Shown in pieces: positions 1 through 64,000 of a DNA stretch of 64,000 nt (positions are counted from its first letter, which is position 1; every line of letters begins with the position of its first letter). The translations under genes were made by a program, and so were the position numbers. Source of the stretch: Caecitellus pseudoparvulus (Eukaryota; Protista; Bigyra: Bicosoecida); the NCBI GenBank assembly GCA_965644315.1, contig CBFFRQ010000079.1, positions 300,175 through 364,174 of the forward strand, in the 5' to 3' direction. The notes beneath the pieces are model-generated. The model saw only the letters and a program-made list of their open reading frames with translations, did not search any database and was not told where the DNA came from.

Positions 1-1968
1 CTGGCCACGGCCCTGCAGTTCACCCCCACAGGGCGTGTGCCCACGCCCACCCCCGCCGCACCCACCAGCGACCCGGAAGCCCTCGTGGCGGCGGCGGTGT
101 CCCCCCTGGGGCTGCCTGACCCCGACGCGGTGGCAGCCTTTGGCCGGGCTTACAGCAGTATGCCGGCGGAAATGGAAGTGGGGACGCTGGAGATCAGCGG
201 GTACTTGCGAGGGTGCCCGCTGCACGTGGACGGGCTCGTGCACATCAGTGGTGTGGGCACATACCCAGTGCAGAGTGTGACGGCCCCTCGGGGGTTGTTG
301 GAGGGGGGTGCAGGCAGCAGCGCTGGGTCGCCTGTCGTGGTGGCGACGGCAGACCCCAGCGAAGTGGAGGACCAGCACACGCTGGGAGAGGAAGACATGA
401 CTGCCGGCGAGCAGACGTGGCCGACGGCGGAGGAGGAGGCGGCTGCGGCGGCGGAGGCCCGGCTGAAGGCGTTGACCAAGGCGACGGGCAGCAAGACGCA
501 GGCTGTGTGGTTGGACGCCATCGGGGAAGGCGACGAGGAGCTGGCAGCTGCGGGGGGCGTCGAGGCGCTCCTGGCTCAGGACGACGAGGGCAGTGAGGGG
601 GAGGATGAGGATGCCACCAGTGTGGCGGAGACGGCGGCGCCGACCAAGACGGAGCTGCGGGCGGCGGCGGCGGCGGCGGAGCGGGAGCACCTGGAGTTCC
701 CAGACGAGGTGGACACGCCAGGGGACGTGCCGGCCCGCCAGCGCTTCGCCCGGTACCGCGGCATGCGCTCCTTTCGCACGTCGCCGTGGGACCCCCAGGA
801 GAGCCTGCCGCGGTCCTACGCCCGAATCTTCCAGCTGGGCAACTTCGCCGCCTCCCAGCGAGCCATCCTGAAGGACAGCTCTGTGGCGGAGGCGACGGTG
901 GCCAAGGTGGAGCGGCACCTGCAGGAGCAGGAGCGTGCCGCGAAACGTGCAGGGGGGGCTGACGCCGCAGTCCCCGGTGCCGGTGGCCAGTCGGCGCTGG
1001 AGGTGGCACAACAGCTGACGCAGCATGCAGGGGAGGGGTGGGTGCCCCAGGGCCGGTACGTGTGCTTGACCATCACGGGCGTGCCGGCGGCTGTCGTGCT
1101 GCAGCGCTTGAAGCCCGAGCCGCTGACTGTGCTGGGGCTGCTGCCACACGAGCACCGGACCAGCATCATGCACTTCAACGTGAAGCGCATTTCGCCCGAG
1201 GTGCCAGCGGGGGAGGATGGCGACGGGGAGGCCGCCGCCGTTGCGGCTGGACTGCCGGCTGACTTCGTGGCGGTGAACGGTGTCCGCTGTGCGCCCATCA
1301 AGAGCAAGACGGACCTGGAGTTCGTCATCGGCACCCGCCGCATTATGACTCGGGCGGTGTTCAGCGAGAACGCCCTCAACTGCGACAAGGCCAAGTTCGA
1401 AAAGTACCTGCACGCAGACAGGTGGACACAGGCCACTGCCTTTGCCCCCATCACCTTCGGCGCTGTGCCGGTGCTAGTGTATGCGGCAGGTAGAGACGGC
1501 ACGCGGGTGCTGGTGGCCGCGGGCACTGCCGCCAGCTGCGAGCCAGACCGCATCATTCTGAAGAAGATCATCCTGTCAGGGTACCCGTTGAAGTGCAAGC
1601 GGCGGGGTGCTATGGTCAAGTACATGTTCCACAACCCCGAGGACATTCGGTACTTCAAGCCGGTGGAGCTGTGGACCAAGCACGGCCTGGCTGGACGCAT
1701 CCGGGAGCCGGTGGGCACACACGGCAGCATGAAGTGCCACTTCTCCGGCAGCGTGTACAGCCACGACACGGTGTGCATGTCGCTGTTCAAGCGCGTGTAC
1801 CCGCGGTGGGGCGCGAGCTACCGGCACCTGGTGGGGGACGCCGCCATGGAGGCGTCTGTGGGCTCCACCATTGCAGGGCCTCTGGGCACCACCACTGGGG
1901 CTGCTCCTAACCCCCTGGATGCCTTCATGGCGGCGCAGGAGCAGGAGAGTGACGCGCGCCTCGCATGA
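1..1968 (+). CDS. TSR1: Pre-rRNA-processing protein TSR1 (40S biogenesis, Bms1/Tsr1 family), 5'-partial
   Basis: Frame is open from base 1 to TGA 1966-1968. Contains FPDEVDTP..ARQRFARYRGMRSFRTSPWDPQESLP..YARIF and the C-terminal RIILKKIILSGYP..VKYMFHNPEDIRYFKPVELWTKHG..GRIREPVGTHGSMKC..DTVCMSLFKRVYP, which are characteristic of Tsr1. Confidence 0.93.
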   Translation: MATALQFTPTGRVPTPTPAAPTSDPEALVAAAVSPLGLPDPDAVAAFGRAYSSMPAEMEVGTLEISGYLRGCPLHVDGLVHISGVGTYPVQSVTAPRGLLEGGAGSSAGSPVVVATADPSEVEDQHTLGEEDMTAGEQTWPTAEEEAAAAAEARLKALTKATGSKTQAVWLDAIGEGDEELAAAGGVEALLAQDDEGSEGEDEDATSVAETAAPTKTELRAAAAAAEREHLEFPDEVDTPGDVPARQRFARYRGMRSFRTSPWDPQESLPRSYARIFQLGNFAASQRAILKDSSVAEATVAKVERHLQEQERAAKRAGGADAAVPGAGGQSALEVAQQLTQHAGEGWVPQGRYVCLTITGVPAAVVLQRLKPEPLTVLGLLPHEHRTSIMHFNVKRISPEVPAGEDGDGEAAAVAAGLPADFVAVNGVRCAPIKSKTDLEFVIGTRRIMTRAVFSENALNCDKAKFEKYLHADRWTQATAFAPITFGAVPVLVYAAGRDGTRVLVAAGTAASCEPDRIILKKIILSGYPLKCKRRGAMVKYMFHNPEDIRYFKPVELWTKHGLAGRIREPVGTHGSMKCHFSGSVYSHDTVCMSLFKRVYPRWGASYRHLVGDAAMEASVGSTIAGPLGTTTGAAPNPLDAFMAAQEQESDARLA

Positions 1969-2065
1969 GCGCTGTTCACAGTTTCGGGGACGGGCCGCAC
2001 AATTCACTGGTCGAGCGAACCCGGGCAGTGCTGCTTTCTCTGCCGCGCTGTGCTGCCAGAGCGCC

Positions 2066-2332
2066 ATGGCTTCCAGCGAGCCGTTCATTGTGACTGTGCT
2101 GTTCTTCGCTGCGGCCCGCGACGCGGCAGGCTGCTCCAGCACAGAGTTTCACGCTGAAACGCCGGTCAGCGCCCAAGCCGTGATCGAGGCGCTGGCAAGC
2201 GGAAACGCAGGGCTCAAGGCCTTCGTCTCCTCCCCGTACTTACTTGCAGTGGACGAGGAGTACGTGGAAGGTGACTTCCTCATTTCTGCCGCCTGCGAGT
2301 TGGCCCTGCTCCCGCCGGTGTCAGGTGGCTGA
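2066..2332 (+). CDS. MOCS2A: Molybdopterin synthase sulfur-carrier (small) subunit, MoaD/ThiS-like, 88 aa
   Basis: GCCATGG start at 2066; VTVLFFAAARD..LAVDEEYV..ELALLPPVSGG-stop, with the diagnostic C-terminal Gly-Gly. Confidence 0.92.
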   Translation: MASSEPFIVTVLFFAAARDAAGCSSTEFHAETPVSAQAVIEALASGNAGLKAFVSSPYLLAVDEEYVEGDFLISAACELALLPPVSGG

Positions 2333-2335
2333 GGC

Positions 2336-2935
2336 ATGGCGCATTCCGCAGCAGCCGACAAGGAGCTGTCTGGCGGGGGCACCCACATCGCCCTCACACA
2401 CGAGCCCATCGATGTTGGAGGCCTGCTCTCTCGCTGCACTGCTCCAGAGTGCGGCGCTGTCAGTTCATTCCTGGGCACGACGCGGAATTCCTTCCACGGG
2501 CGACCCGTGACCACCCTGCGCTACACCGCCTATGAGAGCATGGCACTGAAGGAGCTGGCCAAGGTGGTGCAGAGCGCCCGAGAAGGGGCGCTGGCACTGC
2601 CACAGCAGCCCCACGGCAGCAACGCCCTGCACCACGTGGCTGTGGAGCACCGACTGGGGGAGGTGCCTGTGGGGGAGGTATCCGTGGCCATCGTCGTATC
2701 GTCGCCCCACCGCGCCGCAAGCCTGTGGGCCGTGCAGCACATCATCGACACGCTCAAGGCGCGCGTACCAGTGTGGAAGCAGGAGTTCTTCCAGGGCGAG
2801 GCGCAGGGCACGTGGAAGAGCAACGCTGAGTGTGGCTGTAGTGCTCGAGGGGCTGGGCCGCCGCTGGTGCGTGGCTGCGCCCGCTCACCTCAGGAGCCTG
2901 ACACGGCCTTGGAGGCGCCGGTGGAGCACAAGTGA
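2336..2935 (+). CDS. MOCS2B: Molybdopterin synthase catalytic (large) subunit, MoaE
   Basis: CGAVSSFLGTTRNSFHGRPVTTLRYTAYESMA..HRLGEVPVGEVSVAIVVSSPHR..IDTLKARVPVWKQE..WKSN are MoaE motifs. The ATG lies 3 nt after the MOCS2A stop. Confidence 0.93.
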   Translation: MAHSAAADKELSGGGTHIALTHEPIDVGGLLSRCTAPECGAVSSFLGTTRNSFHGRPVTTLRYTAYESMALKELAKVVQSAREGALALPQQPHGSNALHHVAVEHRLGEVPVGEVSVAIVVSSPHRAASLWAVQHIIDTLKARVPVWKQEFFQGEAQGTWKSNAECGCSARGAGPPLVRGCARSPQEPDTALEAPVEHK

Positions 2936-4139
2936 CGCAGGACGCAGTCGTAGCATTGGGGCTTCCCTGCCTTGCACACCTTCCTGCCATCTGCGTGGGG
3001 GAGGGGGCAGTGGGAGGGGGTGTTGCTTGGGGCGCGTGGCGTGTCGCTGTGCGATGCACGCACGGTCGATGAGGAGGATGTGCAGTGGGTACTTGATGCT
3101 GTCAGGCAGCGTTGCGTTCAAGTGGGTGTATGTGGTCTCCCTCGTCACCGGAGGCCACGCCAGGTCCAATGCACCGTCCACCGCCTTCCCTTCATGCTCG
3201 CCTGCGGCATGCTTGGAGGCTGACTGGTCGCAGCCGGTGTCAGGCACACTGGGGCCTGAGGCAGCTGCTGCCGCGCGCCGAGGGCGTTTCGCAGGGGGGA
3301 GACTGGGAGCAGGGTCGGGGCATGGCGGGCCGGCTGGTGTGCCGGTGTGCATGGGGGGCGAGGGGGGGACGGCAGCAGCACCTGGCGAATGCTTGGCCAG
3401 GTCGGCTGTCACTGCGGCGCGAACCGCCGCGTCGCCCGCTGGAGCTGCACGCCGGACGGCGTTGATGAGCGGCACACGGGGCGTCCACCCCAGGCGACCG
3501 GCTATGCGGTGAATGTGCGTGTCCACTGCAAAGTCGGGGCGCTGCAGTTCAAAGAGCAGGACGCAGGAGATGGTTTTGGGCCCCACGCCTTTGAACCGCG
3601 ACAACTCCGCCTTGATGGCAGCAGAGGGGGCCGACCTGAGGTGTTCCAGGGACACCTCCCCCCGTTCTTCCCGAATTGTGTGCAGCATGGCTTGGATGCG
3701 CGCTGTCTTGGAGGCTGCGAGCCCCCCACACCGAATGGCGTCCTGCACCGCTGCAGGCTCGGCGGCTGCGACGGCTTCCCAGGTTGGGAAGGCAGCCTTC
3801 AAGCGGCTGAAGGCCCGGCTGGAATTCACATTCGTCGTGTTTTGTGATAGGATCGTCTTTACCACTGCGTCCAGCACGCTTCGACTTCTGTGCCGGGCGG
3901 TGAGGGCCGATGACGTGGTGGGCTGCGTCGCAACTTCCGCAGCGGCACGGAGCTCACACTGCCGCTGGCTTCTTCTCGCCGTACTCGGCTGACAGCAGGC
4001 GGGTGACTTCAAGGGCTTCGGCTGGGGATGGGCGGGTGTAGTGCTGGAAGGGGGTGGGCTCGTCATACGTGAAGCCAGGAGGGCCGGGCTGCGTCTGGCA
4101 CAAATCCTCCACATCAGGCACTGGCGGCCCAGCTGCCAT
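2890..4139 (-). CDS. HhH-GPD / endonuclease III-family DNA glycosylase with [4Fe-4S] FCL motif; predicted exons 4139-3958, 3887-3064, 2990-2890 (368 aa)
   Basis: VLDAVVKTILSQNTT..SSRAF, HhH GVGPKT and AVDTH are in the long ORF. A GTGAGC..CACAG intron (3957-3888, 70 nt) joins the N-terminal RPSPAEALEVTRLLSAEYG exon. A GTGCGT..CGCAG intron (3063-2991, 73 nt) restores HGRKVCKAGKPQCYDCVLRHLC (C-X6-C-X2-C-X5-C). Spliced length is 1107 nt and in frame. Confidence 0.85.
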
Positions 4140-4320
4140 TGCGTATGGGGTGTGTCGTGCGCAGCAGGTCATGCGGGCTTGGCAAAAGCCACGTGGGGAC
4201 CTTACTCAGATGCGGCGGACTGAAAATTGACGTTCTCCCTCTTGCAGGCTGGACACCGCCTGTTCAAGGCTGCAGTGCCGAGTTTGACGAGAGCGAGCCA
4301 GAGAGTTTGGGCACACAGCC
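4140..4320. promoter_or_regulatory. Probable bidirectional promoter between the glycosylase and SAS10
   Basis: Only 181 bp separate two divergent ATGs (4139 minus, 4321 plus). Inferred from geometry alone. Confidence 0.5.
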
Positions 4321-6578
4321 ATGCCACGCCGCCACGGCCACAAGAAGGGGCGGGCACCCGCACACACCCTGGCAGACGGTGAAGACATCAGAGATGACAT
4401 TGAGAAACATGCTGATGAGCGAGCAGTGCGCATGGTTGGAGGGCAGGGTGCGTGGCTGTGCCTGTTCGGAGCGGGAGTGAAACGCCGTGAACACCACGCC
4501 CCGCACGCCCCCCGCTGCCCGCGCTTGCAGGTGACGACAGCAGCAGCGATGACAGCGCAGGAGAGGAAGTGGTCATGGACATGGCCGAGCCAGCGACGTC
4601 TGACTCCGACTCTGACACAGACTACGACTGGGACAATGACCCTGAAGGGCGCCTTGGTCTTGGCCCGGCCCTGAAACGCCGAGGGCGGCACAGCGACGAC
4701 GAGGAGGAGGACGACGACGCCAAGCAGCGCGACATTGACAACATTGCCAAGGCGTGGGGGAAGAAGCGCTCAGCGTACTACCAGGAGGGCGACGTGTTGG
4801 ACGAGGCAGTGGACTCGGAGGAGGAGGCCGAAGTGGCAGCGGCGGAGGAGGCAGAGGCGAAGCGCTTGGCGGCGCAGCACTTGTCCAGCTTGCAGGAGGC
4901 CGACTTCGGCATTCCCAGCGCCGCAGCGTCCTCGAAGGGCTCTGCGAAGAAGCAGAGCAAGCGCAGCAGCAAGCGCGCTGGCGGCGTGGAGAAGGTGTCT
5001 CGCCGCACAGGCGGACTGACACAGGCTGACAAGCTGGACCTGGTGCTGTCAGATGCGCCTGAGCTGCTGGGCGTGCTGGAGGAGCTGGGCAGCCGCGTGG
5101 AGGAGGTGCGGCACACCATCCAGCCCATCCTGCAGGCTGTGCGGGAGGGCGGCCTGGCCACCACGGGCGGCGTCGCATACCTGGAGGTGCGGCACCAGCT
5201 GCTCCTGGCGTACGTGTCCCACTTGGCGTTCTACCTCATGCTCAAGGCAGAGGGGGCGCCTGTGCGGCACCACCCCGTCATGGCGCGCCTCGTGCGCATC
5301 CGCACCATGATGGAGAAGGCACGCCCCCTGGACGCCAAGTTGAAGTTCCAGCTGGACCGCATTCTGCGCGCAGGGAGCGGCGCGCAGCAGGGCAGTGTCC
5401 TTGCGCCCAACCCCACTGCCATGCTGGCCCACGGCGACGACGGCGCGTCCAGCGACAGCTCCCAGAGCGACGCTGCCAGCTCCGTGTCCGATGCTGAGCC
5501 TGGCGCCAGCGACGGCGAGGAGGTCACTGGCACGTACAAGCCGCTGAAGCGCACCGCTGTCATGTACGACGGCGAGGAGGGTGCTGAGGGCGCCCGGGCG
5601 GCCCGCAACGCCGCTCGTCAGCGGCAGAAGCTGCTGGCGTCGCGCCTGTACGCCGACCTGCGCAGCGAGTTCTCGGAGCGCCCTGAGGAGCAGATGGTGG
5701 AGGGCGCGCGGGGCCTGGCGGCGCGGGGCGCTGGCCTGGGGCAGGACGTGGGCGGCGAGCTGGACGCCAAGCTGGCCAAGCTGCAGGCTGCCCGGGAGGC
5801 GGCGGAGGAGGAGAACTTCTCGCGCCTGCAGGAGAGCAAGGAGGAGCGACGCTTGCGCAAGGCTCGGGACCGGGCCCGGGCACGCACGGCAGCGCTGGGC
5901 GACGTGGAGGACTTCGCGACGCTGCAGTCAGACTTGGGCTCCACCGCTGGCAAGGCGGCGGCGCTGCCGGGGGCCAAGTTCGGCGCGCCCACCCTGGACT
6001 GGCAGGCCGCCAGCGCCAGCTCCCTGTCCACGAAGCAGGGCGGGCGCAGCCTGTCGGAGTACATGTCCCAGGTGGCGGCGGCAGCTGCAGGGGGCGGCAC
6101 GGCCCTGGGCGGCATCGCACGCAAGCGCAGGCGGGGTGAGCTGCCGGGGGCGGATGCCGGGACCAAGCGGTCGCGCGGCGCCTCTGAGGAGGATGTGGGG
6201 GGCGCTGCATTCGACGAAGCCGAGTTGGAGGCTATGCTGGAGGCAGGGCACGCCTCTGCCGCGCGCAAGAGCGCTGCCAAGACTTCCCGTGGGCAGGCCC
6301 GTGTGGACGCCTTGCGTGCTGCGGCGGCTGCTGCGGACAGCGACGAGGAGGCGGAGAGCAAGCGCCTGGTGACGAGGGACATCATGAAGAACCGCGGCCT
6401 GACCAAGTACCGCAAGAAGAGTGCCCGCAACCCCCGTGTGGCGTACCGCGAAAAGGCGGACAAGCGCTCGAAGCGGTACAAGAACCAGGTCGCACCCATG
6501 CGCACAGCAGAAGCGGGCAGGTACGCTGGCGAGGCGACTGGCATCCGCGCGTCCATCTCTCGCTCCACGAAGCTGTAG
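4321..6578 (+). CDS. SAS10: Sas10/Utp3 U3 snoRNP (SSU processome) protein; exons 4321-4447 and 4531-6578
   Basis: Acidic N-terminus with AWGKKRSAYY; C1D-like YLEVRHQLLLAYV..FYLMLK..HPVMARLVRIRTMMEK..LKFQLD; C-terminal NRGLTKYRKK..RNPRV..YAGEATGI..SRSTKL. An 83-nt GTGCGT..TTGCAG intron (4448-4530) links ATG 4321 in frame. Confidence 0.9.
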
Positions 6579-6592
6579 GAAATGCACGCAAC

Positions 6593-9040
6593 TTAGCACA
6601 GCTTGCGCAACGAGCGCAGCGGGGCCTGCCCAGACATGGCGCTCTGCACGTCGCCGTGCACAGGCACAGCTGCTGACGCGTCAGCCACGCTGCCATGGGG
6701 TGGCCGGCTTGACGAGCGGCAACTGCGTAGGGGGGCATGCCGCAGCCGCTGCTTCAACAAGCGCCTGGACACTGGGCCGTACACCTCGCCAGATGGCTGG
6801 GCGCCGCAACTGGAGGCACTGGCTCTGGCGCTGTGCAAAAGGTGAGACGAGGCGGTTGCCGTGTTGACGTGCACGTCTTCGTTGCCGCGCACTGACAGCC
6901 CCCTTGAGGGGGGAGCTAGCAGTTGGGCCTGCTGCAAGTGGGCTGTCCACGTCGTGTGCACAGTCTGCCGGTCGGCGGCGGCTTTGCCCATGTCAGACGT
7001 CGAGCTGTGAGCCCCCCCCTGCCAGAGCTGCGACCTGTAGAAGCGGCCCGTGGAGCTGCTATGTGATCTGCTGGTTTGACGCAGCAGCGGCATGCTGAGC
7101 GAGCTGCCTTGCGGTCCATGGAAGGTGCCTCTTACAGTGCCTGCAGCCAACCTTGCTTGTGTCGGGGTTGCGGTAGACACGCTGTCCATGCGCTGGAGAG
7201 CATTGCCGACTCGGAACGCGTTCGCTTTCAGCACATTGTCCATGGCAATGGCAGTTCCAGGCCGTTGGGACTCGAAACGACTCTCACGGTTGCCTGCTGA
7301 AGAAGCGGGGGATGCCGTGCTGTTTGGCAGGAGGCTTGAGCGCAGTGCGAGCGAGAGGCGTGCTTCTTGAAGTGGCAGGATGCGCCCGATGCTCTGGTCG
7401 GGGCCTGCGCTGTGCGGCCGGCCGCAGGCTTCAGTAGCGAGCCTCCGCCGTGTGCTGATGCTCATGCCCTTCCCGATGCTCGCTGCCAATCGTGCGCGGG
7501 CTCGTCGTGCGGCTTCTGCGCGCAGAATGACTGCCTTGGGCTCCACGAAGGCGTCCATGTCTCCATCCAGAGGTGCCTGCACCCGATCGCAATCAACACG
7601 CGTCCCAGTCAACGCCACTGGCAACGGAGAGGAAGCAGCGCCGAAAGTCACCCCGGACAGCAGAGGGTGCCCTTCCCACCGCCCGGGCGCATCAGCCTCG
7701 GCTTCAGATGGCGCTCCGCGGGCACCAGAGCCATCCGGCGCAGTGCCTGCGAAAGCGCGTGAGCCCGGACGCAGCACGGGGCTAGGGCGGGGTGCCTGTG
7801 TGGCAACTCCGCCAGCTTTCCCCGGCTGCGATGCCCACGCACTGCTCGGCTCTGCAGCAGTAGAGGAAGCACCGGGCAAGGTTTGGGTGCGGCTTGTTTG
7901 CAAGAGTGTGGTGGCTGGCAACGCCCCAGGCGCCGGCACGTGCATGGAGGTACGGGGTCCACCCGTGAACGCAGCATGGCGGTGCAGAAGAGGCACACAC
8001 GAAAGCCCTACACTTGAAAACCTCTGCAGTAGCCCCCACGTCTTCTCGAGGAATGCCAAGGTGAGGCGCCAGGGCACAGAGTGAGGCGGCTGGAGTCCGC
8101 ACTGCACCCCGAATGCCATGCCTGCAGAGAACGCGACGGTGCCCTGTCGGGAGCTGGTGGCAAGGGGGGTGTATGTGGGCATGCGAGAGGCTATGCTGCC
8201 GTCCAGAATCCTCCATCGCGTCAGTCCACGTGCGATGAAGGTGGCTGCTGCACCTGGGCACTGGTGGCGGCCTGCGGAAGACAGCGATGCCAGCTCTTCA
8301 TCGCGCCGCCCCACCTCCAATCCTCGTGGCCTGTGCACGGAGGAGCTCGAGGAGACACGGTCCTCTCCTGTTCTTGTGTGTTCGACCTTGTCCCACCTCT
8401 GCAAGCCGACGCTCATGCTGGATTCCCAGGACTGGTTCCGAGAGTTGAACGCCAGGCAGTCCCCCGTGGCCCAATCCAGAAAAACGCCCACGCCGTCGCC
8501 CGCATCTGGCTGTGGGGGCATGGTGTCGCTGACGTCTCGCAGGAAGCTGCCCGCACCGCCCCCGTTCAAGACGTGCAGGCGCTTGCCCCCGGATGCCAGC
8601 ACGTGCGCCAGGCTTGGCGCGCCACTGCCCAGCGCCAGGAGCGGCTTGCCAAACTGCAAGCACTGCCTGATGAGAGCGGTGACTTGCACGTTGTAGCTTG
8701 CCCAGGGGATGTCTAGCTCTTTGCTGCCGTGTACGCACACCAAGTCCACGGCATTGAAGCGCTGGATGGAGCGCGGGTCGGGGAATCCCAACGGTACGTC
8801 GTACAGCAAGTGCGCGAGGCCTTGGCGGTCGCAGCGAGAGATGGAAAACCCCCCTCTCGGCACTCCAGCCGCAAGGAGAAGGCTGGCTATGAGGGGCTCG
8901 GCGGACTTCCGCTTGGTCTTAGCGTGGTCGTGAAAATCTGGCGTGACAGGCTGACCACTTGCATGCCAGCTCGCGTCTTTCTTGTTTGAGTCTGGTAGCA
9001 GTGCAGACTTGGATCCCAACTCGACCAGCACTACCTTCAT
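6593..9040 (-). CDS. Hypothetical 815-aa protein with a degenerate class I glutamine amidotransferase-like N-terminal domain and a low-complexity tail
   Basis: Long ATG-initiated ORF. CLQFGKPLLALGSGAPSLAHVL resembles the GATase nucleophile elbow without the Cys, and AFGVQC stands in place of GVQFHPE. Confidence 0.65.
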   Translation of the reverse strand: MKVVLVELGSKSALLPDSNKKDASWHASGQPVTPDFHDHAKTKRKSAEPLIASLLLAAGVPRGGFSISRCDRQGLAHLLYDVPLGFPDPRSIQRFNAVDLVCVHGSKELDIPWASYNVQVTALIRQCLQFGKPLLALGSGAPSLAHVLASGGKRLHVLNGGGAGSFLRDVSDTMPPQPDAGDGVGVFLDWATGDCLAFNSRNQSWESSMSVGLQRWDKVEHTRTGEDRVSSSSSVHRPRGLEVGRRDEELASLSSAGRHQCPGAAATFIARGLTRWRILDGSIASRMPTYTPLATSSRQGTVAFSAGMAFGVQCGLQPPHSVPWRLTLAFLEKTWGLLQRFSSVGLSCVPLLHRHAAFTGGPRTSMHVPAPGALPATTLLQTSRTQTLPGASSTAAEPSSAWASQPGKAGGVATQAPRPSPVLRPGSRAFAGTAPDGSGARGAPSEAEADAPGRWEGHPLLSGVTFGAASSPLPVALTGTRVDCDRVQAPLDGDMDAFVEPKAVILRAEAARRARARLAASIGKGMSISTRRRLATEACGRPHSAGPDQSIGRILPLQEARLSLALRSSLLPNSTASPASSAGNRESRFESQRPGTAIAMDNVLKANAFRVGNALQRMDSVSTATPTQARLAAGTVRGTFHGPQGSSLSMPLLRQTSRSHSSSTGRFYRSQLWQGGAHSSTSDMGKAAADRQTVHTTWTAHLQQAQLLAPPSRGLSVRGNEDVHVNTATASSHLLHSARASASSCGAQPSGEVYGPVSRRLLKQRLRHAPLRSCRSSSRPPHGSVADASAAVPVHGDVQSAMSGQAPLRSLRKLC

Positions 9041-9721
9041 GCTGACCGCTTACCCGCACTGTCCGCGCACAGGTGCGTCGGTAGCGCTTGATCTTTGCCC
9101 CTTCAGCTGCCCGCTGTGACTCGGGGTTCGATTTCCGCAAGCCGCAAGCGGGGGCTGGTGCAGTCCTTGGGGGTTGAGGAAGGATTCTTCCAGTGCCCAC
9201 GTGGCGTCCTTGTCAAGGCGGTTCAAACCAGGATCAGTATTTGTAGAGGGAGGCCTGCTGCTTCATTGGGAGTGCTTCTCGGCTTGCTCCTTTTTGCTGA
9301 GAGGAGGAGTTCATCCTCATTCTTCGTATTGTTTTCCGCACCAGTGGTCAGAATGGGGTAACAGCAGCCCAATTTAGCACCCTTACTTAAATTCACACCG
9401 AACAGCGGCCCGAGATGTCCGCGCTCGGTGCATTTGGCGGGCTCTGACAGATCGGGAAGCCGACGCGTGCTGCGGAAATTGCAGCGACAGGCCAAAGGCC
9501 AGGATCGGAGGAATGCAGCAGCGACACAAAATACGAAACCTTTCCATGTGCACAATTCTGCACAGGGATGTCAAGGGTGGGTGCTTTTCCCTCCTTTGCG
9601 AAGCGCCAGGTCAACTTGCTGCTTCGTGGCGTGTTGGTAGCAGCCCCGCGCGCGCCACCATCGACCACTCTGCAGAGCCGCAGCAGGCAGTGCAGGACTC
9701 GCTGACGAAGAAGCTACAACC

Positions 9722-12700
9722 ATGGCAGCAACTGCCGAAAGCAAGGCGGCACAGCAGCTGAGCCGCGTGGCTGCCGTGCGCAGCTTTCCGCCTCCCCTGC
9801 CCCATGGCATGGAGAGCATGAGGGGCCCCGGGTTTACGAATTGTGAGTGGCTGTGGGGAGGTTGCCGAGTGTCGCGAGTGTCGTGCATGCCGCGCACACG
9901 AGTCTTGTGAAGCAGCCTGTCGTGGCGTGCCACAGCCGCGCCGCGGCGGGCGTGCTTGCATGCGGGAATTGCAGGCGCGGCATGGCGTTGCACTTCCACA
10001 GCACACACGCCCGCCCTCCTCCTCCCGCCGCGCAGGGGTGATCAAAGGCCACGTGCTGATGGGTCCACACCCAGGGCAGTCCACCACCGCCCTGGTGAAG
10101 AACATGGACGGCCTGCTGCGTGCAGGCGTGACCACCTTTGCCTCCCTGCAGCATGAGATGCCTGGCCTGCTGGTGACGGGCACAGCGCACACGGACGCCG
10201 GCACCATGTCGGCGCGCTCCCGCCGCTCCTATGGCCAGCGCAACGTGCACACGGCCCGCAACTACATGGGCGAGGCGCAGCACATGCTGGACACGGGCTC
10301 CTTCCCCAACAGCGGCCAAGGCCTGCACCTGTCCTTCGTGCACCTTCCAATTTCCGAGGGGGACGGCGCGACGGGCTCCGACGCCGCTGTGAAGGACTTC
10401 ACCCTGCAGCTGCTCAAGTACGTCAAGGCAGGCGAGGTGCTGTACCTGCAGTGTGGCGACGGCAACGGGCGCTCAGGCACCATCGCCGCCCTGCTGCTGG
10501 GGCTGGTGTATGGCCTGTCTTCCTCCGAAGCCATCGACGCCGCGCAGCGCTACCGCAGTGACCGGGCGGGTGCCGGTGGAAACGCGCCCGAAACGCACGA
10601 GCAGAAGATGCAGGTGCACCGGTTGCTGAAGGACAGCGCCTTCCGGCAGGCTGCCATCTCTGCCGTGGCTGGGGAGGCGCCCAGCCAGGAAGAGACGGTA
10701 TCAGCTGACCTGCAGGGCGTGTACCTGAAGCTGCGCAAGGCACTGCAGCGCCTGGGGTACAACGCCCTGCTGCTGCTGCGCAACTTCGTCGGCGCCAACA
10801 CGGCGGGGGAGGCGTGGGTGGGCTCCCTGCAGGCGGTCATGGACAAGCTGGTGGGCTTCCACCCCTCCCTGTACCTGACGCCCGCCGAGGCCGCCTTGCT
10901 GGGGTCCACCTCTGCCAGCCCCCCCGGCACCATCCACACGGGTGAGCTCATCAAGGGCATCCGAGGGCGCATGCCGCCCGGGCGCAGCGAGGCCGTGCAC
11001 GCCGCCTTCAACAAGATGGACGTGGGCGGCACGGGCTTCATCGAGTGGAACGACATCGCCATGCTGTTCGCGCCGCGGGGGCACCCCGACGTCGTGGGCG
11101 GCAAGCGCACAGAGGAAGCTGTGCGGGCCGACTTCTTGAACACGTTTGGCCACGGCGAGACGTTCGGAGACCTGCCCACGGCGGCCGGCGCCGCGGCCAA
11201 GCGCTCCGTGCACGTGACGTCCTTCGAGGATTACTGGGCGCACGTGTCTGCCTCCATCGAAGACGACGCGACGTTCAAGATGATGATGTGGAACGTGTGG
11301 CCTGTGCGCGGAAAGGGCACCCATGCCGACCCCATCGGGCGCCAGTCCCCCGCCCGCACCACCACCGGCCCCGCAGGCACGGCGGCCACCGAGCATGGCT
11401 ACACCTTCACCGCGGTGGGGTCGCTGGACGACCTGTGCAAGGAGCTGTGCGCTGCGGCGGCCAAGGCGTCCGACATGGCTGTGTCTGGCCTGCTGCAGGC
11501 GCTGGCGGGGCAGGCCCTGCCTGGCACCAGCGCCGTGGACGAGGCGGGTTTCCAGGCTGCTGTGCGGGAGGTGGGCGTCGCGCCCAGCGCCATGTCTGAC
11601 ACCCGCCTGCACTTCCTCTTCTCCCAAGCCCTGACCGAGCAGGGCGGCGGCGGCGGCGCGCTGGACGTAGCTGCCTTCCACAAGCGCCTGCGCGGGCGGC
11701 TGCCCGAGGGCCGCCGCCGCCTGGTGCTGGCAGCCTTTGAGCGCCTGACGCAGATCGCGGGGGGCTCCGCGGGCGTGCAGGGCGCCGTACCGGCACAAGT
11801 GATCGTGGGCGAGTTCAACGCCGCCAAGCACCCGGCAGTGCAGGCTGGTCGCAAGACGCCCGAGGAGGTCATGCGGGCGTTCGTGCGGGCATTCGGCAAC
11901 GGCGCCGCAGATGGCCTGGTGCGCCTGCCGTACTTTGAGGGGTTCTACGAGGGCGTGTCGGCGGCATGCGGCGACGACGACGCGCTGTTCAAGGTGGTGC
12001 TGTGGAACACGATGAAGCTGGACGCACCCATCGGCAGCCGCGCCGCTCGACAGCACGAGTACGCCGCGGAGGCCATCAACGCACGTGCCTGGGATGGACA
12101 TGCCGGCTTCCTGTCCCAGCTGGAGCGCCTGGGCACGCCGCAAGCCGAGGCGGTGCACCGCCCCTCCAAGGTCCTGCACTCACACCGCGTGAGTGGCTCG
12201 GATGCCGTGTCGCAGTCCCTGGTCATGGCGGGCGGGCACGGCACGGCGGCTGGCGTGGGACTGGGGTCACCCCATGGCACGCGGGGAGGCACGGGGGTTG
12301 GCGCTGCCGTCGCTGCAGGTGTCGGCCGCCCCGCCAACAAGCCCAAGACTCACGTGTTCTCCCCGCCGCCCAAGACGGCTGGTGGCGCGGGGGGGTACTC
12401 TGCCACCCCCCAGCACATCGGTGCGCCAACACCCGTCACTGGCGAGCGTGCGCCGGCCCTCTTCTCCCCCGTGCGACCCCCGCCACCTGCCCAGCCCACG
12501 CCTGGAGGCTTTCAGTACGCCCCCACGACCGGCCGAGGCGTGCCTACCACCCACCACCAGCTTGGCCAGACGGTGGATCCCCAAGCCACAGCAGCGCGGC
12601 AGCAGGCAGCGGCTGGCGGTGTGGGCACCACAGGTGGCACTGCCCACTACGCGGCTGCTGGGAACATCGGGGCCGCGCCCACCAGCAACCTGGTGGGCAT

Positions 12701-14480
12701 CGCGCCAGGCTCAGCAGCGGCTGGCCAGGACAGGGCCGCCGACCCACTGCACTTTGGGCGGGACCGGGGCCGCCGCAACTTCCACGCATCCCCCGCCAGC
12801 GGCGTGGCGCAGCACTCCAAGACGTACGCCAGCAACGTGCCGTGGGACACCCGCGACGGGCACTACACATCCGGCGACGCGGTGGCCTCCTTGCGCTCCA
12901 CGGCTCTCTCGGCACATGGCGTGACGCAGGCGGGCGGCATTATTTCTGAGCTCAGCCCCAGCAAACCTGCGGCACACTCTGCCCCCACCAGTGACAGCCA
13001 CGGCGGACAGCCTGCCGCGTTGGAGTCTGCTCGAGGAGAGATCCGGCGCATCCTGCTCTCCCGCGGCGTGCGGTCCACGTTCGGCCTGCAGCGGCAGTTC
13101 TGGAACGCCGACGCCAGTGGCTCTGGGTTCCTGCCGCCCCATGCCTTCGAGCAAGTGCTGCTGCAGTTCGGTGTGGGGGTGACGGAGGCTCAGGCACGCG
13201 CCTTGAGCGCCGAGCACGAGCAGGAGCCGGGCAAGGTGGACTACACCGCCTTCCTGTACGGCGTGCTGGGGCAGCTGTCCCCCACACGTGCAGCGTGGGT
13301 GGGTAAGGTGTACGCAGCCCTGCACTCTGCAGCCATGAAGGCCCGCGCGCAGGGCGCTGCTGTGGGGTCGGAGGTGTCCGGTGCACCCATCCCCATCGAC
13401 TACCTGCGCATGCACTTCGCCTCGGCAGAGCACCCCGAGGTGCGCTCAGGCACCCGTCCAGAGGCGGAGGTCCTGCGGGAGTTCCTGGAGACTTTCACGT
13501 TCCACCCGCGGCACGCAGCGTCTGCGCCCCCCACAGACCCCACCGACGTCTTCACGTCAGGCGGCGTCACAGCGGGGGACTGGCAGCACTACTACGCCCT
13601 CGTGTCGGCGTCCATTCCAGAGGACACACACTTCCAAGTCATCCTCTGGTCAGTGTGGCGCATGGCCGACATCGTATCGTCACCTGTCAGCAAGCCGGCT
13701 GGGACACCCGCGAGCCCCGCTGCACGGGGTCGCCTTCAGCGCAACGTCGCCGAGGGCCAAGGGCAGGGTTGGGGCGTGGAGCAGCTTGGCTTCGCGGACA
13801 CGGAGTCTGGCCGCCTCATGGCAGCGCACAGCAAGGCCCACGGCTCGGCGCAGGTCAGCCTGGCTGTGCCAGACGTGCTGGCCCGTATCCAGGCGGCCAT
13901 GCGGCGGCGAGGGAGGTCCACCATCGTGGCCTTGGCGGCGGCTCTCCGCAGCGCCGACCGTAGCGCGCACGCCGGCGTACGGCTGGGGCGCCTCACACGC
14001 TCTGCCGTGCGCCAAGTCATGTCTGACATGTCCATGGGCGTCTCTGACACTGAGTTGGACGTGCTCTTTGGCGCCTTTGACGCGGCAGGCCACGGCGCTG
14101 CCTCCGGCGAGATGGCATACGAGCACTTCTTGGATGCCATGGCTGGGCCCATGTCCCAAGCCCGGGAGCAGCTCGTGCTGGACGCGTGGAACAAGGTACC
14201 AGGCTCTGAGGCTGGTGCTGTGCACTTGGCATCGCTGCGCAACGTCGTCTCGGCTGCGACTGACAAGGACGTCTGCGCAGGGCGCAAGACAGAGAACCGC
14301 GTGAAGGGCGAGCTGCTCCAGCCGCTCGTGGACGCTGCCGGCGGCGGCACCGGCACCGGCGGCGACGTGGTCATTTCAGTGGACCACTTCCTTCGAGTGC
14401 ACGCGCACCTATCAGCTTGCATTGAGGACGATGCAGCTTTCCACTTGCACATGTGGAATGCCTGGTTGAACGGGAGGTGA
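9722..14480 (+). CDS. CX5R (PTP/DSP-like) phosphatase fused to four calcyphosin-like EF-hand modules; exons 9722-9842 and 10036-14480
   Basis: A GTGAGT..CGCAG intron (9843-10035) yields TNWVIKGHVLMGPHPG. P-loop is LYLQCGDGNGRSGT. The module R...V..AF.K.D..G.G...HP.V..G.+T...V...FL..F..F..Y...VSASI.DD..F...W..W recurs four times. Confidence 0.82.
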
Positions 14481-15205
14481 GAGGGAGCAGGAGCCGGGCG
14501 GAGGGAAATGCACTTTCAGCTGCCATCGAGCGCCAGCGCACGCTCTGGTGTTCACGTGCAAGGTCCAGCAGGATTGCTGCATTCAGGACCTCCCGAAAAG
14601 CAAGCCGTCGAACAGATGCGCTCCTTCGCACGATGCGTGGGCACTGCACCTGGGGCTGCCCTCCACATGCTTGCAAACGCGTACGTCAGCACAACGTAAC
14701 CAACGACAAAGCCTTTCAGCTCGGAAGCCTGCAATCGAAAACCTTGGTGCGCTTCCTCCTAATGCTCGCTCCTCCGGGGATTGCGCTGGAGTCTTTTTGA
14801 GAAGGCAGGTTGCCGCCTCCGCTCCAGCCGCTGGTTCAGCATCTGGCGCCGGCTGGACAATCCTTGCGCGTGGCAGGGACGCCCACTCACGCCAAGCCGC
14901 AGTATGGGATTTCTGGAAGTGAACTATCTTCCTAGATTTCATCGGTACGTGACATGGGGCGTGGCGGGAGAGGCTTCCTGGAGCTGTCAGTTTGGAGCTT
15001 GATGGGGCGGGCAGAGTGGGAATTCGATGCGTACACCAGCTTCGCGGACTGCACCTGCGGCAGCGAAGCAGACACCCTCCCGGAAAGGGAAATACACAAG
15101 GCACTTCATTGATGAATTTGATGTCTGCAGCTGACCCGATTTGCCTGCCTGGGCGGCGCAGAGCTGCGGGACACTGGCATGGTTGGCGGAGCCGCGTTTT
15201 GCGCC

Positions 15206-18200
15206 ATGTACATGTCACAGTAGGGCACGTGCCCTCTGCGCTGCAGCTGGGCGCGAAGATCAGCCCACGAGTTATGCAGACTGATAGTACTCACACACAC
15301 GTGCCCTGACACCGCTTCACAGGTTGTGTCGGCTTCGTCGAGGGGTGGGCGCTGTGCTGGTGCTCCTTGCCTTTTTCGCAGTTCCGCTGAGGGTGGAGGG
15401 AACCTGCCCCACGGCAGTACACGCCTTCCACGGGGGCTTCTCCGTGCCGCATGCATCAACAGACGCAGTTGTTTTGGGGTCTTTATCTCCTGGAGGAGGC
15501 GCGGGACCGTGCAGCTACGCTCTGGAGGATGTGTTGCCGCCGAGCATGGCAGCGTTTCTGACCGTCAACGCAGGCTCGGGCGTCTTGTCAACTGTCGCCT
15601 CCAGCCCTGGCTGCTGCGAAGGGAATTGTGGCAGCCCCTGGTTATGGGGCACCCTCCCTGTGCTGGCGAACGTTTCGGTGGTGTGCCCCTCCTGCCCCTT
15701 TAACGAAACCACAACGTCAACTTCCGTCTCAGTGAATGCTCCGCCCTTCCCGACGACACTGAGCACGAGCGCACTGATCATTCCAGATGGCACCCGCAGA
15801 GCGATCTCTTTCGGCAATGTGTCTGCATCCATCGCGAACTCCAACTCATCGTGCACCTTCTCTGTGCTGTCCACGGAGCCGCCGAGCTTCCAGACTTGGG
15901 TGCAGGTCAACGCCAGCTCAGGAGTGCTGTCCACTGTGGCCACTGCCGGGGCAACGTCAGGGCAATGCGACAGCCCTTGGGTAGAGGCTGAGCACCCTCA
16001 AGTGCATGTGCTGCTTGGTGCTACCTGCGACTCGTGTGGACCAGACCCCAGCCCGTTGAACGCGACCATTTCCGTTGAAGTCGCCAGCCCCAACGTGAGC
16101 CTGACCCTTGTCAACGCCTCACATGTATTTGCTGGAGAAGCGGACAGTGTGCAAGTTGGAGTGGTGCAAGGCAACTTTATTGACGAGTTCGGCACCCCAG
16201 GCACGGCGCAGGAGTTCTGGGACGACTGTACTGTCGAGATAGCGGATGTCCAACCGGCTGCCTTTGCCAGCTGGCTGCAGCTGGAGCCAGAGACAGGGCT
16301 CCTGAGCACTGTAGCAGGGCCTGAGTGTGCTTCGCCATGGGACGCCGTTGGCACGCCGGTTGTCACAGCATTCGTTGTGCCTCGTTGCAACGTGTCTGAC
16401 GTCTGCGACACACTCGCCGTTGACATCCAGGTGGTCCCTGCCGAGCTTCCAGAAACGTCCATGTTCGCTGAAGTCAACGAGCTGGCGCCTGTTGGCACGT
16501 TCGTGGAGCAAGTGGCATCCTACAGCAGCGGGGGGGGAGCACTTCTCCCTTGTTGTGGCCGCTGCAACGCGACCCTGCTGCCTGTTGTCAACCCTATGCA
16601 CACACACGTGGCGGGGTCCATGGAGGTCAACATCACTGGCGCTGTCCTCGTGGCGAACAACACTTTGCTGGACTTTGAAGCGGCGCCCTTTGTCGGGGGC
16701 AGCCAGAGCCGCCTGGGAACTGTGCGGGTCCGTGTGGCCTCCACGATTGGGCTGAGCCAGGTGGTCAACCTTAACGTGCAGCTTCGCAACGTTGACGAGC
16801 CTGCCGTGCTGCCTGCTGATCTTGAGGTTGTCTTTCTATTTCCAGAGAATGCTGTGGGGGCCGTGGGAACCATCCCTTCCGCAGATGCTGACAGCTTGTA
16901 TGGGTACGCATGTGGTGCACCTGGTGTGTCATGCGCACTGGAGCTGGTCTCCGTTTCCCCCCCTGCTGCCAACACCTCCATTGCCTTGAGCACGGGCGGG
17001 AACTTAACCATCTTGGCCGGGCACCCGTTGGATTACGAGGTGTTTTCGGAGGTACTCGTGCAGGTGGCAGCGCGACACACGAACCCTGCCGTGCAAGTGG
17101 TGCAGACAACTGTAAACATTTCTGTGATAAACATCAACGAGCCACCCTTCTTGGAACCTGTATCGGGCCCTTTGCGGGTCGATGAGACTGTGCCTGCTTC
17201 CATCTTTAACTTCACCGGCCGAGATCCTGAGACGCCGGGCGTGGATTGCGCAGGGGCTTGCACGTTCTCTATTTCCAACTGCACTGAGACAGGCACCGCC
17301 ACACGCCATGGAATGTGCGATTGGTTATCGATGAATCCTTCGACAGGGCTGCTGTTTACAAGCGGCAGTGCGCCCATCACCACGCTCGACTTGCAGCCGC
17401 AGTTTACCAGTTCCTGCACACAGAACGCTCCCTTCCTTCCACCTCCAGCTATGATCTGTGTGGCACGCGACTTCACACAGAGCGCGCCTGGCAACTTCAA
17501 TCTGACCGTAACTGCCCAAGTGCAGGAGCCGGCTCCAGGTTCCTTGACAGGGCAGAGCACACTGCAGTTGTGGGTTGATACTGCGCCGTTTCCGCCATCT
17601 TTTACCTCCCCAGAATACTCAGTCTCTGTGCTGGAGGGAACAGAGGTAGAATTCCCAGGGCTGGTGCTGCTTGATGTTGATGCCGAGGACCCTAACGTTG
17701 TGCTGGGGGGCGACTGCGGCCTGACTGGGCACCACCACTGCAACTACTCCCTGGTCTCAGTCGACCCCGTGGAGGCCACAGGGGTGTTCGGCGTGTACCC
17801 TGACTCCGGTCTCATCTTCGTCACTGGCGTGCTGGACTTTGAGACCATCCCCAACGTGACGCTTGGCATCGAAGTGCAGGATGTGACCGGCCTGCGGGCC
17901 GCCACCAGCGTCCTTGTACACACTTTGGACGGGCCCGAATTCCCTATTATTGATGATGAGTCCGTGCGAGTTCCAGAAAATGCTTCAGATAACACTGTGC
18001 TGCTGGACTTCAACACCTTTGACCCTGAGAGTGGCACTGGGCCGGACTGCGAGGGTCAGTGCACATATGCCATTTCCCAGGCCTCTATGGTGCACCCGGA
18101 GTATTTCGACCGACTGCACATTGATCCAGTGCATGGAATCGTGACGCTGGTCAGACCAGACAAGTTCCTGGGGCCGCTGTTGGACTTTGAGAGTGCGGCA

Positions 18201-21200
18201 GTCATAAGCTTCCAAGTCCGTGTTACCGACCCCAGCAACCTTACCAGCACAGCAACGGGAACTTTGACGGTGATCGGGATTCCAGAGGCACCTCAAGCGC
18301 AAGCTACACGGCACATCTTGCAAATGACGTCCAGCCACCCGGCAGGGGAGCCAATTCTGGCTTCAAGCATTCAGGTGACGCAAGCGGAGGGCAGCTTGGT
18401 GGCCATTTCCCTGAGGGATGTGAACGGGACCGACCCGCGGGCCTGGAATGTGAAACCAGGAGACCTCTCGCTATCCACTACATTTAACCTATCCGAGGCC
18501 AGTCCGCTGAATCCTCCTGTAGGCAGCGGGCCAGCTCCCTCTGTTCTCGTGCAGCCCCTGAGTGACCACACCCCCCCCGGTGTGTACGAATGCGTACTTT
18601 TGTTGATTAATTGGGACTTTCCAGAGCTGTTCACGGTCGTGCACCTGTGGGTTGTGGTGCAGGATGTGAACGAAGCCCCAGCCCTGATCGAGCCGGCCTC
18701 CTTCTCTGTCGCAGAGCGAGCTCCTGCAGGCCACGTGCTGGGGATTCTCCGCGCGACGGACCTGGACATGTACCAGCATCTCACCTTTCAAGTCGAACCC
18801 CCCTTTGCTGAGTTTGTCGAGGCAGTTCCCATTTGTGAGCCCGCACCCGGCGGCGCACTGCCGGTCGCAGGCTGCAGTGCCGGGGAGTATGCGCGGTCCG
18901 CCAACTTGACGCTGCGCAGGGACTGTCTGGATGCAGAGTTGCTGCTCCCGGCGACGTCTTTCCAGTTTACCGTCGCTGTCACGGACACTGCAGTGCTGTT
19001 GGACACGATTGGGGATGCGTACGTTGACAAGGCTGGCTTTGGTCCACACACTGTCCGCCACACCGTTGACATATCGGTTGTGGACATCAACGACACGAGA
19101 GTGATTGACTCGGTCTCCTTCCCACAACTCTCTGGCCTCAGCACAGCAGGAGGAGAGGCCCTTGTATTTCGTGGACGAAACCTCCCACCTTTGCCTCCAT
19201 TCTTGCCCGGCGCACCAGCCAACTTGACTGTGTCATACTCGAATGGCATGGAGAGCCACAAGGCTGTCGACTGCAGAGTGTCTGAGGCCTTTGTGGAGAT
19301 TCGATGTCTTTCTATCCCCGGACACGGGACAGGCTTCAACTGGAGCGTGTTCGTCAACGGCGTGGAAGTCCACTCAGACTTGCCCAGTTTCAACTACGCC
19401 CCGCCCTCCGTCCTTGCTTTGGCTGGGGAGGGCGCACTAGATGCGAGCAGCCAAGGCGGCCAAGAAGTCATCATCAGTGGTGTGAATTTTGGGACGCTGC
19501 CCCTGAGTGCAGGGGATGTAGTGTACGGAGACGCCCTGGAAGCACAAAACTGCAGCATTTCAGTGCCTCATTTCAAGATCAGGTGCCTTACCGCCATGGG
19601 CTCGGGCGATAAGCTGTTGTGGCGCGTGCATGTGGGCGGCCAGTGGAGCTCATCACCAACCTCTGCGTACTTGCAGCCTTCTGTATCGAATGTCTCCCTT
19701 GTGCTTCACAGCACTATGGCGCCCGTGGATGCAGCCCCCACCAACGCAACTGGCGTAAGCATGCTCATATTCGGAAGTGGACTTTCATTGGAAGATGGTT
19801 CCTTCGGTTGGGTGCGATACAGGCGACTTGACAGCCAGGACGAGCTGGAGTCGCCCGGTTGCCTTCCAGCCCCTCAGGCTGGGGACTTGCTGTGCAGTCT
19901 TGCAGAAGGCGTGGGGACAGCTTATCACGTTATCTCACAAATGGGGGGCGTGATTTCTTTGCCATCCAACGATAGTGTATCATACGCACCTCCCATCATG
20001 CATGGCATCCGACCAGCAGGCGGGGGTATCGGGGACCCCGTCCCGACTTTTGGAGGCGTCACCGTCACCGTGCTTGGCGAGAACTTCGGACCTGAAGATT
20101 TCCAACCCATCCTGATCGTTGGGAATGCGTCTGTCTTTCCTGAACCCCTCTCCACTTCCGGGGCGCACGCTGAGCAGACGTTTGTCGCCCCCCCTGGCAA
20201 TGGACAGGGCGTACCCCTGTTCCTCGAGGTTGGGGGCCAGGAGACTGGCATCGCCACCTTTGACTACCAGCCTCCAACCATCAGCACCGTCCTTGTCCTG
20301 GCCGGGAGCGGCACAACGGCCGAGATGAGGATTCAAGTGACTGGGAGCAACTTCGGCGCTTGCTGCTTGAGCGGGGTATCGCAAGGGTCCAGTTCGTGCC
20401 GCTGCAAAGTGTCTGGCGAAAATGCGACAATTGTCTGGCTGCAGGCCGACGCAGGGAGCGGGCCCGTAAGTCCTTGTGTGGATCCTATCGTTTCCCTTGG
20501 CGACACCCGCATTGAGTGCACCTTGCGCGGGTACACTGAGGAGTCCATCTCCATCCCGAGCAATCTGTGGGTGTCTGTGGCGAACCAAGTGGCAAGTGCA
20601 CCATTCCACTACCAAGAGCTCCTGCGTGTTCCTGAAGTTTCACAAGTACTTGGGAAGGATAGCATTTCGACCCAGGGCGGCAGCCTTGTCACTCTGCAGG
20701 GGCGCTTCTTTGGCATTGTCCAAGGCCGACTGCAAGTGCGCACAGGCGAGAGGGATGCATCAGGAGGCCTTGTCTGGAACGACATGCCAGATGGGCAGAT
20801 TGTGAACTGGACCGACACGAGTATCACTTTTGCGACACTTCCAGGCCAGGGCCGCTTTGAGCTCCGGCCGTACTTGCCAGGCGCTCCTGAACTAGCATAC
20901 CCTGCTTCCGTTCTTAGATACATGCAGCCCACAATTACCGACGTGGAGGGCTTCCAGTCGACAAGCTCGGGTGCTTGGGACTACGATCGCAGTGTTGTCA
21001 CGAATGCGAGTCACTGGTTGCGGATCCACGGTGACAACTTGGGCCCGGGACTGCTGCGTGACAAGTCCGGGTGGTCCACCAGCCGCGAGTTCCGTGGTGT
21101 GGCAGCAGTCCGAACTTGCCCTCTGAATGCCACCTTGTGTATCAGCCCAAGCGAATCCTACGAGAATGCCGTTCTCGTCGGAGGGCAGCAGTGTGCAATT

Positions 21201-24200
21201 TTGTCATGGAACGATACGTTAATCGAGTGCCTGCCTCCGCATGGCCTTAAAAAAGTGAATGTCACTGTCTACGTGCATGACCGCCTCACAGCAGGACAAG
21301 CCGAGGGTTTCGGCGAATTCTCCAGCGTCATTGCGAAGAAGGCTTACGAGTATGCCGTGCCCTCCATTTTCCAGCTCGAGTACGCTGGGGCACGCCGGCC
21401 GTATCAAGTGCCATGGCCAACGTACTCTCGGACAGTGGGTGGAGACCTTGTGCGCATTGTTGGATCGTCATTTGGAATCCCCTCACTCGTTGCTCCCCAG
21501 GTGTACCTGGGAAATGCGCTCATCGACTCGAAGGACATTGTGCGTCACACTCACGACGAGCTGCTGGTGCGTACGCCACCTGGAACTGGCGCCAACCTGA
21601 CCCTGCATGTTTCAATTCTCGGGGATGAGTCCAACGGTGTCGTTTTTTCGTATGACCCGCCTGTGATCGCTCTGCTGCAATTCGTCGCTACTGGCGGCCA
21701 GCCATCTCGACTGCACGCCTTGGGCCAGCAGAGGCACAACGGTGAGGACAGCAACTTCACAACTTTGGAAGGCCCGACGGTGCAGCTTGTGAGGTCGAAC
21801 AGCCCAGGAATTGAAGTACTCGGCACCCAGCTGAATCAAGTTGTGCTGGGGTCGTCACAGCGGGTGGAGGACCTCTTTGTGGACGCTCGTGGTGGAGTTG
21901 TGGTGCTGCACGGCTGGAACTTCGGCCTGTTTGAGCCTTCTCCGGAAGACGAAGCAGTTTCCATCGGAGGAGTACTCTGCCAGCGCAGGGTCGGCGCCCG
22001 CACCGTCTGGAGCAGCGACTCTGAGCTGCAGTGCCAGCTCGACGGCATGGTGATCGGCCGCAAGGGCGTCCAGGTCGCTGTCGCAGGCCAAACGACAACC
22101 TTGACAGCGCAGCAGTCCGGCATTCGCGCCATCTGTGACACTGGCTACTTTGCCATGCTGGAAGACACTGACTTTTGCTTGCCCTGCCCAAGGTGCGCCA
22201 CAGATGACTGCCCAGCAGGGGCGGAAGCTCCGACAGAGTGTGGCGGAGGCACGTCGCCGCCCGTGTCGCGGCCAGGGTTCTGGCAGCATGACCTCACCAC
22301 CGCCCTTTCTGACAACTGGGCTCACTTGGACAGCACCCCACTGGAATCCTTCCTCGCTGGCGCTGAAGATTCGGCCAGCTCAATCGTAGGTGAGCTGTCG
22401 TCTGCCTTTTCCCGGCGCCTGGCGAGCCCGAGGTTCAACGCCTCAAGCGCAAACTTCACCTCTGCCTCCCGATTCCTGCTGACGCCTTGTGTGCCAGCAG
22501 AAGCATGTCTTGGCAACAACACGTGCGCTGAAGGCTACACTGGTGTTGCCTGCCAGCTTTGTGACGAGAATAGCAGCCGGCAGCCTGGGGCAACCAGGGC
22601 TTGTGCTCCTTGTGACGCACCATCTGTGCATCCCTTGCTGATTGTTCTCTTCTGCGTGCTAGCTTTGCCTTGCCTGGCGATTGCGTTCAGTTTTCTTCGG
22701 CACGCCCCCTCCCTCATCGGCTTTGGCATGGCAGTCTCTTCTCTGCAGCTGCTCAGTCAAGCAGTCAAGCTGAGCATGCCGTGGGGGTCTGGGGCCCAGA
22801 CTGCCGGATCCATGGGCAGCACGCTCCAGCTGGACATCTCCAGCGTCAACTTACCCTGTGCCCTCTTGAAGTCGGGCTACCGATTGGCCTTCTTTGATTC
22901 ATGGAGGATGTACCAGCTGACCCCTTTCATTTTGATTGGGTTTATGGCTCTGGCCACGGGGCTACCTTGGCTGTTCAGCTTGTTCAAACGCAACTCCACA
23001 ACCAGGAGCTCGGAAGCCTTGCGAAAGTTCCTGGAGTTTTCAGTCAGCATCATCTCATTCATGTACGTCGGCATTGTATCGTCAGCACTGGAGGTGTTCT
23101 CCTGCATTCCACTTGGCGGCAAGCGTGTGCTGAGTGCAGACGTGAGCGTGGACTGCTTTGGGGAGGAGTACGAGCGGCTCACAGCGCTCGCATATGCATC
23201 TTTGTTTGGTTACGGTGTTGGAGTTCCAGTGTTGTTTTTCTTTGTCCTCATCTGGAACCGACAAGCAGTGAAACTGAACCTTGACAAGATCAGCAGCGGG
23301 AAGCCACACACCATTCAAGAGCCGACTGACGAGCAGCTGGGCAGGACCAGCAGCAAGGACAAAACAAGCGGTAAAGACACAACGAAAGGCGCAAAGCATG
23401 CATCTGTCCGCAGTCCAGCGCTTGAAAAGCTACACAAATACGCAGCCTTCATCCACACTCTCGTCGGGAAGCTTTACATGCCGTACACCCGTTCCATGTA
23501 CTTCTGGTCCGTTCTGCACTTTGCACAGCGCATGGCTGTCGCAGCGCTGGCGACTGTGTTCAGGGATCGACCTAGTTTCTCTGCTCTGCTTCTCTGCCTT
23601 GCCTTGTCCTTCTATGCATTCCTGCTGGCCTTGGTGCGGCCACATGGCGAGGTGAACGTAGCGCTGAGCTGGGTCCGGGCGGTGAAGTCCGGGCGCTTCG
23701 GTGAGGAGCCGAAGGTAAAGCTTACGGAGCGGGTGAAGACAGCTTCAGAGAAACTTCAGGAGGATGAGGTGTTTTTGATGGAATGTGAAGCCAGGTACAA
23801 GTTCGATGATTGCAGCTCATCTGAAGGAGAGACGGGTGTGACGCAGCGACGACGACGGAGAAGCACGCACAGAAGGCGGTCTTCAAGGCCAGCGTCAACA
23901 GCAGTCCTCAAGAAGCACCAGCGTAGCATTGCAGATGAACGAGCCATGGCTATTGCCAAAGCACACCAAGCATCTCCCGATCCTGGAGACAGCGAGCCAG
24001 TGAAGCAAGAAGTCAAGGCAATCCCAGGCAGCCAGGTCCGAGAGCTTCCACAACAAGGAGAGCACCAGAAAAATCCTCTTAAGGCAATTTTAAATCAACA
24101 GCAGTGTGAGTCAGGAAGAAAGCCGCATGGGGGACTGGATGGCTTCCAAGCTGAAACGACTCGCAGCAGCCAGGAGCCGGAGGTAGTGAGAGTTTCCTCG

Positions 24201-26699
24201 CGAGCAGGTAGCCGTTCCCATGGCGCAGGCAAGCGTACAGTTAAGAGCAGTGTACGGGGTGTCAGCTTGCTAGATGGGTCGCATACTCCTGGTTTAGACT
24301 CAAAGCGCGGTGCATCCGTTTCACCCACATGCCAGCTTGGGCCAGCCACCACTTCTGTTCTTCATCACGCCGCGGGCCTGAGGCAGCAGTCAGCTGGTGC
24401 CAGGGAAGTAACCGCCGGCGACAACTTGCCCAAAGAGGCGGAAAAAGGATTCAGCGGAATGTCATCGACACTCGCCGTAGTGGGGAAAGCTCTTGGGCTA
24501 GGTGGAGCTGGGGGAGTTTCCGAGGCACCTAGAGCCGGGGCGACAGCGGAGGGAATTTCATCTGTCAAGAACCCATTGCACAGAGGCAGAAAGCTCACGG
24601 CAACGCCTGCGACGTCCCATGGCAGGGACGGTTCTGCTGTGCTGGGTGAGAGCGATAGGCACGAAAGCTCTGCGCCTTGCACTCGAAAGCGCAGATCAAC
24701 AGGAGAACCACTGGCCACACTTGAAGAAGACCTGTCGATCTCCGATTCGCTGTCGGAGTGCTTGCAAACTGGTGCGGAAGGGTCTGAGCCACACTTCACA
24801 AGTAATCCGTTGCGTATGGCTCAAATTGCGACTGGCAGTGTGAAGGCACGGCGGACCTCGGAGGGGAGTGACAACAAGTCGGCTGGACCGTCGAAACGAA
24901 AGCGCCCCTCCGATCCCAGCTTGTCCGGGAGTGCAGCAGCGCATGAAGACGCTGGAGGAAAAGTATCCACGGCAACCAATCCCCTGCATGCAATGCGCAC
25001 CACTCAAGGCCTTCGAAGCACGGATACAGCTCTCGCACTTGTGCACTTCTACAACTCATCGGGCAGCCGAGCGACCACAAGGCGTCGCCATCGAGGCTCA
25101 AGAATGCCACAGGCTGAGCTGGGGGCTTCAGATGGAGCGCAGGGACTCCGCAGGTCCACATTGTCGCTTGCATCGTCTGAGCGAGCCCGAAGCTCAACAC
25201 TGCAAGATGCTGGCGAGCCAGCGCAAGGACGGCAGTTGCAAGCGCTGTCAAGTTCTCGAGCACTTCCCACGGGTGCATCCTCTGATCGGCGACCTGACTC
25301 CGGGCCAGGACCTGAAAGGTCTGCAACACCCAAGACTTCTCAACAGCTCTCAGCACGCGGGTCAGAGCAAGCAAGCACTAGGAGCAGCAGCAGCAGCGAT
25401 TCGGAGCCTGGTGGCTTCTTTGGCTCGGGATCAAGCTCTGACTCGTCGGACGGTTCAGCATCTAGTCAAAGCAACCCCAAGGCTGCGCGTCCTATGTTCA
25501 CAGTTGTTGCGCGGACAGCTCTCATGGCAGCCGCGGTAAGGAAAAGCCCCCAAGAGAGCTTCACACCGTCGGGCACATTTTCCGTCCCCGTAGACTTGGA
25601 CGATTTGGAGCCATCCTCAAGCGCGGGTGTACCTTCAGACAGCGAGGAATCAAGTGAGCCAGTTCCCACCAAGGCTTCAAGCCCACCACCTCCACCGCCA
25701 AGGCCCAAATCACCACCAAGTGCCCCGCCTGGCAGGAAATCGCCGCAGTCAAGGTCGCCATTCCCACCATCTCGGCCTCGGCCATCGCTGCTTAACAAGT
25801 GCGGCTCGGCTCCGATCCCTGCTGCGCAGGCCGTCGCCCCCGTCTCAGCAATCTCAACCTCAAGGCACACCTCATCTGTGTCAAGAACTCCCCAAAAAAC
25901 GACGGGGCCAGGACAGACTTTGCCCGCCTCAGATGCACAGCTCAAGACGAAGGGGGAAAGGCCGCCAGTGCCGCTGAACAGAAACTGGAGCTCAAACACA
26001 AAGAAAAGTAAAATATCAAAGGCTGCGCAGCGGACGGTCCAGAAGGAACTGGAGAGCCGCGATGACTCTTGGCCGACACGCTTTCTCTCCTACTGTGCCG
26101 TTGACCCAGATTTAGCAGTGGATGTCGCTCTCGAACACAAGTTCCACTGGGCTGCCTTCAAGTCATGTGGGCGGCGGCGTAAGTTCAACAGGGATCAAAT
26201 CAAGGAACTGGTCGTTGCAGAAGGTGTGGACAGCCTACCCTGCCTCGAGAAAGCACTGTCCGACGATCTCCCGACCGACGGTGAACCTCCACCTGGGGCA
26301 CTGGCCCGATGGAAGCGCTCAACCATCGGCTGTCTGCGCACAAGTGCCCGTCTCTTTTGCTCGTGGTACATTCGCATGGCGCTCTCGTACAACCAAGTTT
26401 CAGTCCTCATGAACGCCTTCCTGTTCTTCGCGGTGTTCGGTTCGCTGATCACATCCATCTCTGGCACGGACTTGTACGTCGAGTTTGCTGCAGTTGTGCT
26501 GCTCTTTGCGGTGGGGATCGTGCCCTCAGTTGTGGTGGAGCTACTGTTTGCCGTCATGTACACCGTCTGGAGCTCCATTGCCCTGAAAGAGCTCGGCATT
26601 GAAACCACCACAGAGAAAGTGAAGCAGCGAGCCAAGTCCGTCGCAGGAGTCCGGACATTACTTCGCAAGTCAATGGCCCCCAAAAAATCAAGAGTTTGA
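15206..26699 (+). CDS. ~3,800-aa secreted-type membrane protein: cadherin repeats + IPT/TIG repeats + Cys-rich region + ~9 TM helices (nonagonal-cadherin-like)
   Basis: 11.4-kb ORF with a signal peptide (GAVLVLLAFFAVPL), cadherin motifs (LDFE/LDYE, NINEPP, DVNEAP, DAEDP), TIG motifs (GG..V.I.G.NFG) and nine hydrophobic segments. A probable micro-exon 15206-15219 plus a GTAGGG..CTGAC..CACAG intron (15220-15322) supplies the ATG; this start is less certain than the ORF itself. Confidence 0.82.
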
Positions 26700-28773
26700 G
26701 TCTTATGGCGTGTTTCATACGTGTAAATGCATTTCAGCTCATGTGCCATCGCTCTCAGCTGCCGATCCGCAGACTAACCACGCAGGCACATGACAGAAGT
26801 CTAAACGTCAAGGGCTGTAGGCGCTGGCTTGGCAGCTCTCCCTACCCTTCGCGATGCGTCCACGGCCGAAGTGCCAAACGTTTGCAGCCCTGACACCCTT
26901 CCCTTGCTGCTTGTTCTCTTGCTCGTTTTGGAGAACTTGCCAGCTCAAATCTTCCCCACCGCCGCAGCTGGACGCTACTACCTTCGACTTGTTCAAATTT
27001 TACGGTCCGGCAGGTGAGATTGTTACATTTCTTCATCTCGCGCGTCCAAGCAAATCAATTCGACAAGCATCTCTTTGGCGACTCTACCAGCTCCAGCTGT
27101 CCATGCAGGAGCGTCCTGCAACGGAGTGGCCTTGCGTTTCACTTCGCCCACGCCAGCCGCACCATGGCAGGGTGAGGGTCGCCAGTGTCGAAGGGAGAGG
27201 CGGATCTTGGCACATGCATGGTGTGTATCACGTGTACACTGCCTCCAACGTGCTCAAGGCCCTGCGTCGAGCGGTTTGGTTTTGCACGCCGTTCAGGATG
27301 AAACTCCCATCACCAGAGCCAGCACAAGGTAAGCCATGCACCATGGCTCGGGCGCTCGCGAAGACTTGAGCGAACCAAGTGGTGCCCTGGCCGCCTGGAA
27401 GGCTTCAACCGAAGAATTGTTCAGCCATGCCTGCGACGGCACATGGAGTCAGCATCCACTCGCCGCTGGAGCTGGGGGGGTCCATGGCTCGGCTTGCAGC
27501 GCCTGAGCCAGTGCCTGCGCAGAGGCAGCACCATTGCCGTGACGCTGTGGCGCGGTGAGCAAGGCGCTTTAGCGAGCACATGGATCGGCAACCACGACTT
27601 CTGGCGAAGGTTCAGGCCTTTCAACTACGACATGGGACAGGGCGGCAGATTCCGTGCTGCAGGGAGGCTCAAACGTATTTTCTAAGCAGGTGGGGCGAAG
27701 CGCTGGTTTGCGGCACCACCACGCCACGCACCTGCTGCCAGTTTCATGGCCCGCGCATGCCCACGTCGGTGCTTGGGAAATTTTCTGGAATCCCTCCCTT
27801 GCCAGTGACACCCTGTTCGCGAACAGTGGTAGTGTGTCCTGGTCGCGAGGGCTGCTGCAGAGTAGCGACCCTGCGAGGCACGCAACCCCACAGCCTGCTC
27901 TTGCCTCCGGCGCGCACAGAGCACACAGGGAGGCACTTCAGAGGTTCGTATTTAGATTATGAACGGCTCTGGTTACAAATTCCGTGGCGGTGACTGCGCT
28001 GGAAGGGTCGTGGGCGACGCCGCCAAAATGGGCTAATCCATGCCAAAAACAGCGCCTGTGGGGCTGGTAGCCCGAGCAATCAATCAAGGACTGCAAGTAT
28101 CCTCTACAGGACGTCAATAAGACGCCCTGTTAACGAAATTCCTGAGTTGGCGCGAGAATGCACTGCCCCCCGCCAGAATGTTGCCAATCCAGCACTATCT
28201 CACTGAATGGTTGCACCGCATATCAATCCTTCCGCAGCAGCAACGCCCGTTGCATGGGAGGTTTCTGCGAGCAATGAGTGCTTTGTGAAACCCACGGATA
28301 CATCATTCATCGCCCCTTGCAACGGCTGAGGCTGCCTGGCCGTGTCGGTCGGTTGGCAGACCAAAGACCTGGTTGCAGAGCGGACAGATTCGTGATGATA
28401 ACCAGCAGCCAGGCTTGCCGCACCCCCCATGCCCACCCTTACCACACAAACCCGCCGACCAGCGCAGTCCAATTGCTTGGACATGCCTTAGGGCACCCTC
28501 TTCACCTTCAGAGTCCCTCGTGGTGCCGTGCTCTCGCTGCTGGCCGGGTCGGTTTTTCCTCCTCGTCGCTGTCGACGAAGTACTTGTCGTAGTTCCGAGG
28601 CTCGCCCACGCGACGCCCCCAAACGGTGTGTGCGCAACATCTCCACACAAGGGACATTTGGAGCTTCTTCCGTGCCCTGCCGCCCGTCTGCACGTCCCCC
28701 GCGCTGCCGTTCCTTCCGACAGGCTGTGCGGCGGAGCCCTGAGCGTGCACTCACACCATCACAGCTCCTCCAC

Positions 28774-31700
28774 ATGGCGGCAGCTTCTGGTGAGGCGGGG
28801 GACGTCCCCCGAAAGGAAACACGCACTGCCAAGGCGTATGCCGACCAGTCCTCCCTCATGGGCGAGTTGGAGGTGTCCATGCTCCTGCAGTCCCACGAAG
28901 ACGCCGAGTTGGAGGAGGCAGCTGTGGAGCAGGAAAAGGCAGCCTCCGCCAAGCGCAGAGCTGAGCTGGACGACCCTCTGGCAGGGAAGGTCATCTTCCC
29001 CCTCACACACATGCGCATCACGCGGACACAGGGCGCCACCCTGCGTCTCTGCTTCTTGGCATTGCTGCTTACGATCAGCATGGTGCGGCGGCGCCGCGTT
29101 CGCATTACAACCTTGCATACTTCACACTTACCCCCCAACCCTCCCCCGCAGGTCATCCCCTCACTGTACTCGCTGTACCGGCAGTTCTTCTACCGGCCTG
29201 GGGATGTGAGCCCCCCTTTTGACCCCAACGGCGACCTGTACTTTTCCGCCGACCTCTGCCGCCTGACGCTGCTGGACACGCCGAAGAGCAACGACCAAGT
29301 GCAGCTGTCCATCCGCATGTCCAGGCCGCGGGACCAGACGTTCCGCTTCATCAGGGAGAATTTCCAGTCCATCATTGACGCCACCCTGCCCGAGACAGCT
29401 CTGGCGCTGGACTCAGCGGCAAACTCTGTGAACATCTCCACTTCAAATGCCGCCATCCCGTGTGAAGTGGACTTGCGACTGCCGTACCAGTACAACGGCA
29501 CACTGTACATATCTTCCAACGTTGCCGACCTGGTGGTGCAGACGCCGCCTGGCGCCTTCCAGAGCGGCAAGGAGGTGGTGTTGGGCCCCACTGGCCACGT
29601 GTCTGTCTACGCAGCTGACTCGATGCATGTGGACCTCACCAGCATCGTCGGCGGGCGGGTCAGCGTGTCAGCGGAGCGAGGCATCGTGAACCTGCGAGAC
29701 GTGTACACAGACTCCTCCATCGATATCGGCACGCGCTATCGGGCAGAGTGCGATCTGTCACTGCTGAATGCGACTTCCCCCGCCTTTTCCAGCTTCAATG
29801 CGACGGACAACTCTACCAGCCCCACGCTGTCTGGCTTTTGTACGACCCGGGGTGGGGAAGTGTACATCACCACGTCTGCTACTCGGTATCCCCACGCATC
29901 AGGGGCTTTTGTCCGTGTCAACGCGTCAGAGCCCAGCGGCGTCATTTGCGCCACAGCCCCGGCCCGCACAGAGCTGTTCCAGGACAGCTCCAGCTGCGGC
30001 TTACCTGAGCAGGGCGGCGCCGCCAACAGCGGCACCGGCTCCTCTCAGCTGTTTTGTAGCATGATTGTAGACTTGTGCGACTCCGAGTTCATTTCCGACA
30101 ACGCGACCTTCGTCGACGGCTTGACATGCGGGACGACGCTGGGCAGTGTCCCCGTCCACGAGCACAGCGTCTCCGTCACACGAGGCGGCGTGTATGCTGG
30201 CCTCCTGAATGACCAAATTGTCCGCGCAGAAGGCTACGCCGTGTCTGATGGAGGTGCCTTCTCAGCTGGCGTGTCCCTGGACCCCGCCACGCGCCGCGTG
30301 CTGCAGAGCATCCAGGCTTGGGTAGACCGCGAGCCGTCGTACGACGCCATCGTCGCCATTGACTTGGCCCAACAAAACGCAGGGCGGTGGCTCTTTGCCA
30401 CCAAGGACGTGTACTTGCAGCTTGAGCCGCATTGGCTGTCGGCCTTCTCAGCTTCCATGCTGAACCCGCGCTTTCGTGAAGTGCCTGCCCGGTTCAACCC
30501 TGGCTTCTGCCCAGTGTCCGTGCTGCAAGCGGCGCCTGCTTCACAGCAGGGGGCTGTCGCTGGACGTGGCCCAGGCCTGGGCACGCAGGAGTCTGGCAAG
30601 ATCTCTGAAGCCATCTTGGCGGACATTGTGCAGCTGGTGACGGAAGCCAGCCGCCGGTACGTGCTGGGGCAGAAGTCAGAGATCGGCTTCTTCCGGTACG
30701 AGGTGGACGACAAGGGCACCTTCAAGAATTCCGTCATCACCCTGCTGAATAACATTCCCCTGGTCATTGCCGTGTGCCTGTCCGTGCTGCTGGCCACTCT
30801 CATGGGCCTCTCCATCGCCGCGGTGGCGGTGTTTGCAAACCGCTTCGCGCGGCACTACCTGCACTCGTACATGGTGCGGCAGACCAAGATCCAGGAGCTT
30901 GACGCTGCCAAGGCCAAGACCGCAGCAGGGGGCCAACTGCTGGAGCTGATGGACCCCGTGCCCCAGCTGCGCGCGCTGCCGGCGCTGGACTGGGGATACT
31001 TCCAGGCCACCTCCCTGGCCGCCTGGCTCATCGCGCCCAAGTTTACCACGTCCATCTCCTCTTACATCCGGGACTACTACCAGACGCCCAAACGGGACCT
31101 TGCCTTTTTCAGTGCCGTCGTGCGACTGGTGTTCTGCCAGCCCTTCCCGCCTGGCCTGCGGCGGTCTCGGTGGGGAGTGCTGAAGGATGTGCTGCGCCTG
31201 CGAAACCCGTCCTCCGTCGCGCCAGAGAAGGAGTTTGAGGCAGTCAGCAAGAGCATGGAGCGAATGGCGGTGTTCAACGAGGGCTACGTCGCGTACTGCG
31301 CGCGCAACGGCTTCACGGAGATGGACGTGCTGTCTGAGGCCGCCCAGACGATCCTGCGCAAGCGCTTCAACGTGACAATCGAGACGGAGCGCACGACTGT
31401 CATCCGCACGGTGCGCTTCAAGGACAAGAGTGCACTGGTGCAGGAGCAGGTGTCCAGCAAGCAGCTGTACCAGCGCAGCATGCTGAAGTTCTTCCTGGCG
31501 TCGGAGTGCGAAGTGACGGGTGTAGAGTCCGACTACATCCCCCTGGTCCAGTTCCAGAAGGCGTACAAGACCTTCTGCCGCACGCACCGGGAGCTGGCCG
31601 CGCCATTGACGGCCTCCGTCATCGAATCTGAACTGAAGTTGGCCGTGGATCGCGACAAAGAGCTGAACTACCTGAAGGGCATCCGCCCCCTGGTGCTGTC

Positions 31701-34700
31701 GAAGGCTTGGCAGAACGAACAACGCGAGCTGTACGAGCAGCAGCAGGAGGGGCGGAGGGGCGGCTGCTGCAACATGTGCAACTTTGGTGCTGCCGGCGAT
31801 TTTGCGCTGGGCGTGACAGTGGGCGGGGCGGTGGGTGCCAGCACCACCGCCGGCAACCAACCTCTGGCCGAACGCACCAACGTCATTGCTGCTGACCAGT
31901 CCGCCGCCAACTTCATCCTCTTCCTGTCTGTCGTGCTGCAGGTGCTGCAAGTGCTGGTGCCGACGCTGCCCTTCCTGTTCTTGGCACTGTACTCCCAGAC
32001 GGTCTTCGTGAACACTACGGCCTTTGACCTGGACCAGAGCTCCAACCTGCTCACGTTCAACTCCATTCTGTACGAGCCATGGGAGGTGTTCCGGTCCACG
32101 AACCTTCTGGTGAACCAGATTATCATCTACCTCTTCGTGGCGGGATTCGTGGGAGTCGCGGTGATTGAGCTCATCCTGTACCACCTGCAGGTGCCGCTGT
32201 ACCACCCCTTCCAGACTGGGCGCCCTCTGCTGCACGGCGCCTCCATCGGCCCTGCACACGGCCTCACCTTCCACGACGCAGAGTACTTGCTGCGCCAGCG
32301 GCAGTACGAGTTCCCCATCGTCCTGAAGCGCGTCTCGGACGAGCCAGCCGACAACTCCTCGTCCTCCTCATCCTCGGATGAAGAGGAAGACGAGAACAAG
32401 AAGAAGGCGAAGACGCAGCGCAACCAGGCCAAGGGCAAGCAGTTCACGAGCTCTGCAGCACAGGCCACGGCTGAGGACGGCGACGGTAACGTGCTGGACG
32501 CGCCTGAGGTGAAGGTGGAGCGGGAGGGTGCGGCGAGTGCCGATGTGGCCGTCGCTGTGCCGTCGTCTGGCACAAGCATCGTGGCAGCTGCGCAGGCCAA
32601 GGCCATGGAAAGCTCCAAGGCGGATCGTCTGCGACGTCTGCCTGCGTTGGACACGGAAGGCGCCAACCGGGCCGCTGCGTCTGGCGCCATGCCGTACAGC
32701 AACCAGCCCACCCCTCGTGAAGACGACGACATTCTGGATGCTGACGTGTATAAGTCGTTCCTGAAGACGTCTGTGGCCGCTGCGCACTTGCTGCGGTACC
32801 GCCGGGCAACCGACTCCCAGCTCAAGCAGCGCAAGAAGGCCAAGGCGCTTGAAGGCGAAGCCAACGCTGACGACGTGGCCAGCGCCGACGCCCTGTACAA
32901 GGGCGCCCAAGCCAGCGGCACCGTGGAGACGAAGTCTGCGAAGGCCATCGGGCAGGGCGTCGTGAACGAGGCTGAGGACGTGTTGGAGGAGCTGGAGCGC
33001 AAGCGTGAGGAGCGCATGGCTGCAGCCCTCACCTGCTGCTGCATGCGGTGCCCACAGTCCGTGTGCTCGGCGTGGTACTGCTGCACCTGCCGCGGCGGCC
33101 GCCTGCAGGAGGTGGCTGAGGACGAGGAGGACGATACCCTGGATAAGTCCAGCATCTCCGTCTTGGCGCGGAAGCTGCAGGCTGCACGACAACACCAGCA
33201 GGCGAGCACGTCGTCTGGCGTGCTCGCCTCTGTAATGACGCGCACCGACAAGGTGGCGGGGCGCCTCATCGGCTTCGTGCTGCCCAAGCAAGCCTCCCGC
33301 ATCGTCATTGAGCGGGTGGAGAAGCTGTCTGACCTGCGCACGCCCAAGATCGTGGAGTTCGTGGACCAAGCTTCCGCCACCTCCCCCATCACTTTTGAGA
33401 AGGAGTTCACGGGCCTGGAGCACTTCCGGTACACCCTGCGCTGGCTGGTAAACGCGCTGCTGCAGGTATATCTCTTCCTCATGATCACCGCGTGGGGGGG
33501 CTACCTCACCCTGGTGGCCGTGTACTGGGTGCTGGGCGCCATCATCGAGCCCAACCGGTTCCTCCCCTTCGCCGCTGCTGCCGTGACCTTCTTCGGCATC
33601 GTGACGGCCCGCCTGGCCCAGGCCAACAACCTGCGCCGGGAAGCAGAGAACATCATGATGGAGAGTGTGTCAGAGATCGTGCGGGAGGTGCTGGCCAAGA
33701 GCCCCCTGCTGAATGGCAAGAGCTCCAAGGCCAAGCCCGGCCAGGCGGCGGAGGACCTGGGCAAGGCGCTACTGTCTGGCGACGTGTCCAGCATCACTGC
33801 TGCCCTGTCCAAGGACGCCGCCTCCTCCATGCTCGCGGACGCCATGGCCCTCACTGCCTCCCGCACCGGCATTGACTTGGAGACGCAGCTGGCCCTGGTG
33901 AAGGGACAGCTAACTCCTGAGCGCCTGACCAAGCTGGCTCTTGATCACCTCAAGATGGATCCCACGCTTGCGGGACTGCTCATCGCCTTCGCACGGCGGG
34001 ACATGTCGGCAGTGATGGACGCACTGCCACCAGTGGCCACGCAGCTGACGCCTGTGAAGGATGAGCGCCTCATCGCCCGCATCGTGAAGCTGTCCAAGGC
34101 GGTGCACTTGATGATGACGTCTGACGAAGCCAACCGCATGCGTGCGACAGGCGAGATCGTCGCGGCCCTCATGGACTTCCTGGAGGACCAGAACGTGGAC
34201 AAGCGCATGCTGCACTTGATGGACCTGGCCGCGCGGGTCATCACGTCGCCTTCCGAGGAGACGGCGTTGTACCTGCTAAACGAGCTGTGCACGGTCCTCG
34301 TTGCACCACACATGAGCGGCGTGGTGGGTGCAGGGAACGCCGCCATCGACGGCGCCCTGCAGCAGGCCCAGCGCGCATCCGCCATGGCACAGAGCAAGCT
34401 GGGCGTCTCTGCGCCTGGATTGGACGCTGCTCTGCAGGCTGGTGCGGGGGCTGCCAAGCAAGGGCTGGCAGGCGCTGCCGCGGACCCAGTCGGCGCTGCT
34501 CGTGCCTTTGCGCAGGCTGCCCCTGCGCACCTGGCCCGTGCGCACGAGTTCCACGCCAAGGCCCCCGCTGCCATCGTGAAGGCTGTGGAGGAGGCACAGG
34601 AGGCCGCTCTACGCCGGGGGCAGCTGGAGGCTGAGAAGCTCATGGCGCAAGCTGAGGAGCGCATTGAAGCGGAGATTGCAGCTGCCAAAGAAGCCGGGAA

Positions 34701-37700
34701 GGAGTTTGCCGTGGCCAAGGCGCGGGAGATCCGTGCCGCTGCCGAGATGGAGGTGCGCAAGCGCATGGGGGAGGTGTATGCGCCAGTGGAGGCGGCGTTG
34801 AAGAAGGCGGCGCCCTTCCTGCTGGAGGGGCAGGCGACCCTGGACAAGGCCCAGGCTCAGGCGCAGGCATACCGGGACAACCCCGAGGCCCTGATGCGAG
34901 ACAGCACGGCCCTGGCGGCAGAGGCCCTGGGAGACAAGACAGTGGAGGTGCCGGGTGTGGGGAAGGTGAATGTCGGCAACGCCATCACCAAGTTCGGCAA
35001 GCTGCTGGAGCGCGTCCTGTCTGCACGCGACAAGGACGTGTCAGACCTGCTCAGCGATCCCCAGCTGCAGACGCTGCTGATCGACTTGATCATGGACAAG
35101 CTGCAGGGGCTTGTGAAGGAGCAAGTGGCGAAGCACACAAAGGGCCGGGTTGGCGCCATCGCTGGTTCAGCCGTGGATGCCGCCTTCGGCCACGCCACGC
35201 TATTCGCGAAGATGAGCCCGGAGGAACGCCAGGCCGCTCTCATGCGAGCCAAGGGGCACACCGAGGCGCACGTGGAGCAGGCCAAGGCCAAGCTTGCGCA
35301 GATGCAGGCTGCCAAGGACGAGCTGTTGAAGAAGGCCCAGGAAGCGAAGGAGGCCGCCGCTGAAGCTGGGGAAAAGGCTGCCAAGGCCGGCAGTGCGGCA
35401 GCCGAGGCAGTGACGTCCCAGGACGGCGCGGCTGTTGGCAAGGGCCTGGACAAGGCAGCCGACGCACTGGCTGGCAGCGAGGCGGCGCAGAAAGCGGCTC
35501 TGGCCAGCAAGGCGGCCATGGACGAGCTGCTGGAGGAGTACGTGTCGGATGAGTTGCCGCCTGAGATCCGGGCGGCGTACGGCGCCATCAATCCGAAAGA
35601 CATCACAGAGGCGCTGGGTACGTTCCAGAACACGCTGCGTGGCTTCGCCGCTGCCGCACGGGGTGACGTGGACGAGACGGTGACTCTGCTGGGGCCCATG
35701 TTCGAGAAGTTGGTGGGGGTGAAGGCCTCTGCTCTGCGCGCCATTCTGGCCTTTGCGTCTGGGAAGAAGTCTGTGGACATCACCCGCACAGGTGCCCTTG
35801 TGTTGAAGGAGATGCTGGGGCAGCTGTCTGAAATGGCGGGGACAGAGGCACTGGCGGGTCTGAGCAAGGACGCGCTGGCCAGCATCCCCGCCGAGCTGCA
35901 CCGGCTGCCGCTCATTCTGGCGGGCTTTGCGACAGGCTTTGACGTGCGCATCGACCGCATCGCGGAGCGCGTTGTGCTGGGGAACGTGACTGTCAGCAAG
36001 GCGCTGCAAGCGGCCCGCAGCGCAGGCGGCGCTGACGCCGCTACCCAAGCCCTGCGGAAGGCCTCCACGAACTCTGCAGTGCAGGCCGTGGCAGGGCAGC
36101 TGGGCGTGAGCGAGGAGCTGGACCACTCGCTGAAGTCCATGGCAGACACCATCGAGGAGCTGGGCGACGAGGCGGCGGCCCTCATGGACCCGCCCGACAT
36201 CCCCGGGCTGACTGGCTCCCAACGCGCCATGCTGCTGGTGGCCAGCGGCATCACCCGTCTGGAGGCGGTGGACAAGATCATGACTGCCGCCAAGCTGCCG
36301 GCTGAGGCACCCCAGTGCGTGACGACGGTGCTGGACGGCGTGGTGACACGTGGTCCACGTGCAGCCCTGGAGGATGCCGCCAGCCAGGCGGTGGGGTCCC
36401 ACACCTTGCGCAGTGTGCTGCGCCTGAAGCTGCCCTTTGTCGCGCGCCTGCTGCAGAGCATGACGTCCATGGCTCCAGCAGACCAGCGCCGCATCGTGAA
36501 GTTGCTGGGCGTCATGCTGGACCGGGCCAACGTGTCCAGTCTCACCGCTGCGCGGGAAGCTGTCGCGTCGGGGGCCGCTGTGTCTGCGGCGGAGGGCTTG
36601 GCTGAGAACGTCTTCGACCGAGTGGGCGGACAGGCAGGCGTGGAGGCGTTGCTGGACCCCATTCTGCGCGCCATGCTGGGCAAGGTGCGCACGACGTATG
36701 ACTTTGCCAGCCAAGCCAAGCTGCGTGGCGGCGAGGCCAGCCGCATTCGGTACCACACGTTGGCAATTTTCCGCATGCTGCTCACTGGGCAGGCACACGA
36801 GGCTGGGTCCATGTTCGACACGTCGAAGGGCTCCCTCATGTGGCACGTGCTGCAGCTGGTGACGGAGGCCAGCCTGTGCACGGGCGTGGACGCGTCCTTC
36901 CGCGACCTCTTGCGCGCACAGAACTTTGGCGTGGGCGCCACTAGCTCCTTCGTGCGCAATGTGCTGGTGCGGCGGTACCAGCTGGGCGTGCTCATGTCGT
37001 CTGCCATGTCCCGAAACCTGACGTCCTGGCCGCCGCTGGGGCAGGGCCTGGACGAGTTCCGAGCGGCAGTCACCAAGCCCGAGACGCTGGAGGCAGTGGC
37101 GGCATCCCTGGCCAACGAAGACTGGGCCAGCGTGTTGCCGGCCAAGTTCCAGGCCTTGGCCGCCAACCGCAAGCAGCTGGAGACGTCACTGGGCATGGAG
37201 CAGTACGTGCTGCTGTCCATCTGCGTGCGGGCGTCCATGGGGCACTTCCCCTCCCTGTCCGCCCTCGTCATCGCTGGGCTGCAGGCCGGCATGGACATCA
37301 GTGGGGCTGCTGGCAAGTTCGAGAAGCACCTGCCGCTCATGGAGCGCCTGGAGGCGGTGGCGTGGACGGTGTGTCGGTGCTGCACCCTGGCCGGCCTGCG
37401 CGCGAAGATGGCGCAGCAGGTGCAGGCCAACCTCATGCCGTCTGCCATTCAGGCGGTGCTGTCGGGCAAGTCAGTGCAGTTCGAGCTGGGCATCCCGCCC
37501 CACGTCCTACGAGCTGTGGCGGAGTTCATTGGCGCACGGGGCAGTGCTGAGGAGCTGGAGTTGGCCCTGGAGCTGCTCTTCGGCAACCCGTTCGCGCTGT
37601 TCAACAGCGGCTGGCTGCTGCGTTTCGGCGTCAGCGCCTCCCTCGTGGACATGGTGTCGAACTCCATGAACCAGTCGGCCAAGTTCGCCGCCCGTGCCCA

Positions 37701-40700
37701 ACGTGCCCTGCTGGGCTTTGTCGAGGACTGCAAGAGTGCGCTGCTGGACAAGGTGGGCTCTGCTGCCTCGGCTGCTCAGTCTGCCATTGGGGCAGCCGTG
37801 TCAGCAGGTGGGCACCCGCTGACACTGTTCCAGCAGCTGGAGTCACACACTGGACTGTGGTTCCACTTGAAGAAGGTGGCGCCCGTGGAAGCCACCATTG
37901 CAAACGCGGGGGGTGCTGCAGCTGGCTTTGCCGCTGCTGTGGAGAAGGATGGGGCTGCGCTGTCAGGACTGGTGTCGGACGCCGCTGCAGGCGCGACCTC
38001 CAAACTGGTTCCCGCTGACCACAAGCGCAAGACTGTGGCGTCTGTCGCCCTGGAGCCGCTGTCTAGCAAGCTGCGCACGCCCGCAGGCGACATCGTGCTG
38101 TCCCTGTCCGCTGGGGATGCTGCAGGGCTCATTGGGCGCACGCTGGGCGACCAGCACCAGCCCGACTCCCTCAGCCGCATCAACGACTGGGACTACGACA
38201 TCAACCCCCCCGAGCGATTGCAGCAGGCTGTGACGTTCCTGACAGAGAACCCACAGCGGCTGCGGGCTGCAGTGGCGTATTTCGCGGACCAGGACACGTC
38301 TTCTGAGGTGCTGGAGCACATTCAAGGGGGTGGGGCGGCGACTCAGGTCATGGAGCGTCTCATGGCGTCCTCGTCCGTCGTGCAGCAGCTGACGCCCATC
38401 GCCACGAATGTGTTCAGCTTCCTGACCAACCTGCAAGGCACGGTGCAGACGCTGCTGTCGCACACTTCTGTACCGCCACACCCTGCCCACCTGGCGCGGG
38501 CCACTGCCCTGGCCTACGCCAAGGAGGAGGGGTTCGTGTCCAGCTACTCTATCCTGCTGCAGCGGTTGGGGACACTGTTCGGGGGCATCGCGCCGTTGCT
38601 GGGGACGCAGGTGGGCCCAGACCTGTGCAGGGGTGTGGGTGCAGCCTTCTTCATCATGGCAGGCTTGGCGTCCATGGACGCTGGCAGCTTTGACGTGGAC
38701 AGCCTGCTGCGTCTGTCTGACGGGGACGAGGAGGAGGAGGCAGAGTCGGCGGACCGCAGCCAGGGCGCCTTTGCGGGTGTGCAGGGCTCCGGCACCGCCT
38801 CAGGACAGGGGCACAAGGCTGTCGTGTCACACATCGGGCACTACCACGTGAGCACCATGCAGAAGTGCTTCGGCAAGGCGTGGCGCATGCTGGTACGACC
38901 GCCCACTGCGGCACAGGGCGCCGGGGCCGACCCGTCGGCCGCCGGCAGTGCAGCGGAGAAGTACGGCCCGTGGGTGGAAGCGCTGCGTGCGTCCATGGCA
39001 GCGGACTTCGAGTCAGAGTCGGTGCTGACCACTGACTCCATTCCTCGTGAGTTCCGCCAGATGCTGGCGGTGGTGAAGCACTTGCGTGCGCTGCTGCCGC
39101 TCATCATCGACGGAGTCGTGACGGCGTCCAACTTCACCCTGAACACCACCATGACCCTCAAGTCTCTGCAGGTGGCGCAGGGGGCAGATGAGTCCGGCAT
39201 CTCCCCCACCGCCATCCTCACCGCACTGCGCTCCAGCCCCCTCCTGTCTGTGCACGACATGGCGCAGGAGCTGGTGAAGCTGCTCATCGACGCGCGCCTG
39301 GTGGACCCCTCAGTGTCCACCGCCATCAGCGACAAGGTGGGCAAGGTGTCTCGCATGACGGACAGCATGGCCGCTGCTGCCACTGGCGCAGCCAAGACTG
39401 CCACTGCGCTGAAGGAGGACGACAGGGTGGCCTCTGAAGCCCTCTTCAACGCCATCGTGTCCCTGCTGCACCTGGTGCTGTGCTCCACGGGGCACAAGCT
39501 CATGCGTGCCGCAGACATCTCTGCGTCAGTGCAGGCTGAGGCGGAGGCTGCCAAGCGCGCAGCTGCCTCCACCGCCGCCGACGCAGTGGACGACGCCGCA
39601 CTCATCAGCCAGCTGGCTGAGACTGCGCGCCAGGAGGCCATGCGCACAATTAATGAGCGCCTGGAAATGCTCATGGGCGCGCTGATGCTGGAGGCCAAGA
39701 ACCAGCTGCCAGGCACTGCCACTGCGTACTGGAGCCTCGTGTCTGCGGCGACAGCGGACGACGCCAAGGAGATCGTCTCTGCCGGTCTGCGCCTGGGCGA
39801 CAAGATGGGTCTGCGTGACGCAGCTTCCCTCATCGGTGTCGCCACGGGGCAGAAATCCTTCATGGAGGACGTGCGGTCGCTTGCTGTGGCCGCGTCGTGC
39901 AACCCTCGCATCGCGTACGGACTGGTGGGTCTGGCCACGGGCAGCACTGAGTTCCTCGTGGCAGGTGCCTCTGCCATCTGTTCCGCGTTCTCCGTGCCCA
40001 ATGAGGAGCACTTCGTCTCCATGGTGCGCATCATCCGCACCCAACTCAGCGACCTGGGCGCCTTCGTCCCTGTGGCCACCTCACTGGAGGTGTCTCCTGA
40101 CCTGCTGGCCGGCATCATGTCGTCAGCTTCAGGACCGCGCTTCGCGCGGTACGTCGCGGCGAACTCTAACTTCGTCTCGTCCGTGGGACTGTCCACGGAC
40201 CTCGTGCCCACCGCCGCAACGCTGGCCAGGCTCGCACATGGCGACGTGGAGGTGGCAGCCGACCTGCTCAAGGATGACCCGGCCTGTGCCGACGTCATGC
40301 GTGCCATCGAGCTGACGCAGGCCACTGACATCCACTCTTTTACGCGGCTGCTGCAGGAGCTCACGGCCAACCCTGCCTTTCCGCGCATTGTGCCACTGAT
40401 GGACTGCTGGGGCAGCGTGCTCCTCCCTGTGCCCACTGCAGCGCACATCATGTCTGCACTGCTGTCTGGGTCCTTCGCCGGTGCCTCTTCTATCAGCCTC
40501 ATGATTGACATTGCTGCAAAACTGAGCGTGCCAGTGCACCACCTGCTGGCGGTGCTGGTGGATGTCATCCTGCAGCACGTGGAGACTCGCGAAGCCAAGG
40601 AGGTGGGCAAGACGTCAAAATACTCAGAGAGCTCCTCCACCATGCAGGCTGCGCTGCACTTGGGCGGCGGCCGCGAAAAGGTGCTGCTGAGTGCGTCCTC

Positions 40701-43700
40701 AGGCGCCCACTTGGTGGCGCTGCTGTCTGAGAAGGTGCGTCATGACGACAACTGCAACACCCGCATGCTGCACGGCGTGATGGCTGACGCGGAGCCGATA
40801 CAATACGCCCGCCTGCACGCGCGGTACCTATCCAAGAAGCTGGCTTCAGCACGCCCCACGGCGGGGAAGAAGGTAAAGGCCTCCCAGGCAGTGGAAGAGG
40901 TGGCGTCCACTCCTGTGTCGGAGGTGAACCCTCTGGCCCTGCCGCTGGACCGTGATGGGCACGCTAAGGCGTTCTTGGCGTCCCAGATCGGCGTGCGGGA
41001 CTGCCTGGCGGTGCAGCGCTCGCTGGATATGATCACACCCGGTATGAAGTACATCATGTCGGAGGTGGACCCGTCCGAGGAGAAGGGCGTGGTCCCGAGT
41101 GACAGAGTCCCTACCGCCTCTGGGTCAGTCATCCGCTGGCCAGCGCCCAAGGATAAAGATGCCATGAAGGCGGGGGATGTCACGACGTCACCTGCGGAGG
41201 TGCACAAGGTGTACCGGGAGGATGTCGTGCCCCCCGTCATCACCGGCGTGCAGATGCCCTCCACCACGATCGGAGACATTCACAGCGACCCCGCTCTGCA
41301 CGCCACTGCCCCGTCCTTGACGGAGGTGCTGGGCGACTCTGAGCTATGTGGCGGCACACGGGAGCAGCAAATTGACACCCTCACAGCGTGGCTGTCCTCG
41401 CTACAGGCAGCGCTGGCGGCAGATGACGTAGAGTCGTCCACTGGCGGCGGCATGGCGGCTGAACGCTCCAAGAATGGCAGCAAGGCGCCCGAACAGGGCC
41501 TCGCAGACCAGCACGTGGACGTGCTGTGGCGCATGGCAGCCTCGGCGGCAGAGGAGTTTGCCAAGGACCCCCTGAAGACAGTGCTGGGGCCGGAAGAGGC
41601 GGAGGTGTCGGGGGGGCAGGACTTTTCCAGCTACAGTCTGCAAGGGGAGAGTGAGCGCCCCGTGCGCAAGTCGCTGCGGGGCAAGTACCCCTGGCTGCAC
41701 GTGGGGCACAAGAGCCCCCCACCCAGCATGTTTGTGCATGGGAATGGGTCCAAGATGCAGGTGTGGTCATACCATGCTCCCGTCTCATCCCTGCTCGCCC
41801 TACTGAAGGTGGTTATGGGCCACCCTCTGCGCAAGGCAGAGCTGCCGTGGGTGTTTACACAGCGCAGCGCGGCATTCCCAGGCTCCAAGGGGCCCGTTCT
41901 GGATGCCTTGCGCCGGTACAGCATCACATATGTGGCGGCACCATACAATGCGTCGGCCCCCATCTCCCCCGCAGAAGCCACGGTTCGGGTGGCGTGCAAG
42001 GAGATCTCCACGGGGACCTCTGACCCCGTCTTGCTGCCCACTCTGCCAGGTGGAGACCGAGGCAAGGGCCTCCTGACCTCCCTTGCTGCCATGTTGGACT
42101 TCTCAGCCATGTCCAGCCGGCTGCGCCGTGAGATCATGGGCATGGCGCGCAAGGCTGCTGCCAAGGCCGGCACAGCAGTCTTGGAGGCAGGGCGTGAGAA
42201 GTTGGCTGACCTGCAGGAACGAGGCGCAGCGCAGCGCGAGGAGATGCTGCAAAAGGCTGAGGGTGCCCGTGCCGCTGCCACCGCAAAGCTGGGCGAAGTC
42301 GCCGGCCAAGCGGCTGAGTTGAAGGACAAGGCTCTGCAGCATGCCTCAGCAGCACAGGCAAAGGCCGCTGATGCCCAAGCAGGCTTGCAGCGCGCCATGG
42401 GGGAGGCAGAACATCACGTGGCCAGCGCAGCGCACAATCTGCAGTCTGCAGCTGGCCAAGCAGCTGGCTCTCTTTTCCCCGAGGACTTGAATCTGGAAGC
42501 CCTGGCGCACAAAGTGAAGGACGCCAAGCCTGCGCTGTGGGACTCCACGGAGCACGTTGTGGCAGGGCTAGTGTCTGCTGCGGGGCACTTGAAGCAAGCC
42601 ACCAGCGCCCTGCGGCAGCGCATGGAGGCCGGTGCAGTGAAGCTGCGGTCCACTGTGCAGCGCCTGAAAGACCAGCTGGTGCAGGAGCTGGACAGAGTTC
42701 GGAAGACGGTGGACCCCGTGCAGATGGGGGCGAACCGCTTGCGCCAGCGCGAGATGCTGCTGCTGTCTAACGTGTTCCGGCGCTCTACCATGCGCAGCGC
42801 AGTTCTGCGCCGGGAACTGCTCAAGCGCGTGGCGCGTCTGCGTGATGACTTCGAGACGACGCTCAAGGTGGAAGCAAAGGAGGCCAAGGCTGCGATGGCA
42901 GCTGCAGCCTCCAGCGCGCAGGAGCAGGGCGCACAGGCTGGGAGTCGGGCACGCCTGGCTCTGGCAGGGGCAACAGATGGCGCCGCAGTGGCTGCAGCAT
43001 TGGCAGCGGGTGGCGCGTCGCCCGCAGTTGCCGATGACGGGAGCTCCCCTCTGCCTGACCAAGGGCAGCCTAAGGATGTGCTGCAGCCTCAGCGCCCACG
43101 TCCAGGCAAGTTGAAGCAGTTGACGCCACGAAGCCAGGCGCTTGCGCAGGGTGAGGCAGATGTGGCTGCATTTGAGAAGTCTGCGCTGGGCAAGCCGGCC
43201 GCCATTGCCCCGGCTGTGCAGGCAGGCGAGGCCAGTACAGCTGTCGTGGCAGCTGCTACGAGTATTCCCCAAGCCAAGGAGGCTCTGCGCCTTCTGGAGA
43301 GCGGGACCACTGAGGAGTTGGAGGCGTGGGGGAAGGAGCAAGGCATCCTGGACGCTGCTGGGTCACTTCGGGACGCGTTCGTGTCCACGATGGGCCGCAG
43401 CATGACTGCTGTCAAGGCCCGTGTGCTGTCTGCGAAGGAAGCTGCGGACGCTGTGGAGCGCAAGGTGGAGCAGAGTCTGTTGGCTTCGGAGTCGCACTTG
43501 CTGGATGAGGATGACGGACTGCTTGCCCAGGCGGAGAAGGCAAAGAGTGCTGTGTCCAAGAAGGTAGAGTCAGCCGCATCCAGACTGCAGAAGCGCTTAG
43601 CGAGGAACGGCGCTGCAGCACAGAGCGTGCTGAAGGAGCTGTGGGGCGGCGGGCGCGTCTTCGGGCGCCTCATGACCGTGAAGATGGCAACGAGCGTCAT

Positions 43701-46700
43701 GCAAAGTGCCATGGACTTGGCGCAGGCGCAGCTCGTGGCAAAGTTAGGCCCTGCAGCGGGTGTTGCTTCAAAGAACGCACAGGAAGCGGCGAACGCCGCG
43801 GCATCCGGCGCCGCTGCCGCGACGGCGAAGTACCTTGAGCCGGAGGTGCTGCAGCAGGCCATGCGCACACTGCAGGACATGGCGTTGAAGCTGAAGCTGA
43901 GTCTATCCCAAGCCCGCGCACTGGCTGACACCGCTTTGATCACCCTGGAGAAGGAGGAGAGTAAGGTGAGAGACTTGGTGGAGAAGGCGGGGAAGGAGGC
44001 TGGGGAGAAGGGCAAGGAGCACGTGGAGGCGGCCATGCGCCGGTTCGTGGTGTCGGAGTCCGAGGCAGAGGCGTGGCTGAAGATGTGGGAGGACATGATG
44101 TTCCAGCAGGCCAACTCGTTTGGCGAGGACACCTCTGACGAGGACTCCTCCAGCGACGAGGAGGAGTTCCTTCAGAGCGTCCTGCCTGGGACCTTCAAGG
44201 ACGAAGCGCTCAAGTCCATGGCCTCGGAGTTCGACACGCTCGTGGACGATGTGAAGGTTAGCGTGGAGGACTTGTTGCCGGCATCTAGGCTGAGCAAGGG
44301 CGGCCGGCCACCGAAGGATGGGCTGCGTGACGCCGAAATCCGCTCCTCTGTCATCGCCGACGAGTTGCGGACGTGGAACGAGTCGGGGCGCATCCCTCAC
44401 GCGCTGGTGATGAGCCTGCTCACCAACATGGTGGCAGACGATGCCGTGTCCACCTCTGCGCCCGACCTAGACAAGCTGTGGGCGCTTACGGTGATGAACA
44501 AGCCCATGAGCTTCGTTGCTTTCGACCGCGATGCTGACATCGGCACAGCCCTCATCCCTGACAAGCGAGTCTTCCCGGCGCTGCGGGCAGTGCACGTACT
44601 GGCGCACATTACCAGCGTGCACCACGCACGGGCCATCCCCGGCCTATCCGAGCTGTTGCTGCCGCTGACCATGGCCCTGCGCGTGCCTCCCGAGAGCTTC
44701 ATGACCCTGGCCATGATGATTTGGGGCGATGTCGCGGCGGTGGACTCAGCCGCCCGCTCCTTCCTGCAACTGCCTTCGAACACAGCTCGTCTGTTCATGG
44801 GTGCCTCCCTGCCTTCGTCAGCCAACAGCTTCAAACAGCTGAAGGACCCGAAAGACATTCGCAAGCGCCAGCTGCTCATGGGCGCTGTGCGAGGCCGGCG
44901 GCGGGATTTGTACAAGCTGGGCTTGCTGATTTTCACGGGCAACCCCGACAGCACCAGCCCAACGACAGACCTTGTGAGTGCTGGGGCTGCTGCACAGGCT
45001 CAGGCTGCCGCCAAGCCCAAGGCTGCCCCAACTGGCGGCGCTGCAAGTGGCGGACCCAGCGCCCGGCTGAAGCGCCAGGCCAGTAAACGGCAGGCGTCAA
45101 AGCAGAAATCTGCTCGCACGCCCCATGCTGCAGCAGGCGCTGCGAGCGACCATATTGACGACACTGACGACGTGGGGAATCCAGGGTCTGTGACGGATGC
45201 CCGGGAGGGCTCAGGCCGAGGCAAGAAGGCAGGCGCGTCGGCCAAGGTGGCGCCAGAGCATGCGGCACAGTTGCCATCAAGTCCGCCAGGTGCAGAGCCA
45301 GATGAGTCCTCCAGCACACGCAAGCTGCAAGCTGAACCAGCACGGGGGTCGACTGCCAAGAAGCAAGAGACGCAAGCCGGACCAGCAGCACAGGCTGGCA
45401 ACGCTGGTACGCGGGCGAAGCGGCCCATCCAAGACCACCTGTACGGCTTGCACGACGACTCGGCAGCCCGCATCGTGTCTGAGCTGCTCAAGGGCAAGCA
45501 CGTGCGCAGTCCGGCGCTGTTCGTCCAGGAGTGCAACTTCCTGCGCCGCAACTACGAGACGCTTGATGTGTTCCAGCACTCCACGGCCATGGAGCGGGTG
45601 ATGAACCCCAGCTACCGCCAAGCCCAGGTGCGCTTGTTCACCCTGGACACGTTCTTGCGTCTGTGGGCCATGCTAGCAGGCGATGGGGGGGACCTGGGTG
45701 ACATTGACTACGTGGACACTGCCCTGCACGATGCTGTGTCTGGCTTTGCCCCAGTGCAGTCGGGAGATCCCACGGCGGCACTCATGTCTTCACCAGTCTG
45801 CCGTGAACTGGCCTCGGCAGCTTCAGGCGGCGGCGTCGGCTCTTCCGCCGCTGGGCGAACGACAGGTGTCCGACGCACCACCTCGTCAGCGTTTGTCAAC
45901 CGCGACTTGCCTGACATGTTGCAGCGTCTGTCACTGGCGGCGTTGTCCCCAGCGCTGCAGGGCATGATTCACCTTCGAGACGGCCGCGTCGGTGCTGGCA
46001 TTGACGAGCTGACCAGCATCATTTGCTCAGTGCGCGACCATGTGAAGGACCGTTCGGCTGCTGCTGCGGGCGCGTTTGGGGTCGGCACAAACCTGATTGT
46101 GTCCAGCGTCGGCTCCCCGCCCACAGACAGGCTGCACGGGCGAATGTTGGTGTATTTTGCGCTGTCTGTCATGCATGCGGCATGTGGGCGCACACTGTCC
46201 ATGCACCGACGCAACATGTTCGAAGGGCTCGCCTCGCCAGCGGTCGTGTCGGCTTACTCCATGCGCTCCACTGTGCGGCGGTGGGGCAACCTGGCCAGCA
46301 TTGAGGAGCTGGAGAGAGTCGAAAGCCTGCCTGCCAGCGAGCGGTTCAAGCTGGTGGAGCGCATGCTGCAGCGCGAGGTGGGCCCCTTGGACAAATTCCT
46401 GGACTCGCAAGTAGAGGAGCTGGAGGAGAAGTTCCCCGACTCGTACGACGACGCGAAGCAGTCGTATGACCTGGAGACGGAAGAGGGCAGGGCGGACATG
46501 GCCATGCATGCGTTGCGAGAGGTGCGTGGGCCCGTCACAGACGATGACATCCAGTACATGCTACGCCTGCAGCACACGGCGCGTTCCGAGGCCACCTACA
46601 TGCAGCGAGTGCTGTCCCTGTCGGTGTTTCAGATGGCACAGATGACCTCTGCAGCCAATGCCCACGGCAAGGCACCCGGGAGCGAGGGCAAACTGAGTGC

Positions 46701-49700
46701 CGCTGAGCGATGGGCTCAGTTGCGTGAGTCTGTCACGCTGTCCAAGGCCATCGCGAGCTTGAAGGCGTCTGAGAAGTCCGACAAGAGTCGGGCACGGGGA
46801 GGTGGTGGTGCCGCCAAGTCTGACTTGGGGGATGCGGTCGGTGCCGCTGTTGGCGACGGGTCTGGGACAGGCGCTTCGTCAGAAAAGAGCATGAAGTCTC
46901 GTGCCATCGTGGCGGCAGCGTACCGCCTGGCGCGGCAGGACCTGGCTGTCAGTCGAATGGCTTGCCGCACGTACGTGCCGCCCGCTTTCGTCGCCACTGC
47001 GCCGTTCACCCTGTCTGCGGCTGGGGCGCCGCTTCCTGCGCTGCAGAGTCTGTGGTGCTCACCCCCGTCTCTGTCTTCTGCCCAAGCCATCACCCAGTCT
47101 GTGGAAGAAGACGCCTTCATGAGCAAGGAGGGGCAGTTTTCGTGGCACAGTGAGGCCAAAGAGCCTATCGTGCCGGAGCCCACGCCCGAGCTGGCACGGC
47201 TGCCCAAGACACAGCGCAAGGCAGCAGGCACAGGCGACAAGGTCTTGCGCACTGCGCCAACTGATGCAGCTGCATCGGAATTCGTGCCGACAGCTCCCTC
47301 CGGGCGCTTTGGCAAGGCCGAGGCGGAGACGGAGGACGACATCGCGGCTGAAATCAAGCGGCATGCAGCTGCCACAGCGTTCCTGGACGCCGCGGAGGAG
47401 GCGGGCTTTGTACGGACTGAGCGGCAGCAACGTGAAGCGCAGGAGGCGGCAGGCTTAGGCAGCGCAGCAGCGGCACCTTCGCCCACCCGGGTGCGAGGGC
47501 GGCGTGTGGCTGCGGGGCTGCAGGCCAACGCCCAGGACATGCAAGTTCGCATGTCCGCCCGAGAGGCGATGGTGCGCATGTTTGTGCCCAGCTTCATCCT
47601 GCCCCGTGCGCGCCGAGCTGAGCGGTCCCTAACACAGTGGTCCCCTGTCCACGGGTACTTGCTGCCCAAGGCGGTGGTGCAGTACCTGCTGCGGCCGGTG
47701 CTGGCAGAGGGCATGGCTCGCGAGATCGGGCAGGCATATGACTCCGAGACCATCCGAGCGTCGGTGGAGAAGGTGGAGTCCCGCGTGCAGTACGCCGTGT
47801 CAGAGTTCGCCCAGCGCATCTCATGTGTGGTGGCGCAGTTCCCCATGCATCGGGCATCACACTTGATGGGCACGCTGGCCCTGGAGCAAGTGGTTGTGGG
47901 CATCAACCAGCTGTGCATCGACTCCCCCAACGCCTCCGAAGGCCTTTCACGCACCAAGTCCAGCATCAAGTACCTGGCGTACTTGGTGACGACCATGCTG
48001 AAGCACAGTTTCCGCCCTTCCCTGCCTTTCATCCAATCTGGCAGTGCCGGCGTGGAGGACGACACTTCCGGTGCGGCAGGCCCAGCCGCGGCCGTCACAG
48101 CCCGGCCTGCCGCTGTGCAAGGCTCATCTGAAGGTGCCATGCTGCAGGTCCTGACACCAGGCGCCGACACGGTGGTGTCCATGAACGGCACGTTCTCCGT
48201 GGAGGTGGAAGACCGTGCAGAGCAGGGGCTGTCCTGGATCGCCATGCCTCAGCTGCGCGTGTCACGCGGCAAGCACTACTTTGAAGTGGAGGTCAGCGGC
48301 GTGAAGGATGTGGAGGGGTACGGCAAGATGGTAGCAATTGGCTTCATGGATGATTCGCGCAAGTTGGAGCCGGTGGATTACAACGAACATCTGGGCGGTG
48401 TGCAGGGCGAGTGGGCCGTCGCGCCCCTGCGCGGCGAAATCCGCGGAGGCACGTCCAGCTGGCACCCAGCTAGCAGAGTGGCGTACATCACATCACATCC
48501 TGATGCTCAGTACAAGACGGAGGGCAAGCAGTACTTCAAGGACTCCTTCACGCTGTGCTTGGCGGTGGACATGGACAGCCGGTCCATTTTCTTCCGTCTG
48601 GACGGAGACGTGTGGACACAGCTGGACACCCCAGAGATGGTGCTGGCGTTCAACCACATCGTCTACTTTGGCGGGTTGACGCCAGTGATGAGCATTGGCA
48701 GCGCCAAGGTGCAAGTGCGCGCATTTGCCCCTGATGCCGCAGCGATGTCGTCCGAGGAGCGCTGCAAGTTCCTGCGACCATCGGCCGACTTTAGCTTCAT
48801 CGGCGATGTATTGAAGCCACCTGAGCGCCAGGTGGGTGAGCAAAGCCGCCCGACGTGTGTGCTGCCCATGTCTGTGCGGTATGGCCTCAGTTTCTGGTGC
48901 TCAGGGGAAGGCACGGAGGTGGTGGAAGATGGCTTCACAGTGCGGACCACTGCCGCGGCCTTGAAGGCGTACGAGGCAGATGACGCCACTGAGCAGCAGT
49001 TCCAGACGTGGAACCCGGCTGACATGTGGCGCATTGGGAATGGGAAGGAGTACAGGGATGTGGTGGATTATAAGAAGGCCGTCACACGGAACTTTGGCAT
49101 GAAGCTCTTTGGCATGGCGTGTGGCGCCACGAGCGGCAAGTGGTACTACGAAGTGAACATTCAGAAGTATGCTGAGTCCACCTTGTACGAAGGCAACCCC
49201 ATCCGCATCGGGTGGTACCAGCCCGACCGCACTCAGCCCAACCCCTTCACACCGGACACCTCGTGCAACACACTTGGGTACGTGGATCGCAGCTGGGCAT
49301 TGGTCATCCCTGATCCCGGCAACAGTAGGCTGAAATTTGAGAGCAGGGACGAGCAGTCTGCACCCTCAAAATCGTTCATGAGAGACGACCAAGACGACCC
49401 TAAGCGTGCCATTCAAGCAGGGGACACTGTGTGTGTTGCCATTGACATTGGCGCGCAGATCATGATGTTCGGGAAGAACGGCAGCTACACTGGGGGATGG
49501 GGCGTCGCCACGTGTAATTTTGCGACTGGAATTCCTCGCGACGCCGACCACAATGAGTTCATGGGCACCTCTGCGCCCATGTGCCCTGCCGTCTGCATCG
49601 CCACTGCCTCTGGAGGCGTGAGCCTGGCCTTGGGCTTCGGTTCAGGCTTGGGCGCCCCGCTTAAGTTCGCGCCACCACCAAGTTTCCGCCCATACGCAGA

Positions 49701-52700
49701 GAGCCTGGTGTCATCCGTTCCCCCTGTGCCGTTGTCAAAGGCAGACATCCTGCGGAGTGCAGAAGGTGGATCTGAAGGTGCAGCAATTGGCCGTCGCCAG
49801 GTGTACTTCAAGCACCCCACGGATGTGGTGGAGTCGCAGCTGGCCGTGCCGGAACCACTCCCGGCTGTCGTGTCTTGCTTGCCGGACGACAAGCCCATGC
49901 CCACCATCTGCGCAGGTACGGCGCTGCTGCACCACGGAGTGACGGTGGCCAAACCCCCCACCGCCCGCCGGGCAGTGAAGCGGGCGGACGGTGTTGGCGC
50001 AGGGAAGACAGCTCGCACAGGGCACGGCATGCGCTCAATGCGTGCATCTACATCTCGGTCAGTGCAGAGCCGACACAGTGTAGCGACTGAGCTTGAGCCC
50101 GTCGAGGTTGTGGAAGGTGCGGCACCTGACCTGGACATGTCGTCGAGCAGCGATGATGAGGAAGGTGGATTTGCGCTGTACGACGATCACGAATCTGTGC
50201 AGCCACAGCAGGTGTCCACTGTCGGGGCGGCAGCTGGGGGAAAGGACTTCAGCCACCTCAGGTACGAAGATGGGGAGGAGGAGGTTGGGGACTATTCCGA
50301 CCTCAAGTACATGCTGGACACAGTGGACGTGGGTGGTGCTGGGGGGCGCTTCGCCGTGGGTGCGCACATGGCTGCCGCCATGACGCGAGGCAAGTGGTAC
50401 TGGGAAGTGACCCTGCATGACCTGCCCCAGGACTGCTCCCTGGGCATCGGTATCGCCAAGTACGAGTTTGTGCAGGCCATGTCTGCGGGCCACGCCGAGG
50501 GCGAAGGGCTCAAGCGCGCGTGGAACAACAATGTGTGGCTTGTGAGCGAGGAAAGCGCCCAGCACGTGTCCATTGCTCCCGACGGCATCCAGCTGTGCAA
50601 AGGCTTCAACGTCTCCTGCTTCAGCAGTGGGTCTCGCATCGGCATCCTGCTGGACATGAACGAGCGCCAGATGTTCATCACTGTGGATGGCTGGACCACC
50701 TCCAAGTGCATGGCCTTTGGCAAAGAGGCATTGCACGAGGCAGACCTGGCAGTCGTGCCCTTCATTCAAGGGCGCACGACCACCACCGAGCAGGCCCTGC
50801 ACGTTCAGTTTAGCTTTGGCGCTGGGGTGTGCCCCACTCCGCTGGCTCACTTTAAGAATGAAGACTCGCACCTGGGCGCTGCGGTGGGAGGTGAGATGTC
50901 TGAGGCGAAAAGCCCTGCCGGGCTGGGGTTCCAGCCCTACGGCAGGCGCCTGCGGCAGGTATTCGGTGCCATCAACACGCGCTTCAATAGGGGCCTGCTG
51001 CTGCTGTACTACGGCAATGCGCGCGTGTCTGAGGACTGCGATGTGCGGTCGGTGCCGTTGAAGGTGTCCGATTCTGGCGGCGTGCTGACATCAGCTCAAC
51101 AAGCTGTTGTGGTCATGCGAGATGCCCTCGTGTCGGGGGGCCGCCACTACTTTGAACTCGAGTACTGCCGCCAGCCTGGCTGCGATGCTTCCTCTCTGCA
51201 GGAATTGTCCATCGGCTGGGCCGATGTCGCCTTCCAGGGCAACAGCGACGAAGCTGGTGTCGGGCACGACGCACACTCGTGGGGCTGGTTGCCCTTTGAA
51301 GCTGGCACCAGACACGGCTTCTTGTACCAGCATGATAGGTTTGGGACCCTTGACCGTGACTTTGAGGATGTGAAAGTTGGCGATGATGGTGCCATGCCAA
51401 GCAAATCCTTGGTGTTTAGCTGTGCTGTCGATGTGGATGCCCGCATCATGATGTGCACGGTCAAGGGTGACTGGTCCAGCCGTGCTTTTGTCGCGTTCCA
51501 GCACTTTGATTTCGTTGAAGGGCTCATGCCTGCCTTCTCCTGCCGAACAAGCACTACGCCCGTCCCACACCGGTTCGTCTTCCGACTGGGTCCGCCTCTG
51601 ACAGCCGCAGAAGACCTCCTCGGGGGCCCGCCTGGCTTCTCGCCCATCGCAGAGGAGGTGGACCTCCCACCCTCATCCGCTGCCATGCAAGAAGCGCTCA
51701 GTGCCCGCCCAGGACGGCCAAGTGCCACAGGTGCAGGGCATGGCGGCGGAGCGGCAGCCTCCGGACGGGACAGCTTCAGCAGCTCTGAGCTGTCCTTGGA
51801 CTTGGCCGGTATGGGTGCCGGTGGCGAAGAGATGCCTGCAGACTGCATGCGCCTTGCACCATCTGCGCCCAATAGTATCGTCACGCTTCCAGCCCCACAT
51901 CGCCGCCTGGGTCTGCAGCTGCTGGGGTCGCAGCTCTTGTGTATCGATGACAACTTGAGTGCGTGGGGTGCTGGTGGCTCGTTCCCCACCGCCGGCATGC
52001 CACAAGGGCGAGTGTGCGGTGGTTTGTGGTACGTGGAGATGCACATGGTGCACGGCAGCCACAATGACGTGCAGGCTGGGTGGGCAGATGAGGAGTTCGT
52101 GGGAGACTGTGCGAATGGATGTGGCACGGGGGACGATGGCCACTCCTGGGGTGCAGATGGAGGCCGCAGCCTCTTGTGGCACAATGGAAGAAAGTCGTGG
52201 GGCGTGCGATGGAACGATGGCGACACGCTGTGTTGCTTGCTTGACGCCACCAACCGCAAGATGTGGTTTGCTGTGAACGGCGAGTACACTGACAAGTCCC
52301 TGGCGTTCCAAGGTGACGAGATGGACTTCTCAGGGTCGCTGTACCCCGTGTTTACTGCATCATCCTACTCCGATGCGCTCATGCACATGCGTGTACGCCA
52401 GGAGGACTTTGCATTCGCCCCAGACTTTGGCGCAGGCAAGCATATACCTGTGGAGGAAGTGGAGGCGCCTGAGCGCCTGCGGGCCCTGTCGGAAGCCATC
52501 GACTTCAACACAGCCATGTTCGATATTCACGGCATTGCAACATCAAGGGCTGACGATGAGCACTGTGGTGGCAGCATCGTGCCACACCTCATCGTGCCAC
52601 ACCCGACGTCGTCAGTGGCCACTCTTGAAGGCATCACTGCCGCCGCTTTTATCCGGAACTCGTCTTCGGATGAAGGTCACGCCTGCTTGCGCCTCGTTAC

Positions 52701-55029
52701 AGGCGACTCCCGAGGTTCTGTGCGCGTGTGGCAGGTGAATGCCGGCTTGCAGTACATCCAAGAGCTTGGCCACGGCGTGCAGACGGAAGGCGAAGCAGTC
52801 AAGTCTCTGTGCCGTGCTGAGCGGGAGACGTACGAGGCGCGGTCAGTGGCTCTGGTGGGCATTGACAAGGTCGGTGTCTGCGTGTGGGGCATCTCCAACG
52901 ACCGTGTGGAGGGCGACTTCGCCCCTGTGGAAGTGCACGATTCGGAAGCAGATGTTGCAGGCTCAGGCGATAGCATCTTGCCGGGTTTCTTGCGAGAGAT
53001 GGACGTGCCGCCTGGACAGGGGTACGAGCCCATTCCCATCAGGCTGGAGAAGCTGGACATTCCGTTGACGGGGGAGGACGGCAAGTGCTTCATGGATGCT
53101 CGAACGCTCGTCCAAAGCACGAAGCGGTATTCCACTGGGGAGGAGCCAGCCCTTTTCGTGCAGACTGCGTCGAAGTCCATTGTGCCTTGGCGACTGACCC
53201 ACCTGGATGCCGAGCCGCTGGGCGCCACTACGAAGTGGCTGAAGTCGGCCAAGCACATCACCGCCAAGCTGCTGCCAGGGCGCCTGAGCAACTTCACAGC
53301 GCACTGGCCCCTCAAGGATCCAGACACCGGCGACTACGACACGAAGTACTTGCTCACTGCTGGGCGGGAGATCTACGTCTTACACTGCGGCAACGGGTAT
53401 GGGCTGTTGGAAGACGGGGACGAGGCGACCCTGGAGAAGGAGCGACAGGCACGCCTGCTGCTGCACGGCCTCATTCCCGATGACGGCATCCCCGTCGGCA
53501 TCGTGTCGTACTTCTTTGCCTTCCCTTCTGCATTTTTCGGGGCCACGCGAGAGGTGCGGAACAGACTGGAGCCAGACACAGACGCGTCCCGCGAGTTTGC
53601 CTCAGCGCCAGTGACGGGGCTGCAGTTGAAGTACAAGAGCCAACTGCCCCTCATTGACCATGTCCCTGCCAACCAGAAGGCTTGGGGGGCTCTGTCGTGG
53701 TTTGCGACGGTGACGAGCACTGGTGGCATCTACTTCAGCAATGTCACGGAGCAAGCGCGTGCTCTGAACCACTTTGCCGCCGAGGTCATCGAGCTGTCTA
53801 CAGGGGAGCGCATCACGCAGGTCTCGTCCATCGCGAACCCCCCGGCGGTGAAGTGGGAGGCCACTGGCGAAGACGGCAAGGTGCAGCGGCAGGTGTGGCT
53901 GGACTACGTGGCTGCTGCCACAGAGAAGCAGGCGTCCATGAGCGAGGAGGAGGAGACCGTCGTGGTGGATGCGCCGCACCCCAGCATGCCCCCTCCCAAC
54001 GACGTCATCCTGGTGGGCACGTCACATGGGCGTCTGCTGGCTGTAATCGGCGCGCCGCGCTCTGCTCATGTCACAGAGTCCTTGTGGATGGACTGGCGGG
54101 TGGTGGCTGAGATGGCACCCCAACACGAGGGCAGCATCACGCAGATCGTGCCCATGAGCAAGGACTTCCGACACAAGGTGGAACCGTGGATCAGCTCCTC
54201 CATGCCGACACTGCGGGTGGACAGGCTGTCCGCTGCCATTGACTTCCTCTTCATCACCACTGGCGCCGATCGCAAGATCAAGCTGATGACTCTGGACATG
54301 GACAACAACTTCATCTGCTTGTCTGAAGCAAGCCACGCGGAGGATCCCTCCACGCAGGTGTCCAAGGTGGACTTGAGCCGAGTGGGCGCCGGGCATCGGC
54401 CCTCGGCGGTGGAGGCCCATGCGGAGCATTCTGCGACGCTGACGGGCTCAGGTGCGAGTGGCCTGCACGAGTCATCATCGTCTGTACCGCAGGACGGCGC
54501 TGTCGAGTCCAAGGCGCCGCCTCCTTTGCCCACTCCTGCGTCGGGTCGGGCAGACAGCCCAGGCGGATTTGAAGCAGAAGAGAAGCAGAAACCTGGCAGT
54601 GGGCAAGCCAAACCAGCCCAGGGCGGCTCTCCCGGCCGCCTTTCCTCCAGTGGCAACCCTGGTGAGGATGATGAGGATCTGGATGAACACAAGGAGGACG
54701 CCATGCTGAAGATGAGCACCATGCGCCTGCTGACAGGGCAGAGCAAGAAGAAGGGCTTCGGCTCACCGGACTCCAAGGGACATCCTCAACGTGGCTCGAC
54801 CATGTCGCCCAAGGGCGGCGACCAGGTGGCAGAGGCGGAGGACTACTTTGACTTTGCAGTCATGGACGACAGCGATGACGCGCTGCGGTATGCGGGCAGC
54901 GAGAGCCGCAAGGTGCTGCAGAGCAAGTACGCACCCGAGTTCAACGCTGGCGGGCCAACGCGCCCCCTGCCCATGGTTTCTGGCAGGCGGAAGTACCAGA
55001 TCCTCGGCATCGATGGGCTGTTCATTAGG
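28774..55029 (+). CDS. Giant (~8,700 aa) multi-TM protein with long helical/coiled-coil regions, five SPRY domains and a beta-propeller-like C-terminal region; 3'-truncated by telomeric repeats
   Basis: Uninterrupted ORF of >26 kb with strong GC3 bias; first ATG at 28774. SPRY signatures are GKHYFEV (~48270), GKWYYEV (~49135), GKWYWEV (~50390), GRHYFEL (~51140) and GLWYVEM (~52021). There is no stop before the TTAGGG array; the formal ORF ends at 55989. Confidence 0.85.
29083..29151 (+). other. Probable 69-nt in-frame, stop-free intron in the giant gene
   Basis: GTGCGG donor, CTTAC branch-like motif, C-rich tract and CCGCAG acceptor. Removal deletes VRRRRVRITTLHTSHLPPNPPPQ and rejoins a hydrophobic helix (LCFLALLLTISM+VIPSLYSLY). 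Confidence 0.75.
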
Positions 55030-55898
55030 TTAGGGTTAGGGTTAGGGTTAGGGTTAGGGTTAGGGTTAGGGTTAGGGTTAGGGTTAGGGTTAGGGTTAGG
55101 GTTAGGGTTAGGGTTAGGGTTAGGGTTAGGGTTAGGGTTAGGGTTAGGGTTAGGGTTAGGGTTAGGGTTAGGGTTAGGGTTAGGGTTAGGGTTAGGGTTA
55201 GGGTTAGGGTTAGGGTTAGGGTTAGGGTTAGGGTTAGGGTTAGGGTTAGGGTTAGGGTTAGGGTTAGGGTTAGGGTTAGGGTTAGGGTTAGGGTTAGGGT
55301 TAGGGTTAGGGTTAGGGTTAGGGTTAGGGTTAGGGTTAGGGTTAGGGTTAGGGTTAGGGTTAGGGTTAGGGTTAGGGTTAGGGTTAGGGTTAGGGTTAGG
55401 GTTAGGGTTAGGGTTAGGGTTAGGGTTAGGGTTAGGGTTAGGGTTAGGGTTAGGGTTAGGGTTAGGGTTAGGGTTAGGGTTAGGGTTAGGGTTAGGGTTA
55501 GGGTTAGGGTTAGGGTTAGGGTTAGGGTTAGGGTTAGGGTTAGGGTTAGGGTTAGGGTTAGGGTTAGGGTTAGGGTTAGGGTTAGGGTTAGGGTTAGGGT
55601 TAGGGTTAGGGTTAGGGTTAGGGTTAGGGTTAGGGTTAGGGTTAGGGTTAGGGTTAGGGTTAGGGTTAGGGTTAGGGTTAGGGTTAGGGTTAGGGTTAGG
55701 GTTAGGGTTAGGGTTAGGGTTAGGGTTAGGGTTAGGGTTAGGGTTAGGGTTAGGGTTAGGGTTAGGGTTAGGGTTAGGGTTAGGGTTAGGGTTAGGGTTA
55801 GGGTTAGGGTTAGGGTTAGGGTTAGGGTTAGGGTTAGGGTTAGGGTTAGGGTTAGGGTTAGGGTTAGGGTTAGGGTTAGGGTTAGGGTTAGGGTTAGG
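55025..55898 (+). repeat. Proximal telomeric array: TTAGG + (TTAGGG)144 + TTAGG
   Basis: Perfect repeats span 55030-55893 (864 bp), flanked by partial TTAGG units. The G-rich strand is on +, i.e. pointing toward the right end. Confidence 0.98.
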
Positions 55899-56719
55899 CA
55901 ACTCACAATGCATTTCACCTCGGCACAGCTTGGCACCGTACAGCTTGAGCGTCACACGGGCGCCCCACAATGCACCTCTGCACATGTAGGACGCCACAGC
56001 GGCTACCGCTTGGCGCGGATTCGCAACAAACACAGGCTTGCACCCGTTATATCTGCCGCCACTTGCTAGGGCAGGTCCCTGCCCGCTCCAATTCATCATC
56101 TTGGCCCTCCTCCGCTACACTTCATCCCTTGCTCGCCAGCGCCAGACACCTGGGGCACACCAGAGCACACCCAGGCATCCGCGCAGTCTTGACAACAGAT
56201 CATAATCCAAATTCCTCACCCACCTCCTCTGTGGCCCTCATAGGCCTCTCTGCGCCCTTCATGAGGTGTGTGCTCCGCCTCTGCGCGGGAACTCCGGCCG
56301 GGTGCGTGGTGCGGAATTCGATCGCGCACACCAGCACCCGTGCGCACACACGCGCCCGCGCCACAGAGCGCATCGCGCGCATCAAGGGGGATACAGAAAG
56401 GAAAAGGACCTTCTTCTTCAGCCCGTCACGCCCTGGTTTCGTGGTGAGTGAGCTTGCTTCATCGTCAGCCGCCATCCGGGCCGCGGCCGTGCAGCACTGC
56501 GGCTGCACACGCGCCGCGGCCCGAGGCACGCTCCCGCTCACTCCACTGCTACTCGCAGGCTGTGTAGTAAGTAAAAGGTAAGGTCTTGGGCATCTGCTTG
56601 GGCTACCGTGGCTATCACCACGCTTCCACACAGGTTCATCACGTCAGGACACTCGTGGAGGGTAGACGCGGCCACAAGCGTGGCTGTTCCACTCCCCGCC
56701 CGCACGCCTGCGTTCCGCC

Positions 56720-59700
56720 TTACTCCTCGCTCTCTTCACAGGAACCATCGGGCCCTTCCCCCTCACCATCAGTGTCTGCATGGGCTGGCTGAGGCCCCAT
56801 GAAGTGCTGCAGCGTCCTCTGGACCTTGCCCTCCGTGGACGGCACTCGGCCAGCCTTGGCAGGGAAAAGGTGCGTGCCCTGCGGCGAGTGCGGGGCCTGC
56901 GCTGTGCCGCGTGGCCGCTGACCGCACTGGCTGCGTGCGGCCAGCAGCGGCGCCCCGCGCCCATGTACTGCCCACCACAGGTACTCAGCATGCCTCTGGA
57001 CAGCAAGGTGGTGGGCATCGGTCATACGCAGCATGTAAGTGACTGTGACCCGCCACGCCTTTGCTGTGAACTCAACCGCGCTGCGCAGGATGTCTTGCCA
57101 TACAGCTGGGGCACGGACACGGCAAGGACCAGCACGGTGGACGAGAGGTGGGGGTGGGAGAGGACAGCCGCCTCTTTCATAGAGACAAGCTGCTCTTCGT
57201 CGGCCAGCCCCCACCGGTGAGGCCACTGCCCGCAGAGCAGGAGCCTGTGGAGGTCCTCGAGGTCCCGCACGCTTCGCCGCGCTGGGTCGGGGGCACGAAG
57301 GACGGCGTGGCAGATCTTGGGGATGGGCAGGCACTGCACTTGGCCCGCCGCGGGACTCGGGCACAGCTGACCTGTTGGCCAGTTCTCTGAACTTGGTCAT
57401 CGTGTGTTGGCGTGCCATGGTGAGTTCGTGGTGGGTGCAGTGCAGCAGGATGTGCACGTGCAGCTGTACATCGGTGTTGAGTCCGCAAATCGGACAGCAC
57501 TCGTACAGAGTGGCACTGTCCCCCCATGAAGAAGCTGTAAGGTCTGGAAGTGATGGACCATCACCTGGTGGGCCTGTCATCAGGACAGACCCAGAAGAGG
57601 GGGTTCACCCTGTGTGGCAGTGGATGTAGCCACACGAAGTGCTGCGCACCAGGCCCAAGATGATAGGGCCTGGGCTTCTGCACTTGGGGGATTCGGCTGT
57701 CGGTGGTGTAGTGGGCAGCTGCACTCGGCACTGCCTGGGCTACATGAAGATACGACGCGAGGACTTGGCGACGCAGGGCCCAGGGGGTGTCTGCCGTGAA
57801 GGCCGGGGGTTCGGCCATGGACGACGTCTCGCTGGCAGCCACCCCAACCACCGCAGACCTGTGGAGGCCCGGGGTGGTCTTAAGTCCGGCAAGGACTTGG
57901 GCAAGGGCTGTGCAGCATGCTCAGAGCCAGGTGCACATGCAAGCCGAAGCTGTGCAAGGTCTGGCATGCAGCCCATGAGCCAGAGGTCCAAGAGGGCATG
58001 CAGTGCCCACGGAGCAGGGACACTGGCAGCCCGGAGTCGACCTCCATCAGCAATGGTGTCGACGATGAAGGTCGTCGACATCGAAGCAGGCATAAGGTCA
58101 AGGGCCTGCGGGATGGTCAGGCACAGAGCTCGGGCAAGAGGTGTCCGAGTGCAGCATCCGGAGAGCCTCTGACAAACATCCCAGTCCGCAGTTGCGTGGA
58201 GCGGATGTGGGCAGGCAGGACTCCGCATAGAGCCAGCTTGGCGTAGCTGTGGGGGCGCATGAGTGCACTCTGCGAGCCGACTTGGGTCCTGTCCAAGGCG
58301 AGGGCGACGCCGCGGTCAACATCGCGCAGCGGAAGCAGGGAACTGTTGGCTTGGGTGGACAGCATGTAGTCGGCGGCTGACGTGACAGTGGCATACCCAA
58401 CCAGGTGCCGCTGCTGCACATCGAGCCAGGTGGCACTGAGCAGCGCGCCCGCAGTGAACTCCGGCTTGGATGCAAGCAAGCCCAGCTTGTTGCAGGGTAA
58501 GTGCACGGGTCTTGGCAGGATGTTCGGACATCGGCACACCCAAGTAGTGTACTCGGCCACCCGTTGGATGGACTTGGTGCCAACCTTCAGCATGCTGCCC
58601 GCTTGAGGGCAGCCGAGCGCCACACCAACTTCTTCCTTTCACTCGACTGGTGTCCGGCTGCCTCGCACGGAGTTGGCAAGGATCATGACCCCGGACTTCG
58701 ACGGGTTGATGGCAAGGCCAACCTGGGCAGCGATGGCCTTCACCTCTACGAAGATTCGGTGCAAGGCCGTGGCAGACGTTGCGATGCAGGCCAGGTCGTC
58801 TGCATACAGGGTGTGGGTGACATGGCCTGCTGGTGTTGGGATGCCCACTCCCTGGATGCCTTGGAGGGGCATCTCGGGAGTCCTTGCGACAGCACATCTA
58901 TCGCAACCTTGAAGAGGAGGGGGACAGAGCTCCTCCTTGGGGGACACCATTGCTGACAGGAAGGGGGCGACAAAGACCATGCGCGTGTTGATGGAGACCG
59001 TCGCCTTGGACATGCACTCCTTGATGACGGCCAGGAGTGGCGCAGGAGGGAGGCAGCCTCAAGGATCTCTGTGATGGCTGCGTGGCTCACAGAGTCGAAT
59101 GCTCCCCGGAAGTCCACGAAGAGTACCAGGACTTGCACTGGCGCTGTTGACTGTCGCAGTGGCCCTTGATCACCTCTTGGAGAGCCAAGATGTGCTCATG
59201 CGTGTTGCGGTGTCGAGTGAAGCCAGCCTGCTCCTTCGACACCCATGTTTGCATCCAGGACTCCAGGCATGCAGCGGCCACTGAGAAGAAGAGCTTCGCA
59301 GGAGCGGGGGGCGGCATACAATCACGGGGTATGCGAGGCCGCCCAGCTTCACTCGTCTTCTTGGGGATGAGTGACCCAATGCCTGCATGGTAGTCTGGCG
59401 GCAGGTGCCGTGTTGCAACGCTTGGATGACGGATTGGGAGTAGATGTCTTGGAAGCCTGGCCCAGCATACTTGATGTGCTCTGATTGGAACTTGCCAGAG
59501 CCTGGGTGTCGATGCAAGCTGAGGATCCCATGAGGACTTTGACTTGCTTCTTGGAGGGAAGCCATGTCACTGGCGGGGTGAAGGACTCTTGGGCTGAGGG
59601 AAGGAACCTTGCCAGCCCGGTACTTCAGCGATGTTGGCCTGGGCTTGTTGTGACTCAGGATGCCAGACATCTGCTTGGCAACCTCCTCTTCACCAGATCA

Positions 59701-61930
59701 GGAGGAGATGAGCACTCCCTGCATGGACTTCACGGACCTGATGGGAGCTCGACGGGCTCGACGACCTCGACCTGACAGGCGCTTGATGCGAGGTGGGCAG
59801 TGAAGGGATCCGTGACAGCGAGTTCCCTCAAGCGTGCTCGGATCCTGGACAGAGTGACATGTCGCTTCTTCTTCACAAGCCTCGTGCACTTCCGCATTGC
59901 ATCCTTGCGGCATTGAAGCGTGGCGTGTAGCTCTTCAGTGGCCATGGAGATTCCCTCTCGGATGGCACGGGCGTGGTCTGCTGAGGATGCCGACCGGTGG
60001 CAAGTGCGAGCTCGGTGCAGCTTGGCAATGGTCTTCCGCAGCTTGGACACGCGTGCAGTCATGGACTTCTTGAGCCCGCTGGCCGCCTTGATGTCCATCT
60101 TCAGCTGGGGCAGAGGGTCACGGGGGTCTTGGCCTTGCGATGTGTGTCCATAGCCGCAGCTTCGATAGCACCGTTGAGAAAGGATAGGGCTCGTGGCGGC
60201 GCTGCCTGTCTGGAGCGCGGTGGCCCGCGAGCTGAGGGATCCTCGAAACATCGCTTGCGCTGCCAGCCCAGCCTCTGTCGCTGAGGTCCACCAGGGTGGC
60301 ACCGCCTGTACATGGGGGCTCTTGGATGATGTCCACACTCGCTTGGCAGGCTTCACTCGGACTTCTGCTGCAACAAGATGATGGTCACTGAGGACTAGTC
60401 GAGCGGCACTCTTTTTCGTCCCGCTGGAGAACGTTGTTGTGATGTGCAGTGGTCTGCTCAACATACTGTGGAGGTCCTCAGCTCATCAGGATGTGGTCCA
60501 GAGCCCGACCATACCTGTGGTGGCAGGCCACCAAGTCCGGCTGGGATCAGTGGGCCTTGCTCGCAGAGGAGCTGCATCTGCAGGATGTCTTCAGTGGGCT
60601 CGGGAATGCCGGTCCGGTTCTCCCAGTGATCTGCTCCCCACGTGCCTACCCCTTCGTCACCTGGATGAGTGTTCAAGTCACCCATGATGACAATCATGTG
60701 GGTGAGGCGGAGCTGTTGAACAGCAGACTCAAGCTGCCGCCAAACCTCTTGCCGGTACGGAAGCTTCGTGTCCGGATCAGCGACTGGCTTCTTTCGCTGC
60801 CAAGAGTGCCAGTTGGGTACGTACGTGGCTATGATGGCGATGGGTTGTGGGCTTGCAGGGATCGAGCAAGCAATTATGCAGCGACCATCAACGTCGAGGC
60901 CCGGGATCACTGAGCCATTGAGTCTTCGATCAAGCAGCAAGGCAACCTCACTCCGCCCGACAGGCCGATCAGGCGGGCTTGGGCGGAAGCATTCAAGGCC
61001 CATGACTTCCGTGTCGAGCAGGCCGTGCCCCCCAGGCTCTGTGACACAGAGTGCCAACATGGACGACGCACTGCACACAGACTGGACACAGGTGACGACA
61101 TCGTGGACACACTGGCCGCAGGAGCCGTGCACATTCCAAGCAGCAAGTGCGAGTGTCATGTGTCTTCCGCGGCCGACAGGGGTATGGGGTGCATCGCTAC
61201 TGATCTGGTCGGCGACTTGTACAGATGTTGGGATGAGTGACAGTATGGGGTCAACCGTCTTGGCTCTCTCATCGGCAGCTGCTTGTTGGCGCGTGGTGCG
61301 GCCTACAGGGAGGTACACCCGTGTTGTCTTGCCAGTGATGAGAGTCTTTGGGTAGACAGTCTCGTCCTCAGCTACGAACGGGAGTGGGGGAAAGTCAGAC
61401 CTGAGGGACAGCATGGCCAGCCGCACTCTGTCTTTGAAGGGAATCGGCTTGCCACTCAGCGGGGAGGATGAGACACGGTACACAGACTCAATGCCCATCG
61501 AGTCGAGTGTGTTCAGGCAGCCGTCGATTGGAATGTTGGTGCTCTTGAAGGGTTCGTCAGGGTTCCACAGTACAAGTGTGGACTTCTCAGCGTTGACGAC
61601 AATGAGCTGAAGGTGGGAGACACCTCCAGTGTCAACCAAGCTGAGAGCAAACGCGAAGTACACCCCAGCAAAGACTTTTGCCTCGGAGGTCATCTCTTTC
61701 TCTGCCTTGACATCAACCAGGCAGTGTCCAGACACTGTGCCGCCTTCAAGTTCCCGATGGCCCTCGTTGATACGCGTGAGCAAGAGATGAAGACCAGGGA
61801 GGAGCACAGGTGGACAGGCACTGGTGAGTGCTGCATCATCAGGCGCATGTCGGTACAGGAACGATTGAAAGATGGTCAAGCTTGTCTTGCTCGGTGGTCG
61901 GCATGGAAGGTTCTGTTTCACAGACAGCAT
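56720..61930 (-). pseudogene. Retrotransposon ORF2/pol (APE endonuclease - RT - CCHC), broken by many frameshifts in this sequence
   Basis: APE: WNVHG (~61130), LCVTEP, TYVPN, GDLN (60671-60682), SDH (60381-60389). RT: EQAGF (~59225), VDFRGAFDSVSH (~59082-59117), GVPQGGALSP/LLF (~58915-58950), LYADDL (YADD 58795-58806), GLAINPSKS, YLGV (~58540). Knuckle: CPICGLNTDVQLHVHILLHC (~57437-57496). The motifs are spread over all three frames. Confidence 0.88.
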
Positions 61931-63266
61931 GGACCTCCGAGTCTGGTGTGCCAGGGTGACGCGCGCTGCTCTTCTTCAACACAGCACAGAAGGATGTCTG
62001 CGCCGCTTGGATGGTGGCTGCGTGTTGAAGAAGGACAAGGTCATCGTCATTGAAGAGTGGCTCTCCTGCTGCTGTTTCAAAGCAGGCCTGGACACAGTGT
62101 CGTTGGTCCTTATTGCGGAACGCGTGCGCAGAGGCGAGGAGTTGCTGCAAGGGGGAACCCAAGTCAAGGTTTGCCTGTCCAAGCCGTGCTGGTCGGCGAC
62201 TGCAGTCAGCAAGTTTTAGCAGCGTAGTGGGTGCCGTGTTTGCAGGACTTGCAAGAGGTGGCTGTGCCCCGCTGCCCGATAGTGCCGCAGCTGTCGGGGA
62301 CACGGGAGGAGGTCTCTTGCGTGGGCTGGGCGAGTCCCATCTGCTGAAGGTCGGGCGCTTGACTCTGGTGGACGGAAGAGGGACATGTTCAGGGGAAGGA
62401 GCAGCTTGGCCTGACGACTCGGCGGGTGCAGATGGAGGGGAGGGCGCTGTGGGGCGAGTAGTCACGACGCCCTCCTTGAACAGTTCAGCAAAGCGCCGAG
62501 GAGGAGAGCTCTTTGTCGATGGCTTGCGTTTGCCCCTCCGTGTCTTCTTCTTCTTGGGACCGCCTTCAGCAAGGGGCTTTGGCAGTGTGCTTGGCAGCTT
62601 GTCGACAGAGGCGTCATCTTCTGGAGAGACGGAGTGTCCGACAGGCTTTGGAGCACGCTTGGCGATGGAGTGAGTGTTGGTGACATGGGCATGGACAAGC
62701 TTCAAGATCTTGGACACATCCCCACTCTCACAGGCAATGTTGGTTGCTGCCTCAGAGATCTTTTGAGCAACCTTCACTACAGAGGGAGGGGCGATCACGC
62801 TGACCCTGGCGCGCTCTGACGTGAACTGCCGCGTGTTGGAGTACACCACGCCCACAGAGCCGCCCCCCTTCAACATGATGATGAAGTCTTCTCGCACAGC
62901 AGCAGCAACGCGCAGGGACTTGGCAATGGCGGGGCCTTCACCGTCACTCGGCAGCGTGACAAGGAGAATGGTCTGCCCTGGTGCGGATTGTTTCAGCGCG
63001 GAATTAGCGCGCACCATCACAGGAGCAGCTCCAGGAAACTCGGCCTCCAGCTCATCTCCGAAGATGCCAAGCCACTTGCGGACGAAAAATGATGCATCTT
63101 GGCCATCCGTGCAGTCAATGTCCATGCCACCGAGCTGGAAAGTCCGGGCTGCCCCTCGGCGTGACATGTCAGTCAGCACGCCTGTTCGTGGCCGCCCTGA
63201 CACACGCTGCTCCAGGCACTTGTCCGCGAAGAGCACGCCGAGGACTTGGCTGGCCTTGGATGACAT
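61839..63266 (-). CDS. Retrotransposon ORF1 (or N-terminal part of a single polyprotein), ~475 aa
   Basis: First ATG at 63266. Globular-looking N-terminal ~200 aa, a basic NLS-like PKKKKTRRGKRK and a Pro/Ser-rich linker. Overlaps the next frame at 61839-61930. No gag CCHC knuckle was seen. Confidence 0.65.
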   Translation of the reverse strand: MSSKASQVLGVLFADKCLEQRVSGRPRTGVLTDMSRRGAARTFQLGGMDIDCTDGQDASFFVRKWLGIFGDELEAEFPGAAPVMVRANSALKQSAPGQTILLVTLPSDGEGPAIAKSLRVAAAVREDFIIMLKGGGSVGVVYSNTRQFTSERARVSVIAPPSVVKVAQKISEAATNIACESGDVSKILKLVHAHVTNTHSIAKRAPKPVGHSVSPEDDASVDKLPSTLPKPLAEGGPKKKKTRRGKRKPSTKSSPPRRFAELFKEGVVTTRPTAPSPPSAPAESSGQAAPSPEHVPLPSTRVKRPTFSRWDSPSPRKRPPPVSPTAAALSGSGAQPPLASPANTAPTTLLKLADCSRRPARLGQANLDLGSPLQQLLASAHAFRNKDQRHCVQACFETAAGEPLFNDDDLVLLQHAATIQAAQTSFCAVLKKSSARHPGTPDSEVHAVCETEPSMPTTEQDKLDHLSIVPVPTCA

Positions 63267-63486
63267 GATGATGAAGCAATGGTTTCGGGCAAGCAGTGGT
63301 GCAGCGTCCAGCCGGAGCCGCACTTAGCACTGCGTGGGGAGCGTGGCGTGCGGAAATCGCACTGCTGCTCACCCGCGCACCCAATGCAATGCACTAGCGC
63401 TGTGCAACACCACACTTGGGTGCACGAGCGCCTGGATTAGGCATTGTTAGCAATGCACAACCTATGATTAGGTTGACATTTGGAAA

Positions 63487-64000
63487 GTTAGGGTTAGGGT
63501 TAGGGTTAGGGTTAGGGTTAGGGTTAGGGTTAGGGTTAGGGTTAGGGTTAGGGTTAGGGTTAGGGTTAGGGTTAGGGTTAGGGTTAGGGTTAGGGTTAGG
63601 GTTAGGGTTAGGGTTAGGGTTAGGGTTAGGGTTAGGGTTAGGGTTAGGGTTAGGGTTAGGGTTAGGGTTAGGGTTAGGGTTAGGGTTAGGGTTAGGGTTA
63701 GGGTTAGGGTTAGGGTTAGGGTTAGGGTTAGGGTTAGGGTTAGGGTTAGGGTTAGGGTTAGGGTTAGGGTTAGGGTTAGGGTTAGGGTTAGGGTTAGGGT
63801 TAGGGTTAGGGTTAGGGTTAGGGTTAGGGTTAGGGTTAGGGTTAGGGTTAGGGTTAGGGTTAGGGTTAGGGTTAGGGTTAGGGTTAGGGTTAGGGTTAGG
63901 GTTAGGGTTAGGGTTAGGGTTAGGGTTAGGGTTAGGGTTAGGGTTAGGGTTAGGGTTAGGGTTAGGGTTAGGGTTAGGGTTAGGGTTAGGGTTAGGGTTA
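63487..64000 (+). repeat. Distal telomeric array G(TTAGGG)85TTA, running to the window end (probable chromosome terminus)
   Basis: Perfect TTAGGG repeats from 63488 to the last base, in the same orientation as the proximal array. Confidence 0.98.

Follow-up and report, generated by a model that had tools for sequence, protein, structure and literature searches.

Programmed chromosome fragmentation in ciliates and nematodes puts new telomeres on non-telomeric DNA with little homology. Among telomeric retroelements, MoTeR1 encodes a restriction-like endonuclease, and the HeT-A/TART and TRAS/SART elements end in poly(A). In Plasmodium falciparum, telomeres are fused inside subtelomeric coding regions, with five such cases in the 3D7 reference alone, and all nine healing events anneal at one template position and share the same starting bases (PMC5550746). 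Healing by TTAGGG on a single T, beside telomeric retroelements, has been described for Magnaporthe oryzae (bioRxiv 10.1101/845669). HeT-A can cap broken Drosophila ends, and TRAS/SART of Bombyx coexist with telomere repeats (review PMC4700185).

The junction described here lies in the window, the whole 64,000-nucleotide stretch of Caecitellus pseudoparvulus DNA that was analysed, which makes up the final 64 kb of contig C79; the eukaryotic assembly comprises 215 contigs and 30.6 Mb. It resembles the P. falciparum cases in that, at a number of ends of the genome, repeats are joined within the coding sequence of truncated members of multicopy subtelomeric genes, but in C. pseudoparvulus the overlaps of 0–3 nt vary in phase, short first units are frequent and LINEs are involved. 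As in M. oryzae with its MoTeR elements, TTAGGG stands on a single T, telomere-embedded retroelements leave internal tracts and telomerase-type repeats cap the ends; however, the healed Magnaporthe case cuts an element, whereas a host gene is cut on C79, and the window element differs from MoTeR1 in carrying an APE-type domain. Like HeT-A/TART and TRAS/SART, this element is a telomere-specific non-LTR element. Unlike them, C. pseudoparvulus elements end in a telomere unit, and the first cap at the C79 junction consists of repeats and not, as in healing by HeT-A, of an element; in contrast to Drosophila, which has no telomerase, a telomerase gene is present. Ciliate and nematode fragmentation differs in that no breakage signal is seen here, the sites are not clustered and there is no sign of separate germline and somatic genomes. 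The C79 junction is an ordinary case of subtelomeric telomere healing, a new instance of a known process, and its value is that it is one of many natural healing events in a single genome with pre-break sequence readable from paralogs.

The first 14 kb of the window hold housekeeping genes (Tsr1/Bms1-type and Sas10), followed by a TIG/cadherin giant gene and then by a SPRY/EF-hand giant gene located in the subtelomeric zone of the contig. For the Sas10 protein, identity is 99% with proteins from marine metagenomes and 96% with a protein of the Symbiodinium sp. KB8 assembly. From the second giant gene to the contig end, the features are as follows.

27163–28193, no strand assigned: subtelomeric repeat block 5′ of the giant gene, with 72–83% matches near many contig ends.
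28774–29082, + strand: giant gene exon 1, 103 codons from the first Met, the predicted start.
29083–29151, + strand: giant gene intron, GT-AG, 69 nt and in frame in the window copy, 71 nt in the C198 paralog.
29152–55025, + strand: remnant of giant gene exon 2; 8,727 amino acids are kept of a ~9,875-amino-acid SPRY/EF-hand/transmembrane protein and 1,148 are lost.
52440–55025, + strand: repeated part of the gene, found as 5′-truncated fragments on at least 15 other contigs at 91–94% identity, several of them with stops or frameshifts.
55025, + strand: breakpoint, the last base (T) common to all nine fetched copies, with a 1-nt overlap with the telomere phase.
55026–55029, + strand: first added bases, TAGG, making one 5-nt unit, a signature of addition to a naked end.
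55030–55898, + strand: internal tract of 144 perfect TTAGGG units and a final TTAGG, a full-length telomere that is now internal.
55899–63486, − strand: telomere-specific APE+RT non-LTR element of 7,588 bp, 5′ end towards the tip, with many small indels.
63487–64000, + strand: terminal telomere, 85 units to the contig end.

The open reading frame at 28528–55989 on the + strand contains no stop codon before the telomere array. The predicted protein of ~9,875 amino acids has membrane segments at its N-terminus, several SPRY domains, a pair of EF-hands and a further membrane segment at its C-terminus; the residues encoded by 28774–45000 gave no Pfam match. A complete paralog at C198:27690–57600, whose exon 2 is open across 9,835 codons, is 96.0% identical to the C79 copy across 26.5 kb; the two differ by a single indel, of 2 nt, in the intron, and the 25.9 kb of the gene side have none. 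The C198 copy extends 1,148 codons beyond the junction point, encoding a SPRY domain, a pair of EF-hands and, at the C-terminus, a hydrophobic segment (membrane anchor). The same 1,148 codons were also found on C107, and the metagenomic homolog P0023 (53% identity) has the same C-terminus as the C198 copy. Since both C198 and P0023 continue beyond the junction to a common C-terminus, the homologs do not end there, and comparison with them demonstrates that the distal sequence has been lost from the C79 copy. The 5′ part of the gene is present in the assembly only on C79 and C198, and the genes upstream of the two copies differ; C198 was therefore rejected as the other haplotype of the C79 locus and is taken as a paralog at another end.

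At 55025/55026, GGG CTG TTC AT passes into TAGG, which is followed by the 144 perfect TTAGGG units (55030–55893) and the closing TTAGG (55894–55898). No stop, UTR or degenerate-repeat zone is found at the junction, and the first-pass annotation, which had a 26-kb ORF running directly into TTAGGG repeats, was correct on this point. Its statement that there is no subtelomeric repeat is accurate for the junction itself, but from ~52440 on, the ~2.6 kb leading up to it belong to a block with copies on at least 16 contigs, and the gene is subtelomeric. The final 2 kb ahead of the junction align at 88–94% to at least 15 other contigs. The repeats are joined directly to non-telomeric DNA with the G-strand towards the tip, as in telomere healing.

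The pre-break sequence, TTC ATG GG in nine of nine fetched copies, encodes Phe-Met-Gly and continues into the SPRY domain. Most of these nine lack the 5′ part of the gene and begin near 52440. The ancestral codons being TTC ATG, the ‘Ile-Arg’ codons with which the first unit had been said to overlap are made of added DNA. The telomere was also said to have formed on a pre-existing TTAGG seed; this motif is absent from all nine copies, which have only the one T in common with the repeat, and no TTAG, TAGG or GTTAG is present either in the 500 nt that precede the break or in the lost part. Even the 1-nt overlap carries little information, as any last base but C fits some phase, and was not accepted as significant; the Leu-Gly read-through into the array was set aside as well, two of the three repeat frames being open. 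Pre-break sequence could be read from another copy at 16 junctions, a set without three further rows in which the reference was a junction in its own right. Five of the 16 show no overlap (0 nt) with the telomere phase, five an overlap of 1 nt, two of 2 nt and one of 3 nt, and the other three have 2–8 nt of filler. Healing in C. pseudoparvulus needs almost no homology. Neither the junction flank (55000–55025) nor the lost SPRY region was found in metagenome scans, and no public contig with the flank was found. At many junctions (L028, L038, L039, L053, L055, L058, L070 and L077) a short C/T-rich stretch stands directly before the first telomere unit; at two junctions whose reference is known, the pre-break sequence does not template this stretch.

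The short first unit recurs in the genome. In a sample of tracts drawn irrespective of the first unit, TTAGG comes first in 13 of the 17 preceded by a non-G base, the C79 tract included, in two of the ten preceded by GG (13/17 versus 2/10, p=0.007) and in one of the 15 that follow an element’s intact 5′ end, and it makes up 7 of 1,365 interior units (~0.5%). A count of 18/44 was set aside, as it contained sites chosen for a short first unit. Genome-wide patterns, sorted by eye, gave nine short and seven regular starts for long tracts after a non-G base; the short unit is found at 56–76% of naked starts, and just before element 3′ ends short units amount to 4/23 (17%), compared with 0.5% inside tracts. 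In this genome, healing commonly produces a 5-nt first unit, which is added in the process. Because a random join, or an invasion inside a tract, would give a short unit in only ~0.5% of cases, the C79 junction looks like true addition to a naked end. The first-unit error can be measured and depends on the preceding base, and through it one can test directly whether new telomeres are started by telomerase or by the resident LINE enzyme. Targeted literature searches turned up no paper on this bias, a weak indication that it is new.

The same gene block is interrupted at four other ends, at the equivalents of positions 53367 (C32), 53386 (C151), 54757 (C137) and 56066 (C111). An element follows after one telomere unit at C32 and C111, and after two or three at C137 and C151. 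The five cuts fall at five positions over 2.7 kb, with no common motif by inspection. On C135, a TIG/cadherin paralog is interrupted ~74 codons before its end by a 19-unit tract, and this survey of contig ends, which the first-pass annotation had suggested, thereby yielded interrupted genes on C32, C151, C137, C111 and C135. In detail, the C135 paralog (C135:12200–12900, L078) of the window’s TIG/cadherin gene at 15324–26699 is cut near residue 3717 of 3791. In 30 of 39 sampled joints only 1–3 units precede the element; long first tracts occur elsewhere at C5, C134 and C188. A predicted telomerase gene lies on C77, with a TERT domain (PF12009) above cut-off (E 7e-21) in a 1,389-amino-acid frame.

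The two near-full copies of the giant gene are under purifying selection. Between C79 and C198, dN/dS amounts to 0.096 for the whole comparison and to 0.14 over the final 2.5 kb, with a dS of 0.12, and the 25.9-kb C79 exon 2 contains neither stops nor frameshifts. About 3% of point changes in exon 2 would create a stop, and with none present in 25.9 kb, neutral drift is limited to roughly 0.004 substitutions per site, provided that the truncated protein is not under selection and that the consensus is correct. An exon free of stops and frameshifts, together with a dN/dS of 0.10, suggests that the loss is recent. It was probably tolerated because of the intact C198 paralog, the two copies being presumably redundant. 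The C79 case shows how giant subtelomeric genes turn over in this protist. The spread as a subtelomeric repeat is limited to the giant gene’s 3′ ~6 kb, which have a common 5′ edge near 52440; along 52440–55025 the closest copy switches, as in mosaic gene conversion.

The element beyond the internal tract combines an endonuclease and a reverse transcriptase with a location at chromosome ends in fixed orientation, and so belongs to the telomere-specific non-LTR elements, with at least four joints far from ends among the 100 of 167 matches listed. Intact copies have a single 2,207-codon ORF with APE and RT; in one of them (L013:738–7358) this frame joins an ORF1-like part to the APE and RT domains, and some other copies are split near codon 130 by a 1-nt difference. 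Element 3′ ends terminate in a telomere unit, as seen in 167 GTTAG-element joints versus none for the reversed control, in a survey whose pattern requires GTTAG, of whose 167 matches 100 were listed, and which may miss the innermost joint at some ends. Among the matches listed, at least eight distinct element 3′ ends have a common CAATGCATT motif a few bases from the terminal telomere unit. Element-like 3′ joints more than 100 kb from contig ends (C18:155165, C30:253725, C38:234159 and C69:275700) are possible fossil ends or fusions. The window copy shows 72 of its 76 differences from the consensus in the 4.6 kb that adjoin the internal tract, and many of these differences are small indels. 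Its dense frameshifts are limited to 55899–60487 and look like consensus error rather than decay. As the proximal differences resemble a thinly covered consensus, few molecules may support the tract-to-LINE join, which is the least certain feature of the structure; the true end could consist of gene and telomere only.

Taken together, the locus is probably a real, recent and seedless healed truncation of a duplicated subtelomeric gene. With an intact paralog, a conserved C-terminus, no decay and a telomerase gene in the assembly, it agrees with the recent terminal truncation healed by a new telomere that the first-pass annotation had put forward. We consider it fairly likely that telomerase healed the end, with one slip at the first realignment, and built a telomere of normal length to which the LINE became attached later; the enzyme of the first units and the order of events are what we infer from the sequence. 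In such a course of events, a break or erosion would have taken the chromosome tip, including the last 3.4 kb of the duplicated giant gene, and exposed a 3′ end in CAT without a telomere-like seed. Telomerase would have added TAG and then realigned once, one base short, because only TTAG was available to pair, before adding regular units to normal length (about 870 bp). A telomere-specific LINE would later have used the G-strand as a primer and then been capped by telomerase. Some points count against this scenario: it is not obvious that a template like the human one would yield a 5-nt unit; the enrichment of short units before element 3′ ends (4/23) means that the LINE enzyme may make them; and a long first tract is the minority route, as 30 of 39 joints have 1–3 units.

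The strongest alternative, although we hold it to be unlikely, is that the LINE reverse transcriptase primed on the naked end and that abortive copying of its RNA tail, once or twice, deposited TAG and GTTAG, which then served as a seed for telomerase. The 167 joints at which elements end in a telomere unit are as this would predict, and irregular G-runs gather in short linkers and before element 3′ ends (4/23 versus 0.5%). Elements also sit directly on cut genes, with one unit, at C32 and C111; yet at C79 itself 873 bp of repeats intervene and the junction holds no element sequence. Moreover, the short unit is rarer before elements (17%) than at naked starts (56–76%), and its dependence on a G before the first TTAG (13/17 versus 2/10) could also result from alignment-limited telomerase. 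If true, a LINE-laid seed would make healing a two-enzyme process and the short first unit a LINE footprint.

Returning to healing by telomerase, later attachment of the LINE to the new telomere, one of the two histories offered in the first-pass annotation, fits better than the other, in which tract and LINE were acquired together. Such joint acquisition, by break-induced copying from another end or through a read-through LINE transcript with a long telomeric tail, seems improbable to us. The 127 and 149 units that precede the same element at C177 and C133, and six element copies without substitutions between them, would accord with it, but invasion inside a tract would copy regular units, among which the short unit makes up 0.5%, and no donor flank is present at the junction.

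Similarly improbable is an assembly or library artefact, a chimeric join of the gene to a telomere tract. The indel-rich proximal 4.6 kb of the LINE, with 72 of 76 differences, are like a thinly covered consensus, and the flanking 2.6 kb are a multicopy block; this doubt, however, concerns the tract–LINE join more than the gene–tract join. Compared with C198, the gene side is free of indels across 25.9 kb, no other block copy matches the C79 flank closely (6.5–8.6% different), and the orientation and short first unit fit the genome-wide healing pattern. Least probable are programmed fragmentation and a one-haplotype break with the gene continuing on the other chromosome, both raised in the first-pass annotation: related bicosoecids are reported to be diploid (bioRxiv 10.64898/2026.06.25.734631) and an allele could have been collapsed, but the five cuts are scattered with no reproducible site or common breakage signal seen, the 5′ gene part is confined to C79 and C198 with different upstream genes, and the assembly contains no allele contig of the C79 locus.

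The copy of the gene block on C144, from 32651 onward (L026), is split by a very AT-rich insert, probably a virophage-like element. Part of the sequence of this insert is shared with C133 (L067), which is LINE-capped.

Follow-up and report, generated by a model that had tools for sequence, protein, structure and literature searches.

The analysed window comprises 64,000 nucleotides of a Caecitellus pseudoparvulus contig and contains a giant intronless ORF encoding SPRY domains (positions 28528-55027, plus strand) that is cut off at position 55027 without a stop codon. The coding sequence passes into telomere repeats at a break-and-heal junction (..CTGTTCAT|TAGGGTTAGGG; 55027-55028, plus strand), which was recognised by comparison with five paralogues. 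According to Tandem Repeats Finder, the proximal TTAGGG array (55028-55898, plus strand) consists of 145 units with a match of 100%, and a terminal array of 86 units with the same match (63487-64000, plus strand) extends to the contig end. Since both arrays read TTAGGG on the plus strand, the G strand runs 5' to 3' toward the chromosome end. Between the arrays, which are exactly in register across it, lies a non-LTR element of about 7.6 kb (55899-63486, minus strand) with its 5' end (63486) distal and its 3' end (55899) proximal, and neither LTRs or TIRs nor other direct or inverted terminal repeats were found in it. Repeat detection and domain searches confirmed the preliminary description of a full-length non-LTR element that is placed, 3' end inward, between perfect and co-oriented TTAGGG arrays.

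All features of the element are located on the minus strand. A conserved 5'-terminal 26-mer (TTTCCAAATGTCAACC...; 63461-63486) is always preceded by a telomere unit. The coding region (56720-63323) specifies an N-terminal module of about 700 amino acids (61163-63266), an APE (exonuclease III-type) endonuclease domain (60354-61153), an RT domain with the YADD motif (approximately 58546-59368) that is spread over several frames in the window copy, and a C-terminal CCHC motif of the form CX2CX12HX4C (57416-57523) that is kept in the relatives P0001, P0015 and P0016. The uninterrupted copies on contigs C196 and C154 combine the N-terminal module, APE, RT and CCHC in a single frame of 2,207 codons. 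When compared with these copies, the window copy shows 39 small indels, which break its frame, and 28 substitutions, all at element positions 1613-7373; its frameshifts look like consensus noise, and its N-terminal module appears to be split from the rest by a 1-nt insertion. With respect to the initial annotation, the ORF1, APE, RT and CCHC domains were thus recovered in one fused frame instead of with a separate ORF1 gene, and the element is full-length in extent, not in open frame. The Ka/Ks values between subfamilies were 0.12 for the overall ORF, 0.075 for the RT and 0.07 for the APE, showing that the ORF is under selection for coding function, and long open frames are also kept by at least four further subfamilies in the genome.

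The RT of an uninterrupted copy matched the Pfam family RVT_1 with an E-value of 2.9e-29, and its best PDB matches were the R2Bm RT (2e-16) and human L1 ORF2p (1e-11). The nearest RT sequences are hypothetical proteins of an arachnid, Artemia, Haematococcus and fish along with one Chlorella "LINE-1 ORF2"; these matches carry no clade names, their PDB comparisons do not discriminate clades, and the Atlas yielded generic APE+RT clusters only. The APE region scored 24.7 bits with Exo_endo_phos against a Pfam cut-off of 24.5, and in the sequence comparison with PDB only E. coli exonuclease III was matched, weakly (E 0.014), and no retrotransposon endonuclease. No variation occurs at the residues WN, E, Y, D-N-H, D and SDH in four relatives with 32-56% identity, and the predicted structure (pTM 0.77) was matched by Foldseek to Mth0212, APE1 and ExoIII (E 4e-12, TM 0.6), so that the predicted fold of this region is settled by the fold search as that of ExoIII/APE1. 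Downstream of the RT, Pfam detected no further family beside the CCHC motif. The N-terminal 700 amino acids showed no Pfam family at E-values up to 1 and no zf-CCHC, and direct reading revealed neither CX2C nor a zinc knuckle; a Ulp1/C48-like reading of this module is therefore unsupported. AlphaFold returned no usable model for the module (mean pLDDT 34), which shares about 40% identity with the ORF found in neighbouring candidate RT-less elements. The LINE-type RT, the N-terminal APE, the 5'-truncated copies and the lack of terminal repeats identify the element as a non-LTR retrotransposon (LINE).

Mapping of the genome yielded 20 copies with 91-100% identity, all of them at contig ends and in one orientation, with no random non-telomeric placement among them. 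This set includes 14 full-length and six partial copies; the latter share the 3' end and lack a varying stretch at the 5' end, reaching as far as element positions 7111, 6427, 6020, 2246 and 453 (numbered from the 3' end, which is constant), with one copy being cut by the contig end. TTAGGG repeats lie distal to 13 of the 14 full-length copies, and head-to-tail stacks with several 5'-truncated members occur on C197, C32 and C154. Since both the ends and the context are shared by 20 copies, the layout in the window is not due to chance, and the telomere-specific family proposed at the outset is shown by these data. There are 113 RT matches in the genome, which represent the window subfamily and its sister subfamilies: all plus-strand matches are located at most 21.2 kb from a contig start, and all matches more than 25 kb from it are on the minus strand. 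Six copies have no substitutions between them and, accordingly, activity of the family has been recent. Two long arrays flank the window copy and no fewer than four further copies, with constant repeat phase at both junctions.

At the 3' end, the 3' UTR (55899-56719) lacks poly(A) and includes a terminal hairpin (55910-55950, stem-loop 55921-55938), a AATGCATT box (55906-55915) and the tail of the 3' terminal module (55899-55906), followed by a telomere-unit tag (55893-55898). This conserved hairpin, the box and one telomere unit (CTAAC) make up the 3' end of every copy, the element ending in ..GTGAGTTG+CTAAC; the tag of the window copy contains one extra base. The 3' junction reads GTTAG|CAACTCAC in 16 of the 20 copies regardless of the proximal sequence, whereas the remaining four, including the window copy, deviate from GTTAG by about one base. 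The proximal sequence is a long array in eight copies, about two units in three and at most 9 nt of telomere sequence in nine, beyond which the body or 5' end of another element follows; LINE copies are joined to truncated elements through GTTAG alone. Since GTTAG is present even without a preceding repeat, it is templated by the element and not a remnant of the target. Five families have the tail module in common; its stem is paired in 98.5% of cells versus 18-48% in slid controls, and compensatory changes affect four of six stem pairs. A search of Rfam gave no match. The label "telomere-repeat-targeted" of the preliminary description holds for the telomeric location, and is probably too narrow in implying that repeats are the target, as nine of 20 copies lie on at most 9 nt of telomere sequence and relatives lie on broken non-telomeric DNA.

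The latter relatives were found in the SPRY-gene family. The last 2.6 kb of the SPRY ORF belong to a subtelomeric multi-copy family with 20 further matches of 89-95% identity on 19 other contigs. Homology continues beyond the break point of the window in all five paralogues examined: three remain open for at least 498 more codons, a fourth soon runs into a stop, and the fifth is broken by an element at a point farther along. In the window, the break at 55027 is followed by 871 bp of telomere repeats, whereas on C111 and C32 broken SPRY coding sequence is joined directly, at two different break points, to the 3' ends of two candidate RT-less relatives that carry the same tail module, with only (G)TTAG in between. 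The ORF of one neighbouring element (L014) matches LINE residues 434-722 at 42% identity and stops about 600 nt before the 3' end of its element, leaving no room for an APE or RT. The SPRY family thus appears to have been broken at three points, with one break capped by telomerase in the window and two capped directly by an element.

A TERT gene, with the RBD (2e-20) and RVT_1 in one frame, was identified in the genome. Along with the perfect arrays and the de novo repeats on the broken gene of the window, it supports the earlier suggestion that the element acts alongside telomerase. Homologues of TERT and Tsr1 come from metagenomes or do not exceed 40% identity; for the Tsr1 in the window, the best named ones are 36-40% identical and of mixed lineages, and they did not confirm the probably stramenopile-like host proposed at the outset. 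No close relatives of the element were found: only seven of 1.84 billion representatives scored below 1e-30 in a HMMER search, no further relatives were detected in JGI metagenomes by protein patterns or by a DNA pattern of tail box plus repeat, and two relatives from other organisms (L036 and L037; about 29% identical by BLASTP and 32-34% by HMMER) have no clear telomere context. The metagenome scaffold L035 carries a sister subfamily with repeats on both sides as in the window; as its element is 97% identical to copies of the same sister subfamily in this genome, L035 was regarded as an independent assembly and not as an independent host species. A description of this element family was not found in the literature searched, and a 2023 list of telomeric retroelements includes none from such a host (PMC10088271), consistent with the initial view that the family is not a named one.

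A comparison with known telomeric elements revealed partial resemblances. The HeT-A/TART/TAHRE elements of Drosophila, a group with Jockey-clade RT, likewise form terminal head-to-tail stacks with the 3' end proximal, have an abundant relative (a candidate RT-less one here) sharing the N-terminal (Gag-like) module and cap broken non-telomeric ends directly, which is done here by partner families. TART adds to chromosome ends and yet keeps an endonuclease under selection, as does the window family if its addition is terminal (PMC5537684). They differ in having an oligo(A) tail instead of one telomere unit and gag plus pol instead of one fused ORF, and in a host without telomerase, whereas TERT and long perfect TTAGGG arrays among the elements are present here; no close sequence relationship was detectable. 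TRAS1/SART1 of the R1 clade (Bombyx, Tribolium) are APE+RT+CCHC LINEs that occur only in the telomeric repeats of hosts possessing telomerase and likewise have a fixed junction phase, but they possess two ORFs with a zinc-knuckle ORF1, poly(A) and both orientations, while the window family has a single ORF without knuckles, no poly(A), one orientation and many junctions on zero to one repeat. The fungal MoTeR1/MoTeR2 and FoTeRs share TTAGGG telomeres, telomerase-positive hosts, the lack of poly(A), an autonomous element and a non-autonomous partner with common termini, and short repeat tracts between stacked copies. Their endonuclease is a C-terminal restriction-like (REL) enzyme of the CRE/SLACS type (PMC12857005), in contrast to the N-terminal APE and the sole CCHC motif after the RT in the window family. 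Athena/Coprina Penelope-like elements resemble it in a telomere-complementary 3' end able to pair with the G overhang and in terminal, 5'-truncated copies, but combine a Penelope-type RT with no endonuclease, whereas the RT described here matches LINE RTs best and the APE is present and selected. Tx1-1_ACar of the anole reportedly sits in TTAGGG repeats, Zepp of Chlorella is said to carry poly(A) and to nest in itself, and GilM/GilT of Giardia reportedly have no APE. These telomere-associated non-LTR elements (PMC10088271) were compared by description only.

From the anatomy, the copy distribution, the junctions, the selection on the ORF and the presence of TERT, we infer a priming step, a recognition of the tail and an order of events. 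The element in the window belongs to a young, telomere-specific family of APE+RT LINEs that, on balance, probably primes on chromosome 3' ends in a HeT-A/TART-like manner. The element RNA would carry no poly(A) but end in the hairpin, the AATGCATT box and a single telomere unit of the C strand (CUAAC), and this tail would probably be recognised by the element's own polyprotein of N-terminal module, APE, RT and CCHC. The RNA would then be copied onto the G-strand 3'-OH of a natural, eroded or broken chromosome end, as in HeT-A/TART, and the cDNA would therefore grow outward with its 3' end proximal and its 5' end distal; the APE may prepare or nick the chromosome end, and incomplete copying would produce the 5'-truncated copies. 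The new end would be extended by telomerase or by the next element, and such alternation would separate head-to-tail elements by repeat arrays ranging from 0 to about 900 bp. In the window, a break of the SPRY paralogue at 55027 would have been followed by a telomerase cap (871 bp), the LINE and the terminal telomerase array.

End-priming is favoured over strict TRAS/SART-like repeat cutting because GTTAG is constant on varied proximal sequence, relatives cap SPRY genes directly, the tail is shared and all copies have one orientation. In the latter scheme, which we consider rather unlikely, the APE would cut duplex TTAGGG at TTAG^GG on the G strand, every copy would have been inserted into a pre-existing array, and short tracts and direct joins would have arisen through subsequent deletion or through infrequent events that do not involve the endonuclease. 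The intact APE with its predicted ExoIII/APE1 fold speaks for this scheme: it is as constrained as the RT, with invariant catalytic residues, which pure end-addition does not require. A TTAG^GG cut that duplicates a short target explains the constant junction phase equally well, eight of the 20 copies are flanked by at least 3.5 repeats proximally and by repeats distally, and the two arrays of the window are in register. Moreover, it is partner families, not the LINE itself, that are joined directly to the broken genes in both cases, and the short tracts between elements could have shrunk after insertion. However, SART1Bm, a studied endonuclease-targeted telomeric LINE, requires at least three repeats (PMC7265360), whereas 12 of the 20 copies lie on fewer than three units and nine on at most 9 nt; in addition, two separate break points in non-telomeric coding sequence carry relatives with the same tail, and GTTAG is element-templated.

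A spread of the copies mainly by recombination or break-induced replication between ends, with the element as a passenger of subtelomeric duplication and homogenisation, would account for the identity of several copies, the duplication of the adjoining SPRY segment on about 20 contigs and the similar proximal neighbours on C196 and C154. It is nevertheless improbable, since proximal flanks and 5' truncation points vary while the 3' end is constant, since a Ka/Ks of 0.12 reflects selection for coding function, and since there are the other subfamilies with long open frames. The noisy consensus of the window copy might also point to a mis-join of telomeric reads along the path from gene to array, element and array, but such an artefact is extremely unlikely, as at least five further contigs (C154, C111, C177, C133 and C196) show this array-element-array layout, which a sister subfamily also has in the independent metagenome scaffold, and every end shows the correct polarity.

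Only a small number of lineages are known to harbour telomere-specific retrotransposons, namely insects, Giardia, Chlorella, a few fungi, rotifers and one lizard. Among elements that build and heal chromosome ends, to our knowledge only those of Drosophila, in which telomerase was lost, have been well studied. We tentatively suggest that the LINE group and its candidate RT-less partners may provide a deep-branching marine protist with a second system of end healing, based on retrotransposons and working next to telomerase. In this system, a telomere-unit RNA tail would serve to cap eroded or broken ends directly, and the relationship would be a convergent HeT-A/TART-like mutualism with telomerase still present. 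Both systems appear to occur side by side in this genome, telomerase repeats alternating with LINE or partner cDNA at the same ends, which makes it a test case in a culturable, telomerase-positive protist, and a LINE with a telomere-unit RNA tail would represent a simple mechanism for finding chromosome ends.

The right edge of the window (G000:C79:300175-364174) is the contig end, and two perfect hexamer arrays were delineated with Tandem Repeats Finder at positions 55028-55898 (145 units) and 63487-64000 (86 units). The plus strand of both arrays reads TTAGGG, so that their polarity is the right one for the right-hand end of a chromosome. The 7,588 bp separating the arrays lack terminal direct or inverted repeats, yielded no match in an Rfam search and carry a coding signal on the minus strand only. 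Accordingly, the 5' end of the LINE (position 63486) is directed toward the terminus and its 3' end (position 55899) inward. The placement of the element between two perfect, co-oriented TTAGGG arrays was thereby confirmed and the orientation proposed in the preliminary description was borne out.

A DNA search of the 30.6-Mb assembly (215 contigs) detected 20 copies of the LINE with 91-100% identity, comprising 14 full-length and six partial copies. Each partial copy has kept its 3' end, whereas the sequence breaks off at element position 7111, 6427, 6020, 5323, 2246 or 453, with the copy stopping at 5323 being cut by a contig edge. All 20 copies share one orientation, and their distance from a contig end ranges between a few hundred bases and roughly 22 kb, which upholds the earlier claim of a telomere-specific family, and TTAGGG repeats are located distal to 13 of the 14 full-length copies. 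A search of the genome with the RT protein resulted in 113 matches forming subfamilies of 96-100, 67, 61-64 and 39-41% identity; no plus-strand match is farther than 21.2 kb from a contig start, and all matches beyond 25 kb are on the minus strand. The feature detected in the window is almost certainly a real telomere-specific LINE.

The identical copies on contigs C196 and C154 contain a single uninterrupted frame of 2,207 codons, from which four further copies deviate by three to five single-base indels and no substitutions. The window copy differs from the uninterrupted copies by 28 substitutions and 39 indels, of which 31 comprise 1 nt and 21 adjoin the same base, and the substitutions often neighbour indels. 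These differences are confined to element positions 1613-7373 (window 56114-61874), the distal 1.6 kb being identical. Since the ratio of indels to substitutions and their pattern look like consensus noise, the comparison suggests that the frameshifts reflect a locally unpolished long-read consensus rather than decay. A naturally open copy was used throughout the protein analyses, without a built consensus or a repaired frame.

Pfam analysis of the open copy identified the domains RVT_1 (E 2.9e-29) and Exo_endo_phos, the latter with 24.7 bits and barely above the cut-off, and in the N-terminal 700 residues or so neither a family nor a zinc knuckle was found, nor could a reliable model of them be obtained. 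The RT matched R2Bm (2e-16) and human L1 ORF2p (1e-11) in the PDB. The APE sequence is very divergent and produced a weak ExoIII match; its predicted model (pTM 0.77) matched Mth0212, APE1 and ExoIII in Foldseek (E 4e-12), and the catalytic positions WN, E, Y, D-N-H, D and SDH are invariant in four relatives that are 32-56% identical. In all relatives, the RT is followed by a CX2CX12-15HX4-6C (CCHC) motif. A comparison of the LINE with the 91%-identical subfamily on contig C32 yielded a Ka/Ks ratio of 0.12 overall, with values of 0.075 for the RT, 0.07 for the APE and 0.15 for the N-terminal module.

Only seven relatives below 1e-30 were found among 1.84 billion representatives, followed by generic LINE RTs with 25-33% identity. 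The relative P0001 is encoded on a 7.7-kb scaffold (L035) of an ENA metagenome that carries repeats on both sides; this scaffold confirms the array-element-array layout in an independent assembly. Its assignment to another species was ruled out by 97% identity to sister-subfamily copies of the genome. P0015 from a coral metagenome is approximately 29% identical by BLASTP and 34% in a HMMER search; it has no DNA match to the genome, and its sequence provides no information on ends. Similar values (approximately 29% and 32%) were obtained for P0016 from the Logan SRR24000141 contig L037, for which likewise no DNA match to the genome was found. The source of L037 is another organism. A frame of 3,724 codons occupies positions 7579-18753 of the contig, and some 2,100 residues precede the APE. 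Positions 1-30 of this contig consist of three CCCTAA units in matching orientation, 7.6 kb from the P0016 ORF, a telomere context that is suggestive only; the units are followed by CCGGCAAGGA, and some elements of the genome have the same 10-mer after the telomere unit that adjoins their 5' ends. Searches of JGI metagenomes for further relatives found nothing, and literature searches retrieved no description of such a telomeric LINE for such a host. A compilation of telomeric retroelements from 2023 lists only SART/TRAS, GilM/GilT, Zepp1, MoTeR1, Tx1-1_ACar and Athena (PMC10088271).

Regarding the host, the Tsr1 ribosome-biogenesis protein encoded at positions 37-1965 (plus strand) of the window is matched once at 99% and twice at 63%, in ENA metagenomes only, and its best named homologues, from mosses, Aphanomyces, a brown alga and animals, are only 36-40% identical. 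With no named protein exceeding 40% identity to Tsr1, the host appears to be a poorly sampled lineage without a close named relative. Elsewhere in the window, an intronless ORF of 3,791 codons (15324-26699, plus strand) specifies IPT/TIG and cadherin-like domains, and this stretch has a G+C content of 0.57-0.59 compared with 0.61-0.70 elsewhere in the window outside the telomeric arrays.

The ends of the LINE are devoid of poly(A). In 16 of the 20 copies the 3' end reads ..AATGCATTGTGA(G/A)TTG followed by CTAAC, corresponding to GTTAG|CAA(C/T)TCAC on the G strand, and the remaining four copies, including the window copy, are about one base off GTTAG. Among the loaded loci, five sequence families, including the LINE, its RT-less neighbours (the partners) and the sister subfamily with scaffold L035, share a tail plan composed of a 6-bp hairpin, a GAGG stretch, a palindromic AATGCATT box that is replaced by CAATGCATTG in the partners, 5-8 nt and CTAAC. 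In an alignment of six sequences only, 98.5% of the hairpin cells are paired versus 18-48% in slid controls, both-side changes occur in four of the six stem pairs, and the covariation score was reached by none of 500 shuffles. The resulting 3'-terminal module (window 55906-55950, minus strand), with its compensatory hairpin changes and the AATGCATT box, is a candidate signal for recognition by the RT or for dimerisation. The 5' end of the LINE is a conserved 26-mer starting TTTCCAAATG, and a telomere unit precedes it in every case. This 26-mer (63461-63486, minus strand, starting TTTCCAAATGTCAA) is common to the LINE, the neighbouring partners and the L035 sister subfamily, with LINE and partner 5' ends being 92% identical over the last 91 nt, and it may act as an initiator or promoter element.

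On the proximal side of the 3' end, eight copies are joined to at least 3.5 repeat units, three to about two units and nine to 4-9 nt, beyond which lies another element, reached either in its body or at its 5' end. By comparison, SART1Bm, the experimentally studied endonuclease-targeted telomeric LINE, requires at least three repeats (PMC7265360). It therefore seems that the CUAAC tail of the element itself is the template for GTTAG, and that GTTAG is not a target remnant.

The 9,153-codon plus-strand ORF that ends at the inner array of the window is a real giant SPRY-domain gene. Its last 2.6 kb (52438-55027) have 20 further matches of 89-95% identity on 19 other contigs, with left boundaries recurring at about 52438-52447 and 53944-53960, and represent a subtelomeric multi-copy segment. 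The ORF has no stop codon; at 55027/55028 the sequence changes to TAGGGTTAGGG telomere repeats. Homology continues beyond this point in all five paralogues examined. In three of them the open frame extends over another 498 codons or more, one has an early stop and that on contig C111 is broken further on. This continuation indicates that the window copy was broken at 55027-55028 and then capped by telomerase. The C111 paralogue ends at a different codon (L033, about 42100), where nothing but GTTAG separates it from the 3' terminus of a partner, in the order 330-nt partner fragment, 36 repeats, full-length LINE and terminal array. A third paralogue (L018, C32:21985) is followed by (G)TTAG, the 3' end of a different partner (266 nt), GTTAG and a LINE copy. 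Accordingly, the paralogues were broken independently at three different points, one capped by telomerase and two by elements; the RT-less partner element itself was observed in part only. As the C111 and C32 paralogues are joined to partner 3' ends via (G)TTAG alone, these broken ends were capped directly by retroelement cDNA.

Given the orientation of the LINE, its cDNA would be continuous with the G strand, so that a G-strand 3'-OH could prime reverse transcription at the CUAAC tail of the RNA, possibly with template jumping between RNAs. Such HeT-A/TART-like end priming is probably the main route, and it fits the short or absent repeat tracts and the joins to truncated elements and broken genes better than strict cutting of a repeat duplex. 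TRAS/SART-like cleavage of the repeat duplex by the APE would explain the strong constraint on this domain and the copies flanked by a long array on either side, including the window copy, and is a less likely alternative as the route. A constrained endonuclease is also present in TART despite end addition, a paradox that has been documented (PMC5537684).

The preliminary description had called for a check of the genome for TERT, and the gene is present on contig C77 (L034, C77:24238-27642, minus strand), with Telomerase_RBD (2e-20) and RVT_1 in one frame with a reported length of 1,389 codons; the closest relatives in the database are metagenomic proteins with 39% identity. With the LINE copies confined to telomeres and TERT present, the earlier interpretation of a telomere-specific LINE alongside telomerase is supported overall, with the qualifications that targeting of telomere repeats is probably too narrow a description and that a stramenopile-like host is a putative assignment. 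The C111 and C32 joins bear the hallmarks of cDNA synthesis that was primed at broken, non-telomeric DNA.
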